From an uncultured beta proteobacterium (lineage in GTDB: Bacteria > Pseudomonadota > Gammaproteobacteria > Burkholderiales > SG8-39): a DNA stretch of 64,000 nucleotides. Location of the stretch: positions 987,304-1,051,303 of the forward strand of contig CAWEPV010000013.1 in NCBI GenBank assembly GCA_963811085.1, given 5' to 3'. Of this stretch, positions 1 through 64,000 are shown in pieces. A model generated the notes under the pieces. The model saw nothing but the letters and a program-made list of their open reading frames with translations, was not told the origin of the DNA and searched no databases. How positions within the stretch are numbered: position 1 is the first letter of the stretch; every line of letters starts with the position of its first letter. The translations under genes and the position numbers were made by a program.

Positions 1-710
1 TCCGAGAGGTAGGTGATATGGCCGATCATGCGCGCAATGCGCAGCCCCCGCACCGGCACCACGCCCTTGTCGTAGTAGTGGCCGCCGTTGAAGTCGGGAT
101 CGGTGGTAATCGCCTGGCGCGCGACCTCGTTGAAGGCGATGTTCTGCGCCGAGAGCCTGGGCGTCGCCGCGATGACGAGCGAATGCCGGATGCGTTCCGG
201 GTAGGACAGCGTCCACTGCAGCGCCTGCATCGCGCCGAGGCTGCCGCCCATGACCGCGGCGAAGCGCTCGATGCCCAGGCGATCGGCCAGCCGCGCCTGG
301 GACTCGACCCAGTCCTCGACCGTGACCACCGGGAAATCGCCGCCCCAGGGTTTGCCGCTCGCCGGGTTCTGGCTCATCGGTCCGGTCGAGCCGTGGCAGC
401 CGGCGAGGTTGTTCACCCCGATGACGAAGAAGCGGCGCGTGTCGAGCGGCTTGCCCGGGCCCACCAGATTGTCCCACCAGCCGACCTCGTCCTCGCGCCC
501 GGCGTAGTAGCCGGCGACATGGTGCGAGGCGTTCAGCGCGTGGCACACCAGCACCGCGTTGGATTTCGCCGCGTTCAGCTCACCGTAGGCTTCGTAGGCC
601 AGCTCGAAGCCGGGCAGTTCAGCGCCGCTGCGCAGCTTGAGCGGCTCGTCGAAGCGCGCTTTCTGCGCCACGACTGCGCCAACCGAAGAGGAATCGTGAG
701 ATGCGTTCAA
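1..710 (-). CDS. metX: Homoserine O-acetyltransferase/O-succinyltransferase MetX, N-terminal ~235 aa; the gene continues beyond the window start
   Basis: Minus-strand translation reads [69 protein letters not shown]...[12 protein letters not shown], a typical MetX N-terminus with the GxSxG region. TTG start at 710-708. The listed plus-strand ORF 18..737 is its antisense artefact. Confidence 0.85.
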
Positions 711-800
711 TGCCGTCTCTTTAGCGGTATTTGTTAGGCGCCCGCAATCTGAACATCAAATCGGCGCCGATGCGGAATTATAGCCGAGCCGCGGCCTTGC

Positions 801-2000
801 TCAATCGGCAGCTTTGGCGCCGCCGCTGGCGAGCAGCGCCTCGATCGCGCTCGCGTCCAGCCCGGCCTCGGCGAGCAGCTCGCGCGTATGCTGGCCGTGG
901 CGCGGCGCGTGCAGGCGGTACTCGGGCACGGTTTCCGACCACTCCGAGGGCACCGCCATCGAGCGGATTCGGCCCTCGCTCGGGTGCTCGATCTCGCGCA
1001 GGTAGCCGATCGCCGCGAGGTGCGGGTCGGCGATGATGTCGGTCAGGCTGTTCATGCGCTGCACCGGGATGTCGGCCGCCTCGAGCGCCTCGATCCATGC
1101 CTCGGTGCTGCGCTTTTTCATCTCCGCATCGACCAGCGCATAGGCGTCGTCGTAGTTCCTGCTGCGCGCCTCCTGGTCGCGGAACTTTTCCGACTGCATC
1201 AGCTCGGGCCTGCCGATCAGGGCGAAGAAAGCCTTCCACTGCTTGTCGTTGTAGATCAGCGCGCAGACGTAGCCGTCGGCGGTCTGGAACGGGCGCCGGT
1301 CGCGGGCCAGCATCCTGGCGTAGCCGGGCTCGCCCGCGGGCGGCTCGAAGCTGTGGCCGCCGAGGTGCTCGCCCAGCACGGTCTGCAGCAGGCTCTCGAA
1401 CATCGGCACGTCGACGCGCTGTCCCTTGCCGGTCTTCTCGCGCGCGTAGAGCGCGGCGCTCACCGCGTTGGCGATGTGCAGGCCGACGGTGCGGTCGGCG
1501 ATGATCACGGGTGCGTAGCGCGGCACGTCGGCACCCTGCTTTTTCAGCAGCCAGGGAATCCCTGCCGCGCCCTGGATCAGGTCGTCGTAGGCCGCCTTGG
1601 CGGCGTAGGGGCCGCGCTGGCTGTAGCCGAATCCGCCGACGTAAATGATGCGCGGGTTGACCGCGCGTAGATCCTCGTAGGCGAGCCTGAGCCGCGCCAT
1701 CGCCTGCGGGCGAATGTTGTAGACCAGCACGTCCGCGTCCTTCGCCAGCGCGAGCAGGGCATCGCGCGCGGCGGCCTGCTTCAGATCGAGCGCGATCGCG
1801 CGCTTGTTGCGGTTGGCGTGCAGGAAGATGTGGCCCATGCCGGGGTTGCGCGCGGGCCAGGCGAAACGCATCACGTCGCCTTCGGGCGGCTCGACCTTGA
1901 TCACGTCCGCTCCCAGGTCGGCCAGGATCTGCGTAGCGTAAGGCCCCATCACCACCGTGGTGAGGTCGAGAATCTTCACGCCGTTCAGCGGCCCGGGCAT
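801..2000 (-). CDS. CoA-transferase family III (CaiB/BaiF-type) protein
   Basis: 399-aa ORF with the N-terminal MPGPLNGVKILDLTTVVMGPYATQILADLGADVIKVE motif characteristic of family III CoA transferases. Confidence 0.8.
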   Translation of the reverse strand: MPGPLNGVKILDLTTVVMGPYATQILADLGADVIKVEPPEGDVMRFAWPARNPGMGHIFLHANRNKRAIALDLKQAAARDALLALAKDADVLVYNIRPQAMARLRLAYEDLRAVNPRIIYVGGFGYSQRGPYAAKAAYDDLIQGAAGIPWLLKKQGADVPRYAPVIIADRTVGLHIANAVSAALYAREKTGKGQRVDVPMFESLLQTVLGEHLGGHSFEPPAGEPGYARMLARDRRPFQTADGYVCALIYNDKQWKAFFALIGRPELMQSEKFRDQEARSRNYDDAYALVDAEMKKRSTEAWIEALEAADIPVQRMNSLTDIIADPHLAAIGYLREIEHPSEGRIRSMAVPSEWSETVPEYRLHAPRHGQHTRELLAEAGLDASAIEALLASGGAKAAD

Positions 2001-2003
2001 GGC

Positions 2004-3728
2004 TTACGCGTTCAGCCTAACGAGCAGATCACGGGTGCGGCGCGGATCCGTGCTGCGCAGTACGCGTTGCGCCAGCGGCCGCACCTCGTTCAGGTTGGTG
2101 CGCAGGATGCGCTCCTTGATCGCGAGCAGCTGCGCCGGGTGCATCGAGAAGTTGCGCAGCCCGACGCCCAGCAGCAGACGCGTGAGCTGCAGGTCACCCG
2201 CCATTTCCCCGCAGACCGCGATCGGAACGCCGGCGCGCGTTGCGGTGCGGATGCTGTGCGCGATGAGGTGAAGCACCGCCGGGTGCAGCGGGTCGTACAG
2301 GTGCGCGACCGCGTCGTCGGTGCGGTCGATCGCCAGCGTGTACTGGATCAGGTCGTTCGTGCCGATAGAGAGGAAATTCAGGCGCCGTATGAACATCGGC
2401 AGCGCGAGCGCCGCCGCGGGGATCTCGATCATGCCGCCGACCTCGACCGATCGGTCGTAGGGTTCGCCCTTCTCGTCCAGCTGCTGCTTGGCCTGCTTGA
2501 TCAGAGCGAGCGCCTGCTCGACTTCCTGCGCGTGCGCCACCATCGGCAGCAGGATCCTTACCCTGCCGAAGTCCGAAGCGCGCAGGATGGCGCGCAGCTG
2601 GGCGAGAAACATCTGTGGCTCCGACAGGCAGAAGCGGATCGCGCGCAGGCCCATGGCGGGGTTCGGCCGCACCGCCCCGTTGCCCGCCAAGGTCTTGTCG
2701 GCGCCGATGTCCAGGGTGCGCAGTACCACCACGCGCCCGTTCATCGCCTGGGCAACCTCGCGGTAGGCCTCGAATTGCTCGTCCTCGGAGGGCAGGTCCT
2801 TGCGGTTCATGAACAGGAACTCGCTGCGGAACAGGCCGATTCCCTCGGCGCCCGCGGCGAGCGCCTGCGGTACGTCTTGCGGCAGCTCGATGTTGGCGAA
2901 AAGCTCTACCGTCACGGCGTCGAGCGTCGCCGCGGGCGTCGACTTCAGGCGCTGCAGCTTCCTGCGCTCGAGCTCGAGCTGGGACTGGCGCAGCTGGTAC
3001 TCGGCCAGGACGACCGGATCCGGGTCCACAACCACCACGCCCTGCACGCCGTCGACGATCAGCAGCTCGTTTTCGCGGATGGTCTGGCGCGCGTGGTGCA
3101 GGCCGACGATCGCCGGGATGCTCAGGCTGCGCGCCAGGATCGCCGTGTGAGAGGTCACGCCGCCGACGTCGGTGACGAAACCGCCGAAATGGTGGCGCTT
3201 GAACAGGATCATGTCCGCGGGAGAAAGGTCGTGCGCCACCACGATCAGGTTCTTCTCGTCCGAGGCGTGCGGCTCGGCCAGCGTCTGCCCCCCGATCAGG
3301 GCGTTCAGCACGCGCTCGACCACCTGTCCGATGTCGGCCTTGCGCTCGCGCAGGTACGGATCCTCGATCTCCTCGAACTGCGCAACCAGCTTGTCCATCT
3401 GCTGCACCAGCGCCCACTCCGCGTTGCAGCGCTGCCCGCGGATCAGCGCGCGCGGCGCGTGCGACAGCGACGAGTCGTCCAGGATCATGCGGTGCAGGTT
3501 GAGGAAGGCCGCAAACTCGGCCGGAGCGTCGGCCGGGACGTGCGAGCCGAGCGCGGCGAGCTCCTCGGTCGCGAGCGCGATCGCGGCGTCGAACCTGGCG
3601 ATTTCCGCCTCGACCGATTCTTCCGGTATCTGGTAGTGCGCGACTTCCAGCCGCGCGGTCGACACCAGGTGCGCGTGGCCGATGGTGATGCCGCCAGAAA
3701 CGCTCGAGCCGTGCAGGACGAAATTCAC
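2004..3728 (-). CDS. ptsI: Phosphoenolpyruvate-protein phosphotransferase (PTS enzyme I)
   Basis: 574 aa with the GGVTSHTAILARSLSIPAIVG and SIGTNDLIQYTLAIDR signatures of enzyme I. It lies downstream of HPr. Confidence 0.9.
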   Translation of the reverse strand: MNFVLHGSSVSGGITIGHAHLVSTARLEVAHYQIPEESVEAEIARFDAAIALATEELAALGSHVPADAPAEFAAFLNLHRMILDDSSLSHAPRALIRGQRCNAEWALVQQMDKLVAQFEEIEDPYLRERKADIGQVVERVLNALIGGQTLAEPHASDEKNLIVVAHDLSPADMILFKRHHFGGFVTDVGGVTSHTAILARSLSIPAIVGLHHARQTIRENELLIVDGVQGVVVVDPDPVVLAEYQLRQSQLELERRKLQRLKSTPAATLDAVTVELFANIELPQDVPQALAAGAEGIGLFRSEFLFMNRKDLPSEDEQFEAYREVAQAMNGRVVVLRTLDIGADKTLAGNGAVRPNPAMGLRAIRFCLSEPQMFLAQLRAILRASDFGRVRILLPMVAHAQEVEQALALIKQAKQQLDEKGEPYDRSVEVGGMIEIPAAALALPMFIRRLNFLSIGTNDLIQYTLAIDRTDDAVAHLYDPLHPAVLHLIAHSIRTATRAGVPIAVCGEMAGDLQLTRLLLGVGLRNFSMHPAQLLAIKERILRTNLNEVRPLAQRVLRSTDPRRTRDLLVRLNA

Positions 3729-3994
3729 TCGCCTTCCCCGAACTTGTCCGCGATCAGTGCGCCGATCGCGGCCAGCGCGGCCTCCGCGTCTTCGCCGTCG
3801 GCTTCGATTCGGACCAAGCTGCCCTTGCCGGCGGCCAGCATCATTACGCCCATGATGCTCTTGGCGTTGACCCGCCGGCCGTTGCGCGCCAGGTGGATTT
3901 CGCTCTGGAAGCTGCTGGCGAGCTGGGTCAGCTTGGCCGAGGCGCGCGCATGCAGGCCGAGCTTGTTGGTGATGGTCGCCTCACGGCTCGGCAT
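3725..3994 (-). CDS. ptsH: HPr phosphocarrier protein
   Basis: 89 aa with the His15 region ITNKLGLHARASAKL. Its stop overlaps the ptsI start. Confidence 0.85.
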   Translation of the reverse strand: MPSREATITNKLGLHARASAKLTQLASSFQSEIHLARNGRRVNAKSIMGVMMLAAGKGSLVRIEADGEDAEAALAAIGALIADKFGEGE

Positions 3995-3995
3995 T

Positions 3996-4388
3996 TCAGC
4001 AGTCGGAAGTCATGTGCACCACGCCCTCTACGCCTCCCGAAAGCGCCTTCTCGACCGCCGCGGCGAGCGGTTCGTTGCGATAGGTGAGGGCGCGGATCAG
4101 CATCGGCAGATTGACTCCCGAGAGGCCTTCGACGCGCCCCTTCTTGAGCAGACGCATGGCGATGTTGCACGGCGTGGCGCCGTAGATGTCGGTCAGCACC
4201 AGTACGCCGTCGCCGCCGTCGAGTTCGCGCGCGAACTCGCGCGCGAGCGGCAGGATCGCCTCGGGGTCGTCGTGCACCGTGACGCCGACCTGGCGCACGC
4301 GCAGCGGCCGCTTGCCCAGGACGTGGCTCGCGGCGTGGATGAGCGACTCGCCGAGCGCGCCGTGCGAGATGATCAGGATGCCGATCAA
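3996..4388 (-). CDS. PTS EIIA component, mannose/fructose family (regulatory; no permease nearby)
   Basis: Translation from the TTG at 4388 reads LIGILIISHGALGESLIHAASHVLG...GVLVLTDIYGATPCN, a Man-family EIIA fold. The TTGA start/stop overlaps gshB. The six-frame track merges it into the artefactual ORF 3996..5036. Confidence 0.75.
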   Translation of the reverse strand: MIGILIISHGALGESLIHAASHVLGKRPLRVRQVGVTVHDDPEAILPLAREFARELDGGDGVLVLTDIYGATPCNIAMRLLKKGRVEGLSGVNLPMLIRALTYRNEPLAAAVEKALSGGVEGVVHMTSDC

Positions 4389-5329
4389 GTGCGGAGCTTC
4401 TTCTGCAGCGCCTCGACGTACATTCCCGGGACGTCGAATCCGGTCTGGTCCAGGATCTCGCGAAAGCAGGTCGGGCTGGTGACGTTGACTTCCGTTACCC
4501 AGTCGCCGATCACGTCCAGGCCGACGAACAGCAGGCCGCGGGCCGCGAGCGCGGGGCCGAGGGCGCCTGCGATCTCGCGATCGCGCGCGGTCAGCTTGCG
4601 CGCTTCGCCGCGTGCGCCGGCCGCGAGGTTTCCGCGCGATTCGCCGGCCTTGGGAATGCGCGCCAGGCAGTAGGGCACGACCTCGCCGTCGATCATGATG
4701 ACCCGCTTGTCGCCGTCGACGATTTCCGGAATGTAGCGCTGCGCCATCACGCTGCGCGTGCCGCCCTGCGCCATGATCTCGACGATCACGTTGCGGTTCG
4801 GGTCGCCGCCACGCACGCGAAAGATATTCTCGCCGCCCATCGTGTCGAGCCGTTTGACGACCACGTCCTTCTGCTCGTCGATGAAGGCGTGGATCTGGCG
4901 CGGGTCGCGCGTCACCAGCGTCGGCGCGACAAATTGCGGAAACTCGGTGATCGCGATCTTCTCGTTGTGGTCGCGGATCGCCGAAGGCGAGTTGAATACG
5001 CGCGCGCCCTCGCGCTCGGCGGCCGACAGGAGCCACGTACTGGTCACGTACTCGAGGTCGAACGGCGGGTCCTTGCGCATCAGAACGGCGTCGAACTCCG
5101 CCAGGCGCCGCCGCGCGTGGCTGTCGGCGCGGTACCAGTCCTCGTCGTTATCGGTCAGCGCGATGCGCGTCGTCTCGGCAGTGACGCCGCCCGAGCGCCA
5201 GGCGATGCCGGGTTGCTCGCACACGGACACGCTGTGGCCGCGCGCCTGCGCGGCGCGCATCATCGTGACCGTGGTGTCCTTGTAGGCCTTGAGCTCGGGG
5301 AGCGGGTCGATGATGAAGAGGAATTGCAT
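4385..5329 (-). CDS. gshB: Glutathione synthetase
   Basis: 314 aa; an ATP-grasp GshB fold is recognisable across the full length. It sits in the conserved betaproteobacterial gshB-EIIA-ptsH-ptsI cluster. Confidence 0.9.
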   Translation of the reverse strand: MQFLFIIDPLPELKAYKDTTVTMMRAAQARGHSVSVCEQPGIAWRSGGVTAETTRIALTDNDEDWYRADSHARRRLAEFDAVLMRKDPPFDLEYVTSTWLLSAAEREGARVFNSPSAIRDHNEKIAITEFPQFVAPTLVTRDPRQIHAFIDEQKDVVVKRLDTMGGENIFRVRGGDPNRNVIVEIMAQGGTRSVMAQRYIPEIVDGDKRVIMIDGEVVPYCLARIPKAGESRGNLAAGARGEARKLTARDREIAGALGPALAARGLLFVGLDVIGDWVTEVNVTSPTCFREILDQTGFDVPGMYVEALQKKLRT

Positions 5330-5367
5330 CGCTCGCGGCAGGCGCTGCGCGCCTGCTCGCCCCGGGG

Positions 5368-5886
5368 TTACTTGCTGTGCGACACCATGTACTCGATCGT
5401 GGCGCGGATGTCGGCCTCCGACAGCGCGGCGTTGCCGCCCTTGGGCGGCATCGCGCCTCTGCCGTGCAGCGCCACGTTGAGCAACGTATCCATGCCGGTC
5501 GCGATCCGCGGCGCCCAGGCGGCCTTGTCGCCGAACTTCGGCGCGCCCGCCGCGCCCGTGCCATGGCAGGCGATGCAGGTGCCTTCGTAAATCTTCTTGC
5601 CGTCGGGCGGACCGGACTGGGCCACCGCGGCGGGCGTGGGCGCGCTCGGCGCGGCGCCTTCCTTGGCCGCCTCGGGAGAATCGGCGAATACGACGCGGCC
5701 TACCGGGTGGATGCGCGCGGCGACCGCCTCGGGCGTCAGGGCCGAGGGGTCCGCGGTCGGGCGGTCGATTACAAGCTGCACCAGCAGCACGATGCCGAGG
5801 ACCGGCACCAGGAACGAAAGCAGCACCACGATGATCAGCTGTTTCGGAGTCTTGATGAAGGAGGAATGCTCGTCGTGCTCGCTCAT
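5368..5886 (-). CDS. Membrane-anchored cytochrome c5-family protein
   Basis: N-terminal TM helix, an Ala/Pro-rich linker, and a single CIACHG haem-binding motif with the methionine ligand region GRGAMPPKGG. Confidence 0.7.
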   Translation of the reverse strand: MSEHDEHSSFIKTPKQLIIVVLLSFLVPVLGIVLLVQLVIDRPTADPSALTPEAVAARIHPVGRVVFADSPEAAKEGAAPSAPTPAAVAQSGPPDGKKIYEGTCIACHGTGAAGAPKFGDKAAWAPRIATGMDTLLNVALHGRGAMPPKGGNAALSEADIRATIEYMVSHSK

Positions 5887-6008
5887 TCGCGCGTCCTGCC
5901 GGAGAGTGTGTAAAGGAATGATTTTAGCGTGAATCTCCGCGCGCGCGGAACCCGCCCGCCGCGCGTGGACTGGAGGGGCGAAAAGGACTATCCTTCGCGC
6001 CTCCCCGG

Positions 6009-6085
6009 GCGCCCGTAGCTCAGCTGGATAGAGTGTCGGTCTCCGAAGCCGAAGGTCGTGGGTTCGACTCCCGCCGGGCGCGCCA
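6009..6085 (+). tRNA. tRNA-Arg (anticodon CCG)
   Basis: Manual fold: acceptor GCGCCCG/CGGGCGC, D-arm GCTC..GAGT, anticodon stem TCGGT/GCCGA with loop CTCCGAA (anticodon CCG), T-arm GTGGG-TTCGACT-CCCGC, discriminator G and an encoded CCA. Confidence 0.85.
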
Positions 6086-6169
6086 GTCTCTTACGCAGCC
6101 GGACGCTTCACCGAGGCCTCTTATCTCGATGAAGCCGCAGGCTTTGCCCGGGTTCGACGTCAGATCGGT

Positions 6170-6940
6170 TCAGAGGCGTCGTCCGCGACCACGGCGCAAG
6201 AGCACGCTGAGTGTCAGACCAAGCGCGAGCGCGAGCAGCGTGAACAACACGCCGAACGCCACGGAGTGCCGCAGCGCCACGTGCGAGAGCCAGCGCTCGA
6301 TTCCGACCTCGTCCACCTGCAGGGTGCTCGTCCGATGCGCTTTCAGCGTGCCGTTGCGGAAGGAATAGATGTCGAGCTGATAGCGACCGATGGGCAGTGT
6401 CGCCGGGAGCGGAAAATTCGCCGAGAACAGCTGTCCCGCGTCGATCCGAACGCTGCCTTCGAGCTTGCGAAACAAGCCCTGTTTCCGCTTGAGGCGTTCG
6501 AGCGCGGCCTGCCAGTCCTGGTATCCGTCCGCAGGCTCGCCGACGATCTGCGCCGCGGCCAAGGTCGAGTGAAACGTCAAGCCGTGTCGCTCCAGCACGG
6601 AGCGATCGGCGATTTCATTCAACGCCCGGTTGCTTAGCAGGTAATCCAGCCCCGGCACGTGCTCGACGAGCAATTTGCCCCGTTTGAGCCAGAATGGCCC
6701 GACCCGTGCCTTGCGCGACAAGGCTACCGATTCATCCGGCGAGGTGACACGGATTACGATATCGCCGGAGCGCGGGGTGCTGCCGAACACGAATACATGT
6801 TGCCCGGTGAATCCCGTTGCGATCTTGATGTGGCTGCTCTCCAGATCCGTCAACAGGCCGGAATCCGCGCGCGCGCAGGTCAGCCCCGCGCTGCAGCACA
6901 ATGCCAGCGCCCATCCGAGCGCGCGCTGCAATCGGCTCAC
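6170..6940 (-). CDS. TIGR02186-family (Alph_Pro_TM-like) signal-peptide protein with a C-terminal membrane anchor, partner of TauE
   Basis: 256 aa with an N-terminal signal peptide and a C-terminal hydrophobic helix followed by RRGRGRRL. It overlaps the TauE gene by 4 nt. The family call is from memory of the TauE-associated conserved protein. Confidence 0.5.
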   Translation of the reverse strand: MSRLQRALGWALALCCSAGLTCARADSGLLTDLESSHIKIATGFTGQHVFVFGSTPRSGDIVIRVTSPDESVALSRKARVGPFWLKRGKLLVEHVPGLDYLLSNRALNEIADRSVLERHGLTFHSTLAAAQIVGEPADGYQDWQAALERLKRKQGLFRKLEGSVRIDAGQLFSANFPLPATLPIGRYQLDIYSFRNGTLKAHRTSTLQVDEVGIERWLSHVALRHSVAFGVLFTLLALALGLTLSVLLRRGRGRRL

Positions 6941-7854
6941 GTCCCGACCCCGGTCAGACTGTAGAGTTCCGCGGGCGTCGCCAGCAAATCGAACAGAAAC
7001 TTGATCGCCACCGCCAGCAGAATCAGCGCCAGCAGCAGGCGCAGCCGCTCACCCGGCAAGATCGAACTCATTCGCGCGCCCCACTGGGCGCCAAGGGCTG
7101 AGCCGAAAATCAGGGTCAGCGCCAAAATGGGATCCAGGGAGTGATTGATGCTCGCCTGCATGGTGCTCACCACCGCACTGGTGGCGAGCATCAATAGCAG
7201 CGAGGTGCCGATCGCAACCCTGGTGGGAACGCGCAACAGGTAGATCATCGCCGGCACTGCAACGAAACCGCCGCCCATGCCGAGAGCGTTGAGCACGCCG
7301 ATAAACGCGCCGAGCAGCAGAGGCAGCAGAACCGACATTCGTCGCCGCGCAACCTCGAACTCCATTTGGCCCGGCAACCACCCGAGCGGCCCGGCCTTCG
7401 GCACGGTCGCCGCGGGCGCACCGGCCGTCGCGGTCCGGTGGAATACCGCGCGAATCGACTCGGCGAAAGTGATGCTGCCGACGGTGCCTAGGATCGTGAT
7501 GTAAGTGAACACGACGATCGTGTCGAAGTGGCCGCCTTGCGCCAGAATCCGCGTCGCGTAGATGGCGCCGACGGCGGTGCTCCAGCTTCCGGCCAGCAAG
7601 GCAAGCCCCAAGCGCAGGTCCATGTTCCCGAGACGCCAATGCGAATAGCTCCCGGCGGCCGCGCTGCCCGCGATCAGCGCGGGGGTGGTGCCTACGGCGA
7701 TGAGCGGCGGCACGCCGCTGATCATCAGCAGCGGCGTGAGCAGGAAACCGCCGCCGACGCCGGTCAGGGCGGAGAGGCCACCAATGGAAACGCCGAACGC
7801 CAGAACCAACAGCAGGTTGACGTCCATGTGGGCAATGGGCAGAAAAATCTCCAC
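6937..7854 (-). CDS. TauE/SafE family sulfite/anion exporter (DUF81)
   Basis: Polytopic membrane protein with duplicated halves each carrying GxGGG motifs (GVGGGFLLTPLL and GMGGGFVAVPAM). The true start may be the internal Met (HMDVNLLL). Confidence 0.8.
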   Translation of the reverse strand: MEIFLPIAHMDVNLLLVLAFGVSIGGLSALTGVGGGFLLTPLLMISGVPPLIAVGTTPALIAGSAAAGSYSHWRLGNMDLRLGLALLAGSWSTAVGAIYATRILAQGGHFDTIVVFTYITILGTVGSITFAESIRAVFHRTATAGAPAATVPKAGPLGWLPGQMEFEVARRRMSVLLPLLLGAFIGVLNALGMGGGFVAVPAMIYLLRVPTRVAIGTSLLLMLATSAVVSTMQASINHSLDPILALTLIFGSALGAQWGARMSSILPGERLRLLLALILLAVAIKFLFDLLATPAELYSLTGVGT

Positions 7855-8407
7855 GCTGGGCTATTCCTCGCAATGCATAGATAAAGAATCGACGAATTCA
7901 AACATGCGCCGTACGCGAGCCGTCGACGGCCGCGAGGGCGGCACCCCGAGTCCGTTTCGTCATCTATTAGATGGGCAAACCAGTCTCGCTGCGGATCATC
8001 TCCGCACAGCCCGTGCGCGCAGCGGGGTATGCGGCGCATTAGGGTGCACGCCAAGCCGGGCTTATGGCAATTTTCGCTTTTTGCGCGGGATTTGTCAGCC
8101 GTAAGCGCCGCAGGGCGGATGGCGCGCGAGCGGCCAGGCAGCGTGGCGCAAACTTGGCGACAGCTTGTCTTTTCGCCGACGACTGCGGCCGCTCAACTTC
8201 CCAGCCCCGGCTTCCGAGCCGGCCGACTCGGCACATGCGGACCGCTGTCTTTCGCTGCTTTGATGGTCTCCATCCCCGCGCAATGCTCCGTGCGCCAGCG
8301 TACGGACCACACCGCAGCGGACAAAATATTCTCGGGCGAGTTTCGCTTCCTGCGCTTCGACCTGGCGCGCGTAATGAACGGAGGCGGGTGTCAGAATGTC
8401 GTTCACT

Positions 8408-10396
8408 TCACACTGGTCGTGTTTGCGCGCTTCGCGCGAACCATGCCAGCAGAATGGCCAGCGCCGCGAGGCTTATGCCGAGCACCGAGAGCTGGAGATG
8501 GCTCAGCCCGAGCTCGCCACCGCCGGGCAGCGCCATCGCCATGCCGCCGGCGAACAGCAGCAGCCGCGCGAATGCGCCGGCAATGTCGTTGCGCAGCGTT
8601 CCTATCCCGATTAGGTAGCCCGCGAGCGCCGAGGCGATCAGGCATATGCCCATCACCGCGGTGGACACCACCACCACGATTTCCCACGGCGTGCCGCGCA
8701 GGATGAGCGCCGGATTGAGGACGAAGAAGAACGGCACGAAATACATGGCGCTTCCCAGGCGCACCGACTGCATGCCGACGTCCATCGGCCGCGCGCGCGC
8801 GATGCCCGCGGCGACGAAGGCGGCCAGCGCCACCGGCGGCGTGATGAACGACACCATGCCCCAGTACATCATGAACAGGTGCACCGCCACCGGGTCGAAA
8901 CCGGCGGCCACCAGCGGCGGCGCGAGCACGATGGCGAGAAAGATGTAGCAGGCGGTGATGGTCATTCCCATGCCGAAGATGAAGCTGGTGAATGCGCCCA
9001 TCACCAGCAGCACGTAGATGTTGTTGCCGGCCAGATACACCAGGTCGTTGGCGAGCGTGCCGGCGAGCCCGGTGACCGAGAGCGCGCCGATGATCAGGCC
9101 GACGCCGGCCAGCAGCGCCGAGAGCTCGCCCAGCGCGCCGCAGATCCCCTCGACGAGGGTGCCGAGCTTGCGCCAGTTCAGCCGATAGCGCTTGGAGAAC
9201 TGATTGATGACCAGCAGCAGCGCGGTGGCGTAAAACGGCGCGATCGCCTCCTGCTGCAGCACGAGCAGCATCCACACCAGCAGCACGAACACGATGAGGT
9301 AATGCCAGCCCTCGGCGAAGGTGCGCCGCACGGAGGGCAGCTCGGCGCGCGGCAGGCCTTTCAGGCCGCGGCGCGCGGCATAGCCGTCGATCTGCACGAA
9401 CAGCGCGAGATAGAACAGCAGCGAGGGTACCAGCGCGGCCAGCGCCACGGTCACGTACGGTACGCCGAGGAACGATGCCATGACGAACGCGGTCGCGCCC
9501 ATGACCGGCGGCATCAGCACGCCTCCGGTCGAGGCGCAAGCCTCCACCCCGCCGGCGAAGGCCGGCGCAAAACCGATGCGCTTCATCGCCGGGATCGTCA
9601 CCACGCCGGTCGTGAGCACGTTCGACACCACGCTTCCGGAGACCGAGCCCATCAGGCCGCTCGCGAAAATCGACACCTTGGCGGGGCCGCCGCGCACCGA
9701 GCCGAACAGCGCGAAGGCGAGGTTGTTGAAGAAATGCGCGGCACCGGTGTACTGCAGCACGGCGCCGAACATGACGAAGCCGATGACCAGTTCGCCGAAT
9801 GCGCGGGTCGGAATGCCGAGCACGCTCTCCGAGCTGGCGAAATGATATGCCGCGGTGGCCGAGAGGTCCTGCGGCAGGCCGGCGATCGGCCCGGGCATGT
9901 GTCCGGCGTACACCGGATAGAGCGAAATCGCGGCAACGAACACGAATACCGCCGTGCCGCCGGCGCGGCGCGTGGCCTCGAGCAGCAGCAGCCAGCCGGC
10001 GTAGGCGACCCAGATCGCCACCCTTGGCGCGGCGAATTCCCAGCCCTCGGTGAGGATGCGGTGCGCGTGCAGGGCGTAATAGGTGAAAACCGCGACGGTG
10101 GCGAAATACAGCGCCGCGTCGTACCACGGCACCCCGTCGCGGCGCGCGCGCTTGGTCGCCGGAACGAGGATGAACACGCAGCCGGTGAGCAGAGCGCACA
10201 GCCAGTACAGGTAGGCGGTGCCGAGCAGCACCTTGCCGACGAAGAACCCGAGATTGAGAAGCTGATTGAGGGCGAGAAGAATCGACGCCACGGTTACGAC
10301 GATTAACAGCGCGCGCCATGCGTGCGGCAGCTTACGGTAGCGCTGCTCGACCGCCGCCTCCGGCGCCTCGCCGGCGCCGTTCGTCGTGCCGCTCAA
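8408..10396 (-). CDS. TRAP transporter fused 4TM/12TM permease (TAXI-type system)
   Basis: 662-aa polytopic protein with DctQ-like and DctM-like halves fused, lying immediately downstream of a TAXI receptor gene. Confidence 0.85.
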   Translation of the reverse strand: MSGTTNGAGEAPEAAVEQRYRKLPHAWRALLIVVTVASILLALNQLLNLGFFVGKVLLGTAYLYWLCALLTGCVFILVPATKRARRDGVPWYDAALYFATVAVFTYYALHAHRILTEGWEFAAPRVAIWVAYAGWLLLLEATRRAGGTAVFVFVAAISLYPVYAGHMPGPIAGLPQDLSATAAYHFASSESVLGIPTRAFGELVIGFVMFGAVLQYTGAAHFFNNLAFALFGSVRGGPAKVSIFASGLMGSVSGSVVSNVLTTGVVTIPAMKRIGFAPAFAGGVEACASTGGVLMPPVMGATAFVMASFLGVPYVTVALAALVPSLLFYLALFVQIDGYAARRGLKGLPRAELPSVRRTFAEGWHYLIVFVLLVWMLLVLQQEAIAPFYATALLLVINQFSKRYRLNWRKLGTLVEGICGALGELSALLAGVGLIIGALSVTGLAGTLANDLVYLAGNNIYVLLVMGAFTSFIFGMGMTITACYIFLAIVLAPPLVAAGFDPVAVHLFMMYWGMVSFITPPVALAAFVAAGIARARPMDVGMQSVRLGSAMYFVPFFFVLNPALILRGTPWEIVVVVSTAVMGICLIASALAGYLIGIGTLRNDIAGAFARLLLFAGGMAMALPGGGELGLSHLQLSVLGISLAALAILLAWFARSAQTRPV

Positions 10397-10463
10397 CGCT
10401 CGCGCCTCGCAGCAGCGCCTCCGCGCGCAGCGCCGGCTGCCGCCGCGCGCGGAACCGGGGTCA

Positions 10464-11627
10464 TCACCAGCTGGTGACGACCGGCAGCATTCCGGCCTTG
10501 GTGAGCGCGTCCGCGCGCGCCTTCATCCAGGCCTGCTCAAAGGCCTTGTCATCGGCGTAGTTGCCCTTGTTGACGCCTGCCCACGCGGCTGCGAGCACCT
10601 TCTGGCGCCTGATCAGCATGTCGTTGTGCGCCTGATGCGCGGGTGTCCACTTACCGGCCTCCTTCCAGTACCTGATCGCGCCTTCATGGTAGGGCACGAC
10701 CCACTCGAAGTTCTGCCGATCGGCCGCCCAGCCGCTGGCGCCGGGCGCGGAATCCTTGTACAGGTCGAAGGTCTCGACCATCGCCTTGGTCATGTTGTAC
10801 ACCAGGTTCGCGTCCTGGCTGGCATAGGTCATGAGGATCGGATAGGGATAGGTGGAGGACTCGGCGGGATGGTCCGTGGACAGGTTGGCGCCTGCGGTGC
10901 CCATGGCCGGATTGATGAAGGGCGCGATCGCATGAACGCGCTTCCAGCCCTCCTTGTCCGCATGCGAGGCCACCGGGTACACGAGACCCCGCGGTGACTT
11001 CGCGATCTCGTAGGCGCGGCCCGAAACGGACGAACTCCACGCCGCGTCGACCTGGTTGTTGACGATCCCCTGCATCGCGCCGGCGAAGCCGCCGAACTCG
11101 ACCTTCTTCACGTCGTTCCAGGTGAGGTTGGCGAAAGCGAGCATCGCTGTGATGTTCTGGTTCAGCGACGGCGCGCCGATCACCCAGGCGACCCGCTTTC
11201 CTTTCAGGTCGGCGATCGTCTTAATGCCCTGGTCCCCGGCGGCGAGGATGGCCAGAAGCTGGTCCGAGGTGTTCAGCATCAGGCCGCGAACCGGCTGCGG
11301 ACCCCATTCCTTGGCACCGAAGTCGTACGCGCCCTCCTGCGCCCAATAGCCCCCCCCGACCCCGTTGGCCGAGAACTGCACCTGACCATTGCGCAGCGGC
11401 AGGTTGCGCGAGACGTCGTTCTTGCCCGGCAGCACGCGCAGACTGACGTTGTATTTCTGCTTCAAGGCGTTGCCGATCCCGACCGACTGGTTGTAGCCGG
11501 CGGAACCGACTCCGTAGGCGGTCCAGGCGAGCGTTGCAGGCAGCTTCACCTCGGCGATTGCCGCGCCCGTGAACAGTGTGCTGGCGGCGAGTGCGAGCAC
11601 GCACGCCGCATTCGGCTTGAGACTCAT
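10464..11627 (-). CDS. TAXI-family TRAP transporter solute-binding receptor
   Basis: 387 aa with a signal peptide and a periplasmic binding-protein fold (TIGR02122-like), adjacent to the fused permease. Confidence 0.85.
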   Translation of the reverse strand: MSLKPNAACVLALAASTLFTGAAIAEVKLPATLAWTAYGVGSAGYNQSVGIGNALKQKYNVSLRVLPGKNDVSRNLPLRNGQVQFSANGVGGGYWAQEGAYDFGAKEWGPQPVRGLMLNTSDQLLAILAAGDQGIKTIADLKGKRVAWVIGAPSLNQNITAMLAFANLTWNDVKKVEFGGFAGAMQGIVNNQVDAAWSSSVSGRAYEIAKSPRGLVYPVASHADKEGWKRVHAIAPFINPAMGTAGANLSTDHPAESSTYPYPILMTYASQDANLVYNMTKAMVETFDLYKDSAPGASGWAADRQNFEWVVPYHEGAIRYWKEAGKWTPAHQAHNDMLIRRQKVLAAAWAGVNKGNYADDKAFEQAWMKARADALTKAGMLPVVTSW

Positions 11628-11711
11628 GGCGACTCCTCCCTCTGGATGGTGGGAAAATCATATATCTGATCTGACGGTAGTGTCAGCATGAGTTCGCGGT
11701 CAGATTAGAAT

Positions 11712-12302
11712 GTGATGATGAAAGACAATCCGATCAGCCGTTTTCCCGTCCCGGAACTTGCCCAGATGCCCGAGGACATCCGGGCCCGCATCCTGGAGGT
11801 GCAGCAGAAATCCGGCTTCGTGCCGAACGTGTTCCTCGCGCTGGCGCACCGGCCGGACGAGTTCCGCGCCTTTTTCGCCTACCACGACGCGCTGATGGAA
11901 AAGGAGGGGGGGCTCAGCAAGGCCGAGCGCGAGATGGTCGTGGTCGCCACCTCGGGCGCGAACCAGTGCCAGTACTGCGTGGTGGCGCACGGCGCGATAC
12001 TCAGGATTCGGGCCAAGAACCCGCTCGTCGCAGACCAGGTGGCGATCAACTACCGCAAGGCCGACATTACGCCGCGCCAGCGCGCGATGCTCGATTTCGC
12101 GCTCAAGGTAGCGCTCGAGGCCCAAGCGGTCGGCGAGCCGGACTTCGAGGCCCTGCGCGCGCACGGCTTCTCGGACGAGGACATCTGGGACATCGGCGCG
12201 ATCGCGGCCTTCTTCGCGCTTTCGAACCGCATGGCGAACCTGACCGACATGCGGCCGAACGACGAGTTCTACCTCCTCGGGCGCGTGCCTAAGAACAAGT
12301 AG
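11712..12302 (+). CDS. AhpD-like/carboxymuconolactone decarboxylase-family peroxidase-related protein
   Basis: 196 aa with the CxxC/H redox motif ANQCQYCVVAHG typical of the AhpD-core family. GTG start. Confidence 0.75.
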   Translation: MMMKDNPISRFPVPELAQMPEDIRARILEVQQKSGFVPNVFLALAHRPDEFRAFFAYHDALMEKEGGLSKAEREMVVVATSGANQCQYCVVAHGAILRIRAKNPLVADQVAINYRKADITPRQRAMLDFALKVALEAQAVGEPDFEALRAHGFSDEDIWDIGAIAAFFALSNRMANLTDMRPNDEFYLLGRVPKNK

Positions 12303-12309
12303 CCGCTTC

Positions 12310-13719
12310 TCAGGCCGCTAGCGGCGGGCGGCGCTTCCAGACCTGCGTTTCCTGCTCGAAGGCGTGTGCGAGTTGCAGCACGCCGAAGTCGTCGCGGTAG
12401 CGCCCGACGATCTGCAGGCCGACCGGCAGCGCCGGCTCATCGCCGGTGAACCCCGCCGGCACCGAGATCGCGGGGTGGCTGGTGACGGTGATGTACCAGC
12501 AGGTCTTCATCCAGTCGATGTAGCTGGCGAGCTTCACGCCGTTGATCGTGTCGACGTAGGGCTGCGATGCCGGGAAGGGTGGCACCTGGTTCACGGGCAG
12601 CAGCAGGAACTCGTAGCGCTGCATGAATTCGCGCATGCGCCGGTAGAGGTCCGATCGCAGCGCCATAGCGCGAGCGATTCGCGGGCCGTCGAGCTTGAGC
12701 CCTTGCTCGATGTTCCAGATCACGGTGTCCTTCATCTTGCCGCGGTGTTTTTCCAGCAACGGGGCGTACTTCTGTACGAATCCGAGCGCGCGCGCCACGT
12801 GGAATGCCTCGTCGGCGCCCGCGAGGTCAGGCTCGGCTTGCTCGACGATGCAGCCAAGCGACTCGAACGCCTTGCGCTGCGCTTCGAGGACCTTCGTCAC
12901 TCGCGGGTCCACCGGCAGGCCGCCGAGGTCCTTCGACCAGGCGACGCGCACCTTGCGAAAGTCGCGCGCGAGCGGCCGCGCGAACGCCGCGCCCGGCTCC
13001 GTGATGCTGATCGGGGAACGGATGTCAGGACCGGACATCGCGGAGAAGAGGAACGCGACGTCCTCGACCGTGCGCGCGATCGGGCCGAGCACCGGCAGCG
13101 TTCCCCAGGCATCGGCGGCGGGATAATTCGGCGTGCGTCCCGGCGTGGGCCGAAAGCCGACCACATTGCAGAAGTTGCCCGGGTTCCTGAGCGAGCCGCC
13201 GAGGTCCGAGCCGTCGGCGAATGGCAGCATGCCGCAGGCGACCGCCGTTGCCGCGCCGCCCGAGGAACCGCCGCAGGTCTTGTCGAGGTCGTAGGGGTTG
13301 AGCGTCGCGCCGAAGACGGGGTTGAAGGTCTGGCTGCCGGCGCCGAACTCGGGCGTGTTGGTCTTGCCCAGCGTGATCGCGCCCGCGGCCTTGAGCCGCT
13401 CGACCAGCACGTGGTCCTCGGTCGGCACGTTGTCGGCGTAAATCGGCGAGCCGAAGGTGGTGCGGATTCCCTGGGTGACGACCAGGTCTTTGTAGGCGAT
13501 CGGCAGCCCCGCGAGCGGGCCCGGGCGGGTGCTCCTGCGGTCCAGGGCGCGGGCCTGCTTGAGCGCCTGCTCGGGCAGGAAGGTGACGATTGCGTTCATC
13601 TTTGGGTTCACGCGCTCGATCTGGGCAATGTAGGCCTTCATCACCTCGAGCGCGGAGAGCTTGCGGCTGCGGATCAGGCGCGCGAGCTTCTTCGCCGGCT
13701 GGAACACGATGTCGTTCAT
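12310..13719 (-). CDS. Amidase (amidase-signature family)
   Basis: 469 aa with the GGSSGGAATAVA amidase-signature Gly/Ser-rich motif. Confidence 0.85.
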   Translation of the reverse strand: MNDIVFQPAKKLARLIRSRKLSALEVMKAYIAQIERVNPKMNAIVTFLPEQALKQARALDRRSTRPGPLAGLPIAYKDLVVTQGIRTTFGSPIYADNVPTEDHVLVERLKAAGAITLGKTNTPEFGAGSQTFNPVFGATLNPYDLDKTCGGSSGGAATAVACGMLPFADGSDLGGSLRNPGNFCNVVGFRPTPGRTPNYPAADAWGTLPVLGPIARTVEDVAFLFSAMSGPDIRSPISITEPGAAFARPLARDFRKVRVAWSKDLGGLPVDPRVTKVLEAQRKAFESLGCIVEQAEPDLAGADEAFHVARALGFVQKYAPLLEKHRGKMKDTVIWNIEQGLKLDGPRIARAMALRSDLYRRMREFMQRYEFLLLPVNQVPPFPASQPYVDTINGVKLASYIDWMKTCWYITVTSHPAISVPAGFTGDEPALPVGLQIVGRYRDDFGVLQLAHAFEQETQVWKRRPPLAA

Positions 13720-13726
13720 TGGCTCC

Positions 13727-15196
13727 TCACATCAACACGATGTCGAACTGCTCTTGGGTGTAGCTCGTTTCCAGCTGCATCGAGATCGGCTTGCCGATGA
13801 AGTCCGACAGCATCGCCAGCGACGCCGATTCGTCCTCGAGGAACAGGTCGCTCACCTTCTGCGAGGCGAGGATGCGGTATTCGCGCGCGTTGAAGGCGCG
13901 CGCCTCGCGCAGGATCTCGCGCAGGATCTCGTAGCACACGGTGCGCGCGGTCCTGACCTCGCCGCGCCCGCTGCAGGTCGGGCAGGGCTCGCACAGCACG
14001 TGGGCGAGCGACTCGCGGGTTCTCTTGCGCGTCATTTCCACCAGGCCCAGGGCGGTGAAGCCGTTCACCGTCATCCTGGTGCGGTCGCGTGCGAGCGCCT
14101 TGTTGAACTCCTCCAGCACGGCCGCGCGGTGCTCCTCGCTTTCCATGTCGATGAAGTCGATGACGATGATGCCGCCCAGGTTGCGCAGCCGCAGCTGGCG
14201 CGCGATCGTCTGCGCCGCCTCGAGGTTGGTCTTGAAGATGGTGTCGTCGAAGTTGCGCTGTCCGACGAAGCCGCCGGTGTTGACGTCGATCGTGGTCATC
14301 GCCTCGGTCTGGTCGATGATCAGATAGCCGCCGGACTTGAGCTCGACGCGGCGCGAGAGCGCCTTTTCGATCTCGGGCTCGACGTTGTGCAGATCGAACA
14401 GCGGCCGCGCGCCCGTGTAGTGCTCCAGCTTGCCGCGCAGCTTGGGCATGTAGGACTCGGCGAAGGCGGCCAGCTTCTGGAAGTTCTCGCGCGAATCGAC
14501 CACCAGGCGCTCGGTAGCCTCGGAGGCCATGTCGCGCAGCACGCGCTGCGCGAGCGACAGGTCCTGGTACAGCAGCTGCGGCGGCTGCGCGCCGAGCGAG
14601 CGCTGGCGCAGGTCGCGCCACAGGTGGCGCAGGTAGTCGATGTCGGCGGACAGTTCGCCCGCGTCGGCGGCCTCGGCCAGGGTGCGGATGATGAAGCCGC
14701 CCTTCTCGTCCGGCGGCAGCAACTCCCTGACCTTGTCGCGCAGCAGCTGGCGGCCGTTCTCGCTTTCGATGCGCTGCGAGATGCCGATGTGCGGGTCCTG
14801 CGGCAGATACACCAGCATGCGTCCGGCGATCGAGATCTGGGTGGTGAGCCGCGCGCCCTTGGTGCCGATCGGGTCCTTCGCCACCTGCACCAGCAGCGGC
14901 TGGCCTTCCGAGAGGATCTGCTCGATCGCCTTGCCGGGCTCCGCGCCCTCGGCGCCGGGCTGCCGGCGATGCTCGAAGATGTCCGCCACGTGCAGGAACG
15001 CCGCGCGCTCCAGCCCGATTTCGATGAACGCGGATTGCATCCCCGGCAGCACCCGCGCGACACGCCCCATGTAGATGTTTCCGACCAGGCCGCGGCTTGC
15101 GGTGCGCTCGATGAGAAGCTCCTGCACCACGCCCGCGTCGAGCACCGCGACGCGCGTCTCCTGCGGCGTGATGTTAATAAGGACTTCTTCGCTCAC
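13727..15196 (-). CDS. rng: Ribonuclease G
   Basis: S1 domain plus RNase E/G catalytic core (DVNTGGFVG..., ESLAHVLCEPCPTCSGRG zinc-link-like motif). Likely GTG start at 15196 (VSEEVLINITPQETRVAVLD); the longer listed ORF is an upstream artefact. Confidence 0.85.
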   Translation of the reverse strand: MSEEVLINITPQETRVAVLDAGVVQELLIERTASRGLVGNIYMGRVARVLPGMQSAFIEIGLERAAFLHVADIFEHRRQPGAEGAEPGKAIEQILSEGQPLLVQVAKDPIGTKGARLTTQISIAGRMLVYLPQDPHIGISQRIESENGRQLLRDKVRELLPPDEKGGFIIRTLAEAADAGELSADIDYLRHLWRDLRQRSLGAQPPQLLYQDLSLAQRVLRDMASEATERLVVDSRENFQKLAAFAESYMPKLRGKLEHYTGARPLFDLHNVEPEIEKALSRRVELKSGGYLIIDQTEAMTTIDVNTGGFVGQRNFDDTIFKTNLEAAQTIARQLRLRNLGGIIVIDFIDMESEEHRAAVLEEFNKALARDRTRMTVNGFTALGLVEMTRKRTRESLAHVLCEPCPTCSGRGEVRTARTVCYEILREILREARAFNAREYRILASQKVSDLFLEDESASLAMLSDFIGKPISMQLETSYTQEQFDIVLM

Positions 15197-15809
15197 GCGT
15201 CGCACCCATTCGCTCGATCGCCTGCGCCGTCTCGTAAAGCGGCAACCCCACGACCCCGGAATAGCTGCCGCGGATGGCGACGATGAACTGCGCGGCACGG
15301 CCCTGGATCGCGTACGCGCCGGCCTTGTCGTCGGCCTCGCCGGTGGCGACGTACTGGCGGATCTCGTCTTCGTCGAGGGCGCGAAACTGCACCACGGTGC
15401 GCGAGAGCACGGCCTCGATGCGCTCGTCGTACTTCAGCACTACCGCGCTAAGCACTTCGTGCTCCCGGTCCGACAGCTCGGCCAGCATGCGCGCGGCTTC
15501 GGCCCGGTCGGCGGGCTTGCTTAAAATGCGCCCTTCGAGAGAGACGGTGGTGTCCGCGGCGAGCACGGGAGCGCGCGGCAGGTTGCGCTGCATGAGTCGC
15601 TTCCAGCCCATTTCGGCCTTCGCCAAGGCGACGCGCTCGACGTAGGCGCGCGGCGACTCGCCTTCGAGCACCTCTTCGCTTACCTCGTCGCCGTCGGAGC
15701 GCGCGCGGAACATGAGCAGGTGGAAGCGAACGCCGATCTGCGCCAGCAGCTCGCGCCGGCGCGGGCTGCGTGAAGCGAGGTACAGGCTGCGGTCGAGCGA
15801 AGCGAGCAC
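15174..15809 (-). CDS. maf: Maf-like nucleoside triphosphate pyrophosphatase
   Basis: 211 aa beginning LYLASRSPRRRELLAQIG (Maf signature). It overlaps rng in the conserved maf-rng arrangement. Confidence 0.8.
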   Translation of the reverse strand: MLASLDRSLYLASRSPRRRELLAQIGVRFHLLMFRARSDGDEVSEEVLEGESPRAYVERVALAKAEMGWKRLMQRNLPRAPVLAADTTVSLEGRILSKPADRAEAARMLAELSDREHEVLSAVVLKYDERIEAVLSRTVVQFRALDEDEIRQYVATGEADDKAGAYAIQGRAAQFIVAIRGSYSGVVGLPLYETAQAIERMGATRERRSPY

Positions 15810-15860
15810 GGCGGTACCGTCCGGAGGGGGCCCGCGAAGTGTAGCAGAGCGCGGCGCCGG

Positions 15861-16334
15861 CTATGCCCGGTGGTAGGGATGCCCGCCGAGCAGGGAGGCG
15901 GCGCGATAGAGCTGCTCGCACAGCACCACCTGGGCCAGCGCATGCGGCAGGGTAAAGGCCGACAGGCGCAACTCGAGCGCGGCCTCGCGCCTGAGGGCGG
16001 GGTCGAGTCCGTCCGGCCCACCGATCGCGAATGCTGTGGGTGGGCCGTCGTCGAGCCAGCGTCGCAATTGCGCCGCGAATTGCGCGGTGCTCAGCTCACG
16101 TCCACGTTCGTCGAGCGCCACCAGCCGCACGCCGCGCGGCAGCCGCTCGCGGATGCGCGCGGCCTCCAGCGCCAGCAGCCGCTCGAGCGGCTTGCCCGAG
16201 CTGCGCGGCTCGGGCCTGACCGTTTCGAGAGCGGTCTCGAAGCCGCGCGGCAGGCGCTTGAGGTATTCGGCGCAGGCCGCCTGCGCCCAGGCCGGCGCCT
16301 TAGCGGCTACCGCGACGATGAGCAGTCTTGCCAC
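15861..16334 (-). CDS. rlmH: 23S rRNA (pseudouridine1915-N3)-methyltransferase RlmH
   Basis: 157 aa SPOUT-fold protein in the conserved rlmH-rsfS-nadD context. Confidence 0.85.
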   Translation of the reverse strand: MARLLIVAVAAKAPAWAQAACAEYLKRLPRGFETALETVRPEPRSSGKPLERLLALEAARIRERLPRGVRLVALDERGRELSTAQFAAQLRRWLDDGPPTAFAIGGPDGLDPALRREAALELRLSAFTLPHALAQVVLCEQLYRAASLLGGHPYHRA

Positions 16335-16692
16335 GCGCGCGCCCGGCTGCGGCCTGCTTGAGCCGCACCGCCTTTCCGCCCCAGATCTCCTCCAGGTTGT
16401 AGTAGCTGCGCACCGCCGGGTGCATCAGGTGCACCACGACGTCGCCCAGATCGACCAGCACCCATTCGGCGTTGTCTTCGCCCTCGACGCCGTAGACGCG
16501 GCCGCCCAGCTCGCGGATCTTGTCCTGCACGTGGTCGGCGAGCGCCTTGACCTGGCGCGTCGAGTCGCCGCTGGCGATGACCACGCGCTCGAACATGGAC
16601 GGCAGTCGCGCGGTGTTGAACACCACAACGTCGCGCGCCTTGATGTCTTCCAATGCGTCTACCACGGCGCGCTGCTTCTTTCGGATGTCCAT
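16300..16692 (-). CDS. rsfS: Ribosome silencing factor RsfS (iojap)
   Basis: Internal Met of ORF 16300..17172; [44 protein letters not shown] is a typical RsfS start. ATGA overlap with the nadD stop. Confidence 0.8.
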   Translation of the reverse strand: MDIRKKQRAVVDALEDIKARDVVVFNTARLPSMFERVVIASGDSTRQVKALADHVQDKIRELGGRVYGVEGEDNAEWVLVDLGDVVVHLMHPAVRSYYNLEEIWGGKAVRLKQAAAGRARGKTAHRRGSR

Positions 16693-17279
16693 CAGCGATA
16701 GAGTCGATGCGTTGAGATGTAGTCGAGTACGGGGGGCGGCAGCATACCTGATACGTCCTCGCCGCGTGCGATGCGGGCGCGGATGTCGGTCGAGGAGATG
16801 TCCAGCGGCGCCATCTCGACGCGCAGCACCGGTCCGGCGGCGCGCACCTCGGCGCCCGCTTCCGGCGCCCAGCCGGGGCGGGCGACCACCGCGATGCGCG
16901 CCAGGTCGAACAGCTCGCGCCAGCGGTGCCAGCCGGCGAGCTTCTCGTACTGGTCGCTTCCCATTAGCAGTATCAGCGGCGCCTTGGGCCCCAGCTCGGA
17001 TTGCAGCGCGGCGAGCGTGTCCACCGTATAGCCGGAGGCCGGCGGCGCGAGCTCGCGCGGGTCGATCTCGCAGCGCGGCTCGCCCGCGAGGGCCAGTTCG
17101 AGCATCGCAAGTCGGTCCCCGGCCGAGGCAACCGGCGCGGGGCGGTAGCGCGGCGTGCCGGTCGGGATCCATAGCAGGCGCGCGAGGCCGAGCGCGTCGA
17201 GCGCCAGCCGCGCGATGCGCAGGTGGGCGTTGTGGACCGGGTCGAAGGTGCCGCCGAAGATGCCGATCGGCGCTGTCAC
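16692..17279 (-). CDS. nadD: Nicotinate-nucleotide adenylyltransferase
   Basis: GTG start at 17279 gives [19 protein letters not shown], the (H/T)xGH nucleotidyltransferase motif. The listed 384-aa ORF is a 5' over-extension. Confidence 0.85.
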
Positions 17280-18559
17280 TGACGCACTTCGCCGTGCCCC
17301 ATTACGACGAACTTCCGGGTGGTAAGGCCCTCCAGCCCGACCGGGCCGCGGGCGTGCAGCTTGTCGGTGGAAATGCCGATTTCGGCGCCGAGGCCGAACT
17401 CGTAGCCGTCGGCGAAGCGGGTCGACGCGTTCACCATGACCGAGCTCGAATCGACTTCGCGCAGGAAGCGCTCGGCGCGCGCGCGGTCGTCCGTGACGAT
17501 CGCGTCGGTGTGCTGCGAGCCGTACTTGGCGATGTGCGCCATGGCCTGGTCGATGTCGCGCACCACCCGGATCGACGCAATCGGCGCGAGCCACTCGGTG
17601 AAGTAGTCCTGCTCGGTGGCGGGCTTGGCGTCCGGCACCAGGCGGCGGGTGGCCTCGTCGCCGCGCATCTCGACCGACTTGGCGCGGAAAATCTCGCCGA
17701 TGCGCGGCAGGACTTTCGGCGCGATGCCTTCGGCCACCAGCAGGGTCTCCATGGTGTTGCAGGTGCCGTAGCGCTGGGTCTTGGCGTTGTCGACGATGCG
17801 CACGGCCATGTCCGGGTCGGCGCGGTCGTCGACGTAGACGTGGCACACGCCGTCAAGGTGCTTGATCATCGGCACGCGCGATTCGCGCGTCAGGCGCGCG
17901 ATCAGCTCCTTGCCGCCGCGCGGCACGATGATGTCGACGTATTCGGTCATCGTGATCAGCTCGCCGACCGCGGCGCGATCGGCGATCCGCACCACCTGCA
18001 CCGCGGCCTCCGGCAGCCCGGCGGACTTCAGGCCCGCCCGCACGCAGGCGGCGATCGCCTGGTTGGAATGCAGCGCCTCCGATCCGCCGCGCAGGATGCA
18101 GGCATTGCCCGCCTTGACGCACAGCGCGGCCGCGTCGGCGGTGACGTTCGGGCGCGACTCGTAGATGATGCCGATCACGCCCAGCGGAACGCGCATGCGT
18201 CCGACCTGGATTCCGCTCGGGCGCGTCACCAGGTCGCTGATCTCGCCCACCGGGTCGGGCAGCGCCGCGACCTGCTCGATCCCCTCGGCCATCTGCTCGA
18301 CCGAGGCCCGAGTCAGGGTCAGGCGGTCGACGAAGGCCGCGTCGCAGCCGTCGCGCTGCGCCTGGTCGGCGTCGGCCCGGTTGGCTTCGAGCAGGCTCGC
18401 CGCGCCGCCGCGGATCTCCGCCGCCATGGCGAGCAGCGCCCGGTTCTTGGTCTCGGTCGCGGCCCGCGCGAGCTCGCGCGAGGCGCCGCGCGCGGCCCGC
18501 CCGAGCTCCTGCACGTATTGGTGGACGTCTACCGTCCTGCCGTCAAGCTTCTGATCCAT
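17276..18559 (-). CDS. proA: Gamma-glutamyl phosphate reductase
   Basis: 427 aa aldehyde-dehydrogenase-fold ProA with C-terminal HTDAIVT...[25 protein letters not shown]. Confidence 0.9.
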
Positions 18560-19556
18560 GAGCCAATTTTAACCCCAGCTTGAGGAACTCATCCCACGCC
18601 TCGAGCCGAACCACGCCCTTGATCGCGCGGTCGATGAGCGCCGCGTGTGACAGCGCGCGCTCGATCGCGCTGACCGAAAGCCGGCGCATGGCGGCCTTGA
18701 TCAGCGCCTGGCGCGCTCCCCAGACCCTGTTCTCGCGCAGCAGCGCCTCGAGCGGCCGGCCTTCGGCCGTGCCCGACTGCACGCGCGCGAGCGCGCGCAG
18801 GTCCTCGGCGATCGCCCACAGCACGAAGGTCGGCGCCTCGCCCTCGCCGCGCAATCCTTCGATCACCCGCACATAGCGCGCGGTGTCCCCCGCCAGCAGC
18901 GCGGCCGAGGCGTCGTAGGCGTCGTAGCGCGCGACGTTCGCCACAACCTCGCGCACGTCGTCCAGGCCGAGCTCGCCCTCGGGCGCGAGCAGGGCGAGCT
19001 TCTGCACCTCCTGGAACGCGGCGAGCAGGTTGCCCTCGACGCGGTCGGCGAGGAACTCGAGCACTTCGCGCGGCGCGCGCTGCCCCTGGCGCGCGAGACG
19101 CTCGCCGATCCACGCCGGCAGGCGCGCGCGCTCGACAGGGAACACGTCCACCACCACGCCCGCCGCGCTGAGCGCGTTGAACCAGGCCGAGGATTGCCCC
19201 GCCCGGTCCAGCCGCGGCAGCGAGACCAGGGTCAGGATGTCGGCGCCTGCGCGCGCGCAGTACGCGCCGATCGCTTCCGCGCCCTGCGGGCCCGGCTTGC
19301 CGGTGGGAATCCTGAGTTCGACGATCTTCTTGTCGCCGAACAGCGAGAGGCTCGCGCCGGCGTGCAGCAGCTCGCTCCAGTCGAAGCCGCGCTCGGCGAA
19401 GAACACTTCGCGCTCGCGGTAGCCCGCGGTGCGCGCCGCGGCGCGCACCGCGTCGGCCGCCTCGAGCGCGAGCAGCGGTTCGTCGCCGTGCACGACGTAC
19501 AGCGGCGCAAGCGACTTCGCCAGCTGCGCTTGCAGTTGCTCGGCGCGCAGCGCCAT
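18543..19556 (-). CDS. holA: DNA polymerase III delta subunit
   Basis: 337 aa in the conserved lptE-holA position downstream of leuS. Confidence 0.8.
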
Positions 19557-19562
19557 CCGCTG

Positions 19563-20047
19563 CTAGCCGCTCGTCGGCGGTTTGGCCGCAGCGAGCCGCC
19601 GCATGATCTGCTGCACCATGTCGTTCTGCATGTCGCGGTACAGCAGCTGCTCCTCGGACTCCTTCGCCAGCACATCGGCGTCGTTGAAGGTGATGTCGCG
19701 CGTGAGCTCGATGGTGCTTTGCGGCACGTAGTCGTTGCCCTTGTTGTCGACCACGCGGAAGCCGACGATGTAGCGCAGCTGGAACTCGCGCACCCGCCCG
19801 GTCGCGGTCAGCGACAGGATCACCTTCTGGCGCTCCTCGCGCGTGAACTGCAGCACGGCGTCGGCCTGCTTTGCCTCGTCCACCACCTTTGCGTCGGTGC
19901 CGGCCTGGATGTTGCGCTTGAGGTCGAGCGCGATGCCGCCTGCCGCGCCCGGCACGTACAGGGTATTGAACGGAAGCGGCGCCGCGCCGCGCAGCTGGAA
20001 GCCGCAGCTGGCGAGTGATAACGCGGCGAGCAGGACAAGCGTACGCA

Positions 20048-20048
<1 letters not shown>
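19563..20048 (-). CDS. lptE: LPS-assembly lipoprotein LptE
   Basis: Internal start MRTLVLLAALSLASCGF (lipobox LASC). It lies immediately after leuS, as in most proteobacteria. Confidence 0.75.
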
Positions 20049-25654
<5,606 letters not shown>

Positions 25655-25656
25655 TC

Positions 25657-26505
25657 ATGGAATTCAGCAAAATCGCAGTGGTCGGCGCGGGCACTATGGG
25701 CCACGGCATCAGCCAGGCGCTGGCGGTCGCCGGAATCGACGTGGTGGTGACCGACGTCGCGCAGGCGCAGCTCGAGCGCGCCACGGCGGCGATTTCGGGC
25801 AGCCTCGATCGGCTGGTGAAGAAGGAAAAGATGAGCGCCGAGCAGAAGGCCGCCGCGCTCGCGCGCATCCAACCCTCGACCGACGTCGGCGCGGTCAAGG
25901 ACTGCGGCCTGGTGATCGAGGCCGCGACCGAGAACTTGCCGCTCAAGCTCAAGATCTTCGCCCAGCTGGACGAGCTCGCGCCGGCGGGCGCCGTGATCGC
26001 CTCGAACACCTCGTCGATCTCGATCACGCGCCTGGCGGCTGCGACCAAGCGCCCCGACAAGGTGATCGGAATGCATTTCTTCAACCCGGTGCCGGTGATG
26101 GCGTTGGTCGAGCTGATCCGCGGGCTGCAGACCTCGGACGAGACTTACGCCGCGGTCGAGGCGCTGACGAAGAAGATCGGCAAGGCGCCGGTGCAGGTGC
26201 GAAACTCGCCCGGCTTCGTCGTCAACCGCATGCTTTGCCCGATGATCAACGAGGCGATCTTCGCCCTCGCCGAAGGCCTCGCGAGCGCGGAGCAGATCGA
26301 TCAGGCGATGAAGCTCGGCGCTAACCACCCGATCGGACCGCTCGCGCTGTGCGACCTGGTCGGCCTGGACGTCGAGCTGGCGGTGATGCAGGTGCTGTTC
26401 GAGGGCTTCAAGGATCCGAAGTACCGCCCCGCCCCACTGCTGGTGGAGATGGTCGAGGCGGGCTACCTGGGCAGAAAGACGGGACGCGGATTCTTCAAGT
26501 ACTGA
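25657..26505 (+). CDS. 3-Hydroxybutyryl-CoA/3-hydroxyacyl-CoA dehydrogenase
   Basis: Start MEFSKIAVVGAGTMGHGISQ (Rossmann motif) inside ORF 25354..26505; 282 aa HBD family. Confidence 0.85.
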   Translation: MEFSKIAVVGAGTMGHGISQALAVAGIDVVVTDVAQAQLERATAAISGSLDRLVKKEKMSAEQKAAALARIQPSTDVGAVKDCGLVIEAATENLPLKLKIFAQLDELAPAGAVIASNTSSISITRLAAATKRPDKVIGMHFFNPVPVMALVELIRGLQTSDETYAAVEALTKKIGKAPVQVRNSPGFVVNRMLCPMINEAIFALAEGLASAEQIDQAMKLGANHPIGPLALCDLVGLDVELAVMQVLFEGFKDPKYRPAPLLVEMVEAGYLGRKTGRGFFKY

Positions 26506-26522
26506 CTTTCGCGGAGGCGCTC

Positions 26523-27350
26523 ATGCCGCTCACATCTCAGCAGATCGATCAGTACCGCCGCGACGGCTACGTCTGTCCGGTGCCGGTGATGCCGGCGGCC
26601 GAGGCGGCGGGGCTGCGGCGCACGCTCGAGGCCTTCGAGGCCGGGCAGGGCGGCAGGCTCGAGCCCGGCCAGCGCAGCCGCGCGTTCCTGCTGTTCAAAT
26701 GGCTCGACGACCTGATCCGCGATGCGCGCGTGCTCGACCCGATCGAGCAGCTGATCGGCCCCGACATCCTGTGCTGGAGCACGATCTTCTGGATCAAGGA
26801 AGCAGGCTCGAAGAGCTTCGTTTCCTGGCACCAGGACAACACCTACTGGGGCCTGTCGAGCCGCAACGTGGTGACGGCCTGGTTCGCGATCGCGGACGCG
26901 AGCGTCGAAGCGGGCTGCATGAAGGTGATGCCGGGCACGCACACCGGCGAGACGCTTCCCCACGAGGACACCTACGACGCGGATAACATGCTCACGCGCG
27001 GGCAGGCGATCCGTGGCCTGGACGAGGCGCGCGCCGCCAGCATGCCGCTGCGCGCGGGCGAAATGTCGCTGCACAACTATTGCCTCGCGCACGGCTCGGG
27101 GCCGAACCTTTCGCCCGACCGCAGGATCGGGGTGTCGATGCACTTCATGCCGCCCGACACCAAGCAGGTGGTCGGCGCCTGGGATTGCGCCGCGTTGGTG
27201 CGGGGAAGCGACCGCTTCGGCCATTTCGCGCACGCGCCGGTGCCGGCACGCGATTTCGATCCCGAGGCAGTGGCCTTCCACGCCCGCGCCGCGGGCGCGA
27301 TGCGCGAGGTGCTTTACGCCGGGGCCGCGCGCAAGCTTCAGCGGCTCTGA
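26523..27350 (+). CDS. Phytanoyl-CoA dioxygenase (PhyH) family Fe(II)/2-oxoglutarate oxygenase
   Basis: Start MPLTSQQIDQYRRDGYV; the WHQD iron-binding H-x-D triad region is present (SWHQDNTYW...). Confidence 0.75.
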   Translation: MPLTSQQIDQYRRDGYVCPVPVMPAAEAAGLRRTLEAFEAGQGGRLEPGQRSRAFLLFKWLDDLIRDARVLDPIEQLIGPDILCWSTIFWIKEAGSKSFVSWHQDNTYWGLSSRNVVTAWFAIADASVEAGCMKVMPGTHTGETLPHEDTYDADNMLTRGQAIRGLDEARAASMPLRAGEMSLHNYCLAHGSGPNLSPDRRIGVSMHFMPPDTKQVVGAWDCAALVRGSDRFGHFAHAPVPARDFDPEAVAFHARAAGAMREVLYAGAARKLQRL

Positions 27351-28018
27351 AGGCTCGTCAGGTCCCGGCGCAGCAGCTCGCCGATGCGCCCGATGCTGAG
27401 GTCGGCCGCCGGGTAGCGCGCGGTGTTGTGCGGATCATTGGCGTAGTGCCCCTGGCGCGCGAACACGGTGGTGACGCGCTCGCCCCAGGCTTGCTTGATC
27501 GCGGCCAGGATGCGCAGCTTGTCGTCCACCATGATGTAGCGCCGGGCCGGGAACAGGCGCTCGACGTCGGCCAGCATCTGTTCCTTGTGGACGTAGATCA
27601 GCACCCGTCCGGCCACCGCGTCCCACAGTCCCGAGCGCATCACCTTGCGCGGCTGGAACACGGCGTCGCCGTCCGACAGGATCACCGCGCGCGCCGCCCG
27701 GCCGGCGTGCCGCAGCACCTCGAGCGCGTCCGGATAGAGCCGCTCGGCGAACGGATAGTCCACCAGCCAGCCCGACAGCGCCAGCACGCGCGGGTCGTGC
27801 AGGCGTTCGAGCCGGTAGCGCTCTAGCGCGCCGAGGTAGTCGACGTAGCCGAGCTCTTCGCGCAGCTGCTCGAGGATGCTCCAGTAGCGGTCGCGCGCGT
27901 CGTGGCCGAACTCGCGCGCCAGGTGCGCCCGCAGATCCTGCTGGACGCGGTCGTTATCGAGCAGGGTGTTGTCGACGTCGAACAGGGCGACCAGTTCGTC
28001 GCCTGCGCCAAGGGTCAC
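27338..28018 (-). CDS. HAD-superfamily hydrolase
   Basis: GTG start gives VTLGAGDELVALFDVDNTLLD (HAD motif I DxDx[T/V]), and motif IV appears at YIMVDDK. GTGA overlap with the gnd stop. The endpoint is good to about 1-2 nt. Confidence 0.7.
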   Translation of the reverse strand: MTLGAGDELVALFDVDNTLLDNDRVQQDLRAHLAREFGHDARDRYWSILEQLREELGYVDYLGALERYRLERLHDPRVLALSGWLVDYPFAERLYPDALEVLRHAGRAARAVILSDGDAVFQPRKVMRSGLWDAVAGRVLIYVHKEQMLADVERLFPARRYIMVDDKLRILAAIKQAWGERVTTVFARQGHYANDPHNTARYPAADLSIGRIGELLRRDLTSLQSR

Positions 28019-29046
28019 TTCCTCTCGCCCCCGGAGCCGGGTTTCTCGAGGTGGCCGCCGAACTCGTAGCGCATCGCCGAGAGCAGCCTGTCGGCGTACT
28101 CGCTGTGCCCGCGCGAGGCGAAGCGCGCGAACAGCGCGGCACTGATCACCGGCGCGGGAACGCCTTCGTCGATCGCGGCCTGCAGGGTCCAGCGCCCTTC
28201 GCCGGAGTCCGAGACGCGGCCGTCGAACTTGGCCAGCGCGGGGTCGGCGCGCAGCGCGCTGGCGGACAGGTCGAGCAGCCACGAGCCGATCACGCTGCCG
28301 CGGCGCCACACTTCGGCCACGCGCGCCACGTCGATGTCGTAGCGGTAGTGCTCCGGGTGGCGCAGCGGCGTGGTCTCGGCGTCGACCTCGCCCTGGCGCT
28401 TGCCGACCGCGGCGCCATGCAGAATGTTGAAGCCCTCGGCGTAGGCCGCCATGACCCCGTATTCGATCCCGTTGTGCACCATCTTGACGAAGTGGCCCGC
28501 GCCGTTCGGCCCGCAGTGCAGGTAGCCATTCTCCTCGGGCAAGGGCGCGCCCTCGCGCCCCGGGGTGCGCGCGGCGGACTCGACTCCTGGCGCCAGCGCG
28601 CGAAAGACCGGCTCGAGCCGCGCCACCACCTCGTTCTCGCCGCCGATCATGAGGCAGTAGCCGCGCTCCATGCCCCACACCCCGCCGCTCACCCCGACGT
28701 CGACGTAGTGCAGCTTCTTCTGTGCCAGGGCGGCGGCGCGGCGCAGGTCGTCGTGATAGTAGGAATTGCCGCCGTCGATCACGCAGTCCCCCGCTTCGAG
28801 CAGCGGAGTGAGCTGCTCCAGCACCGGGTCGACCGCGCCGGCTGGCACCATCAGCCAAACCGCGCGCGGCTTGGCCAGACGGGCGACGAAGTCCTTGAGC
28901 GCGCTGGTGCCGTACGCGCCGGCCTTCTCGAGCGTGCGCACCGCTTCGGCGTGCGCGTCGTACACGACCAGCTCGTGGCCAGCCTCGAGCAGGCGCCGCA
29001 CCATGTTGGCGCCCATGCGCCCCAAACCGATCATTCCGAGCTGCAT
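28015..29046 (-). CDS. gnd: 6-Phosphogluconate dehydrogenase (decarboxylating), short GndA-type
   Basis: 343 aa; MQLGMIGLGRMGANMVRRL Rossmann start and a 6PGD C-terminal domain. Confidence 0.85.
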   Translation of the reverse strand: MQLGMIGLGRMGANMVRRLLEAGHELVVYDAHAEAVRTLEKAGAYGTSALKDFVARLAKPRAVWLMVPAGAVDPVLEQLTPLLEAGDCVIDGGNSYYHDDLRRAAALAQKKLHYVDVGVSGGVWGMERGYCLMIGGENEVVARLEPVFRALAPGVESAARTPGREGAPLPEENGYLHCGPNGAGHFVKMVHNGIEYGVMAAYAEGFNILHGAAVGKRQGEVDAETTPLRHPEHYRYDIDVARVAEVWRRGSVIGSWLLDLSASALRADPALAKFDGRVSDSGEGRWTLQAAIDEGVPAPVISAALFARFASRGHSEYADRLLSAMRYEFGGHLEKPGSGGERK

Positions 29047-29089
29047 GCCTGTTCTCCTGAGTGAATGCGAATGCCCGCGCGCGGCGGGC

Positions 29090-30082
29090 TCAGCGCGACT
29101 GCATCTGCCGCAGGCCGTAGATCGCCGCGCCGAGCAGCGCCGCGCGCGTCTCGATCACGTGCACCGGTATGCCTTCGAGCATCTGGGCGAAGCGCCCCTT
29201 GTTGACGAAGGCCTGCGCGAAGGCGCCGTCCTCGAGCTGCGGCAGGATACGCGGCGCGATGCCGCCGCCTATGTATACGCCACCGGTGGCGAGCACCTTG
29301 AGCGCCAGGTTGCCCGCTTCGGCGCCGAGGATCGAGACGAAGCTGCGCAGCGTCAGCCTGCACAGCGCATCGCCCGCCGGTTCGCGCAGCGCGGCCTGCA
29401 CGATGAGCGGGGTGCGATCGGATGCCTTAGCCAGCTCGGCGGCGAGCGCGGGCGACTCCGGCTCGCGCCCCGAATCGCGCAGGAAATCGTAGATGTTGGG
29501 AAGGCCCATGCCCGAGCACACCCGTTCATAGCCGACTCGCGCATAGCGCGTGCGCAGGTAGCCGAGCAGCTCCGTTTGCAGCTCGTCGCTCGGGGCGAAG
29601 TCCGCGTGACCGCCCTCGGACGGGCAGGCGACGTATTCGCTGCCGCTCCAGACCAGGAAGGCCTCGCCCAATCCTGTACCAGGCGCGATCACCGCCATCG
29701 CTCCGCGCGGCTGCGCGTGGCCGGGCTTGACGGTGCGCAGCTCGTCCGCATGCAGGTTCGGCACCGCGTGCGCGATCGCCTGCAGGTCGTTGAGCAGCGC
29801 CGCGCTGCCGAGGCCGAGCCTGGCGCACAGCGTCCGCTCGTCCACCACCCAGGGCAGGTTTGTCAGTTGCGCGCGGCCGTCGATCACCGGGCCGGCGACG
29901 TCGAAGCACGCCGCGCGCGCCTTTGCGCGCTGGCGGCCGAGGAACTCCTCGACCATGCTTTCGAGGCCGTCGTAGCGCGCGCTCGCGAACTCCGCTTCCG
30001 CCACCGGCCGGCGTGGGCCTCGCTCGGCGTCGTAAAGCGCGAGCAGTGTCTTCGTGCCGCCGATGTCTCCCGCGATCAGCAT
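29090..30082 (-). CDS. glk: Glucokinase
   Basis: 330 aa; MLIAGDIGGTKTLLALYD ROK/Glk N-terminus; forms a glk-gnd pair. Confidence 0.85.
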   Translation of the reverse strand: MLIAGDIGGTKTLLALYDAERGPRRPVAEAEFASARYDGLESMVEEFLGRQRAKARAACFDVAGPVIDGRAQLTNLPWVVDERTLCARLGLGSAALLNDLQAIAHAVPNLHADELRTVKPGHAQPRGAMAVIAPGTGLGEAFLVWSGSEYVACPSEGGHADFAPSDELQTELLGYLRTRYARVGYERVCSGMGLPNIYDFLRDSGREPESPALAAELAKASDRTPLIVQAALREPAGDALCRLTLRSFVSILGAEAGNLALKVLATGGVYIGGGIAPRILPQLEDGAFAQAFVNKGRFAQMLEGIPVHVIETRAALLGAAIYGLRQMQSR

Positions 30083-30140
30083 GTATCCCGATTCTAGGCC
30101 AACCCGCTTAAGACACCCTTAGTTTGCGGCCTGCATGGGA

Positions 30141-30169
30141 TTGACATCGGTATTTGCGGCCAGCACAAT
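30141..30169 (+). promoter_or_regulatory. Sigma70-type promoter candidate TTGACA-17 nt-CACAAT, divergent from glk
   Basis: Perfect -35 hexamer at 30141-30146 and CACAAT at 30164-30169 with 17-nt spacing. About 230 nt downstream lies an intrinsic terminator. Confidence 0.4.
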
Positions 30170-30176
30170 CCGCGCC

Positions 30177-30404
30177 CTGTTTTGATGAGTGCGGACGATT
30201 ACGGGTAGAGCGATGAGATCAGTGACATACGTGACGACATGCAGTCGGGCGGCGCCGAATTTGCGCGCAGCCGTGCTCGCGATCGACCCCAGGCAGGGAG
30301 ACCGCACCGCGCCAGCAATCCGGGCTCTGGAGGAAACGTAACGCGCGCGTCTATACGCGTTTCACCAAAGCCCGGTTGCGCCGCAAGGCCACCGGGCTTT
30401 TTTG
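30177..30404 (+). ncRNA. Candidate small RNA (promoter-to-terminator unit, no convincing ORF)
   Basis: Bounded by the promoter above and the terminator at 30367-30404. It contains an internal hairpin AACGCG-cgcgtctata-CGCGTT. Only short ORFs with poor codon bias overlap it. Confidence 0.3.
30367..30404 (+). terminator. Rho-independent terminator
   Basis: AAAGCCCGGT-tgcgccgcaaggcc-ACCGGGCTTT followed by TTTTG: a 10-bp G+C-rich stem and a U-tract. Confidence 0.6.
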
Positions 30405-30600
30405 TTGCCCGTGCGCCGGAATCGGATTTGCAGCAATGCATTGATGGAACTTGGATGCGGCAAGTGCTTCGTGTTGCCGCATCCGATAAGGAGTTCGTCG
30501 CGGAAACGACCGCAGCGGGCGAGGCTCGCGAGTCCTCCCTGGCGCGCTCGGCCTGAAACATCGGCCTTGCGTGTACCGCGGGCGCGGAAGCGGCTGACAC

Positions 30601-30675
30601 ACGTGGATAGCTCAGACAGGTAGAGCAATCGGTTTGTGACCGAAAAGTCGCGGGTTCAAATCCCGCTCTCACGAA
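30601..30675 (+). tRNA. Degenerate tRNA-like element (His-GUG/Thr-UGU-like), probable tRNA pseudogene or remnant
   Basis: Intact D-arm TAGCTCAG-ACAGGTA-GAGC and T-arm GCGGG-TTCAAAT-CCCGC, and anticodon loop TTTGTGA flanked by ATCGG/CCGAA. The acceptor stem pairs at only 4-5 positions and there is no CCA. The overall layout resembles betaproteobacterial tRNA-His. Confidence 0.45.
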
Positions 30676-30951
30676 AGGCATTGGGAGCCTTGAGGCAGCA
30701 CCAAGCAGCACAAACGCAGTACGGGGCCGGTTTCGGCCGGCGCGGCAGACGACCGCCGCGCCGGCACCGGGCGCCAGGCCGAGCGCGCCGTGCGGCGCGC
30801 GCGGGCGAAGCGGCAACAGCCGAGCGCGGAATGACGCGCAAGGCGCGGCCGACTTCCCTCACGCGCGCGGCGGTGCCCGCAAGGCGGCCGGGAAGCCGGA
30901 ATCCCGATTGGCACGAGGTGATGGATAAAGACAGGACGAAGGAGGGCGACG

Positions 30952-31185
30952 ATGTTGAAGCAGACGACGATGGAGGAGGCGGTGCGGCTCACCGTACGCG
31001 AAGCCGAGGTGCTGCGCCTGATCGCGGGCGGCCGTACCTACGGGCAGATCGCCGAACAACTCGGCATGTCGGCGCACACGGTGACCTCGCACGTCAAGAA
31101 CGCGTACCGCAAGCTCGATGTGCACTCCGGGCCGGCGGCGGTGATGCGCGCCATCGAGCTGCGGCTGCTCGAGGTGACGATCTGA
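30952..31185 (+). CDS. LuxR/GerE-type HTH-only transcriptional regulator (77 aa)
   Basis: REAEVLRLIAGGRTYGQIAEQLGMSAHTVTSHVKNAYRKLDV is a canonical LuxR-C HTH. No receiver or ligand domain is present. Confidence 0.75.
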   Translation: MLKQTTMEEAVRLTVREAEVLRLIAGGRTYGQIAEQLGMSAHTVTSHVKNAYRKLDVHSGPAAVMRAIELRLLEVTI

Positions 31186-31213
31186 CGAAGGGACCGAGAA
31201 AAGGAAAGGAACG

Positions 31214-32785
31214 GTGATGTTTGTACGCAAGTTGCGCCTGAAGAAGGACGAGCGCGCGCTCCTGCTCAAGGATGGTGATTTTGTCGAGATCCTCGGTCCG
31301 GGCGAGCACGCTCGCTTCGACCCGCTGTTTCGTCTCGAGCTGGAGAAGTTCTCGATGGAAAAGACCCGTTTCGCCCACAGGCTGGAGAACTATCTGGTCA
31401 GGGTCGAGCCGGAGATCGTGGAGCGCGAATTCCACCTCGTCGATCTGGGCCCCACCGAGATCGGACTCCGCTACGAAGACGGCGTGCTCGTCGAGGCACT
31501 GGCGCCCAGTACGCACCGGCTTTACTGGAAGGGTTACGTCGACCAGCGGTTCGAGCGCTACGACATTTCGACCCAAGCGGCCATTGCCCCGGAGCTGCTT
31601 GCGCAGCTCGATGCATTGACGGATGAGAAGAGGAAGACGATGATGATTATTCGCAAATTCTGCGTGAACAAGGACGAACGTGCGCTGCTGTTCGACCGGG
31701 GCGATTTCGTCGCGATCCTGGGCCCGGGGGAGCACATTCGCTTCGATCCGTTCCGTCGGCTGGAGCTGCAGAAATTCGCACTTGCTGAGACGCGTTTCGA
31801 TCATCGGCTGGACGACTGGCTGCTGAAGGTCGAGCCGGAGCTGGTGGCGCGCGAGTTCCATTTTGTGGAGCTTGGTGCGACCGAGGTCGGGCTTGTCTAC
31901 GAGGACGGCGTGCTGGTCGCCGTACTGGCGCCGAATACCCGCCAGCTGTACTGGAAGGGTTACATCGACCTGCGCTTCGAGCGCATCGACATCTCGACCG
32001 ATTTCGCGATCGACGCAAAGCTCGTGCCGCAGCTCATCGCATGCACCGGCCCGGGCTTCAAGTCGCTGGTGACCGGCGGTGATGGCGTATTCGGCGTGCA
32101 GGTGCCGGCGTTCCACGTAGTGGCGCTGTACGTGAACGGCAAGCTGCACGACGTGCTCGAAGCGGGCGCATACGCTTTCTGGGCCTTCGGTCGCGACCTG
32201 CGCGTGGACTTCGTGGACCTGCGTTTGCAGGTGATCGAGGTGACGGGGCAGGAGATCCTGACCAAGGACAAGGTGCCGCTGCGGGTGAACCTGAACGCCG
32301 GCTACCGCGTGACCGACGTCGCGACCGCGTTCGCCAAGCAGGCCAAGCCGGCGGACTTCCTGTACCGCGAGCTGCAGTTCGGCCTGCGCGCGGCGGTGGG
32401 AACCCGAACCCTGGACGAACTGCTCGAGAACAAGGGCGTGATCGACCAGGTGGTAGCGGACCATATCTCGCGCCGCGTGCAAGGCTTCGGCATCGAGGTC
32501 GACTCGGTCGGCGTCAAGGACATCATCCTGCCGGGTGATATGAAGATGATACTGGCGAGGGTGGTGGAAGCAGACAAGATCGCGCTGGCCAACGTGATCC
32601 GCCGCCGTGAGGAGACCGCGGCGACTCGTTCACTGCTGAACACCGCCCGGGTGATGGAGGACAACCCGACCGCGCTGCGGCTGAAGGAGCTGGAGACGCT
32701 GGAGAAGGTGACCGAGAAGATCGACAGGATCTCGGTGTTCGGCGGGCTCGATGCGGTGCTCAAGGATCTGGTGAAGCTTCGCTGA
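31214..32785 (+). CDS. SPFH/band-7 (stomatin/prohibitin-like) domain protein with tandemly repeated N-terminal modules and no TM segment
   Basis: 523 aa. Residues ~1-150 and ~151-300 are clear paralogous repeats (KDERALL..GDFV.ILGPGEH.RFDP..RLEL.KF...TRF.HRL). A third repeat leads into a canonical SPFH domain (ILTKDKVPLRVNLNAGYRVTDV...GIEVDSVGVKDIILPGDMKMILARVVEADKIA). Confidence 0.7.
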   Translation: MMFVRKLRLKKDERALLLKDGDFVEILGPGEHARFDPLFRLELEKFSMEKTRFAHRLENYLVRVEPEIVEREFHLVDLGPTEIGLRYEDGVLVEALAPSTHRLYWKGYVDQRFERYDISTQAAIAPELLAQLDALTDEKRKTMMIIRKFCVNKDERALLFDRGDFVAILGPGEHIRFDPFRRLELQKFALAETRFDHRLDDWLLKVEPELVAREFHFVELGATEVGLVYEDGVLVAVLAPNTRQLYWKGYIDLRFERIDISTDFAIDAKLVPQLIACTGPGFKSLVTGGDGVFGVQVPAFHVVALYVNGKLHDVLEAGAYAFWAFGRDLRVDFVDLRLQVIEVTGQEILTKDKVPLRVNLNAGYRVTDVATAFAKQAKPADFLYRELQFGLRAAVGTRTLDELLENKGVIDQVVADHISRRVQGFGIEVDSVGVKDIILPGDMKMILARVVEADKIALANVIRRREETAATRSLLNTARVMEDNPTALRLKELETLEKVTEKIDRISVFGGLDAVLKDLVKLR

Positions 32786-32803
32786 GCTCCGATCTTTGTG
32801 CCG

Positions 32804-33223
32804 TCAGGAAAGTTGAGCGACAAGCAGGTAGCGCGCCAGACGCCCGGTGGCCATGAACGCCAGCGCGGCGAGCCAGTTCACCCGCAGCCAGCCGGCGGCG
32901 AGGCACAGCGCGTCGCCTACCAGCGGCAGGAAGGCGAAGAAGGTCGCCAGGCTGCCGTAGCGCTCGATCCGGCGCAGCGCGCGCTTATTGAGCTTGTGGC
33001 GTGTGTGCTCGGGCACCAGCCGCCCCAGCGCGTAGGTGGTCATGCCGCCCGCGGTGTTGCCCAGCGTCGCCAGCGCGATCGCGAGCGCGGCGTGCCCGGG
33101 ATAGAGGCTGAGGTAGCCGAACAGCACCGCTTCGGACGGCAGCGGGACCAGCGTCGCGGCGACGAAGCTGGCGACGAACAGGCCGGCGAGGCCGCCTTCT
33201 GGCGAGAGGAGCGCGTGCAGGGT
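32804..33223 (-). CDS. YqaA (DedA-related) family inner-membrane protein
   Basis: Aligns to E. coli YqaA in the stretches LAGLFVASFVAATLVPLPSEAV and GNTAGGMTTYALGR...LPLVGDALCLAAGWLR. The YqaA-like N-terminal ~35 aa lie upstream of the first ATG/GTG. The only upstream in-frame start-like codon after the TAG stop is CTG at 33223. Confidence 0.65.
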   Translation of the reverse strand, partial: TLHALLSPEGGLAGLFVASFVAATLVPLPSEAVLFGYLSLYPGHAALAIALATLGNTAGGMTTYALGRLVPEHTRHKLNKRALRRIERYGSLATFFAFLPLVGDALCLAAGWLRVNWLAALAFMATGRLARYLLVAQLS

Positions 33224-33240
33224 GTGCTAGTCTTTTCGGC

Positions 33241-34779
33241 GTGAAACGGAACGATTATCTGGAACGCATTCTCAAGGCGCGAGTCTACGACGTGGCGATC
33301 GAATCGCCGCTCGAGCGCGCGCCCGGGCTGTCCAAGCGGCTGCGAAATACGCTCCTGCTCAAGCGCGAGGACCTGCAGCCGGTATTCTCGTTCAAGCTGC
33401 GCGGCGCCTACAACAAGATGGCGAACCTGCCGCCGGCGAAGCTGAGCAAAGGCGTCATCGCCGCCAGCGCGGGCAACCACGCGCAGGGCGTGGCGCTCGC
33501 CGCGCAGCGGCTGGGCTGCCGCGCGGTCATCGTGATGCCGGTAACCACGCCGAAGATCAAGGTCGACGCGGTGGCGGCGCGCGGGGCGGAGGTCGTGCTG
33601 CGCGGCGATTCGTATTCGGACGCGTACGCGCACGCAATGCAGATCAAGCGCCGGCGCGGCCTCACCTTCGTCCACCCCTACGACGACCCCGACGTCATCG
33701 CCGGGCAGGGAACGATCGGGATGGAGATTGCGCGCCAGCACGCCGGGCCGATCGACGCCGTGTTCGTCGCAGTCGGGGGCGGCGGGCTGATCTCGGGCAT
33801 CGCGAGCTACCTCAAGCGGCTGCGCCCGGAAATCAGGATCATCGGCGTCGAGCCGGTCGACGCCGACGCCATGGCGCGCTCGCTCAAGGCCGGCCGGCGG
33901 GTGGTGCTCGATCAGGTCGGACTGTTCGCCGACGGCGTCGCGGTCAAGCAGGTCGGCAAGGAGACTTTCCGCCTGGCGCGCAAGCTGGTCGATGAGATGG
34001 TGCTGGTCGACACCGACGAGATGTGCGCCGCGATCAAGGACGTGTTCGAGGACACGCGCGTGGTCCTCGAGCCGGCGGGCGCGCTCGCGATCGCCGGCGC
34101 AAAGGCATGGGTCGCGAAGCGCGGGGCGCGCGGCAAGACGCTGGTCGCGGTGGCCTGCGGCGCGAACACCAACTTCGACCGCCTGCGCTTCATCGCCGAG
34201 CAGGCCGAGCTGGGCGAGCACCGCGAGGCGATTCTCGCGGTCACCATCCCGGAGCGCCCGGGGAGCTTCAAGAAGTTCTGCGCCACCCTCGGCGCGAAGA
34301 ACATCACCGAGTTCAACTACCGCATCGCCGAATCGCGCGAGGCGCACATTTTCGTCGGCATCGAGACCGCCAACCAGGCGGAAACCGGGAAGATCGTGCG
34401 CAACCTCGAGCGCCACAGCCTGCGCACGCTCGACCTGTCGGACAACGAGATGGCGAAGACTCACCTGCGCCACATGGTCGGCGGGCGCGCGCCATGGTCG
34501 GGCGACCGGCGCGCGGCGCGCGCGGCGAACGAGCTGCTGTACCGCTTCGAGTTCCCCGAGCGGCCCGGCGCGCTGATGCGCTTTCTGAACAACATGCGCG
34601 GCGACTGGAACATCAGCCTGTTCCACTATCGCAACCAGGGCGCCGACTACGGCCGCGTGCTGGTCGGCATCCAGGTACCGCCGCACGAGATGCGCGAGTT
34701 CGGCCAGTTTCTCGCCAAGCTCGGCTATCCCTTCGTCGAAGAAACCCGCAATCCGGCCTACCGGCTGTTCCTCAGCTAG
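33241..34779 (+). CDS. ilvA: Threonine ammonia-lyase, biosynthetic
   Basis: 512 aa; PLP motif FSFKLRGAYNKM and two C-terminal ACT-like regulatory domains. GTG start. Confidence 0.9.
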   Translation: MKRNDYLERILKARVYDVAIESPLERAPGLSKRLRNTLLLKREDLQPVFSFKLRGAYNKMANLPPAKLSKGVIAASAGNHAQGVALAAQRLGCRAVIVMPVTTPKIKVDAVAARGAEVVLRGDSYSDAYAHAMQIKRRRGLTFVHPYDDPDVIAGQGTIGMEIARQHAGPIDAVFVAVGGGGLISGIASYLKRLRPEIRIIGVEPVDADAMARSLKAGRRVVLDQVGLFADGVAVKQVGKETFRLARKLVDEMVLVDTDEMCAAIKDVFEDTRVVLEPAGALAIAGAKAWVAKRGARGKTLVAVACGANTNFDRLRFIAEQAELGEHREAILAVTIPERPGSFKKFCATLGAKNITEFNYRIAESREAHIFVGIETANQAETGKIVRNLERHSLRTLDLSDNEMAKTHLRHMVGGRAPWSGDRRAARAANELLYRFEFPERPGALMRFLNNMRGDWNISLFHYRNQGADYGRVLVGIQVPPHEMREFGQFLAKLGYPFVEETRNPAYRLFLS

Positions 34780-35459
34780 GCCTTGCCGAAGTAGTCCGGT
34801 GCGATCTCACCCGCGTAGCACACCGGGGAGGCGAGCGCGCTCGGCTCCCCGGCCGGCGGCGCGCCGAGGAACACCAGCCCCGGCGGATCGCGCCGGTAGA
34901 CGCCGCGCTCGGTGACCACGTAGTCGAGCGGGATGTCCCAGGACTGGGGGTGAATCGTCTCGATCCGGGCGAGCTCGTAGCTGACCCCGATGGTAGCGGG
35001 CTTCTTGGGGAGGCTCGCCAGTGTGCGGTCGAAAAAGCCGCCGCCGTAGCCCAGCCGGTAGCCCTGCGCGTCCCAGCCGTTCATCGGCAGCAGCACCGCG
35101 TCGGGCGCGAGTTCGGCCGAATCCACCGGGTAGGGGATGCCCATCGCGCCCTCGGCCAGCCTGACCCCGGGGTGCCACTCGCGGAACGCAAGCGGAGTCT
35201 TGGGCGCGAGCACCACCGGCAGCGCAGTGCGCGCGCCGTGCGCGCGCAGCCGGCGCGCGAGGTGGCGCGGGTCGTACTCGTTGCGGATCGGCCAGCAGAT
35301 CGCGACGGTCGCCTTGGCCAGCCCCGGGAACGCGCGCTCGATATGCGTGTCGATGCTCTGACGCCATGATTCGAGCGTGGCGGCGTCGAGCGCGAGGCGC
35401 GCCGCGACGAGCCGTTCGCGCTCTCCGCGGCGCCAGCGCTTGAGCATTTCAATATCCAT
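34776..35459 (-). CDS. 5-Formyltetrahydrofolate cyclo-ligase
   Basis: Start MDIEMLKRWRRGERERL inside ORF 34776..35552; C-terminal GYGGGFFDRTL motif of the MTHFS family. Confidence 0.7.
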   Translation of the reverse strand: MDIEMLKRWRRGERERLVAARLALDAATLESWRQSIDTHIERAFPGLAKATVAICWPIRNEYDPRHLARRLRAHGARTALPVVLAPKTPLAFREWHPGVRLAEGAMGIPYPVDSAELAPDAVLLPMNGWDAQGYRLGYGGGFFDRTLASLPKKPATIGVSYELARIETIHPQSWDIPLDYVVTERGVYRRDPPGLVFLGAPPAGEPSALASPVCYAGEIAPDYFGKA

Positions 35460-35479
35460 GCGCGTGGTATGCTTACTCG

Positions 35480-37420
35480 ATGATTTTGCAGCGTTTCCGC
35501 AATATAGCACTGGCGCTGTGTATGGTCGCGCCAGCTGCCTTCGGCGCAACAAGTGCGGACGAAGCGCTGCTGAAGGCCTACGACGCGTTCAACGCCGGCG
35601 ACGCGATAGCGCTTGCGCGCTACGCGCCAGCGCTCGAAGGCGGCGCGCTCGAGCCGTACGCAGAGTACTGGGCGCTCGAGCTGCGGCTCGAAGACGCGCC
35701 CGATGCCGACGTGCACGCCTTTCTCGCCAAGCATGCCGGAACCTATCTCGCCCAGGCGCTGCGCGCCGACTGGGCCAAGCAGCTCGGCAAGCGCGAGCAA
35801 TGGGAGCGCTTCGAGCGCGCGCTCGCCCCGCTCGAAGCGCGCGACCTGGAGCTTCGCTGCTACGACCGGGCCGCGCGGCTCGCGCGCGGCGATGCGGCAG
35901 CCGTGCCGGAGGGGAAATCCATGTGGCTCGAGCCGGGCGACCTGCCCGCAGGTTGCCAGCTGCTGGCCGACAAGCTCGCCGCGCGCGGCGCGATCCATGC
36001 GAGCGACATCTGGCAGCGCGCGCGGATGCTGTTCGGGCGCGGCCAGATCACCGCGGCCAAGAGCGCGCTCGGCTATCTGCCGCCCGAGCAGGCGCCGGAC
36101 GAGTTGCTGCTCGCGCAGGCGGCGACGCAGCCGCAACAGGTGCTGGCGCGCGTGCCGCGTCATTTCGGGCGGCGCGCCACGCGCGAAGTCGCCGTGCTCG
36201 CGGCGGTGCGGCTTGCAGCCGCGGATCCTCGTCTCGCGGCAGAGGCACTCGAGGGACCGGTAGTGCGCAGGCTGCACGCAACGGAGCGCGCCTATCTGTG
36301 GGGCCGCGTCGCGCTCGAAGGCGCGCGCGCGCACGACGACAAGGCGCTCGACTGGTACGCCAAGCTGGGCCGCTCGCCGCTCGCCTACGACCTGGCGGCC
36401 TGGAAGGCGCGCGCCGGGCTGCGCCGCGGCGACTGGCAGGCGGTGCGCGACGCGATCGACGCCATGTCCGGGCCGGACAGCCGCCAAACGGTGTGGGTCT
36501 ACTGGTATGGGCGCGCGCTCGCGGCACAGGGCAAACCGGAGGCGGCGCGCGCCTACTATCTGCGCATTTCCGGCGAAACCGATTTCTACGGCCTGCTCGC
36601 CACCGAAGAGCTCGGCTCGACGGCGACGTTCCCGCCGTCGACCTACATGCCGACCGAGGCGCAGGTGGCGGCGGCGCGCGGCATTCCGGGTCTCGCGCGC
36701 GCGCTCGAGCTTTACCGGCTTGGCCTGCGCACCGAGGCCACGCATGAATGGGTGTTCGCGATCCGCGGCATGAGCGACCGGGAACTGCTTGCCGCCGCCG
36801 AGCTGGCGCGGCGCGAAAGCGTGTACGACCGCGCCATCAATACCGCGAACATGACCGTGCGCCTGCACGACTACCGCGTCAGGTATCCGGTGCCGTTCGA
36901 GAGCATGTTCGGCGACTACGCGCGCACGCAAGGGCTGGACGAGGCATGGGTGCTCGGCCTGGTGCGCCAGGAAAGCCGCTTTGCCGTCGACGCCCGTTCA
37001 GACGCGGGCGCGCGCGGCTTGATGCAACTCATGCCGCGTACCGCGCGCTGGGTCGCGCGCAAGATCGGCCTGGTGCAATACGAGCCGCACGACGTGGCCG
37101 AGGTCGAGACCAACATCACGCTCGGCACCGGCTACCTGAAGATGGTGCTGGACGACCTCGGGCACGAGGTACTCGCTTCGGCCGCGTACAACGCCGGTCC
37201 GCGGCGGGCGCAGCGCTGGCGCGACGCCAAGCCGCTCGAAGGAGCGGTTTACATCGAGACCATTCCGTTTGGCGAAACGCGTCGCTACGTGAAGAAGGTA
37301 ATGGCGAACGCGGTAATCTACGCTGCGCTGCTCGGCGAGCCGCGCAACTCGCTGCATGCGCGGCTCGGCGTGATACCCGCCGCCGTTCCGGGCGGCAGCG
37401 AAGACGACACGCTTCCCTGA
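35480..37420 (+). CDS. slt: Soluble lytic murein transglycosylase
   Basis: 646 aa: signal peptide, superhelical domain and a C-terminal lysozyme-like domain (ESRFAVDARSDAGARGLMQLMPRTA...AAYNAGPRR). Confidence 0.85.
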   Translation: MILQRFRNIALALCMVAPAAFGATSADEALLKAYDAFNAGDAIALARYAPALEGGALEPYAEYWALELRLEDAPDADVHAFLAKHAGTYLAQALRADWAKQLGKREQWERFERALAPLEARDLELRCYDRAARLARGDAAAVPEGKSMWLEPGDLPAGCQLLADKLAARGAIHASDIWQRARMLFGRGQITAAKSALGYLPPEQAPDELLLAQAATQPQQVLARVPRHFGRRATREVAVLAAVRLAAADPRLAAEALEGPVVRRLHATERAYLWGRVALEGARAHDDKALDWYAKLGRSPLAYDLAAWKARAGLRRGDWQAVRDAIDAMSGPDSRQTVWVYWYGRALAAQGKPEAARAYYLRISGETDFYGLLATEELGSTATFPPSTYMPTEAQVAAARGIPGLARALELYRLGLRTEATHEWVFAIRGMSDRELLAAAELARRESVYDRAINTANMTVRLHDYRVRYPVPFESMFGDYARTQGLDEAWVLGLVRQESRFAVDARSDAGARGLMQLMPRTARWVARKIGLVQYEPHDVAEVETNITLGTGYLKMVLDDLGHEVLASAAYNAGPRRAQRWRDAKPLEGAVYIETIPFGETRRYVKKVMANAVIYAALLGEPRNSLHARLGVIPAAVPGGSEDDTLP

Positions 37421-37436
37421 CGGATCCGATACGGCC

Positions 37437-38369
37437 ATGCGCTACGAAAACATCCTCGTTCTGGGCGGCGGCGGTTTCGTCGGCCGCCACCTCGTCTCCG
37501 CGCTCGCCGCGCAGGGCGTTCGCGTCACGGTCCCGTCGCGCAGCCGCGAGCGCGCCAAGCACCTCCTGCTGCTGCCCACGGTCGACGTGGTCGAGTGCGA
37601 CCTCAACCGGCGCGACGCGCTCTCGGCGCTGGTCGCCGGGCGCGACGCGGTGGTCAATCTGGTCGGCATCCTGCACGGCCCCAACTTCGCCCGCGCGCAC
37701 GTCGAGCTGCCGCAGGCGGTACTCGCGGCCTGCCGCGAGCACGGCGTGCGGCGCGTGCTGCACATGAGCGCGCTCGGGGCCTCGAGCGACGCGCCGTCCG
37801 AGTACCTGCGCTCAAAGGGCGCGGGCGAACAGGCGGTGCTCGCGGCGAACGATCTCGACGTAACGGTCTTCCGCCCCTCGGTGATCTTCGGCCCCGAAGA
37901 CGCCTTCCTCAACCTGTTCGCGATGCTCGCCCGGCTGATGCCGGTGCTGCTGCTGGCGTGCCCGCAGGCGCGCTTCCAGCCGGTCTACGTGCGCGACGTG
38001 GCGCGGGTGATGATCGACGCGCTGGGCGAGAGCAAGTCGTTCGGCCGGGCCTACGACCTGTGCGGGCCCAAGGCCTACACGCTGCGCGAGCTGGTCGAAA
38101 CCGTTTGCCGGCTCACCGGCCGCCGCCGGCTGGTGCTCGGCCTGCCAGACTGGCTTTCGACCCTGCAGGCCTTGCTGCTGGAGCTCGCGCCCGGCGAGCC
38201 TCTGATGACGCGCGACAACCTCCGCTCGATGCAGGTTCCGAGCGTGTGCGATTGCAGCCTGCCGTTCGGCGTCGTGCCGCAGGAGCTCGAGGCGCTGGCG
38301 CCCGCCTGGCTCGCGCCGAGCGGTGCGCGGCGGCGCTACCCCGTGTTCCGCTGGCGCGCGCGCAGATGA
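37437..38369 (+). CDS. NAD(P)-binding SDR protein of the complex I NDUFA9-like family
   Basis: 310 aa; [15 protein letters not shown] Rossmann motif and the architecture of an atypical SDR. Confidence 0.7.
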
Positions 38370-39019
38370 GCGGGCTGGTCCTGGTCGTCGGCAACAAGAA
38401 CTACTCGTCCTGGTCGTTGCGGCCGTGGCTGGCGATGAAGGCGCTCGGGCTCGAGTTCGAGGAGCGGCGCGTCTCGCTCTACGTCCCGGGTGCCAAGGAG
38501 CGTCTGCTGGGCTACTCGCCGGCGGGCAAGGTGCCGATCCTGATCGACGGCGAGCGAAGAGTATGGGACTCGCTCGCCATCCTCGAGTACCTGGCCGAGA
38601 GCCACCCGTCGCTGTGGCCCGCGGCGCCGGCGGCGCGCGCGGTCGCGCGCTCGATCAGCGCCGAGATGCACTCCGGCTTCGGCGCGCTGCGCCAGCACAT
38701 GAGCATGAACATCCGCAAGCGCCACCCCGGCAAGGGGCGCACGCCCGAGGCGCTCGCGGACGTCACGCGCATCGTCGCGATGTGGAGCGACTGCCGTGCG
38801 CGCTTCGGCGCAGCCGGCCCGTTCCTGTTCGGCGCCTTTGGCGCGGCCGACGCGATGTACGCGCCCGTGGTACTGCGCTTTCGCACCTACGCGGTCGAGC
38901 TTCCGCCGACCTGCCGCGCCTATGCCGATGCGGTGCTCGCGCTGCCGGCGCTGGGCGAGTGGATCGAGGCCGCCGAACGCGAGACCGAGTCGCTGCCGCA
39001 GTTCGAGATGTACGGCTGA
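38366..39019 (+). CDS. Glutathione S-transferase family protein
   Basis: Start [33 protein letters not shown] inside ORF 37595..39019; GST N- and C-terminal domains. Confidence 0.8.
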
Positions 39020-39565
39020 ATGCGCATCACGCTGCCCGACCGTACCCGGCTCCACCGGCTGGCTGCCGCTGCCGCGCTGGTCGCGGCGCTGTGGGGCGTG
39101 CACGCCGAGCTGCCTGCCGGATTCGCGCTGCACTTTCTCGGCGCGACGCTGATGTACCTCATGTTCGGCACGCCGCTCGCGCTTGCGGGAATGGCCCTCG
39201 CGGCGGCGCTCGCCTGCGCGCTCGGCGGCGGAGACTGGCATGCGTTGCCCGCGCTCTGGCTGGCCGACGGGGCCGTGCCGGTCGCGTGCGCCTTCGCCGC
39301 TCACCGGCTGATCGAGCGCTATGCGCCGTCCAACCTGTTCGTCTATGTCTTCGGCGCCGCCTTCGCGGGCGCCGGACTGTCGATGTTCGCTTCGCTCGCC
39401 GCCCATCGCCTGCTCGGCGACAGCGTGGAGCCTTTCGTCGCACTGGGGCTGATGCTCGGCTTCGGCGAGGCCTTCCTGACCGGCGCGCTGGTGACGCTGT
39501 TCGTGGTCTACCGCCACGACTGGGTGTGCACCTTCGACGACACGCGTTATCTCGCGCGGCGATGA
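39020..39565 (+). CDS. Conserved polytopic membrane protein, function unknown
   Basis: 181 aa with ~5 hydrophobic helices, good G+C-biased codon usage, and tight coupling to the flanking genes (GST stop to TG-ATG; ATGA overlap with cca). Confidence 0.5.
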
Positions 39566-40656
39566 AGGCCTACGTGGTCGGCGGTGCGGTGCGCGACGAG
39601 CTGCTCGGCCTGCCGGTCGCCGACCGCGACTGGGTGGTGGTCGGCGCCACGCCCGAGCAGATGACCGCCGAGGGCTACCGGCCCGTGGGGCGCGATTTCC
39701 CCGTCTTCCTGCATCCCCGGACCAAGGAGGAATACGCGCTCGCGCGCACCGAGCGCAAGAGCGGGCGCGGCTACCGCGGATTCACCGTTTACGCCGCGCC
39801 CGAGGTGACGCTCGAGGAGGACCTGAAGCGGCGCGATCTCACGCTCAACGCGATGGCGCGCACCGAGGACGGTACGCTCATCGACCCGTTCGGCGGCAGG
39901 CGCGACCTCGAGGCGGGCGTGCTGCGCCATGTGAGCGAGGCCTTCGCCGAGGATCCGGTGCGCATCCTGCGCGTGGCGCGCTTCGCCGCGCGCTTCGACT
40001 TCCGCGTCGCCGACGAGACCGCAGCGCTGATGCGGCGCATGGTCGAGGCGGGCGAAGTGGAGGATCTCGTCCCCGAGCGCGTGTGGCAGGAATTCGCCAA
40101 AGGACTCGCTGAGCGGCACCCGCGCCGGCTGTTCGCAGTACTGGCCGAGTGCGGCGCGCTGGCGCGGCTGCTGCCTGAGATCCGGGCCGATGAGGCGCTC
40201 TACGCCGCGCTCGGGCGAGCGGCGCAGGAAGGCGCACCGCTTGCGCTGCGCTTTGCGCTGCTCGCGTGGCCGCTCGACGAGGCGGCCGTGCGCTCGCTGT
40301 GCGCGCGGTTGCGCGCGCCGAACGAGGCGAGCGAGCTCGCGCTCGCGGCATGCCGCTGCCGCGAGCGGATTCGCGCTGCGGGCCGCGCCGATTCCGCCGC
40401 GCTTCTGGAGACCCTCAAGCGCGCCGATTCCATCCGGCGCGCCGACCGGTTCGGCCAGCTGCTGACCGTGGCGCGCCTGGCCGAGCCGGGCGACGCGAGC
40501 GAGCGCGCAATCGGCCGCCTGCGGCTCGCGCTCGCCGCAGCGCAGGGCGTGGACGCCGCGGCGATCGCGCGCGCGACGCCCTCGCCGGCCGAGATCCCGG
40601 CGCGGCTCGATCGCGCGCGCGAACGGGCGATCGCCGCCTCGCTCGCCGAAAGCTAG
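39562..40656 (+). CDS. cca: CCA tRNA nucleotidyltransferase (short class II type)
   Basis: Start [26 protein letters not shown] inside ORF 38323..40656; poly(A) polymerase head domain. Confidence 0.85.
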
Positions 40657-40847
40657 AGCAGGCGGCCGATCAGGTAGACCGCGAGCGACAGCACCACGGT
40701 GCTGGCGAAGGGGATGTAATAGATGCGCCCGCGCAGCGGAATTTTGAGATCGCCCGGCAAGCGCCCGATTCCCAGACGAGAGAACCACGGCTGCGCCGCG
40801 GACAGCACCGCGAGTGCGATGAACAGGGTCAACAGCCACTTCAGCAC
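40653..40847 (-). CDS. DUF2905-family small membrane protein
   Basis: 64 aa with two TM helices; the GIGRLPGDL loop pattern is recalled from the family. Confidence 0.6.
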
Positions 40848-40922
40848 GGCGAAACACCTCCTCTACGCAACGCCTCCGGAGGCGCTAAACTCGTCGCCTT
40901 TGACCGGACAGGGAGAACGCCG

Positions 40923-41549
40923 ATGATCGACCTCTACACTTGGGGCACGCCCAACGGCCGCAAGGTTTCCATCATGCTGGAGGAGTGCGGCCTGACGTAC
41001 CGAGTGCACAGCATCGACATCGGCAAGGGCGACCAGTTCAAGCCCGAGTTCGTGGCGATCAACCCGAACAGCAAGATCCCCGCGATCGTAGACTCCGAGG
41101 GGCCGGACGGCAAGCCGATGTCGCTGTTCGAGTCGGGCGCGATCCTGGTCTATCTCGCCGGCAAAACCGGAAAATTCCTGCCGCGCTCGGTGCGCGACAA
41201 GTACGACGCACTGCAGTGGCTGATGTTCCAGATGGGCGGCGTCGGGCCGATGTTCGGCCAGGCGCACCACTTCATCCGCGCGAAGAAGGACGAAGTCCCC
41301 TACGGCACCGAGCGCTACGTAAACGAAGCGAAACGCCTGTACGGCGTCATGGACAAGCATCTCGCGCGCCATGCCTACCTCGCCGCGGGCGAATATACGA
41401 TCGCCGACATCGCCACCTACCCGTGGGCGGCTCGCCACGAATGGCATCGGGTCGACCTAGCCTCGTTTCCGAACGTGAAGCGCTGGTTCGACACCATTTC
41501 CCGCCGCCCGGCCGTGCCGCGCGGGATGGCCGTTCCGTACCTGAACTGA
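40923..41549 (+). CDS. Glutathione S-transferase (YfcG/YghU nu-class-like)
   Basis: Start MIDLYTWGTPNGRKVSIMLEECGL inside ORF 40266..41549; GST fold. Confidence 0.8.
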   Translation: MIDLYTWGTPNGRKVSIMLEECGLTYRVHSIDIGKGDQFKPEFVAINPNSKIPAIVDSEGPDGKPMSLFESGAILVYLAGKTGKFLPRSVRDKYDALQWLMFQMGGVGPMFGQAHHFIRAKKDEVPYGTERYVNEAKRLYGVMDKHLARHAYLAAGEYTIADIATYPWAARHEWHRVDLASFPNVKRWFDTISRRPAVPRGMAVPYLN

Positions 41550-41554
41550 GCCGC

Positions 41555-42346
41555 GTGCTGGAGCTGCTGGCGCTGCCGGCGGGCGCGGGCGCCGCTGCGC
41601 GCGCGCCGCTGATCTTCGTGCACGGCGCCTACGTCGGCGCGTGGTGCTGGGCCGAGCATTTCCTGCCCTGGTTCGCCGAGCGCGGCCACCCGGTCTGCGC
41701 GCTGTCGCTGCGCGGGCACGGCGCCAGCGCAGGGCGCGAGCGGCTGCACGAATTCGGCCTGGCGGACTTCGCCGACGACCTGGCGTCCGCGCTCGAGGGA
41801 TTCGAGCGCCCGCCGGTACTCGTCGGGCATTCGATGGGCGCGCTGGTGGTGCAGAAGTACCTCGAGCGCAATCCGGGCGCGGCGCAGGCCGCGGCGCTCT
41901 TCTGTCCCGTGCCGCCATTCGGCATCCTGCCGTCGTCGTTCTCGCTTGCGCTGACGCACCCCGGCTTGTTCGCCGAAATCAATGCGCTCGCATTCGGCGG
42001 GCGTGCCTCGCGCGCCGCGCTGCAGCAGGCGCTGTTCGCCGGCCCGGTGGAGGCCGAGCGCCTGGAGCGCTATTTCACGCGCATGCAGCCTGAGTCGCGG
42101 CGCGCGATCCTCGACATGAGCGGCTGGGGGCTGCCGCAGACCTGGCGCACGACGCTGCCCGACACGGTCGTGTTCGGCGCCGAGCGCGACGTGCTGATTT
42201 CGCCCGCGCTCGCGCAGAGCACGGCCCAGTTGCTCGGCGCCGACTACCGAACGCTGCCCGGGCTGGGCCACGCCGTGATGCTCGAGCCGGGCTGGCGCTT
42301 GGCGGCGGAGGCGCTTGCCGATTGGCTCGACGAGCGCGGGGCCTGA
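41555..42346 (+). CDS. Alpha/beta-fold hydrolase
   Basis: GHSMGALVV nucleophile elbow and LPGLGHAVMLEP catalytic His region. GTG start at 41555 inferred. Confidence 0.7.
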   Translation: MLELLALPAGAGAAARAPLIFVHGAYVGAWCWAEHFLPWFAERGHPVCALSLRGHGASAGRERLHEFGLADFADDLASALEGFERPPVLVGHSMGALVVQKYLERNPGAAQAAALFCPVPPFGILPSSFSLALTHPGLFAEINALAFGGRASRAALQQALFAGPVEAERLERYFTRMQPESRRAILDMSGWGLPQTWRTTLPDTVVFGAERDVLISPALAQSTAQLLGADYRTLPGLGHAVMLEPGWRLAAEALADWLDERGA

Positions 42347-43018
42347 TCAGGGCGCCTTCTTCGCGTACTTGGCGAGAAAGGCGTTGATGTCATCGATGCG
42401 CAGCTGCGGCTCGTCGGGGTCAGGCTGCGAGCCGACCACGCGGTTCATCCATTCCATGTTCTTCTCCATGCGCGCGACCACGGCACGCCACTCCTCGGCG
42501 GTGTGGCGCTTGGGATCGGGCAGAACGTGGCATTGGCGGCAGGCGAGCCGGAACGGTTCGCCGCGCGGGGTGAACGCCTCCGGGTAGCGGCGCGGGTCGA
42601 GAGGCTTTTGCCCGTGGCGGCGCAGGTAATCGAGCAGCACGCGCTCTTCGTCTTCACTCGGCGCGCGCAGGCCGGCCATCATCTCGTGCATCAACCGCCC
42701 CATGTTGCCCTTGCCGCGCATGCGCGCGGCCATGCGCTCCACCACCTTAGGCCATTTCGCCGCCTGGTGCATGGCCGGATTCGGCAGGTTGTGGCACTGC
42801 ACGCAGTAGCGCACCGTAAGTTCCGCTCCGGGCGAGTCCGGCTCGGGCAGCATCTCCGGCTCGAAGCCGGGCGGGAGGATGCGCTCCAGCATCGGCCCGT
42901 AGGGGCTTTCCTGCCAACGCTGTTTCGCCTGTGCAACCGCGGCGTCGTAGTCCGACGCGCCGGCCGCGGCGGCGTGCGCGACGGCCAGCGCGAGACAGAG
43001 GACAGACACGCGCAGCAT
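42347..43018 (-). CDS. Periplasmic dihaem c-type cytochrome
   Basis: Start MLRVSVLCLALAVAHAAAAGA (signal peptide) inside ORF 42347..43615; two CxxCH motifs (CVQCHN and CRQCHV). Confidence 0.65.
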   Translation of the reverse strand: MLRVSVLCLALAVAHAAAAGASDYDAAVAQAKQRWQESPYGPMLERILPPGFEPEMLPEPDSPGAELTVRYCVQCHNLPNPAMHQAAKWPKVVERMAARMRGKGNMGRLMHEMMAGLRAPSEDEERVLLDYLRRHGQKPLDPRRYPEAFTPRGEPFRLACRQCHVLPDPKRHTAEEWRAVVARMEKNMEWMNRVVGSQPDPDEPQLRIDDINAFLAKYAKKAP

Positions 43019-43020
43019 GC

Positions 43021-44148
43021 TCAAAGCGTATGCGACCGATCTCCGCGCGTAAAGCCCGCGAGCGGCTGCGCGACGCCGCGCCCCAGGGCAAGCACCTTGA
43101 ACAGCTCGCCCATTTCGGCCGGCGAAAGCAGCGTCTGCGCCTGCGCCGCGAGCGGGGCGTAGCGGCGCACATCCGCCGCGTCGACCTGCCCCAGAATGTC
43201 GGTCAGGCCGCAGTTGAGCAGGAAGTCGGCCTGCGAGGCGTAGCCGAGCACGTCCAGGTCGGCGTCGGCGGCGGCGTGGGCGAGCGCGCTGAAATCGACG
43301 TGCGCCGTGATGTCCTGCAGCCCCGGCAGGTAGAACGGATCGCCGTGCGCGCGGTGCCGGTAGTGGCACATCAGGGTGCCCATCGAGCGCTGCGGGTGGT
43401 AGTACTCGCGCGCCGGAAAGCCGTAGTCGACGATCAGGATGGCGCCCGCCTCGAGCATGCCGGCGAGCGCCGCGATCCACGCCCTGCCGGCCAGCCCGAG
43501 CTCGCTTTCGTAGCGCTCCGACGGCGGCAGCGCGATCTCGATCGCGCGCGCCGCGTCGAGCACCGCGCCCGCGGCCGGGCGCTCGCTCCAGGCGAGCATG
43601 CCTTCGTTGGCGCACACGCCGCGCTCGGCAATGCCGTTCCGGGTCCAGGCAACCGCGTGCACCGGCATCGCATCCAGCACTTCGTTTGCCAGCACCACGC
43701 CGCGGAAGCGCTCCGGCAGGCGCTCGAGCCAGCGCGCGCGAGCGCCGATGCGGTCGCGCTGGCGCCCGGCCAGCTCGGCGCTCGGCTCGACGATGAAGTA
43801 GGGCTGCCCCGCGGGCAGGGCGTCGAGCAGGGCGGCGGCGAGCGCGCCGCTGCCGGCACCGAACTCGAGGATCGCCGCACCGGGCTCGAGCAGCGCGGCG
43901 ACCTGGCGCGCGAGCGTGCGCCCGAACAGCGCACCCAGCTCCGGCGCGGTGACGAAGTCGCCCGCCGCGCCGAGCTTGGCCGCCCCGCCCGCGTAGTAGC
44001 CAAGGCCGGGCTGGTACAGCGCGAGCTCCATGTAGCGCGCGAAGCTGATCCAGTTGCGCCCGGCCGCGAGCTCGGCGCCGATGCGCTCCATCAGCGCGCG
44101 GCTCGCCGCGCGCGCCTGCGGGCCGGGTTCGGGCAGGGACGAATCCAT
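43021..44148 (-). CDS. MidA-type (DUF185) class I SAM-dependent methyltransferase
   Basis: 375 aa; ILEFGAGSGALAAALLDAL SAM-binding motif and MidA-like C-terminal region. Confidence 0.8.
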   Translation of the reverse strand: MDSSLPEPGPQARAASRALMERIGAELAAGRNWISFARYMELALYQPGLGYYAGGAAKLGAAGDFVTAPELGALFGRTLARQVAALLEPGAAILEFGAGSGALAAALLDALPAGQPYFIVEPSAELAGRQRDRIGARARWLERLPERFRGVVLANEVLDAMPVHAVAWTRNGIAERGVCANEGMLAWSERPAAGAVLDAARAIEIALPPSERYESELGLAGRAWIAALAGMLEAGAILIVDYGFPAREYYHPQRSMGTLMCHYRHRAHGDPFYLPGLQDITAHVDFSALAHAAADADLDVLGYASQADFLLNCGLTDILGQVDAADVRRYAPLAAQAQTLLSPAEMGELFKVLALGRGVAQPLAGFTRGDRSHTL

Positions 44149-44189
44149 TCTCGGCCTAGGCTACCCGGTCCGCTAGAATTCGCAACGCG

Positions 44190-44936
44190 ATGGGCGAATC
44201 CCTGGACGGAAAGGTGGCGCTGGTCACCGGCGGCGCGAAGCGCGTCGGCGAGGCGATCGTGCGCCGGCTGCACGCCGCGGGCGCGCGAGTGGCGCTGCAC
44301 TACCGCGAATCGGAGGCCGACGCGGCGCGGCTCGAGGCCGAGCTGTCGGCGCTGCGCCCGGGCAGCGCGGCCCGCGTGCGGCGCGACCTGCTCGAACCGA
44401 ACGCCGCCGAGGCGCTGGTGGCGGCGGCGGTGGAGCGCTTCGGGCGGCTCGACCTGGTGGTAAACAACGCCTCGATCTTCTACCCCGGCGGGATAGGCAG
44501 GATCGAGCCGCGGCACTGGGACGAGCTCGTGGGCTCGAACCTGCGTGCGCCGCTGTTCGTTTCGCAGGCGGCGGCGCCGCACCTGAAGCAGGCGCGCGGC
44601 GCGATCGTCAATATCACCGATATCCATGCCGAGCGCCCGCTGAAGGGCTTTCCGGTCTACAGCGTCGCCAAGGCCGGGCTGGCGGCGCTCACCCGCTCGC
44701 TCGCTCTCGAGTTGGCGCCGGAGGTGCGGGTCAACGCGGTCGCACCGGGCGCCATCGCCTGGCCGGAGGAGGGCAAGTTCGACCACGCTGAGCGAGAGCG
44801 CATTGTCGCCACCACTCCGCTCAAGCGGATCGGCAGCCCGGACGACATCGCCCAGGCGGTGCATTTCCTCGCTACGGCGCTGTTCGTGACCGGCCAGACG
44901 GTGGCGGTCGACGGCGGGCGCTCGGTATTCCTGTGA
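44190..44936 (+). CDS. Pteridine reductase / SDR-family oxidoreductase (PTR1/FolM-like)
   Basis: 248 aa; [15 protein letters not shown] TGxxxRxG motif and YSVAKAGL catalytic Y-x3-K. Confidence 0.75.
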
Positions 44937-45796
44937 CCGACCCGCGCAAAGCGAAGTACGAAGGCAACAAGCTCGCCAAGCGCCTGCGCCGCCAGGCGGG
45001 CGAGGCGATCGCCGACTTCGGCATGATCGAGGCGGGCGACCGGATCATGGTGTGCCTGTCGGGCGGCAAGGACAGCTACGGGCTGCTCGACGTGCTGCTC
45101 GCGCTGCGCGACAAGGCGCCGGTCGAGTTTGAACTGGTGGCGGTCAACCTGGACCAGAAGCAGCCCGGGTTTCCGGCGCGCGTGCTGCCCGAGTACCTGG
45201 CGGCGCGCGGCGTACCGTTCCGGATCGTCGAGCAGGACACCTACTCGGTGGTGAAGCGGCTGATCCCGGAGGGCCGCACGATGTGCTCGCTGTGCTCGCG
45301 GCTGCGGCGCGGCGCGCTGTATCGCGTGGCCGGTGAACTCGGCGCGACCAAGATCGCGCTCGGCCACCACCGCGACGACATCCTCGCAACTTTCTTTCTC
45401 AACCTGTTCTACGGCGGCAAGCTCAAGGCCATGCCGGCCAAGCTCGTTTCCGACGACGGGCGCCACGTCGTCATCCGGCCGCTGGCTTATGTCAGGGAAG
45501 ACGACCTCGCCGCCCACGCTGTCGCGCAGGACTTTCCGATAATTCCCTGTGTCCTGTGCGGCTCGCAGGAAAACCTGCAGCGGAAAGTCGTCCGCGGCAT
45601 GCTTTCCGAGTGGGAACAACGCTATCCGGGGCGCGTTGAATCCATTCTGCGCGCGCTGTCCGACGTGCGCCCTTCGCATCTTCTGGATCGCAAGCTGTTC
45701 GACTTCGTCGGACTGCGGGCTAAAGGAATCGCCGATCCTGACGGCGACACTGCTTTCGATCCGCAGTCACTCGAGCCGCTATTCAGCGACGCCTGA
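44933..45796 (+). CDS. ttcA: tRNA 2-thiocytidine(32) synthetase
   Basis: 287 aa; PP-loop CLSGGKDS and the CxxC cluster cysteines of TtcA. Confidence 0.9.
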
Positions 45797-46009
45797 GACC
45801 GACATTCTGTAGGCTGCGAGAACTTGATCTAGCGCAAGGCAGTGACTAGTTCACGCGGCGTACTTGATCGCGCGTGTTATAGATTGCAAAAAAAGGCAGG
45901 TTAGCCGCTACAAGGCCTTGACGAGCTGCGGATTGAAAGGACGCGGCACGGTGATCGGTGATATGCGGCGGGCGCTCAATTGTTCTCAATCGACAGAGGG
46001 AGGTTGCAA

Positions 46010-46783
46010 ATGAAAGTGCACTATGGGGTGGACGTCGTCAACGATAGTCCTGTGCTGCGGCCGGTCGCGGTGCAGGTGCCCGATGAAACGGCTGCGGTCG
46101 AGCAGCTCCCGTTCACGGTAACGATCGCGCGCAGCGACGAGCAGCTGCGCAAGGCCGTGACGATGCGGCACGCGGCCTATGCGCGCCACGTGCCCGCGTT
46201 CGCAGAACGCATGAAGGTCCCGGAACGCTGCGACCTGGAGGACGGCGTGGTGGTCCTGCTGGCGGAATCCAAGCTCGACGGCTCTCCCCTGGGAACGATG
46301 CGCATCGAGACCAACCGCTACCGGCCGCTCGCGCTCGAGCAGTCGGTGGAGCTGCCCGACTGGCTGCAGGGCTGCAGCCTTGCCGGGGCGAGCCGGTTGG
46401 GAGTGGGTTTGGGTCGGATCGGACGCGTGGTGAAGACCGCGCTGTTCAAGGCGTATTTTTCCTATTGCGAGCAGATCGACATCGACTGGATGGTGATCGC
46501 AGCGAGAGCGCCCCTGGACCGGCAGTACGAGGCACTCTTGTTCCGGGATGTCTTCCCGGAACAGGGGTTCATTCCGCTAAGCCACGCGAGCAACATCCCA
46601 CACCGGGTCTTGGCGTTCGAGGTGGAAACCGCGGAAGAACGCTGGTCTGACGCCCATCACCCGCTGTTCAATTTCTTTCGCCGCACTCATCATCCGGATC
46701 TCGATTTGGCACGTGAAACACCCTTCTACGATGCTGTCATGCGGCCCGGAATGCCGGTCTACAGCGCGGAAGGCGCGCAGTGA
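46010..46783 (+). CDS. GNAT-fold N-acyltransferase of the autoinducer-synthase-like / N-acyl amino acid synthase type
   Basis: ATG at 46010 preceded by AGAGGGAGG. 257 aa resembling the exosortase-associated N-acyl amino acid synthase / LuxI-like family (the call is by family recall and is not verified). Confidence 0.55.
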   Translation: MKVHYGVDVVNDSPVLRPVAVQVPDETAAVEQLPFTVTIARSDEQLRKAVTMRHAAYARHVPAFAERMKVPERCDLEDGVVVLLAESKLDGSPLGTMRIETNRYRPLALEQSVELPDWLQGCSLAGASRLGVGLGRIGRVVKTALFKAYFSYCEQIDIDWMVIAARAPLDRQYEALLFRDVFPEQGFIPLSHASNIPHRVLAFEVETAEERWSDAHHPLFNFFRRTHHPDLDLARETPFYDAVMRPGMPVYSAEGAQ

Positions 46784-46883
46784 GGTAGGCAGGGCGACGC
46801 GCGCCCGGTGCGCGCCGCCTAACGAAGATGTAGCTGCCGTGCCATCCATCACGGTCATTAGCCATGCACACGGATAGAATGCG

Positions 46884-49800
46884 TTGTGGTGGCAAAGAGG
46901 GGTGGCCGTGGGACCGGCGGGTGGCAGCGCAGTAAACTGGAGCAATCGCGCGCAAGCGGCGCTCGAGGCGTTTCTCTACGGCTTCGGCGTCTACGTGATA
47001 CCCGCGGCCATCGGCCTCGTCACGCTCGTCGCGTTTGCGGTCTGGAAGCCTCAGTACGAATTGGCCGGCGCCACGCCGGTGAACATCAGCGTGCTGCGGC
47101 AGGACGCTGCCGGGCTCGAGCCTGCTCAAGCGCTGCAAGCGCTGCGCGATGCCGCTGCGGTGCCGTATCGCGACACGCACCGATCCGAGGCGCCGTTCTG
47201 GTTCAGTTTCGAGGCTTCCCCAAGCAACGGCGATGAGCCCGCTGAAGTCGAGCTTCCGTCACGGCATGCCGTCGAGGCCACCTGCTGGGATGCCGGCAAC
47301 CTGAAGCGTCTCGGCAGCGCCAGTCGCGCCGAGTCCTCGGGCCGAATGAAGATGGTAAAGGCAGGGTTTGCGCTGCGGCTTGGCCAGCTCCAGTCGGCGA
47401 CCAAGATATTGTGTCGTTCGACGTTTTCCGGCCCGGCGCGGATTTCTGTCGTGCAGTGGCCGGAGGATCAGCTTGAAGCTTCGGCTCAGCGGTTTACTCG
47501 CGATTCCGGCGTGCTTGAGGGCGGCCTATTGATGCTCAGCGCATTCGTCCTCGTGACCGCACTCATCAACCGCGAATGGTTGTACGTGCTGTTCGCGGCG
47601 TGGCTCTTCGTGGCTCTGCGAATGGCGGCAATTTCGGCCGGCTGGGATACGAATTGGTTCGATCGGGTGGTGCCGGCAGACTGGATCTTCTTGCTGCGCA
47701 AACTGGCCGCGGCCGTCTCCTACACACTCACCTTGGTCTTGTTCAGCCGGCTCTTCGCGGAAGACCTTAGGCGGGTGGGCTATTCGCTCCTGCTTCGTAT
47801 CTTGCAATGGTCGTGTCCGCCGCTGCTGCTGGCTGCATTCGCGCTTCCTTTCGCGCAATGGCTTCCCTTTCTGTGGCTGTCGACAGCGTTCGGCATTGCC
47901 GGGCTCGTGTTCTTCCTGGTGCGCATCCTCCTGGTCACGCGCTCCAGGGTCGCCATGTGGTACAGCGCCTCGCTGGCAATCACGCTTTCGGCGAGCTTGT
48001 ACGAGGTCGTCGCCGCAGCACTGGGCGTGAAGGAGCTGATCGGCACGGTGAACAGCGTCACGGCTGCGCTTTCCTCGAGTTTGATGGTGGCGCTGGCCAT
48101 CGCCGAACATATGCGCGAGGAGCACCAGCAGCGAGTGAAGGTGGAAGCCGAGCTGCGCGACACCTACGAAGCGATCCCGATCGGGCTGTTCACGCTCGAT
48201 CGCAACGGTCTTTTCGAGCGCGTCAACCCGGCGCTGACGCAGATGCTCGGCGTTGATCTTTCGCGCGGTCGGCGCGAACACTGGAGCGACCATTTCGAGC
48301 ACGGCGCCTGGCGCAGGCTGCAGGAAGTCGCTCGGCGCGGCGCGGCGCAGGAGATGGAGATCGCCGGCTACGCGGGCGAAAGCGGCGAATCCAAGCGCTT
48401 CCTGGTCAAGGCGAGCCTTAGCGCGGACAAGGTCGAGGGCTCGCTGCAGGACGTCACCGAGAAGTCGAAAGCGGACGAACAGCTGCGCTTCCTCGCCGAC
48501 CATGATCCACTGACCGGCGTGCTCAACCGGCGCGGGATAGAGGCCTTGCTGGAGCGCGCGGTCGCGCAGCTCGGCGAGTCGCACCCCGTGGCGCTCGCCT
48601 ATCTCGACCTCGACCGCTTCAAGCTGATCAACGATCTGTTCGGACACCTCGCGGGCGACGAAGTGCTGCGCCAGGTCTGTCGCCGGGTGCGCGAGCTGCT
48701 GCCCGAAAACCACCACGTAGGGCGCGTCGGGGGCGACGAGTTCGTCGTGGTGTTCGACCGCAGCACGGTCGACGAGGCGGCGGCGCTATGCCGCCGGATC
48801 ATCGACCGGATCGAGACCTCGAGTTATCAGACGGGCGACAAGGCGTTCCAGGTGAAGGGCTCGATCGGCCTGATCGAGCTGGCCGACGGCGTACTGGTGA
48901 AAGACGCCATTTACATGGCCGACCGCGCCTGCCGTGCGGCGAAAAGGCGCAGCGGCGACGGGCTGGTGACCTACGACAAGACCGCACCCGAATTCGGCGA
49001 GCGCGCGCGGGAGTTGCGCCTGGTCGAACACCTGGGCGCCGGAGTGGTGCCGGACGGGCTGTTTCTGGTCATGCAGCCGATCATGTCGCTCCGCGAGCCG
49101 TACCAGTCGCACAATTTCGAGGTGCTGCTGCGCTTGCGCGAAACCGACGGCAGCATCACGCCGGCCGGCAAGATCATCGAGGCGGCAGAGAACAACGGCC
49201 GCGCGGCGGTGATCGACCGCTGGGTCCTGCTGCAGACACTGGAGTGGCTCGAGCAGCATCTTGCCCGGCTGTCCAACACGCGCTTCGTGTGCATGAACCT
49301 GAGCGGCGCGTCGCTGAACGACGAGAAGTTCACGCACGACGCGTTCTCTATGCTGGCGCGCCACCGGCGCGGCGCGCAGCGCCTGTGCATCGAGATCACC
49401 GAAAGCGTCGCGCTGCAGGACATGGAGACCACTCGCCGCTTCATCGACACGGTGCGCGGATTCGGCGCGAAAATCGCGCTGGACGATTTCGGCGCCGGCT
49501 ACACGTCGTTCTCCTACCTAAAGGAGCTGCCGGCGGACGCGGTCAAAATCGACGGCAGCTTCGTCACCGCGATCACCACCCATCCGGCTAATTTGTCTAT
49601 CGTCGAGGCGATCGTCGAGCTGGCGCGCAATCTCGGCATGCAGAGCATCGCCGAATGGGCCGAGGACCGCGCGACGGTCGAGGCGCTATGGCGTGTCGGG
49701 GTCGACTACGTCCAGGGCTACGCCATTTCGCGGCCGCTCGACCCCGCCGCGATCCTGGGCGCGGACTGCTCGCCAAGTTTCATTCAGGATCCTGACGTCG

Positions 49801-49889
49801 CGCAATTCGTGCGCGGGGCGCTCGCGCCCGCGCGCAGCCTCGAATTGTGGGACCCGCTCGACGACCCGTCCTCGATAGGGCTACATTAG
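46884..49889 (+). CDS. 7TMR-DISM (DISMED2 + 7TM) - PAS - GGDEF - EAL membrane sensor (c-di-GMP turnover)
   Basis: 1001 aa: N-terminal TM plus extracytoplasmic domain, seven hydrophobic helices, PAS, a GGDEF domain with RVGGDEF, and an EAL domain with ...[15 protein letters not shown]. Confidence 0.85.
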
Positions 49890-49905
49890 CCCGCTTTCGA
49901 GTCGG

Positions 49906-50739
49906 TTGCGCGCGATGAAGAGGACGGTCCTCGAGCTGAGGCAGTCGAAGGGCGGGCGCCTGGTGATGCTTACCGCCTATGATTTCCCCGGCGCCAGGCT
50001 CGCGTCGGAGGCCGGCGTGGACCTTATCCTGGTGGGCGATTCGCTCGGCATGGTGGTGCTGGGCTACGAATCGACCGTGCCGGTGACCATGGAAGACATG
50101 TTGCACCACGCCAAGGCCGCGCGGCGCGGCGCGCCCGACACCTTCCTCGTCGCCGACATGCCGTTCATGTCCTACGCGAGCGGCGAGCAGGCGCTCGCAA
50201 ATGCCGCGCGCCTGATGAAGGAGGCGGGGGCCGATTCGGTCAAGCTCGAGGGCGGCCTGGACGCCGTGCCAGCGGCCGAGGCGTTGGTGCGGGCGGGTGT
50301 TCCGGTGCTGGGACACATCGGCCTGACCCCGCAGACGGCGTCGGCGCTGGGCGGCTACAAACTTCAGGGCCGCGACGAGGCCGGCGCCCGCCGGCTGCTC
50401 GAGGAGGCCTCCGCGCTCGAGCGGGCGGGCTGCTGGGGCGTGGTGCTCGAGATGGTTCCGGCGCCGCTCGCGCGCGCGATCACGCAGTCGATCGGGGTGC
50501 CCACCATCGGCATCGGCGCCGGCCCCGACTGCGACGGCCAGGTGCTGGTGTTCCACGACCTGGTCGGCCTGTTCTCCGGCTTTGCGCCGAAATTCGCCAA
50601 GCGCTACGCGGAAGCGGGCGCGCTGATCCGCGAGGCGATCGCGCGTTACGCAGCCGAAGTGCGCGCCGGCACTTTTCCCGACGCGGCGCACAGCTTCGGC
50701 ATGAGCGACGAGGTGCTGAAGCGGGTCTATGGCGGCTGA
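49906..50739 (+). CDS. panB: 3-Methyl-2-oxobutanoate hydroxymethyltransferase
   Basis: 277 aa; [33 protein letters not shown] signature. Confidence 0.9.
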
Positions 50740-52528
50740 GCGCCGCGCAGGCGAGGCGCTCGCGCTGCTGCGCCGGACCTTCGGCCACACGGAATTCCGC
50801 GGCGCGCAGGAAGACATCGTCGCGCACCTCGCCGCCGGCGGCGACGCGCTGGTGCTGATGCCGACCGGCGGCGGCAAGTCGCTTTGCTACCAGGTGCCCT
50901 CGCTGCTTCGCCCTGGCACCGGGGTCGTGGTTTCGCCGCTCATCGCCCTGATGCAGGACCAGGTGGCGGCGCTCAGGCAGCTGGGGGTGCGCGCGGCGTT
51001 CCTCAACTCGACCCAGGATGCGGCTGCGGCGCGAGAGGTCGAGCGCGCGCTGGTCGCAGGCGAGCTCGACTTGCTGTACGTCGCACCCGAGCGAGCGCTC
51101 ACGCCGCGCTGCCTCGAGCTGCTCGGGCGCAGCCGCATCGCCCTGTTCGCGATCGACGAGGCACACTGCGTGTCGCAGTGGGGGCACGATTTCCGTCCCG
51201 AGTACCTGCAGCTCTCGCTGCTGCACGAGCGCTTCCCGCAAGTCCCGCGCATCGCGCTCACCGCCACTGCCGACCCGCAGACGCGCGCCGAGATCGTCGC
51301 GCGCCTCGCGCTCGGGCAGGCACGGGTTTTCGTGTCGAGCTTCGACCGGCCCAATATTCGCTACGCAATCGTCGACAAGGTCGATCCGCGCGCGCAGCTG
51401 CTGGCGTTCATCCGCGAGGAGCACCCGGGCGAGGCCGGCATCGTGTACTGTCTCTCGCGGCGCAAGGTGGATGAGACCGCGGCCTGGCTCGCGACCCAGG
51501 GCCTTGCCGCGCTGCCCTATCACGCGGGCATGGCGGCCTCCGCGCGCACCGAGCACCAGGCGCGCTTCCAGCGCGAGGACGGAATCATCATGGTGGCGAC
51601 GATCGCCTTCGGCATGGGGATCGACAAGCCCGACGTGCGCTTCGTCGCCCACCTCGATCTGCCCAAGAGCATCGAGGGCTATTACCAGGAGACCGGGCGC
51701 GCCGGCCGCGACGGGCTGCCCGCGGACGCCTGGATGGCCTACGGCCTGGCCGATGTGGTGCAGCAGCGCCGGCTGATCGACCTGTCGGAGGCGAGCGAGG
51801 ACTACAAGCGGGTCTCCGGCGCCAAGCTCGACTCGCTGCTCGGGCTGTGCGAGACCGCCGGCTGCCGCCGGGTGCGCCTCTTGGCCTACTTCGGCGAGAC
51901 GAGCGGGCCCTGCGGCAACTGCGACACTTGCCTCGAACCGCCGCAGACCTGGGACGCGACCGACGCCGCGCGAAAGGCGCTGTCGGCGATCTACCGCACC
52001 GGACAGCGCTTCGGCGCGGTGCATCTGATCGACGTGCTGCGCGGCAAGCGCAACGAGCGCGTCGAACGCTGGGGGCACGAGGCGCTGGGCGTGTTTGGCG
52101 TCGGCGCGGAGCTCGACGAAGCAGCCTGGCGCAGCGTATTCCGGCAGCTCGTCGCCCTCGGCCTGGCGCGGGTCGACCACGACGCCCACGGCGCGCTCAG
52201 GCTGACCGAGGCGAGCCGGGCAGTGCTCAAGGGCGAGCAGGCGGTGCAGATGCGGCGCGTGGTGCCGCGCGCGGTGCGCCGCCCCCGCCGCGCCGCGCCG
52301 AGCGACGTCGCCCCGGCCGACGCGGGGCTGCTGCAGGTGCTCAAGGCCTGGCGGCGCGATGAAGCGCGCAGCCAGGGCGTGCCGGCGTACGTGATCCTGC
52401 ACGACAGCACCCTGGCCGAGATCGCCCGCGCGCGGCCGCGCGACCTCACCGCGCTCGCCGGCCTGGGTGGCATCGGCGCGAAGAAGCTCGAGCGCTACGG
52501 CGACGCGCTGCTGCACTTGATCAACTAG
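50729..52528 (+). CDS. recQ: ATP-dependent DNA helicase RecQ
   Basis: 599 aa; [23 protein letters not shown] Walker A, DEAH box, RQC and HRDC regions. Confidence 0.9.
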
Positions 52529-52532
52529 GGCT

Positions 52533-52560
52533 TGTCAAAGTAGTTTTGACAGCCTAGAAT
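52533..52560 (+). promoter_or_regulatory. Sigma70-type promoter TTGTCA-17-TAGAAT with an embedded perfect palindrome TGTCAAA-gtag-TTTGACA (operator candidate)
   Basis: -35 at 52533-52538 and -10 at 52555-52560. An 18-bp inverted repeat at 52534-52551 spans the spacer. The RBS AGGTAGAAG and the ATG at 52579 follow. Confidence 0.5.
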
Positions 52561-52578
52561 TTGGTTCAGGTAGAAGCC

Positions 52579-52839
52579 ATGAACTGCGCGGAGCAACTCG
52601 TCGTCCTATTCGGTAGCCAGGCCGACGTCGCGCGCGCATTCCAACTCGATCGCGCGGTGGTCAACAACTGGGTCAAGTCGGGCTACGTCCCGGCGCGCTG
52701 GGCGACAGAGGTCGAACGCGTGACCCAGGGCCGCATCACCGCGGTCGAAATCCTTACCGAGGCGAGCGCCAAGAAGCCGGTGCGCGTGAAATCGCGCCCC
52801 GACGACGCATCGTTCGGCATCCTGTCGGAGACTGAGCCC
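52579..52839 (+). CDS. Cro/CI-type HTH module (YdaS/DUF1019-like) reading through, without a stop codon, into the downstream aminotransferase frame
   Basis: MNCAEQLVVLFGSQADVARAFQLDRAVVNNWVKSGYVPARWATEVERVTQGRITAVEIL matches the YdaS-type Cro-like pattern (GSQ..LA..LGV...V..W...G.IP..R...IE..T.G). No in-frame stop was found before the ATG at 52840. Confidence 0.45.
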
Positions 52840-54079
52840 ATGAATACCTACGCACCGTCCAAGCGCATCCATTCGTTCCATCCGCCGCAGCGCACGCTGA
52901 TGGGCCCGGGGCCGACCGAGATTCACCCGCGCGTGCTCACCACCATGAGCCAGCCGGCGATCGGCTACCTCGACCCGATCTTCGTCGAGATGATGGAGGA
53001 GCTGAAGTCGCTGCTGCGCTACGTCTACCAGACCAAGAACCCGCTTACCTTCCCGATCTCGGGCCCGGGCTCGGTCGGGATGGAGTACTGCTTCGTCAAC
53101 CTGGTCGCGCCGGGAGACAAGGTGATCGTGTGCATCAACGGCGTGTTCGGCGGCCGCATGCTCGAGAACGTCATCCGCTGCGGCGGCGTTCCGGTGGTGG
53201 TCGAGGACAGGTGGGGCGAACCGGTCGATCCGCACAAGGTCGAGGATGCGCTGAAGAAGAACAAGGACGCCAAGATCGTCGCCTTCGTGCACGCCGAGAC
53301 CTCGACCGGCTGCCAGTCGGACGCGCAGGAGATCGCCCAGTGTCGCGCACAAGCACGGCGCGCTGGTCATCGTCGACGCGGTCACCTCGCTCGGCGGCAC
53401 GCCGGTGCGGGTCGACGAGTGGGAAATCGACGCGATCTATTCGGCCAGCCAGAAATGCCTGTCGTGCACGCCCGGCCTGTCGCCGGTGTCGTTCTCCGAG
53501 CGCGTGGTCGAACGCGTCAAGGCGCGCAAGGACAAGATCCACAGCTGGTTCATGGACATGAATTTGCTGCTGGGCTACTGGGGCGCCACCACCCGCACCT
53601 ACCACCACACAGCGCCCACCAATTCGCTGTTCGCGCTGCACGAGGCGCTGCTGCTGATCCGCGAGGAGGGGCTCGAGAACAGCTGGGCGCGCCACCACCG
53701 CCACCACGTCGCGCTCAAGTCGGGGCTCGAGGCGATGGGGCTGAAATTCCTGGTCAAAGAGGAATACCAGCTGCCGCAGATGAACGCGGTGCTGTGCCCG
53801 GAGGGCGTGAACGAGGCCGACGTGAGGAAGACCCTGCTGGGCGAATTCGGCATCGAGATCGGCGCCGGGCTCGGGCCGCTCGCGGGCAAGATCTGGCGCT
53901 TCGGCCTGATGGGCTACTCGTGCCGGCCGGACAACGTGATGCTGTGCCTGTCGGCGCTAGGCTCGGTGCTCGAGGACATGGGCCTGCCGGTGCACGTCGG
54001 CGACGCGGAAGCCGCGGCGCACGGCGCCTACGCCAGAATGCACGCGAGCGACGCGCAGCGCAAGAAACGCGCCGCCTGA
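52840..54079 (+). pseudogene. Alanine-glyoxylate / serine-pyruvate aminotransferase (class V, AGXT-like), disrupted by a frameshift near 53340-53350
   Basis: The N-part in frame 1 (MNTYAPSKRIHSFHPPQRTLMGPGPTEIHPRVL...HAETSTGCQSDAQEIAQ) and the C-part in frame 2 (HKHGALVIVDAVTSLGGTPVRVDEWEIDAIYSASQKCL...) each align along AGXT. The junction lies at cagtgtcgcgcacaagcacggc. Confidence 0.8.
54010..54078 (+). repeat. Copy A of a ~70-bp imperfect direct repeat (last 22 codons of the aminotransferase)
   Basis: gccgcggcgcacggcgcctacgccagaatgcacgcgagcgacgcgcagcgcaagaaacgcgccgcc recurs at 60325-60395 with a few substitutions (both encode AAHGAYA.MHASDAQRKKRAA). Confidence 0.6.
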
Positions 54080-54083
54080 GGGC

Positions 54084-54260
54084 CTAAAGCCCCGGGCGCT
54101 GCCAGATGGTGCTCGTCGGGCCGGCCTGGTTGAGCGTGTAGAAGTGCAGCCCGGTGCGCCGCCGCTGAGCAGGCGGTCGCACAGCTCGGTGACGACGTCG
54201 AGGCCGAAGGCGCGCATCGATGCGCTGTCGTCGCGGAAGCTCTCGAGCTTGAAGCGCATC
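54084..54260 (-). pseudogene. metF: 3'-terminal fragment of a methylenetetrahydrofolate reductase (metF) gene, itself frameshifted
   Basis: Minus-strand pieces IPRWMRFKLESFRDDSASMRAFGLDVVTELCDRLLSGG and GLHFYTLNQAGPTSTIWQRPGL* match the MetF C-terminus (IPAWM...; DFHFYTLNRAE...GL*). No upstream MetF body is present. Confidence 0.7.
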
Positions 54261-54366
54261 CAGCGCGGGATCTCGGCGCCGCGGGCGCGCTGGAGTCGTG
54301 CACGTCAATGCAGTACAGTGTCTGCCGTCTCGGGCGACACATCGGGCCGGATAAGCGCCAGCAAGC

Positions 54367-56262
54367 ATGACCGAAGACGGCTATCCTGACGCGCTGCCGC
54401 GCGGGTACCACCTGCACTGGTACCTGCTCGAGCGGGTGCTGGGGCAGGGCGGCTTCGGCATCACCTATCTGGCGCGCGACACCAACCTCGATCAGCGCGT
54501 CGCGATCAAGGAATATCTCCCGATCGACGTCGCCACGCGCCGCAACGACGCGACCGTGCGCGCGCGCACCGAGGCGCACGACGAGCGCTACCGCTGGGGG
54601 CTCGAGAGGTTCATCCGCGAGGCCCGCACGCTGGCGCGCTTCGACCACCCAAATGTCGTGCGCGTGCTCTCGGTGTTCGAGTTCAACAACACCGCCTACA
54701 TGGTGATGCGCTTCGAGGAGGGCAGCAACCTCGCCACCATCCTCGAGCAGCGCGGCACGCTGCCGGAAGGCGAGTTGCTGCGCATCCTGCTGCCGATCCT
54801 CGACGGGCTCGAGCTGGTGCACAACGCGGGGTTCATCCACCGCGACATCAAGCCGGACAACATCCACGTGCGCGCCGACGGTAGCCCGGTACTGCTCGAT
54901 TTTGGCTCCGCGCGCCAGCCCGTGGGCCATTCGCCCAGCTTGACCATCCTGGTCGCCCCCGGCTACGCGCCGTTCGAGCAGTACTACAGCAGCGGCGAGA
55001 GCCAGGGTCCGTGGAGCGACATATACGGGCTTGGGGCGACTTGCTACCGCGCCATCTGCGGCACGCCGCCGATGGACGCGATCGCACGCAGCAAGGGCGT
55101 CCTCGGCAGCGCGCGCGACGTGCTGGCGCCCGCAACCGCGGTCGGCGCGGGACGCTATTCGCCGCGCCTGCTCAAGGCGATCGATCACGCGCTCGAATTT
55201 ACCGAGCGCGATCGCCCGCAGAGCATCGCCGAATGGCGTCGGGAGCTGCTCGGCGAAGGGCAGCAGGCCGCGCTGGCGCCAGCCGCGCCGTCCGCGGCCG
55301 CGGCGCGCAGCGAGCGGCCAGCCCCCGCCTCCGGCGGAGGCTGGCCGGTTTTCCGTACGGTCCTGGCTGCGGCGGTGGCGCTCGTCGTGGTGGCCGTGCT
55401 GCTGCGTTTCTATCCGTTCTCGGGCGGTGGCAAGAGCGGGCCGCCGCCCGAGACCGCGCCCGATCCTGCAGCGCAGCTCAAGGAACGACTCGCTAAGGTC
55501 GAGCAGCAGCTCGCCGAGGAGCGGCAGCGGCAGGCCGAGGCGCTCGCGCAGCAGCAGGCGGAGGAGCGCCAGCGCGTGGAGGCGGAGCGCAAGCGCGCAT
55601 TCGAGGCCGAAGCCGCGCGTAAACGCGAGGCGGAGCAAAAGAAGCTTGCCGAGGAGCGCCAGCGCAAGCTCGCGCAGCAGGCGGAGGCCGAGCGCAAGCG
55701 CCAGGCGGAGCAAAAGAAGCATGCCGAGGAGCGCCAGCGCAAGCTCGCGCAGCAGGCGGAGGCCGAGCGCAAACGGGCTGAGCAGCAGGCTCGCCAGCAG
55801 GCAGTCCAAAGCGCGAAGCCAGCCGCAGCGCCTCCGAGCTCGGCCGCGCTGCTGGAGAAGGCCGACCGCGACTACACCGCCGGCAACTACGCCGAAGCGC
55901 TTGCGGCGCTCAAGCCGCTGGCCGCGCGCGGCAACGCCAACGCCCAGCTCAGGCTCGGCAAGTCCTACGCGGAGGGGCACGGCGTTGCGCACGACGACGC
56001 GCGCGCGGCGATCTGGTATCGGAAGGCCGCGTTGCAGGGCAACCCGGAGGCGCAGTTGCAGCTCGGCGAGCTGTACGCGAGCGGGCGCGGCGTGCCGCAT
56101 AGCGATTTCGAGGCTTATGTGTGGTTGACCGCTGCGGTCCGCGGCGGCAACGCGGCGGCCAAGGCGCTGCAGGGGCGTGTCGCGAAGTTGCTGCAGCCTG
56201 TCGAAGCCGAGCAAGCGGGCAAGCTGGTGACCAATCTGCCGCTCCCCGACGCCGCCAAGTAA
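54367..56262 (+). CDS. Ser/Thr protein kinase with a single TM, a coiled-coil repeat region and C-terminal Sel1/TPR-like repeats
   Basis: Hanks kinase motifs GQGGFGITYLA, VAIKEY, HRDIKPDNI, DFGSA and APGYAPFEQ. TM segment VLAAAVALVVVAVLL. Repeats AEERQRKLAQQAEAERKR. Sel1-like region YRKAALQGNPEAQLQLGELYASGRGV. Confidence 0.85.
   Translation: MTEDGYPDALPRGYHLHWYLLERVLGQGGFGITYLARDTNLDQRVAIKEYLPIDVATRRNDATVRARTEAHDERYRWGLERFIREARTLARFDHPNVVRVLSVFEFNNTAYMVMRFEEGSNLATILEQRGTLPEGELLRILLPILDGLELVHNAGFIHRDIKPDNIHVRADGSPVLLDFGSARQPVGHSPSLTILVAPGYAPFEQYYSSGESQGPWSDIYGLGATCYRAICGTPPMDAIARSKGVLGSARDVLAPATAVGAGRYSPRLLKAIDHALEFTERDRPQSIAEWRRELLGEGQQAALAPAAPSAAAARSERPAPASGGGWPVFRTVLAAAVALVVVAVLLRFYPFSGGGKSGPPPETAPDPAAQLKERLAKVEQQLAEERQRQAEALAQQQAEERQRVEAERKRAFEAEAARKREAEQKKLAEERQRKLAQQAEAERKRQAEQKKHAEERQRKLAQQAEAERKRAEQQARQQAVQSAKPAAAPPSSAALLEKADRDYTAGNYAEALAALKPLAARGNANAQLRLGKSYAEGHGVAHDDARAAIWYRKAALQGNPEAQLQLGELYASGRGVPHSDFEAYVWLTAAVRGGNAAAKALQGRVAKLLQPVEAEQAGKLVTNLPLPDAAK
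55631..55780 (+). repeat. Two tandem 75-bp coding repeats (~96% identical) inside the kinase gene
   Basis: gcggagcaaaagaagc(t/a)tgccgaggagcgccagcgcaagctcgcgcagcaggcggaggccgagcgcaa... occurs twice back to back, giving AEQKK(L/H)AEERQRKLAQQAEAERKR twice. Confidence 0.8.
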
Positions 56263-56300
56263 CGGTAGTATTCCGCCCAAGCGGATCGAGGAGGCAAGGC

Positions 56301-56930
56301 ATGGCGAGCGCGATGCCCGGGTCGTGCGTCGTGTACCGATGCGCGCAGCTGTGCGCGATGATGCTCGTGGCGCTCGCTTCGGGCTGCGTGAGCGAGCAGC
56401 AGAAGATCAGCGCAACACGGGATGTGAACGCCGTGTTCCGCACGGAGTACGAGCGTGTCCTGGCCGAGGACGGAACGCACATCTACCACGTACCGCGCGA
56501 CGAGGCATTCCAGGCCTTGCGCGTCGCTCTGGGCGGGCTCGGCATGCGGCTCGCCGAGCAATCGCCCGATCTCGGGTATTTGAGCGTGTATGCTTCCGCA
56601 CCCGATCCGCTCACGCGCGACGAGTGGCTGCGGGCGGCACAGGCGGACCTGCCGAAGTTTCGCGGCATACTCGAGCAGCACCTGGGCCTTGCGGCATGGT
56701 TCGTATCGTTCGAGCCGCAGGGCCTCGACGTCGTCATCAACGCGACGACGATCCAGGTGCGCGGCGGAACGGCCGTCTCGCTCACCATGCGCATGCGCGA
56801 AGTCGCGCCGCCGAAGTCGGGTTATCCGCGCCGCGAGTATGCCCCGCCGACGGCCGTGCGCATGGGGCTGCGCAAGATCTGGGGCGCGCTGGAGCGAGAG
56901 CTTCCAGCCGCATCGGGCCGGCGCTCCTGA
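56301..56930 (+). CDS. Lipoprotein of unknown function
   Basis: ATG at 56301 with a GGAGG RBS; lipobox LASGC; about 190 aa of mature protein with no recognisable domain. Confidence 0.6.
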   Translation: MASAMPGSCVVYRCAQLCAMMLVALASGCVSEQQKISATRDVNAVFRTEYERVLAEDGTHIYHVPRDEAFQALRVALGGLGMRLAEQSPDLGYLSVYASAPDPLTRDEWLRAAQADLPKFRGILEQHLGLAAWFVSFEPQGLDVVINATTIQVRGGTAVSLTMRMREVAPPKSGYPRREYAPPTAVRMGLRKIWGALERELPAASGRRS

Positions 56931-56942
56931 TCCAGCCGGTGC

Positions 56943-59900
56943 TCAGCTTTGCGCGGGCGCCCCGAGGCTCGCGTACACCGCCTGCGTCTCGGGCGAAGGC
57001 ATGATCTTCAGCCGCGTCGACAGCACAGTGCGCAGCCGCTCATAGGTGGCGCGCGCCTCGGACGGGTCCGCGCCGCGCTGGTAGCACTGCATGAGGCTTC
57101 GATATGGCGCCTCGAACAACGCATCCGCCTCGATGATGCGCAAGTAGCAGTCGACGGCTGCCTCGCGCTGCCCTGACTCCTCGTGGCGCTTGGCAACCCG
57201 GCCGAGGCAGCGCAGCAGGCGCGAGCGGATCTGCTCGCGGCAGGCGATATAGCTCGGCTGCTCGGACTCGTCAGGCAGAAACGGCCCGCGGTAGAGCGCG
57301 AACGTTTCGTCGGCCAGCGCCTGCAGGGCCGGCAGGCCCGCCTCGGCGGCCGGTGCGCGCAGCGCCTCGTCGAGCGCCGCCAGCACGCACTCGAGCGCCC
57401 AGGTATCGACCCAGATGAGCGCCGGGTTGAGGCTCAGGCGCGCGTCGCGCAGCACGAGCGCCTCGTCGTCGCCGAGCAGCCGGCGCAGCCGGTGCAGGGT
57501 GGCGGTGAGCGACTTGTGGGCGTAGTCCGCCTCGACGTGCGGCCACAAGGCGTCGGCCAGCTGATCGGCGCGCACATTCTGCCCACCCAGGGCAACGAGC
57601 ACCTTCATCAGCTCCATGGGCCGGCCAGGGGCCTTTCCCGAGAACTCGACGGACACGGTCTGGCGCAGGAGCTGAAACCCCCCGAGCAGGTGCACGTGAA
57701 ATGGCCAGGGCCAATCACGCAGGCGCAGTGGGGCAGGCTGCGGCAGCAGCCGGCGCGAGCGCACCAACGCGCGCGCATACTCGGTCTCGATGCCGTGGCG
57801 CAGGGCCAGCGCGCAAACGTCGGCGACGGCCTGCGAGCGCCACCAGGGGGCGTGCCGGAAGCCGTGCTCGCGTCCAAGCGCGAAGGCGCTCGCGACCGAC
57901 CCGAGCGCGGCGCGCTCGTCGTTCATCGCGGCAGCCGCCTCGGCCGCCGCGAGCTGCACGATGAAGCGCAGCAGGACGCTGCGCATCCGGTCCGCGAGCG
58001 CCTGCGCGCTTCTCAGCTGTGCTTCGCAGCCGCGCTGGTCGCCCGTACGGGCGAGCATGTCGGCAAGCGCCGCGCGCCCCAGGCATTCTAGCCAGGGGAT
58101 CCCCGCTTCGACGGCCAGCTGCAACGCGCTCTTCGCGTCGAGGCTTGCGCTCGCCACATCGCCTTCGAGCGCCGCGAGCCAGCCGCGCAGGTAATGCACC
58201 AGCGCGCGGTCGGCGCGGCGCAGGCGCGCGCCGCCGCCCTCCAGCGCGCGCAGCTCGTCCCGCGCCCCGTCCCGGTCGCCGGAGCCGAGCGACGCCGCCA
58301 TCGAAATGAGGCGCAACCAGTCGTCGTAGACATGCACGCCCTCGCGCTCGGCCGCCAGGAGCGCGCTGCTCGCGACCTCGCGCGCGCGCGAGTGCGCGCC
58401 GGTAAGTAAGTAGTGCAGCGCCGCGGCGAGAGCGTTGGCGGTCGCATCGAGCGCAGGCAGGCCGGGAACCGGCGCGACCAGCGTGTCGGCCGCCGCCTCG
58501 GCGGCGACGAGATTGCCCTGCATCAGCGCCACCATGGCCCGCGCGACGGCCAGCTCGGCCCCTTCGAGCCAGTCGCCGAGCTCGGCGTTGCCGGGATCGC
58601 GCAGCAGCAGCGCGGCGATCAGTAGCGCGCGCGCCTCCGCGTCGCGGCCCTCGCTTCCGCCCTCGCGCAGCAGGCCCGCGAGCACGACGGTCCAGTGATC
58701 GAGCTGCGCGAGATCGTCGAACTCCAGGATCGTCGCCTTGATCAGGCCGCAACAGCTGCGCATCATCCCGCGACGGTCGGTGGCATCGCGAAACCTCCCG
58801 AATGCTTGCTCGAGGTAGCGCCGCGCCGCCCTGGGGCTCGCGTGCAGCCGGCAGGCGCCGGAGGCGTAGAGCAGCTCCGCATCGGCGTGCAACAGCGCCG
58901 GCGGCAGCAGCTCCAGCCATCCGCCGAGTGTCTCGCTGCGCCCTTGATCGAGCATGAGCTGCGCCTCGGCGGCGGCGATACGGGCGACCTGCGCCCAGTC
59001 GCGGCACTCTACGAGCAGCGACACCGCGTCCTCGGTCTGCCCGGCTTCGCGCAGCAGCGCCGCCGCGCGCTGCAGCTGCTCGGTCCCGAGCACTTCGGGC
59101 TGCTCAAGCGCGGCCCTGCTGCGCAGGAACTCGCGCAGCAGCGGATGCAGCTGGTAGATGCGCCCCTCTTCCGACAGCACCTCGCTCACGAAGTAGTCGT
59201 TGCGCGCCAGGTTGAGCAGCAGCCGTTCCGCCTTCGGCTCCTCGGCGAGCGTCTGCGCCACTTCCGCGGTCATGCGCGGCAGGCATGCGACGTGCGCCAG
59301 AAAGCGCTTCGTGTCGGGCTCGAAGCGGTCGTAGATCTCGCCGGCGAGGTAATCGAAGATCACCTGGGGAGCCGCGTCCTCGGGCAGCTCCGCGACCTGG
59401 CCGGAGAGCTTGGTGTGCTCGAGCATCAGCACCAAGCCGGCCGCCCAACCCTGCGTGCGCTCGTGCAGCTGCGAGGCAGCCTCCGCCGAGAGCTTCTGTC
59501 CGCGCAGCTGGGCGATCGCGCCCAGCTCATCCGGCGCGATACGCAACTCTTCCCAGCCGACGCACGCCATCTCGCCCGCCACGCGCATGCGCGCCAGGGC
59601 CCCCGGTGGCTCGCTACGGCTGGTCACAATCACCGTGCATTGCTTGGGTATCTGCGCGAATGCGGCTTCAAGCACCGCGTGCAGCGTGCTCTCGGGCGGC
59701 ACCTCGTGCAGGCTGTCGAGCACCAGCGCAAAGGGCGGCTTGGCGCGCGCGAACAGCTGGCGGAAGAACAGGCGCGCGAACGATGCGACATCCGAGCGGT
59801 ACTGCGGCGTGAACGCGGGAAACTCGCGACTCTGGCCGCCCTCGAGCCTGCGCGCGGCGTGCCCGAGATAGTGGAAGAACGTCGCCACGTCCGCGTCGTC

Positions 59901-60251
59901 GGGATCGACCTGGTACCACAGGCAGCGGTAACCGCGCGCTTCGACGTAGCTCGCGGCAAGGGTGGTCTTGCCCGCGCCTGGCGGCCCGGAAATCCAGGCC
60001 ACCGTGCGCCCCGCAGCCCCGTCGAGGCGCGCGAACAGGCGCTGCCTCGGAACGATGGAGCCGATCGCCGGGCGCGTGGTCTTGGCGAAAGCGACGGTGC
60101 GCTGCCCAGCCTTAACCACGCGGCCCCCTCCCTTGACGTTCCATCGCCTCACGCTGCACGGGCCCGCGGCCCGCCCGGCATCGATCATACCCACCAGACG
60201 GCTCAGCTGCCCAGATGCACCAGATACTTCGCGCCGTCGGAGAACGTGCAC
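56943..60251 (-). CDS. Large transcriptional regulator: MalT-like AAA/STAND ATPase + TPR-like helical repeats + C-terminal SARP module (OmpR-type winged helix followed by BTAD)
   Basis: N-terminus FAKTTRPAIGSIVPRQRLFARLD...ISGPPGAGKTTLAASYV (MalT-like Walker A); a long Ala/Leu-rich helical repeat region; C-terminus LLGGFQLLRQTVSVEF...RADQLADALWP (trans_reg_C) followed by the BTAD-like FALYRGPFLPDESEQPSYIACREQIRSRLLRCL. The true start may lie inside the listed ORF. Confidence 0.8.
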   Translation of the reverse strand: MHVLRRREVSGASGQLSRLVGMIDAGRAAGPCSVRRWNVKGGGRVVKAGQRTVAFAKTTRPAIGSIVPRQRLFARLDGAAGRTVAWISGPPGAGKTTLAASYVEARGYRCLWYQVDPDDADVATFFHYLGHAARRLEGGQSREFPAFTPQYRSDVASFARLFFRQLFARAKPPFALVLDSLHEVPPESTLHAVLEAAFAQIPKQCTVIVTSRSEPPGALARMRVAGEMACVGWEELRIAPDELGAIAQLRGQKLSAEAASQLHERTQGWAAGLVLMLEHTKLSGQVAELPEDAAPQVIFDYLAGEIYDRFEPDTKRFLAHVACLPRMTAEVAQTLAEEPKAERLLLNLARNDYFVSEVLSEEGRIYQLHPLLREFLRSRAALEQPEVLGTEQLQRAAALLREAGQTEDAVSLLVECRDWAQVARIAAAEAQLMLDQGRSETLGGWLELLPPALLHADAELLYASGACRLHASPRAARRYLEQAFGRFRDATDRRGMMRSCCGLIKATILEFDDLAQLDHWTVVLAGLLREGGSEGRDAEARALLIAALLLRDPGNAELGDWLEGAELAVARAMVALMQGNLVAAEAAADTLVAPVPGLPALDATANALAAALHYLLTGAHSRAREVASSALLAAEREGVHVYDDWLRLISMAASLGSGDRDGARDELRALEGGGARLRRADRALVHYLRGWLAALEGDVASASLDAKSALQLAVEAGIPWLECLGRAALADMLARTGDQRGCEAQLRSAQALADRMRSVLLRFIVQLAAAEAAAAMNDERAALGSVASAFALGREHGFRHAPWWRSQAVADVCALALRHGIETEYARALVRSRRLLPQPAPLRLRDWPWPFHVHLLGGFQLLRQTVSVEFSGKAPGRPMELMKVLVALGGQNVRADQLADALWPHVEADYAHKSLTATLHRLRRLLGDDEALVLRDARLSLNPALIWVDTWALECVLAALDEALRAPAAEAGLPALQALADETFALYRGPFLPDESEQPSYIACREQIRSRLLRCLGRVAKRHEESGQREAAVDCYLRIIEADALFEAPYRSLMQCYQRGADPSEARATYERLRTVLSTRLKIMPSPETQAVYASLGAPAQS

Positions 60252-60324
60252 ATGCCGGCACCCTGGCGCGCGTTGGCCATCCGATAGCCGCAGCTCAGGA
60301 ACGCGCCGCTGCGGCTGTGGGCGC

Positions 60325-60395
60325 TCGCCACGCCGCGGCGCACGGCGCCTACGCCAGCATGCACGCCAGCGACGCGCAGCGGAAGAAGCGCGCGG
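60325..60395 (+). repeat. Copy B of the ~70-bp direct repeat (orphan duplicate of the aminotransferase 3' end)
   Basis: gccgcggcgcacggcgcctacgccagcatgcacgccagcgacgcgcagcggaagaagcgcgcggcc. No aminotransferase body is upstream of it. Confidence 0.6.
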
Positions 60396-60401
60396 CCTAT
60401 G

Positions 60402-61233
60402 CTAGTTCTTCGCCGAAGCTGCAGCCGTAAAGCGCCCGGCGAGATCGGGCTGGGAGCCGTAGCGCTCGAGGGTAGGCTGCATCGTCTGCGCGAGCGCATC
60501 GAGCCGTTCGGCGGGCGCAGGGTGGGTCTTGAACATCAGCGCGAGGCTTGAGTCCGCGGGATTGATCGCCTCGAGCGTCTGCAGTACCGCGGGCAGGCCG
60601 TAGGCGTCGTAGCCGGCGCGGGCCGCGATCACCACGCCGAGGCGGTCGGCCTCGAGCTCGTCGGACTTGTCGAGCCCGCGCGCGTAAAGCTCGGTGCCGG
60701 CGGAGATCAGCTTGTTGCGCGCCTCGCTGTTGCCGCGGTTGGCGAGCGCGAGCGAGAGGGCGTCCGCGGCGAGGCCGGTCCTCGCGTTCTTCTGCATCGC
60801 CGCCAGGTGATGCTTGCGCAGCACGTGCGAGATCTCGTGCGCCAGCACGCCGGCCAGCTCGGCTTCGCTGCGCAGGCGCGCGTACAGGCCGCGGGTGATG
60901 AACACGTTGCCGCCCGGTGTGGCGAAAGCGTTCACGGTGTCGGTATCGAGCACGCCGAAATGCCACGGCAGGCCGGGGCGCTCGGTATGCAGCGCGAGCC
61001 AGCGCCCGACGCTGTTGACGTAGCGCTGCAGGCGCTCGTCCGGTACCAGCGGCGCCGAGCAGACGCGCCGCCACGGCGCGCCCGATCGAGATCTCCTGCG
61101 GCTCGTCGACCTCGCTGCTCGCCTGCTGGATCTTCTTGACCGTGCCGACCAGCCTGTTGAGGTCGAGTGAGAACTGCGCCTGGGCGGGAGGCGCGGCTGC
61201 GGCGAGTAGCAAGGCGCAGAGGGCGGCGCGCAC
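60402..61233 (-). pseudogene. M48-family zinc metalloprotease (YcaL/BepA-like), disrupted by a frameshift near 61035-61045
   Basis: The N-part frame gives signal peptide MRAALCALLLAAAAPPAQA...EPQEISIGRAVAARLLGAA. A second frame continues PLVPDERLQRYVNSVGRWLALHTERPGLPWHFGVLDTDTVNAFATPGG...HEISHVL (HExxH). The junction lies in a ggcgccgc run. Confidence 0.7.
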
Positions 61234-61289
61234 GTTCAGGGCCCCGTGGGGTAATCGACGGACTGCGATTCGAGCTTGCCCCTGCGCGC

Positions 61290-61537
61290 AAACGCCTTCG
61301 CCGCATCTTCGCCAGGCTCTTTTCGTCGATGTCGATCATGACGATGTCCGGGTCCGGCGCGAGCCGCACGGCGTGCAGCCGCACGAACAAGTCGACCAGG
61401 CGGTTCTCGAGCGGGGCGGAGAGATGCAGCCAGAATATTTCCGCCGCTGCGAGCGCGCCGAGGAATAGGGGTCGGTTCAACGTGATCTGCGCGAACGGTA
61501 GTGCTGCAGAGTGCCCGCGCGGCGGCGCGGGCGTCAA
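61290..61537 (-). pseudogene. Truncated CHASE2-domain gene fragment (N-terminal ~80 codons only)
   Basis: MTPAPPRGHSAALPFAQITLNRPLFLGALAAAEIFWLHLSAPLENRLVDLFVRLHAVRLAPDPDIVMIDIDEKSLAKM matches a CHASE2 N-terminus (TM helix, then ...D..F.LR....P..IV.IDIDE.SL). The sequence then turns to low-complexity text and runs into the M48 gene. Confidence 0.5.
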
Positions 61538-64000
61538 GCCGGAAGCTGGTAGCCCTTGTCGCCGAACAGCCGCAGGCAGGCGTCCACGGCGTCCGCATCG
61601 AAGAGCTGGCCGCGTCCGTTGGCGATCTCTTCCAGCGCGGCGTCCAGGCCGCGCGCCGGACGGTAAGGACGGTGCGAGCCCATCGACTCGACGACGTCGG
61701 CAACCGCAAGGATGCGCGCCTCGAGGATGATCTGCTCGCCCTTGAGGCCCTGCGGGTAGCCGCTGCCGTCGAGGCGCTCGTGGTGCTGCCGCGCCACTTC
61801 GGCGATCGGCCAGGGGAAGCGGATGTCCTTCAGGATGTCGTATCCGGACTGCGCGTGCATCTTGACGATCTCGTACTCCGCCGGCTGAAGGCGCGTCGGC
61901 TTGGACAGGATTTCGGCCGGCACCGAGATCTTGCCGATGTCGTGCAGGCTGCCGGCGATGTCCAGTCCGCGGCAGCGCTCGGCGTCCAGCCCCATCTCGT
62001 CGGCGATCGCCGCCGCGAGCTTGCCGACCCGGAGTTCGTGGCCCGCCGTGTAGGGGTCGCGGATCTCGACCATCGTCGACACCGCCCTGATGGTGCCGGT
62101 CATGGTTTCCTCGAGCTGCGCCATGTACTCTCGCACGCGATTGCCCGAAGTCTTGTACTCGGAGATGTCTTCTACCTGGACCACCAGGTGGCGCAGCTTG
62201 CCCAGCGAATCGCAGACGCGCGCGGCGTTGGCCCTGATCCAGACCGTCCGTCCGTCCTTGCGCACGATCTGTCCCTCGGTGCGCACGGCCTCGCGCTCAC
62301 CACTGAGCATCTGCGCGAACAGCTTCAGCAGCGGCTCGACACTTTTCGGCGCAAGGAACTTCTGGAACGGCTCGCCGACCAGCTCGGCTGCAGGGTATCC
62401 CGTGATGGCGCAGATCGAGCGATTGACTTTAACGGTGCGCCCGTCGGTCCCAATGAGGACGATGCCGATGCTGGCGCTTTCGAACGCCTGCTTGAACTGC
62501 TCTTCGCTGTCGAGCAGTTTGCGCTCGGCCTCGAGCCGGCGGTCGTTTTCGGCGAAGCGCCCCATGGCAAAGCCCACGTCGCGCGCCGTCTGCTCGAACA
62601 GCTGCACGATTTCGGCGTCGAAGAAGCCGGGAATCGCCGAGTTGTAGCTCAGGGTGCCGACAATCTCGTCCTCGACCCGCAAAGGAAAGGCCGCCGACGT
62701 CGCGACGCGCAATTCCCTCGCGGCCGCGCGCCATGGTTCGAGGGCGGGATCATGCATGAAGTCTTCAATGATGACTGTGCGGCCCTCGCGGATCGCTGTC
62801 CCGATCGGGCCACGGCCGCGCGGGTCATTGGCGTCGGTGCTGATGTCGGCGTTCGCCAGATAGGTCTCGAGCCCGCGTGACATGGCGACCGGCCGGACTT
62901 TGCCGCTCCCCTTCTCGACCATGCTGATCCAGGCGCCAACCAGACCGCCTTCGTCGACCGCGACGCGGCAGGTCTCACGCATCACTTCGTCCAGCGAGTT
63001 CGAACGCACCAGTGCTTCGTTGGTTTGCCACAGGGTCTGATACAGGCGATTGAGCGATTGAATGCGCGCTTCCGTGCTCTTGCGCGCCGAGATATCGTGA
63101 GCGACAGCGTGAAAAAAGCCGCGCCCGTCGACTTCGAAGTAGCGCGCGCTGATCTCGACCGGAAAGGTCGAGCCGTCCGCCCGCTGGTGGACAGACTCGA
63201 ACATCAGCTCGCCGCGCTTCTCGATTTCGCGCTTGTCACGTGCCAGTGATTCGAGCGAGTCGGGAGCCCGCAGCTCCGCAATGCGCTTGCCGAGCAGCGC
63301 TGAGTGCGGGTACCCGTATATTGATACGGCCCGCTCGTTCGCTTCGAGGATCCGCCCGTCGGCGTCGTACAGAAAGGTCGGGTCGCGCGCGTAGGGCGCC
63401 AGCTGTCGGAAGTGTTCCTCGAGCGCGGCGCGCTCGAGCGCAGCCTTTTGCTGGAACAGCACGTCCGCGAACTGCCGACGGCGCTCGAGCCAGAACACCG
63501 CCAGGGCGGCGAGCGTGATCAGCAGCACCGCCCACGCGGCGATGATCTGTGTGCTCCGCGTCAGCGGCGCGAGCGCCTCGGCGCGATCGATCTTCACCAG
63601 AATACGCCAGTCGGTCCCGCTGATCGGTGCGTAGGCATAAAGCACCGGCACGCCGCGGCGATCGACGCCTTCGGCTACGCCGTGCCGGCCCTTGAGTGCC
63701 AACATGGCGGGAAGGTCGCGCCTATGCAGCGCGACCGGTGGCGACGCGCCCTCCGTGCCGCGCCTGAGCGGGCTGAGGTGCACCACGGTGTTGCCCTGGG
63801 TGCGGATGAGCACGCTTTCGCTGGAGCTGAAGCTGGACAGCGGATCCTCCAGCAGCGAGTACAGCACGTGGCGCGGGTCCCAGTACAAGACGATGACGTC
63901 CTCGCTAACGCGCGCCGCTGCTTCGAGCTCGCGGCTCGGCACCACGAATGCCAGGCGCAGGCCTGTGCCCGCGCCGAAGCGCTGCGGCCCGAGCATCACC
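61534..64000 (-). CDS. PAS/GAF-containing HD-GYP phosphodiesterase (c-di-GMP), N-terminus possibly beyond the window end
   Basis: C-terminal HD-GYP domain (GHELRVGKLAAAIADEMG...LHDIGKISVPAEIL...HHERLDGSGYPQGL); upstream GAF and PAS regions and a TM segment (IIAAWAVLLITLAALAVFWL). Confidence 0.8.
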   Translation of the reverse strand, partial: VMLGPQRFGAGTGLRLAFVVPSRELEAAARVSEDVIVLYWDPRHVLYSLLEDPLSSFSSSESVLIRTQGNTVVHLSPLRRGTEGASPPVALHRRDLPAMLALKGRHGVAEGVDRRGVPVLYAYAPISGTDWRILVKIDRAEALAPLTRSTQIIAAWAVLLITLAALAVFWLERRRQFADVLFQQKAALERAALEEHFRQLAPYARDPTFLYDADGRILEANERAVSIYGYPHSALLGKRIAELRAPDSLESLARDKREIEKRGELMFESVHQRADGSTFPVEISARYFEVDGRGFFHAVAHDISARKSTEARIQSLNRLYQTLWQTNEALVRSNSLDEVMRETCRVAVDEGGLVGAWISMVEKGSGKVRPVAMSRGLETYLANADISTDANDPRGRGPIGTAIREGRTVIIEDFMHDPALEPWRAAARELRVATSAAFPLRVEDEIVGTLSYNSAIPGFFDAEIVQLFEQTARDVGFAMGRFAENDRRLEAERKLLDSEEQFKQAFESASIGIVLIGTDGRTVKVNRSICAITGYPAAELVGEPFQKFLAPKSVEPLLKLFAQMLSGEREAVRTEGQIVRKDGRTVWIRANAARVCDSLGKLRHLVVQVEDISEYKTSGNRVREYMAQLEETMTGTIRAVSTMVEIRDPYTAGHELRVGKLAAAIADEMGLDAERCRGLDIAGSLHDIGKISVPAEILSKPTRLQPAEYEIVKMHAQSGYDILKDIRFPWPIAEVARQHHERLDGSGYPQGLKGEQIILEARILAVADVVESMGSHRPYRPARGLDAALEEIANGRGQLFDADAVDACLRLFGDKGYQLPA

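Follow-up and report, generated by a model that had tools for sequence, protein, structure and literature searches.

To our knowledge, every bacterial SPFH protein characterised so far has a role in organising membrane proteases or microdomains (HflK/C, QmcA), and we know of no solved SPFH protein whose C-terminal helices do not assemble a large ring or cage. A Band-7 module linked to RNA repair was predicted in 2016: according to a later preprint, the RNA ligase gene rtcB is found beside genes for a Band-7 protein and a predicted band-7-associated tRNA, the b7a-tRNA (Burroughs & Aravind 2016, cited in bioRxiv 10.1101/312249). The cassette is widespread in bacteria and is usually associated with RtcB RNA repair and with the translational stress response. 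The same preprint states that expression of a b7a-tRNA had not been demonstrated as of 2018, and that Ro60/Y RNA and Band-7/b7a-tRNA modules reportedly replace each other in some genomes (bioRxiv 10.1101/312249). A trcR mutant of Anabaena PCC 7120 shows 71- and 42-fold derepression of the alr0739-alr0740 (slipin) operon, and rtcB and a tRNA array are derepressed along with it (PMC10272220). By position, strand, size and product name, alr0740 is our P0466, a family member of 508 aa with two N-terminal modules (described below), which is encoded at 861842-863368 of the PCC 7120 chromosome downstream of a 193-aa DUF8412/OmdA gene and a tRNA gene. No experimental study of a Band-7/b7a-tRNA protein or RNA was found in the literature, and the derepression in the trcR mutant, along with rtcB and the tRNA array, constitutes the only functional data on the family.

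The locus described here lies in the window, by which we mean the whole stretch of 64,000 nucleotides that was analysed, and is well supported as a stand-alone, lineage-specific variant of the module of Band-7/SPFH protein and band-7-associated tRNA that is tied to RtcB RNA repair. Its features are as follows.

30487..30600, + strand: conserved leader, non-coding, directly 5' of the tRNA-like gene; presumed promoter or 5' leader
30602..30674, + strand: tRNA-like gene (ARAGORN, Rfam tRNA)
30727..30899, + strand: GC-rich conserved spacer, predicted to form a long hairpin that bears a side arm; candidate for a structured RNA or an element of the 5'UTR
30952..31185, + strand: gene for a GerE/LuxR-C-type HTH-only regulator, 77 aa (Pfam GerE)
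31214-32785, + strand: SPFH/Band-7 protein gene (ORF), 523 aa
31214..31639, + strand: N-terminal module 1 (aa 1-142; extra), two five-stranded beta units; missing from the canonical 381-aa homologues
31640..32065, + strand: N-terminal module 2 (aa 143-284), orthologue of the single module of the canonical 381-aa proteins
32102..32614, + strand: SPFH/Band-7 domain (aa 297-467; PF01145, E 7e-28)
32534..32785, + strand: C-terminal long helices (aa 441-523; AF2 secondary structure; basic, pI 9.2) and stop codon

At the DNA level, the whole cassette recurs with 100% identity in L085-L088, which are independent assemblies; one further contig, L089, stops within the SPFH gene. Housekeeping genes (glucokinase, 6PGDH-like, ilvA) flank the cassette, and the sole adjoining membrane-protein gene, a VTT gene at 32804-33127, is convergent to the SPFH gene and was not seen beside it at the other loci examined. 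Scanning from the leader to the SPFH stop codon for sigma-70 promoters and terminators returned nothing convincing. Upstream of the tRNA-like genes, a strict sigma-54 promoter pattern was matched at only 5 of 83 loci and gave no information; no promoter is assigned within the window. Homologues of RtcB, RtcR, RlaP and HNH proteins were absent from every frame of the whole 64 kb, so that the link to RNA ligation is here one of family association only. The features specific to the window are the extra module, a clade-restricted GerE gene inserted behind a conserved, structured spacer, and the lack of RtcB, RtcR and RlaP within 64 kb.

Pfam matches Band_7 (PF01145) to residues 297-467 only, with 98.3 bits against a cut-off of 23.6, which places the protein in the SPFH superfamily by the threshold of the curated domain model. 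As the initial annotation had stated, the 523-aa protein has no transmembrane segment: a Kyte-Doolittle scan found no hydrophobic or membrane segment, the highest 19-residue mean being 1.37. The AF2 monomer (pLDDT 83.9 at full length, 90.4 for a model of aa 1-290) resembles stomatin and HflK/C in that the SPFH domain is followed by long C-terminal helices (441-483, 485-502 and 511-522). Stomatin, HflK/C, prohibitin, erlin and QmcA are its best Foldseek matches (E 1e-14 to 1e-9), and the alignments to stomatin and HflK/C chains, over 220-256 columns, include the C-terminal helices. JGI names the product a regulator of protease activity.

The N-terminal half of the protein is an array. Self-BLAST of the whole protein gave the identity match only, and the repeats emerged when segments were compared with one another: a gapless alignment of residues 2-143 with 144-285 shows 62% identity (E 3e-62), and as DNA the two copies are 71.6% identical. 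The first 284 residues are thus an internal duplication, as had been proposed for the first ~300. Each 142-aa module consists of two five-stranded beta units of ~65 aa. In hhalign comparisons, unit A aligns with unit B at 98.2-98.6% probability, and each of them aligns with the start of the SPFH domain (~60 residues) at 96.5-97.8%, whereas reversed or column-shuffled controls reach at most 2.5%. By these profile alignments, the beta units are homologues of the beta segment with which the SPFH domain begins. Given the sub-units within each module, the array consists not of three SPFH-N-like modules, as had been proposed, but of four additional beta units and the one that belongs to the domain.

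The norm in the family is two beta units (one 142-aa module in a protein of 381 aa in total), compared with four in the 523-aa protein of the window; the best 120 homologues are nearly all 376-389 aa long and begin at window residue 143. Module 2 is 64-78% identical to the modules of L002, L001, L005 and L006. The N-module family comprises 532 representatives at E<=1e-3, with two-module proteins at 18 of the fetched loci and among distant representatives. The two-module form is standard in Nostocales, and proteins with three modules and with 7-11 units are also found. One supposed relative of 1124 aa (P0203, '9 stretches') is a plectin-repeat protein and was discarded. The lineage of the window duplicated an entire module in frame, and cyanobacteria and others expanded the array independently; in an NJ tree, module 1 of the window is sister to its own close clade. 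Contrary to the initial annotation, the architecture is not atypical, as the soluble one-module form of 381 aa is a large family in which two- and three-module forms recur.

Gene neighbourhoods tie this family to RNA repair. Among ~77 non-redundant loci, with neighbour identities checked with Pfam, RtcB is present in 37 and RtcR in 26, and RlaP and HNH are also recurrent; 39 loci resemble the window in having none of the four. Physical linkage of the SPFH gene extends, in many proteobacteria, to HNH genes and to long arrays of tRNA genes. The window SPFH protein is 58-87% identical to orthologues that adjoin RtcB, RtcR and RlaP. Identity is 47-59% to the proteins whose genes lie between those for RtcR and RtcB, as in Pseudomonas, Burkholderia and Dechloromonas among others, and these have the same N-module architecture. 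PADLOC models of known anti-phage defence systems gave no match to the SPFH protein.

The partner of the SPFH gene is the tRNA-like gene. ARAGORN calls the element at 30602-30674 a tRNA-Thr(UGU), and it scores 53 bits against the Rfam tRNA model (RF00005; gathering score 29). Its acceptor stem is bulged and has 6 bp, the 5' strand being short by one base; its anticodon stem carries an A.A mismatch; its anticodon loop, UUUGUGA, combines the 'UGU' anticodon with a G at position 37; and its 3' end (...CACGA-AAGG) has no encoded CCA. A canonical tRNA-Arg at 6009-6085 of the same window, taken for comparison, pairs perfectly over the 7 bp of its stem, and its CCA is encoded. A37 is needed in ANN-decoding tRNAs, where it carries t6A. 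Although it fits the general tRNA covariance model, the element was rejected as a functional elongator tRNA-Thr on three counts, namely the regular 7-bp stem, the encoded CCA and A37. The initial annotation had taken it as a landmark of acquired DNA. Of 85 related loci, however, 63 have a tRNA-like gene on the same strand no more than 900 nt upstream of the SPFH gene: the element is a conserved partner gene, described in earlier work as the band-7-associated tRNA, and not an integration scar. The body formed by the D-arm and T-arm is common to these upstream genes, including that of the window, and the anticodon varies freely.

Conservation extends to both sides of the tRNA-like gene. With nhmmer, the leader is detected at the same relative position in L001, L002, L005, L006, L007 and L092, and the spacer in L001, L002, L005, L006 and L092. 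RNAalifold predicts a spacer fold of 66 pairs, with 91.4% of the cells paired. Two-sided changes affect 15 pairs, compared with 6.3 in shuffles (0/500 reach 15) and 1-7 in slid controls, in a comparison of five sequences whose structure was taken from the same alignment as the test.

The small regulator gene, whose ATG is preceded at 8 nt by AGGAGG, encodes a 77-aa protein that matches GerE (PF00196) with 60.6 bits. Only GerE/HTH matches were obtained and no ligand- or autoinducer-binding domain was detected, so that the name 'LuxR solo' given to it earlier is a misnomer for a GerE-like protein, correct as its description as HTH-only was. PADLOC likewise matched only the generic HTH parts of CARF/CasR models. 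Only 345 small proteins make up the tight family to which it belongs, and their genes adjoin Band_7 and/or AAA ATPase genes. A universal partnership with the SPFH gene is nevertheless ruled out, as just 5 of 85 loci have the GerE gene directly upstream of it, and these all come from the closest clade. In other lineages, the SPFH system is regulated by RtcR (proteobacteria) or TrcR (Anabaena), not by GerE.

The likely function, as we infer it from these associations, is that of a cytosolic SPFH ring or cage working with a tRNA-like RNA during RNA damage or translational stress. The SPFH protein would probably oligomerise by means of its C-terminal helices, and the resulting large ring or cage, having no membrane anchor, would be cytosolic. 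The beta units would make its wall longer, much as the vault barrel is lengthened by the repeats of major vault protein (MVP). MVP chains are the only PDB chains that Foldseek aligns over the full-length model (~600 columns, E 2e-12). The N-modules are acidic (pI 5.4-5.6), and their bulk charge gives no support for RNA binding. The tRNA-like RNA, possibly co-transcribed with the protein genes from the same leader, may bind the particle as a scaffold, an adaptor or a decoy for broken tRNAs, and the particle may aid RNA repair or buffering under translational stress induced by RNase toxins or antibiotics. In the window clade, the GerE protein would set expression in place of RtcR or TrcR, and a ligase, if any, would be encoded elsewhere in the genome. 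Identity and mechanism taken jointly, namely a Band-7/b7a-tRNA variant that acts as a ring or cage with its tRNA-like RNA under translational stress, we consider rather probable.

A bolder proposal, which we regard as tentative and on balance unlikely, is that the family as a whole forms a membrane-free, vault-like RNP cage, the wall height of which would follow the number of beta units (2, 4, 6, ~11 at most), with a dedicated tRNA mimic whose anticodon loop is free to evolve. The mimic might then lure or sense anticodon nucleases, or hold broken tRNAs awaiting RtcB, and the module of the window would be autonomous under a GerE switch, with a taller, four-unit wall. Neither Pfam Vault nor MVP_shoulder matched the SPFH protein or 26 isolated modules at E<=1, and the module profile found no MVP among PDB sequences; homology of the N-terminal units to vault repeats is thus unsupported at the domain level, and structural equivalence of the repeats was not found.

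Less probable again is a scaffold for proteostasis, in which the partner of a soluble SPFH cage would be a classical AAA ATPase, as FtsH is for HflK/C, or the cage would attach peripherally to the membrane, the tRNA-like gene being merely co-regulated. In the closest clade (L001, L005, L007, L092), the Band_7 gene is followed by a gene for a stand-alone AAA ATPase, similar in its ATPase domain to FtsH, CDC48 and proteasomal ATPases, and GerE is paired with AAA but not Band_7 in L090/L091; service to membrane proteases or microdomains among characterised bacterial SPFH proteins and the JGI product name point the same way. In the window, however, no AAA gene adjoins the SPFH gene, the protein has no transmembrane segment, and the adjoining VTT gene is convergent and peculiar to this locus among those examined. 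Across the family, neither NfeD nor an FtsH partner was seen among the recurrent neighbours, which are RNA-repair and tRNA-like genes and not proteases.

We give similarly little credence to the possibility that the true product is a 381-aa protein starting at M143/M144, module 1 being what is left of a partial tandem duplication, slowly decaying but still in frame and kept open by nothing more than the rarity of stop codons in this GC-rich DNA. The start codon of the canonical homologues does align exactly with M143/M144, and spurious long ORFs exist here, such as a 462-aa antisense ORF at 31094-32482. Module 1 is also on a longer branch, with 61% identity to orthologous modules compared with 71-78% for module 2, and its branch dN/dS is somewhat higher (~0.42 vs 0.26; three-point estimates with L001, leaving out L002 and L005 with their N-terminal indels). 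Yet the 142 codons of module 1 contain no frameshift or stop at a dS of ~0.75 from module 2, with a dN/dS of 0.35 between the two, well below 1; family-conserved residues are retained, and the AF2 pLDDT is ~90. It is preceded by a purine-rich Shine-Dalgarno-like stretch of its own, AAGGAAAGGAA, and a GTG/ATG start, whereas only a weak motif of this kind lies before M143. Gene callers on independent assemblies report a product of 522 aa, which makes the ATG at 31217 the likely start, and the multi-module relatives indicate that extra modules are tolerated and retained.

The flanks of the cassette vary between relatives, and the cassette therefore does move. A novel, horizontally acquired stress/defence pair at a degenerate tRNA that marks an integration site, as the initial annotation had it, is nonetheless highly improbable, for although these differing flanks, the position between housekeeping genes and the view reportedly held by Burroughs and Aravind that RNA-repair systems are counter-measures to RNase toxins would suit it, the tRNA-like gene accompanies the SPFH gene at a fixed distance and on the same strand in 63 of 85 loci, keeps its family-specific body and is flanked by a conserved leader and spacer, neither an integrase nor a direct repeat of the tRNA 3' end was seen, and the SPFH protein is without a PADLOC match.

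For the most part, the finding is thus a known family recognised late, not a new kind of system. What is new is that the N-terminus is an expandable array copied from the SPFH domain, which has grown independently several times; that many proteobacteria have the SPFH gene in physical linkage with HNH genes and long tRNA arrays; and that GerE has replaced the usual regulator in a clade of betaproteobacteria, which also has a further conserved RNA element, a predicted hairpin. If the proposed function is right, a soluble assembly of SPFH proteins that works with an RNA would represent a type of SPFH complex not seen before and a tractable entry point to the bacterial handling of tRNA damage, and the vault-like reading, if true, could bear on the origin of eukaryotic vaults.

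Compared with known systems, the membrane SPFH assemblies (HflK/C, QmcA, stomatin, prohibitin, erlin, flotillin) share the SPFH domain and C-terminal helices with the window protein, which differs from them in having neither a transmembrane or hairpin anchor nor an NfeD or FtsH partner, the array of beta units taking the place of the anchor. The 77-aa regulator is like other GerE/LuxR C-terminal HTH-only regulators in being the LuxR-C HTH alone; in contrast to a quorum-sensing LuxR solo, it lacks an autoinducer-binding domain and belongs to a small, dedicated family linked to Band_7 and AAA genes. Ro60 (Rsr) with Y RNA/YrlA, encoded in rsr-yrlBA-rtcBA operons, is analogous as a ring-forming protein with a tRNA-mimicking RNA beside RtcB, but its TROVE/HEAT ring fold is unrelated to SPFH. 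The vault RNP is cytosolic and associated with a small non-coding RNA, and MVP has the same order of parts, with small N-terminal beta domains, an SPFH-like 'shoulder' and a long helix. With Anabaena alr0739-alr0740, the locus shares the protein family, the two-module architecture and the upstream tRNA gene, whereas the cyanobacterial module duplication is independent and older, the regulator is the RHH protein TrcR encoded elsewhere, and the 193-aa DUF8412/OmdA gene replaces GerE. The Band-7/b7a-tRNA module of RtcB systems has an orthologous soluble SPFH protein and a same-strand tRNA-like gene directly upstream; the window differs in having no RtcB, RtcR or RlaP within 64 kb, and adds a GerE gene and a hairpin spacer between the RNA and protein genes, as well as one more 142-aa module in the protein.

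The genes of the cassette are arranged in the window as follows.

30602-30674, plus strand: tRNA-like gene, found by ARAGORN and Rfam, 278 nt 5' of the GerE start
30952-31185, plus strand: gene for a 77-aa protein that is a GerE/LuxR-C helix-turn-helix alone (PF00196, 60.6 bits)
31214-32785, plus strand: gene for a 523-aa SPFH protein, whose match to the SPFH/Band_7 model is confined to residues 297-467 (98 bits)

The cassette DNA is 100% identical over 2245 nt in four further independent assemblies, with a fifth contig stopping within the SPFH gene; given this identity, an assembly artefact is ruled out as the source of the gene. In complete copies from other assemblies, the product of the gene callers is 522 aa long, starting from the ATG at 31217. 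As GC-rich DNA yields long spurious ORFs, such as a 462-aa ORF antisense to the SPFH gene (31094-32482, minus strand), an open frame by itself counts for little in the window. A terminator-like hairpin with a T-run (30385-30400, plus strand) separates the glucokinase gene from the conserved leader, and probably just shields the cassette from upstream transcription; it is overlapped by a weak Rfam STnc390 match (30347-30407, plus strand; 22 bits versus a gathering score of 50). On the other side, a small VTT/DedA-like membrane-protein gene (32804-33127, minus strand), convergent with the SPFH gene, is kept in every assembly of the organism that reaches beyond the latter, and was not seen adjoining the SPFH gene in the other lineages examined. 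Just past the cassette is a gene for a threonine dehydratase of the biosynthetic type (33241-34779, plus strand).

The SPFH protein begins with two 142-aa modules, residues 2-143 and 144-285, which are 62% identical in a gapless alignment (E 3e-62) and 71.6% identical in DNA. Each module comprises two five-stranded beta halves of ~65 aa, units A and B. In profile-profile comparisons with unit profiles built from 20 family members, A matches B with 98.2-98.6% probability and both match the SPFH domain over its first ~60 residues with 96.5-97.8%, against at most 2.5% for the controls (profiles in reverse, and unit B versus twenty SPFH profiles with shuffled columns). Isolated modules match Pfam Band_7 unaided in 15 of 26 cases (best E 6e-6), and in all relatives tested the beginning of the SPFH domain is hit by the module HMM. 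AlphaFold2 models (pLDDT 83.9 for the full length, 90.4 for residues 1-290) present four five-stranded beta units spaced by short helices, then the SPFH domain, with long helices at the C-terminus. Because these lines agree, the initial annotation was right to see the start of the protein as repeats of an SPFH N-terminal portion. The duplication it described stands, but its count of three such modules does not: four units are added to the one that the domain itself has. It was equally right that the protein has no TM segment, as no hydrophobic segment is present and the top Kyte-Doolittle mean over 19 residues is 1.37.

Nearly all of the top 120 homologues in a collection of 5.8 billion proteins are 376-389 aa long, and their N-terminus, MMxFRKF, falls exactly on window residues 143-144; the window protein is therefore the canonical 381-aa, one-module soluble protein with one extra N-terminal module. 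The module family has 532 representatives (50% clustering, E<=1e-3), the distant ones including two-module proteins of 505-560 aa. The two-module form, found in 18 of the fetched loci, is the norm in Nostocales and also occurs in Gilliamella. Given that three-module relatives (P0390, P0400 and P0406, 643-675 aa) and relatives with 7-11 single ~65-aa units in succession before the SPFH domain (P0229, 894 aa; P0168, 787 aa) exist, the unit number is evolutionarily plastic. A multi-repeat cytosolic SPFH protein had been considered atypical, a view that does not survive the commonness of the canonical soluble form and the existence of these longer ones. In a neighbor-joining tree, window module 1 groups as the sister of the clade formed by window module 2 and the close relatives at loci L001, L002, L005 and L006, and is unrelated to cyanobacterial modules, so the duplication is local and independent. 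Between the two modules, dS is ~0.75 and dN/dS 0.35 (by a three-point estimate, ~0.42 on the branch of module 1 and 0.26 on that of module 2); the duplication is not recent.

Linkage to a tRNA-like gene is a conserved property of the family: in 63 of 85 loci, the 900 nt 5' of the SPFH start contain a tRNA or tRNA-like gene on the same strand, usually at a distance of 235-330 nt, or 535-586 nt with a GerE gene between. When aligned, these RNAs have an invariant D-arm (TAGCTCA...TAGAGCA) and T-arm (CGCGGGTTCGAnTCCCGC), with an 'anticodon' free to vary even among close relatives (UGU in the window, UAG in L002, GAU in L005 and L092, GAC in L006); several carry A34, or an anticodon of 2 or 4 nt in the loop. 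The same constant body with a variable anticodon is seen at 30602-30674 and in L002, L005, L006, L009, L010, L030, L034, L038, L054 and others, suggesting that the anticodon loop of these band-7-associated (b7a) tRNA-like genes is under relaxed or diversifying selection. The window element conforms to this family in the alignment. Its acceptor stem is one base short on the 5' strand, the first pair of its anticodon stem is A.A, its loop UUUGUGA places G at position 37, and it has no encoded CCA; elsewhere in the window, the tRNA-Arg at 6009-6085 encodes CCA and its stem is perfect. A37 is required for t6A in ANN-decoding tRNAs. With these four features, the element does not look like a working tRNA-Thr. 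Since it also fits a family found upstream of SPFH genes, its earlier reading as a degenerate tRNA marking acquired DNA, an integration scar, is unsupported.

A GerE gene directly 5' of the SPFH gene is confined to the window, L001, L002/L003, L005 and L092/L093, and its protein family is compact (345 small proteins). In this clade, a leader of ~110 nt before the tRNA-like gene and a GC-rich spacer of ~215 nt after it are kept. Both are also kept in L006, where GerE is absent and the spacer adjoins the SPFH gene; thus, GerE is an insertion into an older layout. About 170 nt of the spacer (30727-30899, plus strand) are predicted to form a long hairpin with 91% of cells paired, in which 15 pairs have changed on both sides, where shuffles give 6.3 and slid controls 1-7, for five sequences and a structure derived from the same alignment. 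The hairpin could serve either as a second RNA component or in regulation, as a 5'UTR. In the GerE clade, a classical AAA ATPase that stands alone, with an FtsH/CDC48-like ATPase domain and without a protease domain, is often encoded just after the SPFH protein (L001, L005, L007, L092), a pairing that recalls HflK/C-FtsH; GerE and AAA genes without an SPFH or tRNA-like gene occur in L090/L091.

AAA ATPase gene positions
L001: 7158-8258
L092: 6452-7483
L005: 7171-8268
L007: 7153-8328
L090: 5232-6320

Across the family, neighborhoods were sampled at 80 loci, one genome per species, by clustering ORFs and naming recurrent ones with Pfam.

Recurrent neighbours of the SPFH gene
Directly downstream: RtcB RNA ligase
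Upstream, divergent: RtcR, a sigma-54 activator
Downstream: RlaP nucleotidyltransferase
Upstream: HNH endonuclease

Linkage to RtcB-type repair genes holds in about half of the loci: of ~77 non-redundant ones, 37 have RtcB and 26 RtcR, and 39 have no RtcB, RtcR, RlaP, GerE or AAA ATPase. Comparative genomics had predicted a b7a-tRNA and a Band-7 protein encoded beside RtcB (Burroughs & Aravind 2016, as cited in bioRxiv 10.1101/312249). No RtcB, RtcR, RlaP, HNH or AAA gene is present across the 64 kb of the window. The Band-7 gene of many proteobacterial genomes is directly preceded by an array of 9-25 tRNA genes, in many cases accompanied by an HNH gene.

tRNA-array positions
L002: 3872-5466
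L005: 4453-5439
L013: 1332-3294
L092: 3718-4757
L035: 1687-5740
L055: 1542-5679 (25 genes)
Also in L057 and L079

These arrays resemble the cyanobacterial 'L-arrays', which have HNH and rtcB neighbors; the Band-7 gene is unmentioned there (PMC8421152). In an Anabaena sp. PCC 7120 mutant of the repressor TrcR, the alr0739-alr0740 ('slipin family protein') operon is derepressed 71- and 42-fold and rtcB 77-fold; a 26-gene tRNA array is likewise repressed by TrcR, which binds the alr0739 promoter (PMC10272220). Under translational stress, this array and rtcB are induced together (PMC8421152). The PCC 7120 chromosome (BA000019.2) encodes a 508-aa two-module family member at 861842-863368 (plus strand), whose position, strand, size and product name make it very probably alr0740. 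Ahead of it come a tRNA gene and, nearer to it, a 193-aa gene, presumably alr0739. In Nostocales (L095, 3376-3957, which is PCC 7120, and L094), this DUF8412/OmdA-like gene has the tRNA gene on one side and the two-module Band-7 gene on the other, in the slot that GerE occupies in the window clade. The TrcR regulon also contains a threonine dehydratase, all0262, beside the AAA ATPase all0263; that one adjoins the window cassette too is possibly a coincidence.

To our knowledge, all solved SPFH proteins (stomatin, HflK/C, QmcA, prohibitin, erlin, flotillin, MVP) form rings or cages through their C-terminal helices. Given that the AlphaFold2 model retains these helices and places the beta units where a membrane anchor would be, the most economical model is a cytosolic ring or cage, whose wall would be extended by the beta units. 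By analogy with Ro-Y RNA and vault-vault RNA, we propose that the tRNA-like RNA may bind this particle and help handle damaged tRNAs; the acidic beta modules and the absence of a ligase from the window count against such RNA handling. The observation of the initial annotation is confirmed and its interpretation partly supported. The locus is a fresh variant of a gene module known from computation, marked by the extra protein module, the GerE regulator, the conserved hairpin spacer and no adjoining ligase. It contributes variation rather than a new principle, and the family deserves experiments.

A further comparison is with the vault. Chains of major vault protein (MVP), which has nine repeats, a range to which the unit number of SPFH relatives extends, are the sole ones aligning along the whole model (~600 columns, E 2e-12, TM ~0.32). 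MVP was not retrieved by the beta units alone and no Vault sequence family matches the window protein or the isolated modules, so the protein is not treated as a member of the vault family. The likeness lies in the order of parts, the cytosolic location inferred here and the RNA partner proposed here, and the window system perhaps works like a vault.

Follow-up and report, generated by a model that had tools for sequence, protein, structure and literature searches.

Does an acyltransferase gene lying directly before the gene of a membrane sensor form with it a signalling unit, in which the product of the first would be the ligand of the second? The question is raised by a locus within the 64,000 nucleotides of DNA from an uncultured beta proteobacterium that were analysed here (the window). 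Gene A (46010..46783, + strand) is an open reading frame of 257 aa whose ATG is preceded by AGGGAGG, and gene B (46908..49889, + strand) encodes a 7TMR-DISM receptor of 993 aa that likely starts at the GTG at 46908, behind AGAGGGG; the mechanical reading frame of 1001 codons begins at the TTG at 46884, which is not conserved. The pair stands between ttcA (tRNA 2-thiocytidine synthetase; 44933..45796, + strand, match 1.6e-139) and panB (49906..50739, + strand), both taken as context only, and the genes around it encode, besides TtcA and PanB, an alpha/beta hydrolase, a GST, an SDR, RecQ, a Cro/YdaS-like protein and a Ser/Thr kinase. The G+C content of genes A and B is 0.59-0.69 and that of the upstream flank 0.69-0.75.

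Gene A encodes a FeeM-like acyltransferase

The assignments of A and of the 7TMR-DISM part of B both required homologues and structure prediction. The window A protein matches no HMM whatsoever, PF21926 included, even at E<=10. Among 30 aligned members of the A family, 26 match PF21926, the FeeM family, with a best E of 1.6e-8, and there are many precomputed matches as well. The AlphaFold model of A has a pLDDT of 80 (above 87 in the core), and the folds closest to it are those of FeeM and of the AHL synthases; this fold search was needed, as the A profile compared with PDB chains at the sequence level gave spurious matches only and did not reach FeeM, to which A is 13-17% identical. On the basis of the homologues and of the predicted structure, A is a FeeM-like acyltransferase of the GNAT fold, with its core at about residues 30-235.

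As regards the original prediction of a LuxI-like or N-acyl amino acid synthase-like enzyme, membership of the Autoind_synth or TIGR03694 families is not supported. The LuxI-type family PF00765 (Autoind_synth) is matched neither by window A nor by any of the 30 aligned members, the similarity being one of fold only. The PEP-CTERM/exosortase acyltransferases of TIGR03694 are not matched by window A and are approached below threshold by 7 of 36 members (best E 0.007); no exosortase gene was found in the ORFs flanking the pair (scan of ~40.3-56.3 kb), nor as a recurrent neighbour across loci. Membership of OlsB was likewise rejected, with 4 of 36 members below threshold (best 1e-4). All the OlsB and TIGR03694 scores lie far under the family cut-offs.

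The conserved charged residues of the A family are D75, R98, E126 and R129, and an E-x-[ST]-R motif stands on the predicted strand beta4 with the same spacing as E101-L-S-R104 of LasI. Position 126, which is equated with Glu95 of FeeM by predicted strand order and motif spacing rather than by residue-level superposition, is a Glu in 232 of the 271 family members (86%) and a Gly in the window copy and in P0001-P0016. By this equivalence, the window A protein lacks the catalytic Glu that FeeM (Glu95) and Nas354 (Glu103) carry on beta4, and in Nas354 the Glu equivalent to the presumed catalytic one is essential (PMC4897644). Because of this Gly, the A proteins of the window's lineage may be slower, may use another base or may by now be non-catalytic partners. 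The dN/dS of about 0.2 in the window's clade denotes purifying selection and, together with Gly126, points to a conserved but possibly non-catalytic protein. The missing FeeM HMM match and the Gly126 of the window copy both count against the module proposed below. Another candidate for the catalytic Glu, E86, was rejected: it is invariant in close relatives (LLAESK), but R, Q or T takes its place in more distant ones.

Two further parts surround the common core. A tail of about 30 residues precedes it, and a C-terminal extension peculiar to the family (about residues 205-235), which FeeM (188 aa, 171 aligned) is too short to span, carries the near-invariant H217, H228 and D230. An HMM search of A revealed neither PilZ nor any other domain recognised as binding c-di-GMP.

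Gene B encodes a 7TMR-DISM PAS-GGDEF-EAL protein

Numbered from the TTG at 46884, B consists of a first transmembrane segment (TM1, ~16-53), a DISMED2-like beta-sandwich (64-193), seven TM helices (194-430), a PAS domain (424-494), a GGDEF domain (538-689; 1e-33) and an EAL domain (725-951; 2e-57). The 7TMR-DISM_7TM family (PF07695) scores 17-19 bits in window B, under its gathering score of 29; most B homologues carry it, and the model of B shows seven helices after the periplasmic domain. No Pfam DISMED domain is matched in window B; residues 64-193 are modelled as a beta-sandwich (pLDDT 85-97) that matches the periplasmic domain of RetS (3JYB/2XBZ, TM 0.68-0.70, E 5e-4). With homologues and structure prediction taken together, B is a true 7TMR-DISM PAS-GGDEF-EAL protein, as had been predicted from the window. 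To our knowledge, the 7TMR-DISMED2 domains studied so far are tied to carbohydrate or calcium sensing and not to lipids, an observation that counts against a lipid-sensing module.

The catalytic motifs of B are all intact (GGDEF at residue 616, EVL, NLSG, EITES, DDFGAGY, KIDG, AEWAED and QGY), and the series GGDEF, EVL, N, ExxE, DDFGAGY, KIDG, AEW.ED and QG[YF] is kept in about 60 of the 66 aligned orthologues. An RxxD I-site is absent. The closest solved output module is that of RbdA/PA0861 (7e-79). Judged by its domain architecture and by the conservation of these motifs, B is predicted to be a competent sensor-enzyme.

Intergenic regions of the locus

The leader of gene A (45797..46009, + strand) is 213 bp long and lies between the stop codon of ttcA (45796) and the ATG at 46010. 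Its G+C content, around 0.55 (0.54-0.56), is as low as had been claimed, but it has no special significance, since 78 related loci show a comparable dip upstream of A, with a mean of 0.53 in the 200 bp before the A homologue versus 0.63 locus-wide. The leader displays the drop in G+C that is usual between the genes of a G+C-rich genome. The direct repeats reported in it fared similarly: ACTTGATC is indeed present twice, but the second copy is not conserved. The first copy (45822..45829, + strand) falls within a block, TTGAyy..CGCAA (45824-45837), kept in the window and in loci L003-L010. The second (45862..45869, + strand) is probably a chance repeat; its place is taken by ATTGATC in L003, by ATCGATC in L004 and by unrelated sequence in L006-L009, and in the upstream alignment it is missing even where the A protein of the relatives is 74-92% identical. 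The octamer occurs 5 times in the window versus 0.68 expected, the other three copies being inside coding sequence and devoid of common flanks. With its second copy unconserved and the remaining ones in coding sequence with unlike flanks, ACTTGATC was rejected as an operator.

The leader also contains a palindrome, GTGACTAGTTCAC (GTGA-N5/6-TCAC; 45842..45854, + strand), a possible CRP/FNR-type operator. About 42 bp separate its centre from the downstream start site that would follow from a putative extended -10 element, TGTTATAGA (45875..45883, + strand), itself inside the conserved block GTGTTATAGATTGCAAAAAA. The GTGA-N5/6-TCAC box is found in 10 of 79 upstream regions versus 0.74 in shuffles; nine of the ten belong to the window or to close relatives of it, and one to another locus. 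The conserved blocks of the leader are confined to the window's close relatives, and k-mer enrichment over 70 distant upstream regions returned lineage-specific words only and no family-wide motif. In the intergenic regions, a strict consensus scan detected no consensus sigma-70 promoter, and no intrinsic terminator was found, the sole terminator-like match falling within gene A. Positions 45600-47100, which include the leader and the A-B spacer, gave no Rfam match to a riboswitch or known RNA at E<=1.

In the spacer, a G+C-rich hairpin without a T-run (46793..46819, + strand) lies just 3' of the A stop codon; it is conserved, with a perfect stem in the relatives, and would act as a partial terminator or as an RNA-stability element. 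A second palindrome, CCGTG-N8-CACGG (46837..46854, + strand), includes GTGC-N6-TCAC, is conserved in L003-L007 and may likewise have a regulatory function; its centre precedes by about 41.5 bp the start that TAGAAT (46875-46880), possibly a promoter of gene B's own, would imply. A and B thus seem to have separate promoters, and co-expression is therefore not required. This apparent separation is also an observation that counts against the module.

Conservation of the pair

Relatives of A are encoded in 514 species genomes. In 76 of the best 80 loci from these genomes a full-length B orthologue adjoins A, 72 times in tandem and 4 times convergently. Two of the remaining four loci are cut by contig ends, and the other two (L040 and L047) have no B within 7 kb; these two genomes, with an A and no nearby B, count against the module. 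Searching from B homologues, we found A next to B in 3 of 3 loci, once divergently. The adjacency therefore holds in three relative orientations, in at least four betaproteobacterial orders or families and down to an A identity of about 57%. The carriers are environmental and wastewater Betaproteobacteria, e.g. Rhodoferax, Sulfuritalea, Variovorax, Hydrogenophaga, Acidovorax and Pandoraea, some of them cultured. Non-conservation of the pair in other genomes, named with the original prediction as part of what would refute it, is not what these loci show: the pair is kept in 76 of the 80 despite shifting context and orientation.

The surroundings of the pair vary. Only in close relatives is it flanked by ttcA and panB, and in L026 ttcA adjoins panB with the A-B pair beside both instead of between them. 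No third conserved partner gene (ACP, transporter, regulator or hydrolase) accompanies it, the highest recurrence being 9 of 54 loci, and no OlsA-like second acyltransferase recurs near it across the loci. The want of an ACP, transporter or hydrolase gene alongside the pair counts against the module. It was also considered that A might be tied to the sensor module of B whatever its output. This was rejected, because the histidine-kinase paralogues of B's sensor P0129, P0138 and P0141 have no A neighbour where their context is visible; that the sensor module of B is also borne by such kinases is another observation counting against the module. We found no paper on the A-B pair, in agreement with the earlier statement that such a module is uncharacterised.

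A metagenome scan for relatives of A, with a query alignment of 5 sequences, revealed a sister branch (33-46% identity); in 30 of its 33 informative loci the partner, convergent with the A-family gene, is a hybrid histidine kinase. The sensor of this kinase has 4-6 TM helices and no periplasmic domain, like the receptors of lipophilic autoinducers. Two unrelated sensor types beside one enzyme family favour a synthase-receptor relationship.

Proposed model

The model we propose is that of a self-contained two-gene signalling module in which the product of A is sensed by B and converted into a c-di-GMP response, a reading to which we give an even chance. The chemistry of A, the role of its product as the ligand of B and the direction of the c-di-GMP change are what we infer. 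Most likely, A would act in the cytoplasm as a FeeM-type enzyme that uses acyl-ACP or acyl-CoA to attach a fatty acyl group to an amino acid or a comparable amine, generating a lipid-like amide. This hydrophobic product would enter or cross the membrane and would be perceived by B, most probably in the 7-TM bundle, the RetS-like periplasmic domain and the PAS domain being the alternative sites. The binding of the ligand would shift the balance of the RbdA-like GGDEF-EAL part and thereby set the c-di-GMP level, providing an autocrine or quorum-type input to the control of biofilm and motility. More widely, and more tentatively, the A family could be a new class of lipid-amide autoinducer synthases, widespread in Betaproteobacteria and read by a 7TMR-DISM GGDEF-EAL enzyme in one branch and by a 4-6-TM hybrid histidine kinase in the other.

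The logic of this model has precedents. In Burkholderia cenocepacia, the gene of RpfF, which synthesizes the lipid signal BDSF, adjoins that of RpfR, which has PAS, GGDEF and EAL domains, perceives this signal and alters c-di-GMP. The arrangement is that proposed for A and B, likewise in Betaproteobacteria, but RpfF has a crotonase fold and makes a cis-2-enoic acid whereas A is a GNAT enzyme, and the signal is bound by the PAS domain of RpfR, a cytoplasmic protein, whereas B is a 7TMR-DISM protein with 8 TM segments. In the LuxM-LuxN, CqsA-CqsS and LqsA-LqsS systems, the synthase gene adjoins that of a polytopic membrane receptor which binds a hydrophobic autoinducer in its TM bundle. The sister-branch kinase shares this receptor architecture, and A and B share with such synthase/receptor pairs an adjacency that persists across taxa with variable flanks; the synthases, however, are of the LuxM/AinS type or PLP-dependent (CqsA), and the output is a phosphorelay and not GGDEF-EAL. 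With FeeM, A has in common the PF21926 kinship of most of its family and the family Glu on beta4; it differs by its low identity, by the missed HMM and the Gly of the window's clade, by the N-terminal tail and the conserved His/Asp-rich C-terminal extension, and by a locus devoid of a dedicated ACP gene such as feeL. As for B, its sandwich followed by seven TM helices resembles RetS and its PAS-GGDEF-EAL part RbdA. Among the Pseudomonas aeruginosa proteins, however, RetS and LadS are kinases and NicD has a GGDEF domain only, and for none of RetS, LadS, NicD and RbdA is a neighbouring gene known that would encode a dedicated ligand synthase.

Alternative explanations

The direction of the relationship could be reversed: B would sense an external cue by its periplasmic or its 7TM module, and A would be the regulated output, a lipid or biosurfactant synthase responding, in activity or in expression, to the local c-di-GMP pool of B or to direct contact with B. 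Some CRP-family factors bind c-di-GMP, and the similar GTG.-N6-TCAC boxes of A and B, each lying about 41.5 bp before a -10-like element, would fit a shared control by this family. The C-terminal extension of A, with H217, H228 and D230, could be a regulatory or contact surface. The FeeM-type synthases Nas343 and Nas354 are moreover fused to a PilZ c-di-GMP receptor domain, already a hint that enzymes of this class and c-di-GMP are connected, and their authors proposed that the synthase activity is under c-di-GMP control (PMC4897644). A itself, however, has no such domain, and the sister-branch kinase has phosphotransfer rather than c-di-GMP as its output, so that an enzyme regulated by c-di-GMP fails to cover both branches; we regard the reversed direction as unlikely.

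It is decidedly unlikely, in our estimation, that A is no signal synthase but an enzyme of the envelope, modifying a membrane lipid in the manner of OlsB with ornithine lipids or attaching an acyl group to B or to another component there, with B monitoring or depending on the state of the membrane, and with A of the window's lineage perhaps reduced to an accessory subunit that has lost catalysis. The sub-threshold OlsB and TIGR03694 matches, the membrane-embedded helices that dominate both partner sensors and the Gly126 of a clade still under purifying selection agree with this explanation; the distance of these scores from their cut-offs, the lack of a recurrent OlsA-like acyltransferase or exosortase gene near the pair, and nearest folds that are those of signal or small-lipid synthases (FeeM and the AHL synthases) speak against it. 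That the adjacency is merely historical, A and B travelling as a small island with no functional coupling, appears very improbable: the lower G+C content of the pair relative to its flanks, a ttcA-panB placement seen in one lineage only, as if inserted, and the seemingly separate promoters are what an island would show, but the adjacency outlasts the divergence of at least four orders or families and changes of orientation, no other gene is retained with the pair, and the sister branch repeats the combination of enzyme and membrane sensor with a different sensor.

Significance

In conclusion, our observations make the A-B pair a good candidate for a new cell-signalling system. The 7TMR-DISM receptors are common and a ligand is known for almost none of them, while N-acyl amino acid synthases, frequent in soil and water metagenomes, have no clear native role. 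With a conserved synthase-receptor pair, a 7TMR-DISM sensor would gain a defined candidate for the source of its ligand, and a bacterial lipid amide a physiological role in the c-di-GMP control of biofilm and motility; the sister branch, with its hybrid kinase as partner, provides an internal control for comparison. If the model is true, cell-cell or self signalling would be wired directly to c-di-GMP through a 7TMR-DISM GGDEF-EAL enzyme, and the product of A would be the first known cognate ligand bound by a 7TMR-DISM receptor through its 7-TM bundle.

Results

Organisation of the locus

The two genes of the original prediction are present as it described them. A and B lie on the same strand, between ttcA upstream (44933-45796; NCBIfam TtcA, 1.6e-139) and panB downstream (49906-50739, from HMM searches). 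Gene A, which encodes a FeeM-like acyltransferase of 257 aa, runs from an ATG at 46010, preceded by AGGGAGG, to 46783. The mechanical ORF of gene B, the receptor gene, spans 46884-49889. Its TTG at 46884 is unconserved among relatives, which do keep a GTG/TTG at 46908 behind an AGAGGGG-type ribosome-binding site, so 46908 is the probable start, for a protein of 993 aa. Beyond panB lie recQ (50729-52528) and a region (52561-56262) containing an ORF of 508 aa whose N-terminus carries a Cro/YdaS-like HTH, followed by a Ser/Thr protein kinase of 631 aa that has Sel1 repeats.

The acyltransferase

The protein encoded by A in the window has no Pfam or NCBIfam match even at E<=10. At E<=1e-3 the 90% cluster database contains 3084 homologues, many of them already annotated as PF21926 (FeeM), and the 50% representative library contains 747 clusters of relatives. 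PF21926 is matched by 26 of 30 aligned family members and Autoind_synth by none of the 30, which leads us to reject a LuxI type; TIGR03694 is likewise rejected, its scores being sub-threshold in the 7 of 36 members where it appears, as are those of OlsB (4 of 36), the only other NCBIfam signal. Because the AlphaFold model is a GNAT fold (pLDDT 80; residues 30-235 above 87) whose top Foldseek match is FeeM 2G0B (E 1.4e-8, TM 0.74-0.78), the nearest enzyme to A, we place A in a compact subfamily of its own among the FeeM-like acyltransferases. The proposed assignment thus holds at the family and fold levels for FeeM, and fails for Autoind_synth and TIGR03694.

Across 271 family sequences the conserved residues are D75, R98, E110, position 126, R129, K147, R166, Y173, H198, H217, H228 and D230. 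Position 126 falls on the predicted strand beta4 and belongs to a motif, E-x-[ST]-R, with the spacing of LasI E101-L-S-R104, listed in a published comparison beside FeeM Glu94-Gln97 (PMC9654057), and the equivalent Glu of Nas354 is essential (PMC4897644). It would therefore be the equivalent of FeeM Glu95 and the presumed catalytic Glu, and it is Glu in 232 of the 271 sequences (86%). In the window (codon 46385-46387) and its whole clade of homologues (P0001-P0016, at least 76% identical) it is Gly, the family motif E-A-T-R having become G-A-S-R. This clade is under purifying selection (dN/dS ~0.2); the window copy may have altered catalysis, yet it is not decaying. The C-terminal extension (residues 198-230, window 46601-46699), with near-invariant H198, H217, H228 and D230, is specific to the family; FeeM, with 188 aa of which 171 align, does not extend far enough to cover it. 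The extension could serve as a metal or acceptor site or as a contact surface.

The receptor

The 7TMR-DISM and c-di-GMP domains predicted for B are borne out. The protein matches PAS_8, GGDEF (1e-33) and EAL (2e-57) in Pfam; its own 7TMR-DISM_7TM match is sub-threshold (17-19 bits), and PF07695 is present in most homologues of its N-terminal 439 residues. The AlphaFold model of residues 1-439 (numbered from TTG 46884; pLDDT 86) comprises TM1 (16-53), a beta-sandwich (64-193) resembling the RetS periplasmic domain (TM 0.68-0.70) and seven helices (194-430), and B is a genuine 7TMR-DISM receptor. In its sensor part it comes nearest to the receptors RetS, LadS and NicD, and in its output part to RbdA, the nearest solved output module being RbdA/PA0861 (7e-79). 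The GGDEF motif and every EAL catalytic motif are kept across 66 orthologues, in whose alignment the RxxD I-site is absent from B; whether synthesis or hydrolysis of c-di-GMP is the net direction is not readable from sequence. Mean identity to the window protein is 62% in the 7TM bundle and 46% in the periplasmic domain; this higher conservation of the bundle is a weak hint that it would be the conserved ligand site.

The formally top PDB matches of the sensor model (46884-48200) in Foldseek are human Wntless (WLS) complexes, 7KC4 and 8TZR. WLS shares with the B sensor a single TM helix, a beta-sandwich and a bundle of seven TM helices, which in WLS holds a lipid; at TM-scores of 0.2-0.26 the likeness of the models would be topological at most.

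Conservation of the pair

With one genome scanned per species, 514 genomes contained an A relative. The expected co-occurrence of the two genes is confirmed: A adjoins a B orthologue that is full-length and has all five segments in 76 of the 80 best loci (72 tandem, 4 convergent), in genera that include Rhodoferax, Sulfuritalea, Pandoraea, Paucimonas, Variovorax, Hydrogenophaga, Acidovorax, Noviherbaspirillum, Pigmentiphaga and Polaromonas. Two of the remaining four loci stop at contig edges, and two (L040, L047) have no B within 7 kb. The reverse search from B homologues found A adjoining in three of three loci, one of them divergent. When all neighbouring ORFs of 54 loci were clustered, no third conserved gene occurred in more than nine, and the pair has neither an ACP nor an exporter gene with it; it is a strict two-gene module moving as a unit.

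The flanking by ttcA and panB is limited to close relatives. In one related locus (L026:4846-10756) ttcA directly adjoins panB and the pair lies downstream of both; in the window lineage (44933-50739) it sits between them with a G+C below that of its flanks, and it looks like a relocatable unit. In Paraherbaspirillum soli (L047:6893-10703) the A homologue precedes a convergent MFS transporter gene and an HlyD-type membrane-fusion gene, a possible efflux route.

Leader and spacer

The leader (45797-46009, 213 bp) has a G+C of 0.54-0.56, compared with 0.69-0.75 on its upstream side and 0.59-0.69 within the two genes. This dip, singled out in the original prediction, is not peculiar to the window, since across 78 related loci the 200 bp 5' of the A homologue average 0.53 vs 0.63 for the whole locus. 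The two direct repeats of ACTTGATC also claimed there exist, at 45822 and 45862, but are not special: in an alignment with eight relatives (A proteins 74-92% identical) the first copy falls within a conserved block, TTGAyy..CGCAA, and the second is not retained. The window holds five copies (4383, 6999, 45822, 45862, 52515) vs 0.68 expected, a number reached in none of 100 shuffles; three are inside coding sequence and they have no extended flanks in common. These leader features are ordinary.

Neither an Rfam search nor a strict promoter scan of the leader gave a match. Among close relatives, the leader keeps a CTTGACG block, the ribosome-binding site, a palindrome GTGA-N5/6-TCAC (45842-45854) and an extended -10-like TGTTATAGA (45875-45883; TATAGA at 45878), the palindrome being centred near -42 relative to the start that TGTTATAGA implies. 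The A-B spacer contains, directly 3' of the A stop codon, a conserved G+C-rich hairpin without a T-run (46793-46819), whose stem mismatch in the window is a perfect pair in relatives, then a GTGC-N6-TCAC box 5' of B (46837-46854), conserved only in close relatives and placed at -41.5 geometry by a -10-like TAGAAT (46875-46880). Each gene therefore carries a GTG.-N5/6-TCAC palindrome centred ~41.5-42 bp upstream of its -10-implied start, the spacing of class II CRP/FNR-type activation. This geometry and the local conservation suggest that A and B would have two separate promoters under CRP/FNR-like activation. The GTGA-N5/6-TCAC box is limited to the close relatives and one other locus, and a search for an upstream motif common to the whole A family found none.

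A sister branch with a different sensor

A scan of metagenomes, seeded with distant members of the family that share 33-46% identity with A, yielded 48 loci. In six of them A is 61-67% identical and B is adjacent; in the distant-branch loci (L089-L122, L125, L132, L133) B never adjoins the A homologue, and a convergent hybrid histidine kinase (HisKA-HATPase_c-REC) lies immediately 3' in 30 of 33 informative cases (e.g. L106:4992-7592). At its N-terminus the kinase has 4-6 hydrophobic helices and lacks a periplasmic domain, and NCBIfam has no specific family for this enzyme or kinase. The one enzyme family of A is thus tied, locus after locus, to two sensory transducers that are unrelated to each other and both membrane-embedded.

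Discussion

The reading that we propose combines the two genes in one mechanism, in which the product of A would be sensed by B; we give it an even chance. It is backed by the fold, the family and the very strong conservation of the pair, and strengthened by the sister branch: two unrelated sensors on one enzyme family are what a synthase with its cognate receptor and a hydrophobic signal would be expected to look like, and they argue against an explanation specific to c-di-GMP. Against it, HisKA_3 kinases with LuxR-type regulators carry a sensor module of the B type as well, and A is absent as their neighbour wherever the context is visible; neither an ACP nor an exporter accompanies the pair; and the window copy of A is without the Glu. 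DISMED2 domains are otherwise linked to carbohydrate or calcium sensing, which speaks against lipid sensing. We infer a self-contained signalling module, as originally predicted, on the strength of fold, family and pairing.

One kinase paralogue of the sensor module (L083:2058-9571; 49% identical over 439 aa) stands with a LuxR-type response regulator, followed by an HlyD-like protein, a C39-peptidase ABC exporter, a 45-aa ORF and an Rce1-like protease, with no FeeM-like gene; the arrangement resembles a cluster of the peptide-export or bacteriocin type.

The nearest functional analogues of A-B are RpfF-RpfR, in which a lipid signal synthase stands beside a PAS-GGDEF-EAL receptor, and the other synthase/receptor pairs LuxM-LuxN and CqsA-CqsS. 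A link between NAS enzymes and c-di-GMP is known only as Nas-PilZ fusions (PMC4897644). A full-text literature search found no paper pairing a FeeM-like/NAS gene with a GGDEF/EAL or 7TMR-DISM protein, in agreement with the view that the pair is uncharacterised. If A and B are indeed a synthase and its receptor, they would combine a new enzyme class and a new receptor class with a direct c-di-GMP output.

What the first reader, a model, noticed from the sequence alone, without database searches (positions are those of the whole stretch)
52528..61600. About 9 kb of decaying, island-like DNA: frameshifted genes, gene fragments and a duplicated gene end around a kinase/regulator pair
Within one 9-kb stretch: (i) an AGXT-type aminotransferase preceded by an in-frame Cro-like HTH and broken by a frameshift; (ii) a 70-bp copy of that gene's 3' end repeated 6.3 kb downstream; (iii) an orphan metF 3' fragment; (iv) a Ser/Thr kinase, a lipoprotein and a MalT/SARP-hybrid regulator; (v) a frameshifted M48 protease; (vi) an 80-codon CHASE2 stub. 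The rest of the window is intact, tightly packed housekeeping. This density of lesions and duplicated ends is the signature of an integrated element or rearrangement hotspot undergoing erosion.
Basis: partly seen in the sequence, partly recalled or inferred. Interest (0 to 1): 0.7.

Follow-up and report, generated by a model that had tools for sequence, protein, structure and literature searches.

The report
Recombination hotspot between two conserved genes
The gene fragments and broken genes are real, but they are recombination scars at a chromosomal site where related soil bacteria keep swapping signalling-gene cassettes, not a decaying foreign island, and the helix-turn-helix joined to the aminotransferase is a conserved, probably self-regulating fusion.

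Summary
Comparison with about 90 related loci changes what they mean.

- **Site.** The stretch lies between two conserved convergent genes, the HTH-AGXT fusion gene and metF, in uncultured Burkholderiales. Relatives carry at least seven different gene contents there.
- **Mosaic.** The window combines three cassettes that occur separately or in another order elsewhere:
  - X: Ser/Thr kinase, lipoprotein, STAND/BTAD regulator (intact).
  - Y: M48 protease, SH3 protein, CHASE2 cyclase (decayed).
  - S: PAS-GAF-HD-GYP sensor (intact).
- **Relics.** The metF fragment, the 67-bp AGXT end and a third relic of a small lipoprotein gene sit at junctions with short GC-rich microhomologies. This fits illegitimate joins formed next to homologous recombination in the flanking genes.
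- **Real lesions.** A 5-nt deletion in M48 and a 2.04-kb deletion that leaves the CHASE2 stub recur in five other assemblies.
- **Unconfirmed lesion.** The AGXT frameshift is one extra A, absent from two near-identical contigs. It is either an error or a very recent mutation.
- **No island signature.** There is no integrase, no tRNA and no compositional break.
- **The fusion.** The "in-frame Cro-like HTH" is conserved in all 82 related loci, under purifying selection, with a conserved palindrome over its own promoter.

Interest is modest.

The parts
52532..52560 (+). Palindrome TTGTCAAAGTAGTTTTGACA (52532-51) that overlaps a sigma-70-like promoter: -35 TTGTCA, 17-nt spacer, -10 TAGAAT at 52555-60. 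Putative operator of the HTH-AGXT gene.
   Evidence: Among 84 distinct upstream regions, 63 match TTGTCAA-N7-TTGACA perfectly and 21 have one mismatch. Flanking positions carry no information. The motif occurs once in the window against 0.13 expected. Binding by the HTH is inferred.
52579..54079 (+). HTH(Cro/YdaS)-linker-AGXT class V aminotransferase fusion gene. It encodes 499 aa when intact and is broken in the window by an extra A at 53339.
   Evidence: Pfam and solved-structure matches. The gene is an intact 499-aa product in L001 and L002, which differ from the window only by this indel, plus 5 SNPs in L002. It is full length in all 82 related loci. Omega is 0-0.3 for the HTH plus linker.
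54011..54077 (+). Repeat copy a: the true 3' end of the AGXT gene.
54085..54287 (-). Relic b': about 200 nt of the metF 3' end. Its stop codon lies 5 nt from the AGXT stop, and the relic is internally frameshifted.
   Evidence: It is 91% identical to the intact metF (L001 15250-15446). Window 52528-54287 is collinear with L087, where AGXT and metF are directly adjacent. The junction to cassette X falls at about 54273-54287 with microhomology GC(G/A)GGCG.
54281..60243 (.). Cassette X:
- Ser/Thr kinase with Sel1 repeats, 54367-56262 (+).
- Lipoprotein, 56301-56930 (+).
- STAND/MalT-WHD/wHTH/BTAD regulator, 56943-60119 (-).
   Evidence: Domains. It is 94-94.5% identical to L088 and L089. Its dS of 0.08-0.14 compares with 0.24-0.43 in the flanking genes, and omega is 0.16-0.33.
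60203..60331 (-). Relic g': the last ~42 codons of a small lipoprotein gene that is intact (154-156 aa) in L006 and L004.
   Evidence: It is joined to a' through an imperfect microhomology of about 16 nt, GCCGCGGCGCACGGCG.
60332..60398 (+). Relic a': a 67-nt copy of the AGXT 3' end that abuts the M48 stop codon.
   Evidence: The AGXT|M48 adjacency is the arrangement found in L088.
60402..61233 (-). M48 metalloprotease pseudogene. A 5-nt deletion, one unit of a GCGCC tandem, lies between 61055 and 61056. The HEISH motif is still intact.
   Evidence: Aligned to the intact 279-aa M48 of L088. The sequence is identical in L001, in three Logan contigs and in L093.
61236..61537 (-). Out-of-frame remnant made of the last ~24 codons of the SH3 gene (61236-61310) and the first ~78 codons of the CHASE2 cyclase gene (61303-61537). 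A 2039-bp deletion left it.
   Evidence: The intact genes are L088 5813-6304 and 6301-8136.
61534..64000 (-). Cassette S: PAS-GAF-PAS-HD-GYP sensor phosphodiesterase. It runs off the window end and is an intact 972-aa protein in L001.
   Evidence: A 44-nt relic of its 3' end survives in L088.

Best explanation
The stretch is a chromosomal variable site of the "minimal mobile element" kind. Two conserved convergent genes, HTH-AGXT and metF, act as homology anchors. Between them, related uncultured Burkholderiales hold different cassettes of signalling genes.

The window's arrangement is AGXT - metF' - X - g' - AGXT' - Y(decayed) - S - metF. It is best read as a mosaic produced by two one-sided recombination events on an ancestor AGXT-X-g-metF:
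1. An exchange anchored in AGXT, with a donor in which AGXT and metF are adjacent. It trapped 200 nt of the donor's metF end at the border of homology.
2. An exchange anchored in metF, with a donor of type AGXT|M48-SH3-CHASE2-S-metF. It trapped S, Y and the last 67 nt of the donor's AGXT, and it joined illegitimately inside gene g.

Afterwards module Y decayed through a 2-kb deletion and then a 5-nt deletion in M48. X and S stayed functional. The extra A in AGXT is a private feature of this assembly and is most likely a consensus error or a very recent mutation.

Shown: the relics, the junction sequences, the alternative arrangements in relatives, the reality of the Y lesions, and the lower synonymous divergence of X.

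Inferred: the order and mechanism of the events (homology-facilitated illegitimate recombination) and the direction of transfer.
For: Alternative contents of the same interval in relatives:
- AGXT|metF adjacent in 6 loci.
- AGXT-YdjM-M48-SH3-CHASE2-metF or a close variant in 14 loci.
- AGXT-X-(g)-metF in L005, L006, L008 and L089.
- AGXT-Y-X-metF in L088.
- AGXT-S-like-metF in L003.
- AGXT-YdjM-g-metF in L004.

Collinearity of each junction with a different type:
- Window 52528-54287 with L087.
- Window 60332-61313 and 61303-61577 with L088.
- Cassette X with L088 and L089.

Microhomology at the novel joints.

Relics of the same kind in relatives:
- A 44-nt S relic in L088.
- A 68-nt M48 relic in L003.
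- Truncated g in L088 and L089.

Divergence of X against its flanks:
- X has dS 0.08-0.14, against recQ 0.41-0.43, metF 0.35-0.41, M48 0.38 and AGXT 0.24-0.31.
- X is 96-98% identical, against 70-90% in recQ and apbA.

Independent confirmation of the structure:
- The same structure, indel-free, in L001, in three Logan contigs and in a 0.7%-diverged strain, L093.

No mobility genes, tRNA or compositional break.

Published concepts:
- Minimal mobile element definition (PMC3082526).
- Homology-facilitated illegitimate recombination and orphan relics (PMC3240628; PMC5361080).
Against: - The event order is a reconstruction. Other paths, such as circle excision and re-integration or duplication plus deletions, also need two illegitimate joints and cannot be excluded.
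- The left end of X abuts three different neighbours at nearly the same bases. That could hint at a site-specific process, which I could not find.
- Natural competence of this lineage is unknown.
- The relics are too short (67 and ~200 nt) to identify donors.
- The lower dS of X rests on two comparison genomes.
- Three short-read contigs all stop at 60337 for an unknown reason.
Confidence: 0.7

Rival explanations
1. An integrated foreign genomic island or mobile element, flanked by the 67-bp direct repeats as attL/attR, is eroding.
For: - 67-nt direct repeats of a gene 3' end lie 6.3 kb apart, as integrative elements leave.
- Cassette X has a patchy distribution and low dS against relatives.
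Against: - No integrase, transposase or relaxase lies in or beside the interval, and there is no tRNA.
- Composition and GC3 are the same as the surroundings.
- The repeats are only 93% identical, and one sits next to a relic of another gene.
- The repeats bracket only the intact cassette X together with the metF and g relics. The decayed Y genes lie outside them and belong to the ancestral neighbourhood.
Confidence: 0.07
2. The lesions are sequencing or assembly artefacts of a long-read metagenome-assembled genome: frameshift errors plus a chimeric join of co-existing strains.
For: - The AGXT frameshift is a single extra base seen only on the 1.5-Mb contig.
- The exact intact protein is on three other contigs.
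- The frameshifted products are not on record elsewhere.
Against: - The M48 5-nt deletion, the CHASE2 deletion and relic a' are base-for-base identical in L001 (ENA) and three Logan short-read contigs.
- The JGI contig L093, 0.7% diverged, carries these same lesions and relic, plus relic g', with no gaps.
- The metF relic and its junction to X are identical in L001 and L002.
- No other frame breaks were detected in the 64-kb window.
Confidence: 0.1
3. The order arose by purely intragenomic rearrangement, with no exchange between lineages. For example, a tandem duplication of the AGXT-metF interval was followed by differential deletions, or a circle was excised and re-integrated through the a or b homology.
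For: - Duplicated gene ends and swapped cassette order (X-Y here, Y-X in L088) are what duplication-deletion or Campbell-type events produce.
- A single crossover of a circle (a-b'-X-g') into AGXT-a'-Y-S-metF gives exactly the observed order.
Against: - A simple tandem duplication predicts b' to the right of X-g, not to its left.
- The circle itself needs two illegitimate joints.
- The repeat copies are 7-9% diverged.
- The dS of X is three to five times lower than that of recQ, metF and M48, and about half that of AGXT. This indicates exchange between lineages.
Confidence: 0.13

Closest known systems
Minimal mobile elements (MMEs) of Neisseria (Saunders & Snyder 2002; Snyder et al. 2007; definition quoted in PMC3082526)
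   Same: - Two conserved flanking genes with different whole-gene cassettes between them in different genomes.
- No mobility genes of their own.
- Exchange attributed to homologous recombination in the flanks.
   Different: - Here the comparison is between species-level MAGs of uncultured Burkholderiales, not strains of one naturally competent species.
- The cassettes are multi-gene signalling modules.
- Several events were one-sided and left gene-end relics, whereas classical MMEs are clean replacements.
Homology-facilitated illegitimate recombination, or [quoted passage not shown] (de Vries & Wackernagel 2002; Prudhomme et al. 2002; Meier & Wackernagel 2003; cited via PMC5361080 and PMC3240628)
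   Same: One end is anchored in a conserved gene and the other is joined at a short GC-rich microhomology. Extra donor DNA is retained beside the anchor, and recipient sequence is duplicated or deleted at the joint.
   Different: The events were not observed experimentally here. The mechanism is inferred from junction anatomy only, and the route of DNA uptake is unknown.
Orphan gene-end arrays at Vibrio cholerae T6SS effector-immunity loci and at Rhs loci (PMC5361080)
   Same: Successive displacement events at one locus leave orphaned fragments of the previous occupants as a historical record.
   Different: Those relics are often retained for function, as immunity genes. Here the relics (metF', AGXT', g', SH3') are non-coding debris.
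Transcription factor-enzyme fusions: MocR/GabR/PdxR (GntR wHTH plus fold-type I aminotransferase domain), PutA and BirA. This comparison is from my own knowledge and applies to the HTH-AGXT gene.
   Same: - An N-terminal DNA-binding domain is fused to a dimeric metabolic enzyme fold.
- A palindromic site overlaps the gene's own promoter, suggesting metabolite-linked autoregulation.
   Different: - The DNA-binding domain is an all-alpha Cro/YdaS type, not GntR.
- The enzyme part is a class V AGXT-type aminotransferase with its PLP lysine motif (SASQK) kept.
- One literature search found no description of this architecture.
- DNA binding is untested.
AfsK/AfsR of Streptomyces: a Ser/Thr kinase that phosphorylates a SARP-NB-ARC-TPR regulator. 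This comparison is from my own knowledge and applies to cassette X.
   Same: A Hanks-type kinase is encoded next to a large P-loop NTPase regulator that carries an OmpR-type wHTH and a BTAD domain.
   Different: - The domain order is reversed: the NTPase and MalT-like WHD are N-terminal and the wHTH-BTAD is C-terminal.
- The kinase carries Sel1 repeats.
- A lipoprotein gene lies between the two.
- The AfsK model scores 37 bits against a cut-off of 1300.

Membership tests
Minimal mobile element-type variable site | Two conserved flanking genes | tested here: met
   HTH-AGXT is 83-98% identical in protein across 82 loci. metF follows it in about 30 of them.
Minimal mobile element-type variable site | Different whole-gene cassettes between the flanks in different genomes | tested here: met
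   At least seven arrangements were found: none, YdjM+Y, X(+g), Y+X, S-like, YdjM+g, and the window's mosaic.
Minimal mobile element-type variable site | Incorporation by homologous recombination in the flanks, without own mobility genes | tested here: inconclusive
   No mobility genes are present. X has lower dS than the flanks, and the junctions sit at the borders of flank homology. The recombination itself was not observed.
Integrative genomic island | Integrase, recombinase or transposase in or beside the element | tested here: not met
   Pfam annotation of every gene in 52.5-64 kb and in the related loci shows none. The only Phage_integrase hit is a gene next to dapF and DUF484, 9 kb downstream in L087. 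I take it to be the housekeeping xerC.
Integrative genomic island | Insertion at a tRNA or tmRNA gene, or at a defined att site with near-identical direct repeats | tested here: not met
   No tRNA lies nearer than 30.6 kb. The repeats are 93% identical gene-end relics.
Integrative genomic island | Composition that deviates from the host | tested here: not met
   GC is 0.66-0.735 against 0.62-0.74 in the window as a whole. Tetranucleotide distance z is at most 2.6, in a single slice containing coiled-coil repeats. GC3 is 0.84-0.93 throughout.
Homology-facilitated illegitimate recombination product | Illegitimate joint at a short microhomology, next to a stretch homologous to the recipient | tested here: met
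   The b'|X joint uses GC(G/A)GGCG. The g'|a' joint uses about 16 nt, GCCGCGGCGCACGGCG (imperfect). Both lie beside AGXT or metF homology.
Homology-facilitated illegitimate recombination product | Demonstrated uptake of donor DNA with a one-sided anchor | not testable with these tools
   This needs transformation experiments or time-resolved population data.
Unitary pseudogene (M48 protease) | A frame-disrupting lesion relative to intact orthologues, reproducible in independent data | tested here: met
   A 5-nt deletion relative to L088. The orthologue is intact and in one frame in at least 13 loci. The lesion is identical in five other assemblies.
Pseudogene (HTH-AGXT) | A lesion reproducible in independent data | tested here: not met
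   The extra A at 53339 is absent from L001 and L002. The exact intact protein is on three other contigs. The frameshifted products are not on record.
AGXT-type class V aminotransferase | Aminotran_5 fold with the PLP-binding lysine | tested here: met
   Pfam PF00266. The AGXT 1vjo matches at E 3e-104 over residues 98-464. The SASQK motif is invariant in 27 sequences. No NCBIfam equivalog cut-off is reached; BhcA scores 213 against 650, so the substrate is unknown.
MocR/GabR family regulators | GntR-type winged HTH fused to a fold-type I, class I aminotransferase-like domain | tested here: not met
   The N-terminal domain matches Cro/YdaS families and the Cro protein 3bd1, not GntR. The enzyme part is class V.
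AfsR/SARP regulators | N-terminal OmpR-type wHTH plus BTAD, followed by an NB-ARC ATPase and TPR repeats | tested here: not met
   The order is reversed. AAA_16/NPHP3_N covers residues 71-212, Trans_reg_C 878-930 and BTAD 962-1095 of the 1102-aa ORF. The MalT model matches residues 20-416.

The most novel reading that the evidence does not exclude
The HTH-AGXT gene encodes an undescribed kind of enzyme-repressor. A homodimeric PLP-dependent class V aminotransferase provides the dimer through which its fused Cro/YdaS-type HTH binds the conserved palindrome TTGTCAA-N7-TTGACA over the gene's own -35 box and spacer. Transcription of the gene would then be tied to the enzyme's substrate state.

The architecture forms a single cluster at 50% identity, confined to one lineage of uncultured Burkholderiales. 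At least 82 loci were verified and 574 candidate genomes were found.
Probability: 0.5. Interest if true: 0.55.

Novelty: new member of a known kind. Interest (0 to 1): 0.33.

Why it matters
- **For annotation.** A cluster of gene fragments and frameshifts in a MAG need not mean a foreign island or a bad assembly. Comparing a few dozen related contigs separated one unconfirmed single-base lesion from real, population-wide lesions.
- **For genome evolution.** The locus records cassette shuffling between two conserved anchor genes in an uncultured soil lineage. The relics preserve the order of events, which makes it usable for studying one-sided recombination outside model organisms.
- **A testable by-product.** The region yields a conserved Cro-type HTH-aminotransferase fusion with a phylogenetically footprinted operator.

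Tried and rejected
- **Frameshifted AGXT products.** Two exact-product look-ups returned nothing on record, so the frameshift could not be confirmed in any other sample.
- **Structure of the fusion.** The AlphaFold2 model, built from a shallow 27-sequence alignment, had mean pLDDT 58. It showed five N-terminal helices at residues 3-64 and a disordered linker. That is too poor for a fold search, so I did not use it.
- **Defence-system reading of cassette X.** PADLOC gave only generic kinase-domain hits (PD-T4-6, mad6) and nothing for the STAND protein or the lipoprotein. Rejected.
- **RNA elements.** Rfam and tRNA scans found nothing in the region.
- **Terminal repeats around X.** Only chance-level repeats were found.
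- **Simple tandem duplication of the interval.** Rejected because it puts the metF relic on the wrong side of X.
- **Campbell integration of a circle.** It reproduces the observed order but needs a circle that already carries two illegitimate joints. I kept it as a rival explanation.
- **Other frameshifts in the window.** A GC3 frame plot plus Pfam checks on suspicious pairs showed that the candidates are ordinary adjacent genes.
- **Literature on a Cro/YdaS-aminotransferase fusion.** One search found nothing relevant.
- **Nearest unfused AGXT.** This protein, 58% identical, has no adjacent Cro-like gene, so the origin of the fusion remains unknown.

Full report
**Observation**

The window has 62-74% G+C throughout.

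- **HTH-AGXT gene.** The ORF from ATG 52579 carries an N-terminal Cro/YdaS-type HTH (Pfam PF15943 and PF14549). The closest solved structure is the Cro protein 3bd1, E 1e-4. The rest is an AGXT-type class V aminotransferase, closest to 1vjo at E 3e-104. The coding frame changes near 53340.
- **Repeated AGXT end.** A 67-nt copy of the gene's 3' end (54011-54077) recurs at 60332-60398 with 93% identity.
- **metF fragment.** 54085-54287 on the minus strand is a metF 3' fragment.
- **Kinase, lipoprotein and regulator.** All three are intact:
  - Ser/Thr kinase with Sel1 repeats, 54367-56262.
  - Lipoprotein, 56301-56930.
  - 1058-aa P-loop/MalT-WHD/wHTH/BTAD regulator, 56943-60119, minus strand.
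- **M48 protease.** It is split between two frames (60402-61233, minus strand).
- **CHASE2 stub.** A CHASE2 N-terminus of about 78 codons lies at 61303-61537, minus strand.

**Which lesions are real**

Two metagenome contigs carry the identical kinase.
- L001 (ENA) matches window 49330-64000 with no mismatch and a single gap.
- L002 (JGI) shows five SNPs and the same gap.

The gap is an extra A at window 53339, in the context GCCC[A]GTG. Without it the gene is an intact 499-aa product.

- The exact intact protein is recorded on three contigs, the longest 57.7 kb.
- The exact kinase and the 183-aa M48 fragment are recorded on a 1,507,952-bp contig, presumably the window's source.
- The frameshifted products are on record nowhere.

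The AGXT frameshift is therefore private to this assembly. It is either a consensus error or a very recent mutation, and only reads can decide. A GC3 frame plot with Pfam checks found no other frame breaks in the 64 kb.

The M48 break and the CHASE2 stub are a different matter. Both are base-for-base identical in L001 and in three independent short-read assemblies (L084-L086). They are also present without any gap in a JGI contig from a strain 0.7% diverged (L093). These lesions are real and fixed in the population.

**What the pieces are**

Eighty loci from species-representative genomes and close relatives found through exact-protein look-ups were mapped by tblastn and blastn.

The widespread arrangement is AGXT, a YdjM-like hydrolase, then on the other strand M48, an SH3-domain protein and a CHASE2 adenylate/guanylate cyclase, then metF and apbA. 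The M48-SH3-CHASE2 module is complete in 14 loci.

Other genomes show:
- AGXT and metF directly adjacent: L007, L013, L017, L055, L057 and L087, where they are 4 nt apart.
- AGXT-kinase-lipoprotein-regulator-(g)-metF: L005, L006, L008 and L089.
- AGXT|M48-SH3-CHASE2|kinase-lipoprotein-regulator|metF: L088.
- AGXT-sensor-like-metF: L003.
- AGXT-YdjM-g-metF: L004.

The interval between the two convergent conserved genes is thus a variable site. The window contains three of its cassettes:
- X: kinase, lipoprotein and regulator.
- Y: M48, SH3 and CHASE2 cyclase.
- S: the PAS-GAF-PAS-HD-GYP sensor.

**Anatomy of the scars**

*The metF fragment.* Window 52528-54287 is one collinear alignment with L087 through the AGXT stop and into metF. 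The fragment is therefore the remnant of an AGXT|metF junction. It is 91% identical to the intact metF that follows S just beyond the window end (L001 15243-16076), and it has its own internal frame break.

*Left end of X.* The relic joins X at about 54273-54287 through the microhomology GC(G/A)GGCG.

*Right end of X.* X is followed by the last ~42 codons of a small lipoprotein gene g, which is intact in L006 and L004. This relic joins the 67-nt AGXT relic through an imperfect microhomology of about 16 nt, GCCGCGGCGCACGGCG.

*The AGXT relic.* It abuts the M48 stop exactly as the real AGXT end does in L088.

*Lesions in Y, relative to L088.*
- A 2039-bp deletion (L088 5890-7929) fuses, out of frame, the first ~78 CHASE2 codons to the last ~24 SH3 codons.
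- M48 has lost one unit of a GCGCC tandem between 61055 and 61056. Its HEISH motif and the rest of the protein are otherwise conserved, at 90% amino-acid identity after repair.

*Similar debris in relatives.*
- L088 keeps 44 nt of the 3' end of S between CHASE2 and X.
- L003 keeps 68 nt of the M48 3' end.
- L088 and L089 keep shorter stumps of g.
- The L088 kinase gene is called in two pieces.

**Island or hotspot**

- No gene in the interval or in the related loci encodes an integrase, transposase or relaxase.
- There is no tRNA or other Rfam family nearby.
- GC content, tetranucleotide profile and GC3 do not differ from the rest of the window. The largest z, 2.6, falls on the kinase's coiled-coil repeats.
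- The decaying module Y is the ancestral neighbour, not an import.
- Cassette X is under purifying selection, with omega 0.16-0.33.
- X's synonymous divergence from L088 and L089 is 0.08-0.14. That is three to five times lower than for recQ (0.41-0.43), metF (0.35-0.41) or M48 (0.38), and about half that of AGXT (0.24-0.31). Sliding identity agrees: 96-98% in X against 70-90% in recQ and apbA.
- X has therefore been exchanged among these lineages more recently than their flanks diverged.

**Mechanism (inferred)**

The simplest account starts from an AGXT-X-g-metF ancestor.
1. A recombination anchored in AGXT, with a donor in which AGXT and metF are adjacent, ended illegitimately just past the border of homology. 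It trapped 200 nt of donor metF.
2. A recombination anchored in metF, with a donor of type AGXT|Y-S-metF, ended illegitimately inside g. It trapped S, Y and the last 67 nt of donor AGXT.

This is the anatomy described for homology-facilitated illegitimate recombination (PMC3240628; PMC5361080 and the references it cites). [quoted passage not shown]

A Campbell-type integration of a circle reproduces the observed order but needs two illegitimate joints. A simple tandem duplication followed by deletions puts the metF relic on the wrong side of X. Neither can be excluded, and I rank both lower. The order of events and the donors are not shown.

**The in-frame HTH**

This is not a product of decay.
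- The 499-aa architecture is full length in at least 120 protein clusters and in all 82 related loci examined.
- At 50% clustering it collapses to one representative. The nearest unfused AGXT is 58% identical and has no Cro-like neighbour.
- The HTH-plus-linker part has omega 0-0.3 in 13 comparisons.
- Upstream, otherwise unconserved sequence contains TTGTCAA-N7-TTGACA. It is perfect in 63 of 84 distinct sequences and has one mismatch in the other 21. A TAnAnT box follows, 17 nt after the first half-site.
- In the window the motif lies at 52532-52560 and occurs nowhere else.

I infer that the fusion protein represses its own promoter, with dimerisation supplied by the aminotransferase fold. 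AGXT enzymes are homodimers; that point is from my own knowledge. Binding and any ligand response are untested. The AlphaFold model was too poor to help.

**Comparison and verdict**

- "Rearrangement hotspot with erosion" is supported for the site and for module Y.
- "Integrated element" is not supported.
- The AGXT frameshift is unconfirmed, and the M48 frameshift is real.

The phenomenon belongs to known kinds: a variable cassette site between conserved genes, with scars of one-sided recombination. This makes it a new member of a known kind, of modest interest. The most novel element is the conserved Cro-type HTH-aminotransferase fusion with its footprinted operator, which one literature search did not find described.

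Noticed in passing
window 52532-52560: The palindrome TTGTCAA-N7-TTGACA overlaps a -35/-10 promoter directly upstream of the HTH-AGXT gene. It is conserved in all 84 distinct related upstream regions while the flanks are not. It is probably the operator of the fused HTH.
   Followed up: yes
window 52528/52529 (between the recQ stop and the operator); L087 9219-9950: Close relatives L087-L090 carry a 249-aa DUF3750 gene between recQ and HTH-AGXT. It is cleanly absent from the window, L001, L002 and L060. The upstream side of AGXT is therefore also polymorphic.
   Followed up: partly
window 60337; L084, L085, L086: Three independent short-read contigs all end at exactly window position 60337, 5 nt inside the AGXT relic. 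The two repeat copies share no 31-mer, so the repeat itself should not break the assembly. A co-existing haplotype is possible but was not found.
   Followed up: partly
L088 8314-10199: In the relative L088 the orthologous Ser/Thr kinase is called as two ORFs of 172 and 456 aa, so it is frameshifted or interrupted there, while its M48-SH3-CHASE2 module is intact. This is the reverse of the window's state.
   Followed up: no
L088 about 8175-8219; L003 3849-3916: Relatives carry relics of their own: 44 nt of the HD-GYP sensor's 3' end in L088 and 68 nt of the M48 3' end in L003. Repeated cassette turnover at this site therefore leaves debris in several lineages.
   Followed up: yes
window 55497-55790: The kinase gene holds imperfect 45-75-nt tandem repeats that encode an (A/E/Q/R/K)-rich coiled-coil between the membrane segment and the Sel1 repeats. 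This is the least conserved part of cassette X, at 75-80% identity to L088 and L089.
   Followed up: partly
window 700-777 (-): A SAM-II (alphaproteobacterial SAM) riboswitch match scores 38.9 bits against a gathering score of 36. It lies upstream of the minus-strand ORF that ends near position 3.
   Followed up: no
window 20048-25501 (-): A 1817-aa stop-free frame overlaps several shorter stretches with a coding signal. It is probably an artefact of the high G+C content, not one gene.
   Followed up: no

Follow-up and report, generated by a model that had tools for sequence, protein, structure and literature searches.

A conserved family of Cro/YdaS-type helix-turn-helix proteins fused to an AGXT-type class V aminotransferase in uncultured Burkholderiales, with a candidate operator in their own promoter

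Sequence comparison across related genomes identifies the locus described here as one gene of a conserved fusion family from uncultured soil Burkholderiales/Betaproteobacteria, with a predicted product of about 500 aa in which an N-terminal Cro/YdaS-type helix-turn-helix (HTH) domain of about 65 aa is followed by some 20 aa of flexible linker and then by a complete AGXT-type aminotransferase. We propose, with a probability of roughly 0.7, that the gene encodes an autorepressing fusion of enzyme and transcription factor, an analogue of MocR/GabR and not a member of that family, whose copy in the window (the whole 64-kb stretch of DNA that was analysed) is frameshifted by an error or a very recent mutation. 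The features of the locus are as follows.

52532..52537, + strand: -35-like hexamer TTGTCA, whose bases also form the outer side of the operator's left half-site.
52533-52551, unstranded: candidate operator TGTCAAA-GTAGT-TTTGACA, 19 bp, TGTCAAAGTAGTTTTGACA, an inverted repeat of 7+5+7.
52555..52560, + strand: -10-like hexamer TAGAAT, from the promoter scan and conservation.
52579-52839, + strand: HTH and linker, 87 codons without a stop, in frame with the ATG at 52840.
52579..52773, + strand: predicted Cro/YdaS-type all-alpha HTH, residues 1-65, five helices, from Pfam, AlphaFold2, fold matches and dN/dS.
52774..52839, + strand: HTH C-terminal tail (..KKPVRVKSRP), then an acidic, variable linker; together residues 66-87, stop-free.
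52827..52831, + strand: Shine-Dalgarno-like GGAGA, a candidate internal ribosome-binding site, 9 nt 5' of the junction ATG.
52840..52842, + strand: junction ATG (Met88), the putative ancestral start of the aminotransferase, which may still be in use.
52840-54079, + strand: AGXT-type class V aminotransferase, whole, broken by one extra base at 53341.
52840..53340, + strand: N-terminal part of the aminotransferase, residues 88-254, in the frame shared with the HTH.
53341, + strand: one surplus T, the cause of the frameshift, from alignment with relatives.
53342..54079, + strand: C-terminal part of the aminotransferase, 245 codons and a TGA, read in +1 with respect to the N-terminal part.
53453-53455, + strand: PLP lysine codon AAA within the SASQK motif (SxSQK spans 53441-53455).

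The genomic sample consisted of the best 80 loci, one species each, from uncultured Burkholderiales/Betaproteobacteria, taken from a larger set in which at least 231 further genomes were tblastn-positive; all relatives of the fusion gene come from metagenome-assembled genomes. Residues 1-254 of the query were matched by all 80 best genomic loci, the same single open reading frame (ORF) occurred in 80 of 80, and complete ORFs were intact (496-507 aa) in 69 of 70 relatives. Counting the window copy, the HTH domain is joined to the 413-aa enzyme in 81 of 81 loci, although these counts, like the Mann-Whitney p-value, overstate independence because the 81 sequences are mutually related (75-93% identity). 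At the protein level we found at least 120 clusters (72-97% identity, query coverage 85-100%), all of which, among those listed, carry the YdaS/Cro Pfam domain at the N-terminus of the aminotransferase. Linker length differs among relatives, with indels that keep the frame, and dN/dS was 0.17 for the HTH, 0.30 for the linker and 0.15 for the enzyme, indicating that all three are under purifying selection in one frame. The sequence-only reading had left two alternatives standing, a new fusion or the loss of a stop codon from a small regulator gene in this genome; the selection on a single frame upholds the former, and the latter is contradicted by the 81/81 conservation together with the dN/dS values. 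A search among the relatives for the unfused ancestral order (cro-like gene, stop, aminotransferase gene) did not find it, and short, high-identity HTH matches turned out to be contig-end, chimeric or frameshifted fragments of the fusion family. Public databases name these ~500-aa proteins either 'aminotransferase class V-fold PLP-dependent enzyme' or 'YdaS family HTH protein' only, so that surveys based on annotation miss the architecture, and our literature search for a Cro/YdaS-aminotransferase fusion found no published description.

Residues 1-58 match both Pfam YdaS_toxin (PF15943, 40.3 bits against a cut-off of 30) and P22_Cro (PF14549, 31.7 bits against 30.2), in agreement with the earlier proposal of a Cro/YdaS HTH of some 60 residues. 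An AlphaFold2 model of the HTH predicts five helices (pLDDT 89), and the top PDB fold match of this predicted structure is Xfaso-1 Cro (3bd1, TM 0.73/0.85, rmsd 1.4 A), followed by N15 Cro, P22 Cro and YdaS, with Foldseek E-values that are marginal (best 3e-3). By Pfam cut-offs and the modelled all-alpha, five-helix fold, the domain is thus assigned to the Cro/YdaS type; a comparison of the HTH region with PDB sequences gave no match. For the full-length protein, AlphaFold2 gave a poor model (mean pLDDT 57, the aminotransferase mostly below 50 and the linker low), which was used neither for the fold search nor for placing the HTH on the enzyme dimer. Outside the family, the nearest HTH relatives are stand-alone proteins of 60-100 aa with at most 47% identity. 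The closest of them (P0168, 47%) lies amid small phage-like genes without an adjoining aminotransferase, and its upstream motif differs from the palindrome of the fusion family. Here, the domain neither stands alone as a small protein nor lies in the immunity region of a prophage: it is fused, and its neighbours recQ, panB, ttcA and metF are housekeeping genes.

The downstream part matches the Pfam profile for class V aminotransferases (Aminotran_5, PF00266), with 79.9 bits on the intact orthologue L004, and the match to the class I profile Aminotran_1_2 is marginal (20.2 bits). With L004 as the query, the closest solved relative is the alanine-glyoxylate aminotransferase of Nostoc (1vjo, E 4e-102, residues 98-464). 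The PLP-lysine motif SxSQK is conserved in 69 of 69 relatives and present in the window copy, W[RK]xGxMG is found in 68 of 69, and the TYHHT motif likewise in 68-69 of 69; with its catalytic motifs intact, the enzyme looks active. No NCBIfam equivalog reached its cut-off, the best being BhcA (217 bits vs 650), and the pyridoxamine-pyruvate transaminase model gave 206 bits against a cut-off of 600.

Neither base composition nor neighbourhood points to a foreign origin or a pathway. The sequence-only reading had described promoter and HTH as low in G+C; this holds for the 50-nt intergenic promoter (0.44) and fails for the HTH coding segment (0.653), which equals the enzyme (0.65-0.68; window mean 0.683) and shows a slight drop in GC3 (0.85 vs 0.93). 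As the AT-rich part is the 50-nt intergenic stretch only, the HTH segment by itself carries no usable composition signal, and we have dropped the foreign origin proposed on this basis. The fusion gene has its own promoter, its immediate neighbours vary by species, and synteny is partly conserved: the recurrent upstream genes are ttcA, one DUF-like gene and one for a methyltransferase (37-52 of 80 loci), with metF (14 loci) and ahcY (18 loci) as minority neighbours, convergent and downstream in the loci inspected (L003, L004, L008). These neighbour counts use real-protein-like clusters and leave out GC-rich shadow ORF clusters (c1, c2, c9). Across the 80 loci, we found no conserved operon partners that hint at a pathway; the neighbourhood of the gene gave no hint of the substrate either, and no phage genes were seen near it.

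A promoter scan of 52000-54600 returned one sigma-70-like site, TTGTCA-17-TAGAAT at 52532-52560, which matches at 10 of 12 positions (expectation from shuffled sequence, 0.3) and is the promoter that had been proposed before. The perfect 18-bp palindrome that had been placed in its spacer is, in fact, a 19-bp element overlapping the -35 hexamer and the spacer, with perfect 7-nt arms (TGTCAAA/TTTGACA) around a non-palindromic 5-nt centre; the core of the earlier observation is sound, and the form of the palindrome and the extent of low G+C were not. The palindrome occurs once in the window (0 expected) and, across 792 kb of related loci (~10 kb per genome), the motif was seen at the fusion promoter only. 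In a single sequence such a coincidence of palindrome and promoter is weak evidence, and it gains significance because both are kept in 81 of 81 homologous promoters. TTGTCAA is retained in all 81, and the -10 hexamer is similarly constrained (T1 in 77, A2 in 80 and T6 in 79 loci). The family operator consensus is TGTCAA(A)nTnAn(T)TTGACA. Phylogenetic footprinting strengthens the idea of autoregulation, which we infer from these alignments.

Could the fusion be real and the palindrome serve only the promoter itself or a different regulator, with the HTH acting elsewhere or otherwise? The palindrome's left arm falls on the -35 hexamer, and because TTGTCA may be kept as a -35 the right half-site is the sole independent evidence for an operator; in addition, a scan of about 10 kb per genome leaves room for motif copies elsewhere in the genomes, and another regulator could use the palindrome. 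Against this, the right half-site is nearly invariant over the 81 loci (TTG in 81, A in 77, C in 81 and A in 68) within a spacer that carries no sequence requirement in sigma-70 promoters, the inner positions T9 and A11 are also symmetric in an otherwise variable centre, and the site follows the fusion gene through neighbourhoods that differ by species. We therefore regard a non-operator role as improbable. A role at the RNA level, in which the palindrome forms a terminator hairpin for recQ upstream or the shift in frame is programmed, is very improbable and the least credible of the readings considered. The region does fold at -13.9 kcal/mol, but its z-score is just -1.6, a U-tract is absent, no terminator-like site was found and an Rfam search at the palindrome gave no match; moreover, the upstream gene varies among species while the palindrome is constant. 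As for programmed frameshifting, position 53341 lacks a slippery sequence, and the extra base is absent in relatives.

The absence of a stop between the two domains invites the simpler view that a Cro-like regulator gene lost its stop here and runs into an unrelated aminotransferase gene as a functionless fusion. Consistent with this, an ATG and a Shine-Dalgarno-like element still stand at the junction, which shows that the enzyme has been, and may yet be, a cistron of its own, and stand-alone HTH relatives stop just past a KSRP-like tail. The 87 codons from the ATG at 52579 to the ATG at 52840 are indeed open, as first noticed. However, a stop codon between HTH and aminotransferase, which had been named beforehand as the thing to look for in relatives, is absent from the linker in 81 of 81 loci, 80 of them from other species, and the in-frame linker indels, the linker dN/dS of 0.30 and the 69 of 70 intact complete copies make accidental read-through very improbable. 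A stop-loss event may nevertheless have been the origin of the fusion, which would then be ancient and held by selection. The frameshift is a different matter. The break reported near 53345 is one extra T at 53341 (CAG-T-GTC) relative to five aligned relatives (L001-L004, L008), and deleting it gives an intact 499-aa protein; a 508-aa ORF at 52561-54087 is an artefact that reads 248 codons out of frame beyond 53341 because stops are rare at such G+C. The split is true of the window copy and is not a property of the gene, given that 69 of 70 complete relatives are unbroken, and it should not be read as a gene feature. If the base is genuine, the window holds a recently inactivated pseudogene whose product is the HTH with a truncated, inactive enzyme stump. 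The extra base lies outside a homopolymer, and a truncated metF remnant 8 nt downstream carries its own frameshift, which points to real decay or rearrangement in this stretch; recQ, panB and a kinase-like ORF are unbroken and ttcA aligns in one piece, which makes a generally error-prone sequence less likely. In contrast, the 245 codons 3' of the shift are stop-free in the correct frame, with GC3 (0.935) and dN/dS (0.10-0.16) as upstream. Given the lack of decay past 53341, the extra base is either an error of sequencing or assembly or a mutation that inactivated the gene very recently; a mutation, if real, is by this evidence very young. We consider the pseudogene a serious possibility, if the less probable one.

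In 66 of 81 loci an in-frame ATG or GTG lies 6-10 nt past the -10 hexamer, so that in most species the long form is probably translated from an mRNA that we predict to be leaderless. GTG, a codon that serves poorly as a leaderless start in E. coli, makes up 16 of the 81 predicted starts. The -10 hexamer and the ATG of the window copy are separated by 18 nt, and its mRNA would therefore not be leaderless. At the junction, Met is present in 81 of 81 loci among variable linker residues, and the alignment with stand-alone AGT structures begins 10 residues after it. The anti-SD duplex has a median energy of -6.6 kcal/mol at this Met vs -3.0 kcal/mol at other internal Met codons, the SD-like element is retained in differing amino-acid contexts, and Gly codons at this position are GGG/GGA in 14 of 14 cases vs 19% elsewhere. 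The conserved SD and ATG suggest a second, enzyme-only isoform, or they could be the slowly decaying relic of an ancestral enzyme gene. Taking the former further, we tentatively envisage a self-titrating trigger enzyme with two isoforms, the long HTH form being made inefficiently from the leaderless start and the short form from the internal SD/ATG. Long-long dimers alone would bear two HTHs and bind the palindromic operator, short subunits would dilute long ones into one-headed heterodimers, and repression of the promoter would be set by the isoform ratio together with the substrate or PLP state of the enzyme. We hold this scheme to be rather doubtful as it stands; if true, it would be a mode of autoregulation undescribed for any PLP enzyme or Cro-type repressor.

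AGXT enzymes are obligate homodimers, and for this reason a pair of HTH domains would be kept joined through the enzyme body. In our preferred reading of an autorepressing fusion, this HTH pair would bind the 19-bp palindrome TGTCAAA-N5-TTTGACA, and because the palindrome overlaps the gene's own -35 and spacer, binding would repress its own transcription. The enzyme part would probably couple DNA binding to the state of its substrate or cofactor, as a 'trigger enzyme' like MocR/GabR or PutA, and the SD-like element and ATG at the junction probably also enable translation of the enzyme alone.

To our knowledge, every PLP-fold transcription factor described so far (MocR/GabR/PdxR) pairs a winged helix of the GntR type with a sensor that resembles class I aminotransferases and has mostly lost catalysis. 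These regulators consist of an N-terminal DNA-binding domain, a flexible linker and a dimerising PLP-fold aminotransferase body, typically control themselves and/or their neighbours via repeated DNA sites, and use the enzyme fold as effector sensor (see PMC6677901). The fusion family shares the order of DNA-binding domain, linker and dimerising PLP-fold body, whereas its HTH is of the all-alpha Cro/YdaS type, without a GntR Pfam match, and its enzyme is class V and AGXT-like instead of class I and aspartate-aminotransferase-like. It is, moreover, a match of the near-50%-identity type to a real alanine-glyoxylate aminotransferase with catalytic motifs fully kept, and its predicted target is one 19-bp palindrome in its own promoter instead of repeated sites. 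Because both the HTH class and the aminotransferase class differ, the suggestion of a MocR analogue on a different fold stands as functional analogy and not as family membership.

The HTH shares its Pfam families and five-helix fold with P22 Cro, N15 Cro, Xfaso-1 Cro and YdaS (Rac/CP-933P), the last described as a Cro analogue that binds operators (PMC8630535). Phage Cro proteins bind palindromic operators that overlap promoters, and here the candidate palindrome overlaps -35 and spacer; the phage proteins, however, have 60-100 aa, stand alone, dimerise by themselves and belong to the immunity regions of prophages, whereas here the domain forms the N-terminus of a chromosomal metabolic enzyme. 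Compared with the AGXT family of alanine-glyoxylate, serine-pyruvate and ureidoglycine-glyoxylate aminotransferases, the enzyme shows full-length homology (residues 98-464 or 98-484 against 1vjo, PucG 3isl, 3nnk and human AGT 1h0c) and shares the PLP lysine and other motifs; none of these solved relatives has the N-terminal DNA-binding domain that the fusion carries. With one gene, one candidate operator and no conserved partner genes, the family offers a clean study system, one that can show how an enzyme gains a regulatory function and how a prophage regulator is domesticated.

PutA, BirA and NadR are fusions of enzyme and transcription factor ('trigger enzymes'), and BzdR joins an XRE HTH to a shikimate-kinase-like domain (PMC3602430). 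The principle of an enzyme with a DNA-binding domain, in which metabolite state controls transcription, would be shared with these systems, although both partner domains differ here. In our reading, the fusion family would thus represent a second, convergent coupling of amino-acid or keto-acid metabolism to transcription, built from a phage-type Cro and a class V enzyme.

The gene at 52579-54079 probably encodes an enzyme-fused, autoregulating transcription factor, as judged by comparative sequence analysis. What is directly seen is a conserved single open reading frame (ORF), a Cro-type helix-turn-helix (HTH) domain, an AGXT-type enzyme equipped for catalysis and a conserved promoter palindrome. 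From the ATG at 52579, 87 codons run without a stop to the ATG at 52840 in the same frame, which the sequence-only reading had explained either as a novel fusion or as a regulator that had lost its stop. A search with residues 1-254 (the HTH, the linker and the first 167 enzyme residues) returned, as its best 120 clusters, exclusively proteins with a YdaS/Cro Pfam domain on this aminotransferase N-terminus (identity 72-97%, query coverage 85-100%). Scanning one genome per species yielded 311 or more relatives, of which the 80 best loci were analysed. These all come from metagenome-assembled genomes (MAGs) that carry Burkholderiales or Betaproteobacteria labels (a few are evidently mislabelled), and each matches the query from residues 1-3 to 247-254, across HTH, linker and enzyme N-terminus. 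The linker is stop-free in all 81 sequences (80 loci plus the window) and varies in length by whole codons only, while 69 of the 70 loci whose ORF reaches a stop encode 496-507 amino acids (aa). The only truncated fusion ORF, at ~6001-7203 of locus L031 (MFD02840 MAG), encodes 400 aa vs ~500. Pairwise Nei-Gojobori dN/dS (300 pairs) was highest in the linker (0.30), with 0.17 in the HTH and 0.15 in the enzyme. Together, these observations indicate that the HTH is translated and selected and that the linker is coding; on this sequence evidence the arrangement is old and maintained. The observation was thus largely right and the novel fusion was the correct alternative, and we reject a stop lost in this genome, although stop loss may well have been the ancient origin of the fusion.

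Pfam YdaS_toxin and P22_Cro both match residues 1-58 above their curated cut-offs, with 40.3 and 31.7 bits respectively. A confident model of the HTH alone (pLDDT 89), built with 42 homologues, has five helices, and its closest solved structures are the all-alpha Cro proteins Xfaso-1 Cro (3bd1; TM 0.73/0.85, rmsd 1.4 Å over 61 residues), N15 Cro and P22 Cro, together with YdaS, which is documented as an operator-binding analogue of Cro (PMC8630535). Sequence and predicted fold place the domain in the Cro/YdaS families, an assignment resting on TM-scores and Pfam, the Foldseek E-values being marginal, as is usual at 65 residues. Among 1.8 billion representative proteins, all scanned, only 186 were HTH relatives at E up to 1e-3, the first ~fifty of which (≥54% identity) are fusion-family fragments or the 503-aa representative P0130; beyond these, at ≤47% identity, are stand-alone proteins of 60-100 aa. 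The closest of the latter, P0168 (84 aa, 47% identity; L081 1707-1961, L082 566-820), ends just past a KNPPRFKTRP tail that matches KKPVRVKSRP in the fusion. P0168 lies in a phage-like setting, a series of small genes on one strand that have no Pfam hits, and repeated GTAAACGT elements stand upstream of it instead of the TGTCAA palindrome. Cro/YdaS proteins are stand-alone and prophage-borne, a character that the fused HTH lacks.

Assembly artefacts account for many database fragments of the fusion family (P0001, P0095, P0123-P0132, from public metagenome predictions). P0001 is a hairpin chimera whose tail runs antisense to its own gene, P0132 has an adaptor-like sequence at its end, and a frameshift near the C-terminus affects both P0095 and P0006. 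Short "stand-alone" matches above 65% identity should not be taken as unfused genes.

The part following the linker is a class V aminotransferase that aligns over its full length with Nostoc alanine-glyoxylate aminotransferase (1vjo, E 4e-102), as well as with PucG, ureidoglycine-glyoxylate aminotransferase and mammalian AGT, all of which, unlike the fusion, are without an N-terminal DNA-binding domain. The PLP-lysine motif SxSQK is present in 69 of 69 relatives and the other signature motifs in 68-69 of 69, so that by its motifs this AGXT-type enzyme is catalytically equipped; no cut-off was reached in an NCBIfam equivalog search.

In the window, the aminotransferase frame is broken, as had been proposed (~53345), by one extra T at 53341 (CAG-T-GTC) relative to five relatives, and deleting it restores an intact 499-aa protein ending in RKKRAA. 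The 508-aa ORF at 52561-54087 is an artefact, being out of frame past 53341 and easily stop-free at such G+C. Beyond 53341, the correct frame continues for 245 codons without a stop (GC3 0.935), with dN/dS against six relatives of 0.10-0.16, the same as upstream. Given this lack of decay, the lesion is either an error or very young. A real mutation is possible, if somewhat doubtful: the extra base lies outside a homopolymer, and the metF remnant 8 nt downstream of the gene is truncated with its own frameshift, so this stretch has a history of decay, but further damage in the enzyme is completely absent, which favours an error.

Features around the fusion gene (window coordinates, strand)
43024-44094, minus: DUF185-type methyltransferase-like gene; recurs upstream of the fusion in 37 of 80 relatives
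44939-45793, plus: ttcA; recurs upstream of the fusion in 51 of 80 relatives
52533-52551: inverted repeat TGTCAAA / TTTGACA, five bases between arms; overlaps the -35 and spacer
54087-54301, minus: metF remnant; residues 206-277 of 277 only, frameshift near 54150
54367-56262, plus: Ser/Thr-kinase-like ORF, 631 aa; abuts the metF remnant

The neighbours of the fusion gene are only partly conserved. Upstream, ttcA and a DUF-type gene occur in ~50 loci; in the window, ~7 kb including panB and recQ separate ttcA and the DUF185-type gene from the fusion, and recQ adjoins it only here. Downstream, loci L003, L004 and L008 have a complete metF and then ahcY, convergent to the fusion gene, and in L001 the metF remnant is gone and a kinase-like gene directly follows; the metF comparison points to a deletion or rearrangement at ~54301-54366 in the window's lineage. 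The kinase-like ORF contains a low-complexity stretch of AEERQRK/AEQKK-type repeats, in which AT skew is strongly positive (55475-55850), and, at its C-terminus, Sel1/TPR-like repeats.

The promoter TTGTCA-17-TAGAAT noted previously was confirmed as the one sigma-70-like site in 52000-54600 (TTGTCA 52532-52537, TAGAAT 52555-52560), matching 10 of 12 consensus positions against 0.3 such sites in shuffles. Its -35-like hexamer begins four bases past the end of recQ (52528). The "perfect 18-bp palindrome" described there is in fact a pair of 7-base arms around five bases, and a single copy of the full pattern is found in the 64-kb window (0 expected). Across the 130 nt 5' of the start codon, aligned for all 81 sequences, TTGTCAA is invariant (81/81); seven bases further, TTGACA is nearly so (TTG 81, A 77, C 81, A 68, each of 81), and three bases past it lies TAnnnT (T 77, A 80, T 79, each of 81), while the palindrome centre is variable except for one symmetric T/A pair. 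A -35 role alone could explain the left half-site. Since the spacer of a sigma-70 promoter has no sequence requirement, it is the near-invariance of the right half-site that truly speaks for protein binding. The core TGTCAA-N7-TTGAC had no other occurrence in 792 kb of related loci, and the site accompanies the fusion gene where the neighbourhood differs between species, which fits autoregulation through putative binding here; repression would be the expected effect because the site covers the -35 and spacer. An RNA-level role of the palindrome is unlikely (fold z-score -1.6, no U-tract); the promoter region gave no terminator-like site and the palindrome no Rfam match.

A GGTAC...GTAC-rich motif (e.g. 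CAGATGGTAC-N-GTA-N-GGTACA) lies 40-90 nt upstream of the fusion promoter in L010, L019, L023, L031, L038, L040, L043, L045, L058, L067 and L071, beside the apparent start of a divergent gene, and may be another regulator's operator.

A foreign origin had been proposed from low G+C of the promoter and HTH segment. Only the 50-nt intergenic promoter is low (0.44); the HTH coding part (0.653) resembles the aminotransferase (0.65-0.68; window mean 0.683), and the GC3 gap between HTH and enzyme (0.85 vs 0.93) recurs in relatives (0.88 vs 0.92). Composition gives no usable evidence of a recent foreign origin for the HTH segment.

A leaderless start and an internal ribosome-binding site both go beyond the sequence-only reading. 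At 66 of the 81 loci, the -10 element is followed after 6-10 nt by an in-frame ATG or GTG (overall, 65 ATG and 16 GTG starts). Transcription should begin there, and the mRNA for the long protein is accordingly predicted to be leaderless or nearly so; the distance is at least 18 nt in the window and its nearest relatives. The junction Met is present in 81/81 sequences amid varying linker residues. GGAG-, GGGAG- or AGGA-like sequences stand 9-12 nt before it and span the amino-acid contexts SE, PE, AE, TE, QE, GS and PG. At the junction, the median energy predicted for pairing with the 16S 3' end is -6.6 kcal/mol, vs -3.0 at other internal Met codons, and 61% vs 6% of sites reach -6 or stronger; Gly codons in the element are GGG or GGA in 14/14 cases vs 19% elsewhere in the gene. 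These counts come from related sequences and hence are not independent events. This points to nucleotide-level selection for an internal ribosome-binding site, and therefore the enzyme is probably also made alone; that the Shine-Dalgarno/ATG is a slowly decaying relic of an ancestral start is a conceivable alternative.

All-alpha Cro proteins dimerise to bind palindromes, and AGXT enzymes are themselves homodimers. For an autoregulating fusion, the enzyme body would dimerise the HTH domains, and the paired domains would bind the operator and repress their own gene. More speculatively, substrate or PLP/PMP state might modulate DNA binding, and the long:short isoform ratio might tune repression, as a dimer would need two long subunits to have two HTH heads.

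This uncharacterised family occurs widely in an uncultured clade; public records call the 503-aa proteins "aminotransferase class V-fold PLP-dependent enzyme" or AGXT-type transaminase, and our full-text literature searches found no paper describing this architecture. PutA and BirA are enzyme-transcription factor fusions that it resembles functionally, as is BzdR (PMC3602430). The suggested analogy to MocR on a different fold holds for function, in which the MocR/GabR/PdxR regulators are similar (PMC6677901), and fails for membership, since the fusion lacks both the GntR winged helix and the class I aminotransferase-like domain. The principle of an enzyme-fused regulator is thus familiar; this domain pair, with its sharply conserved operator and possible two-isoform design, makes a good experimental target.
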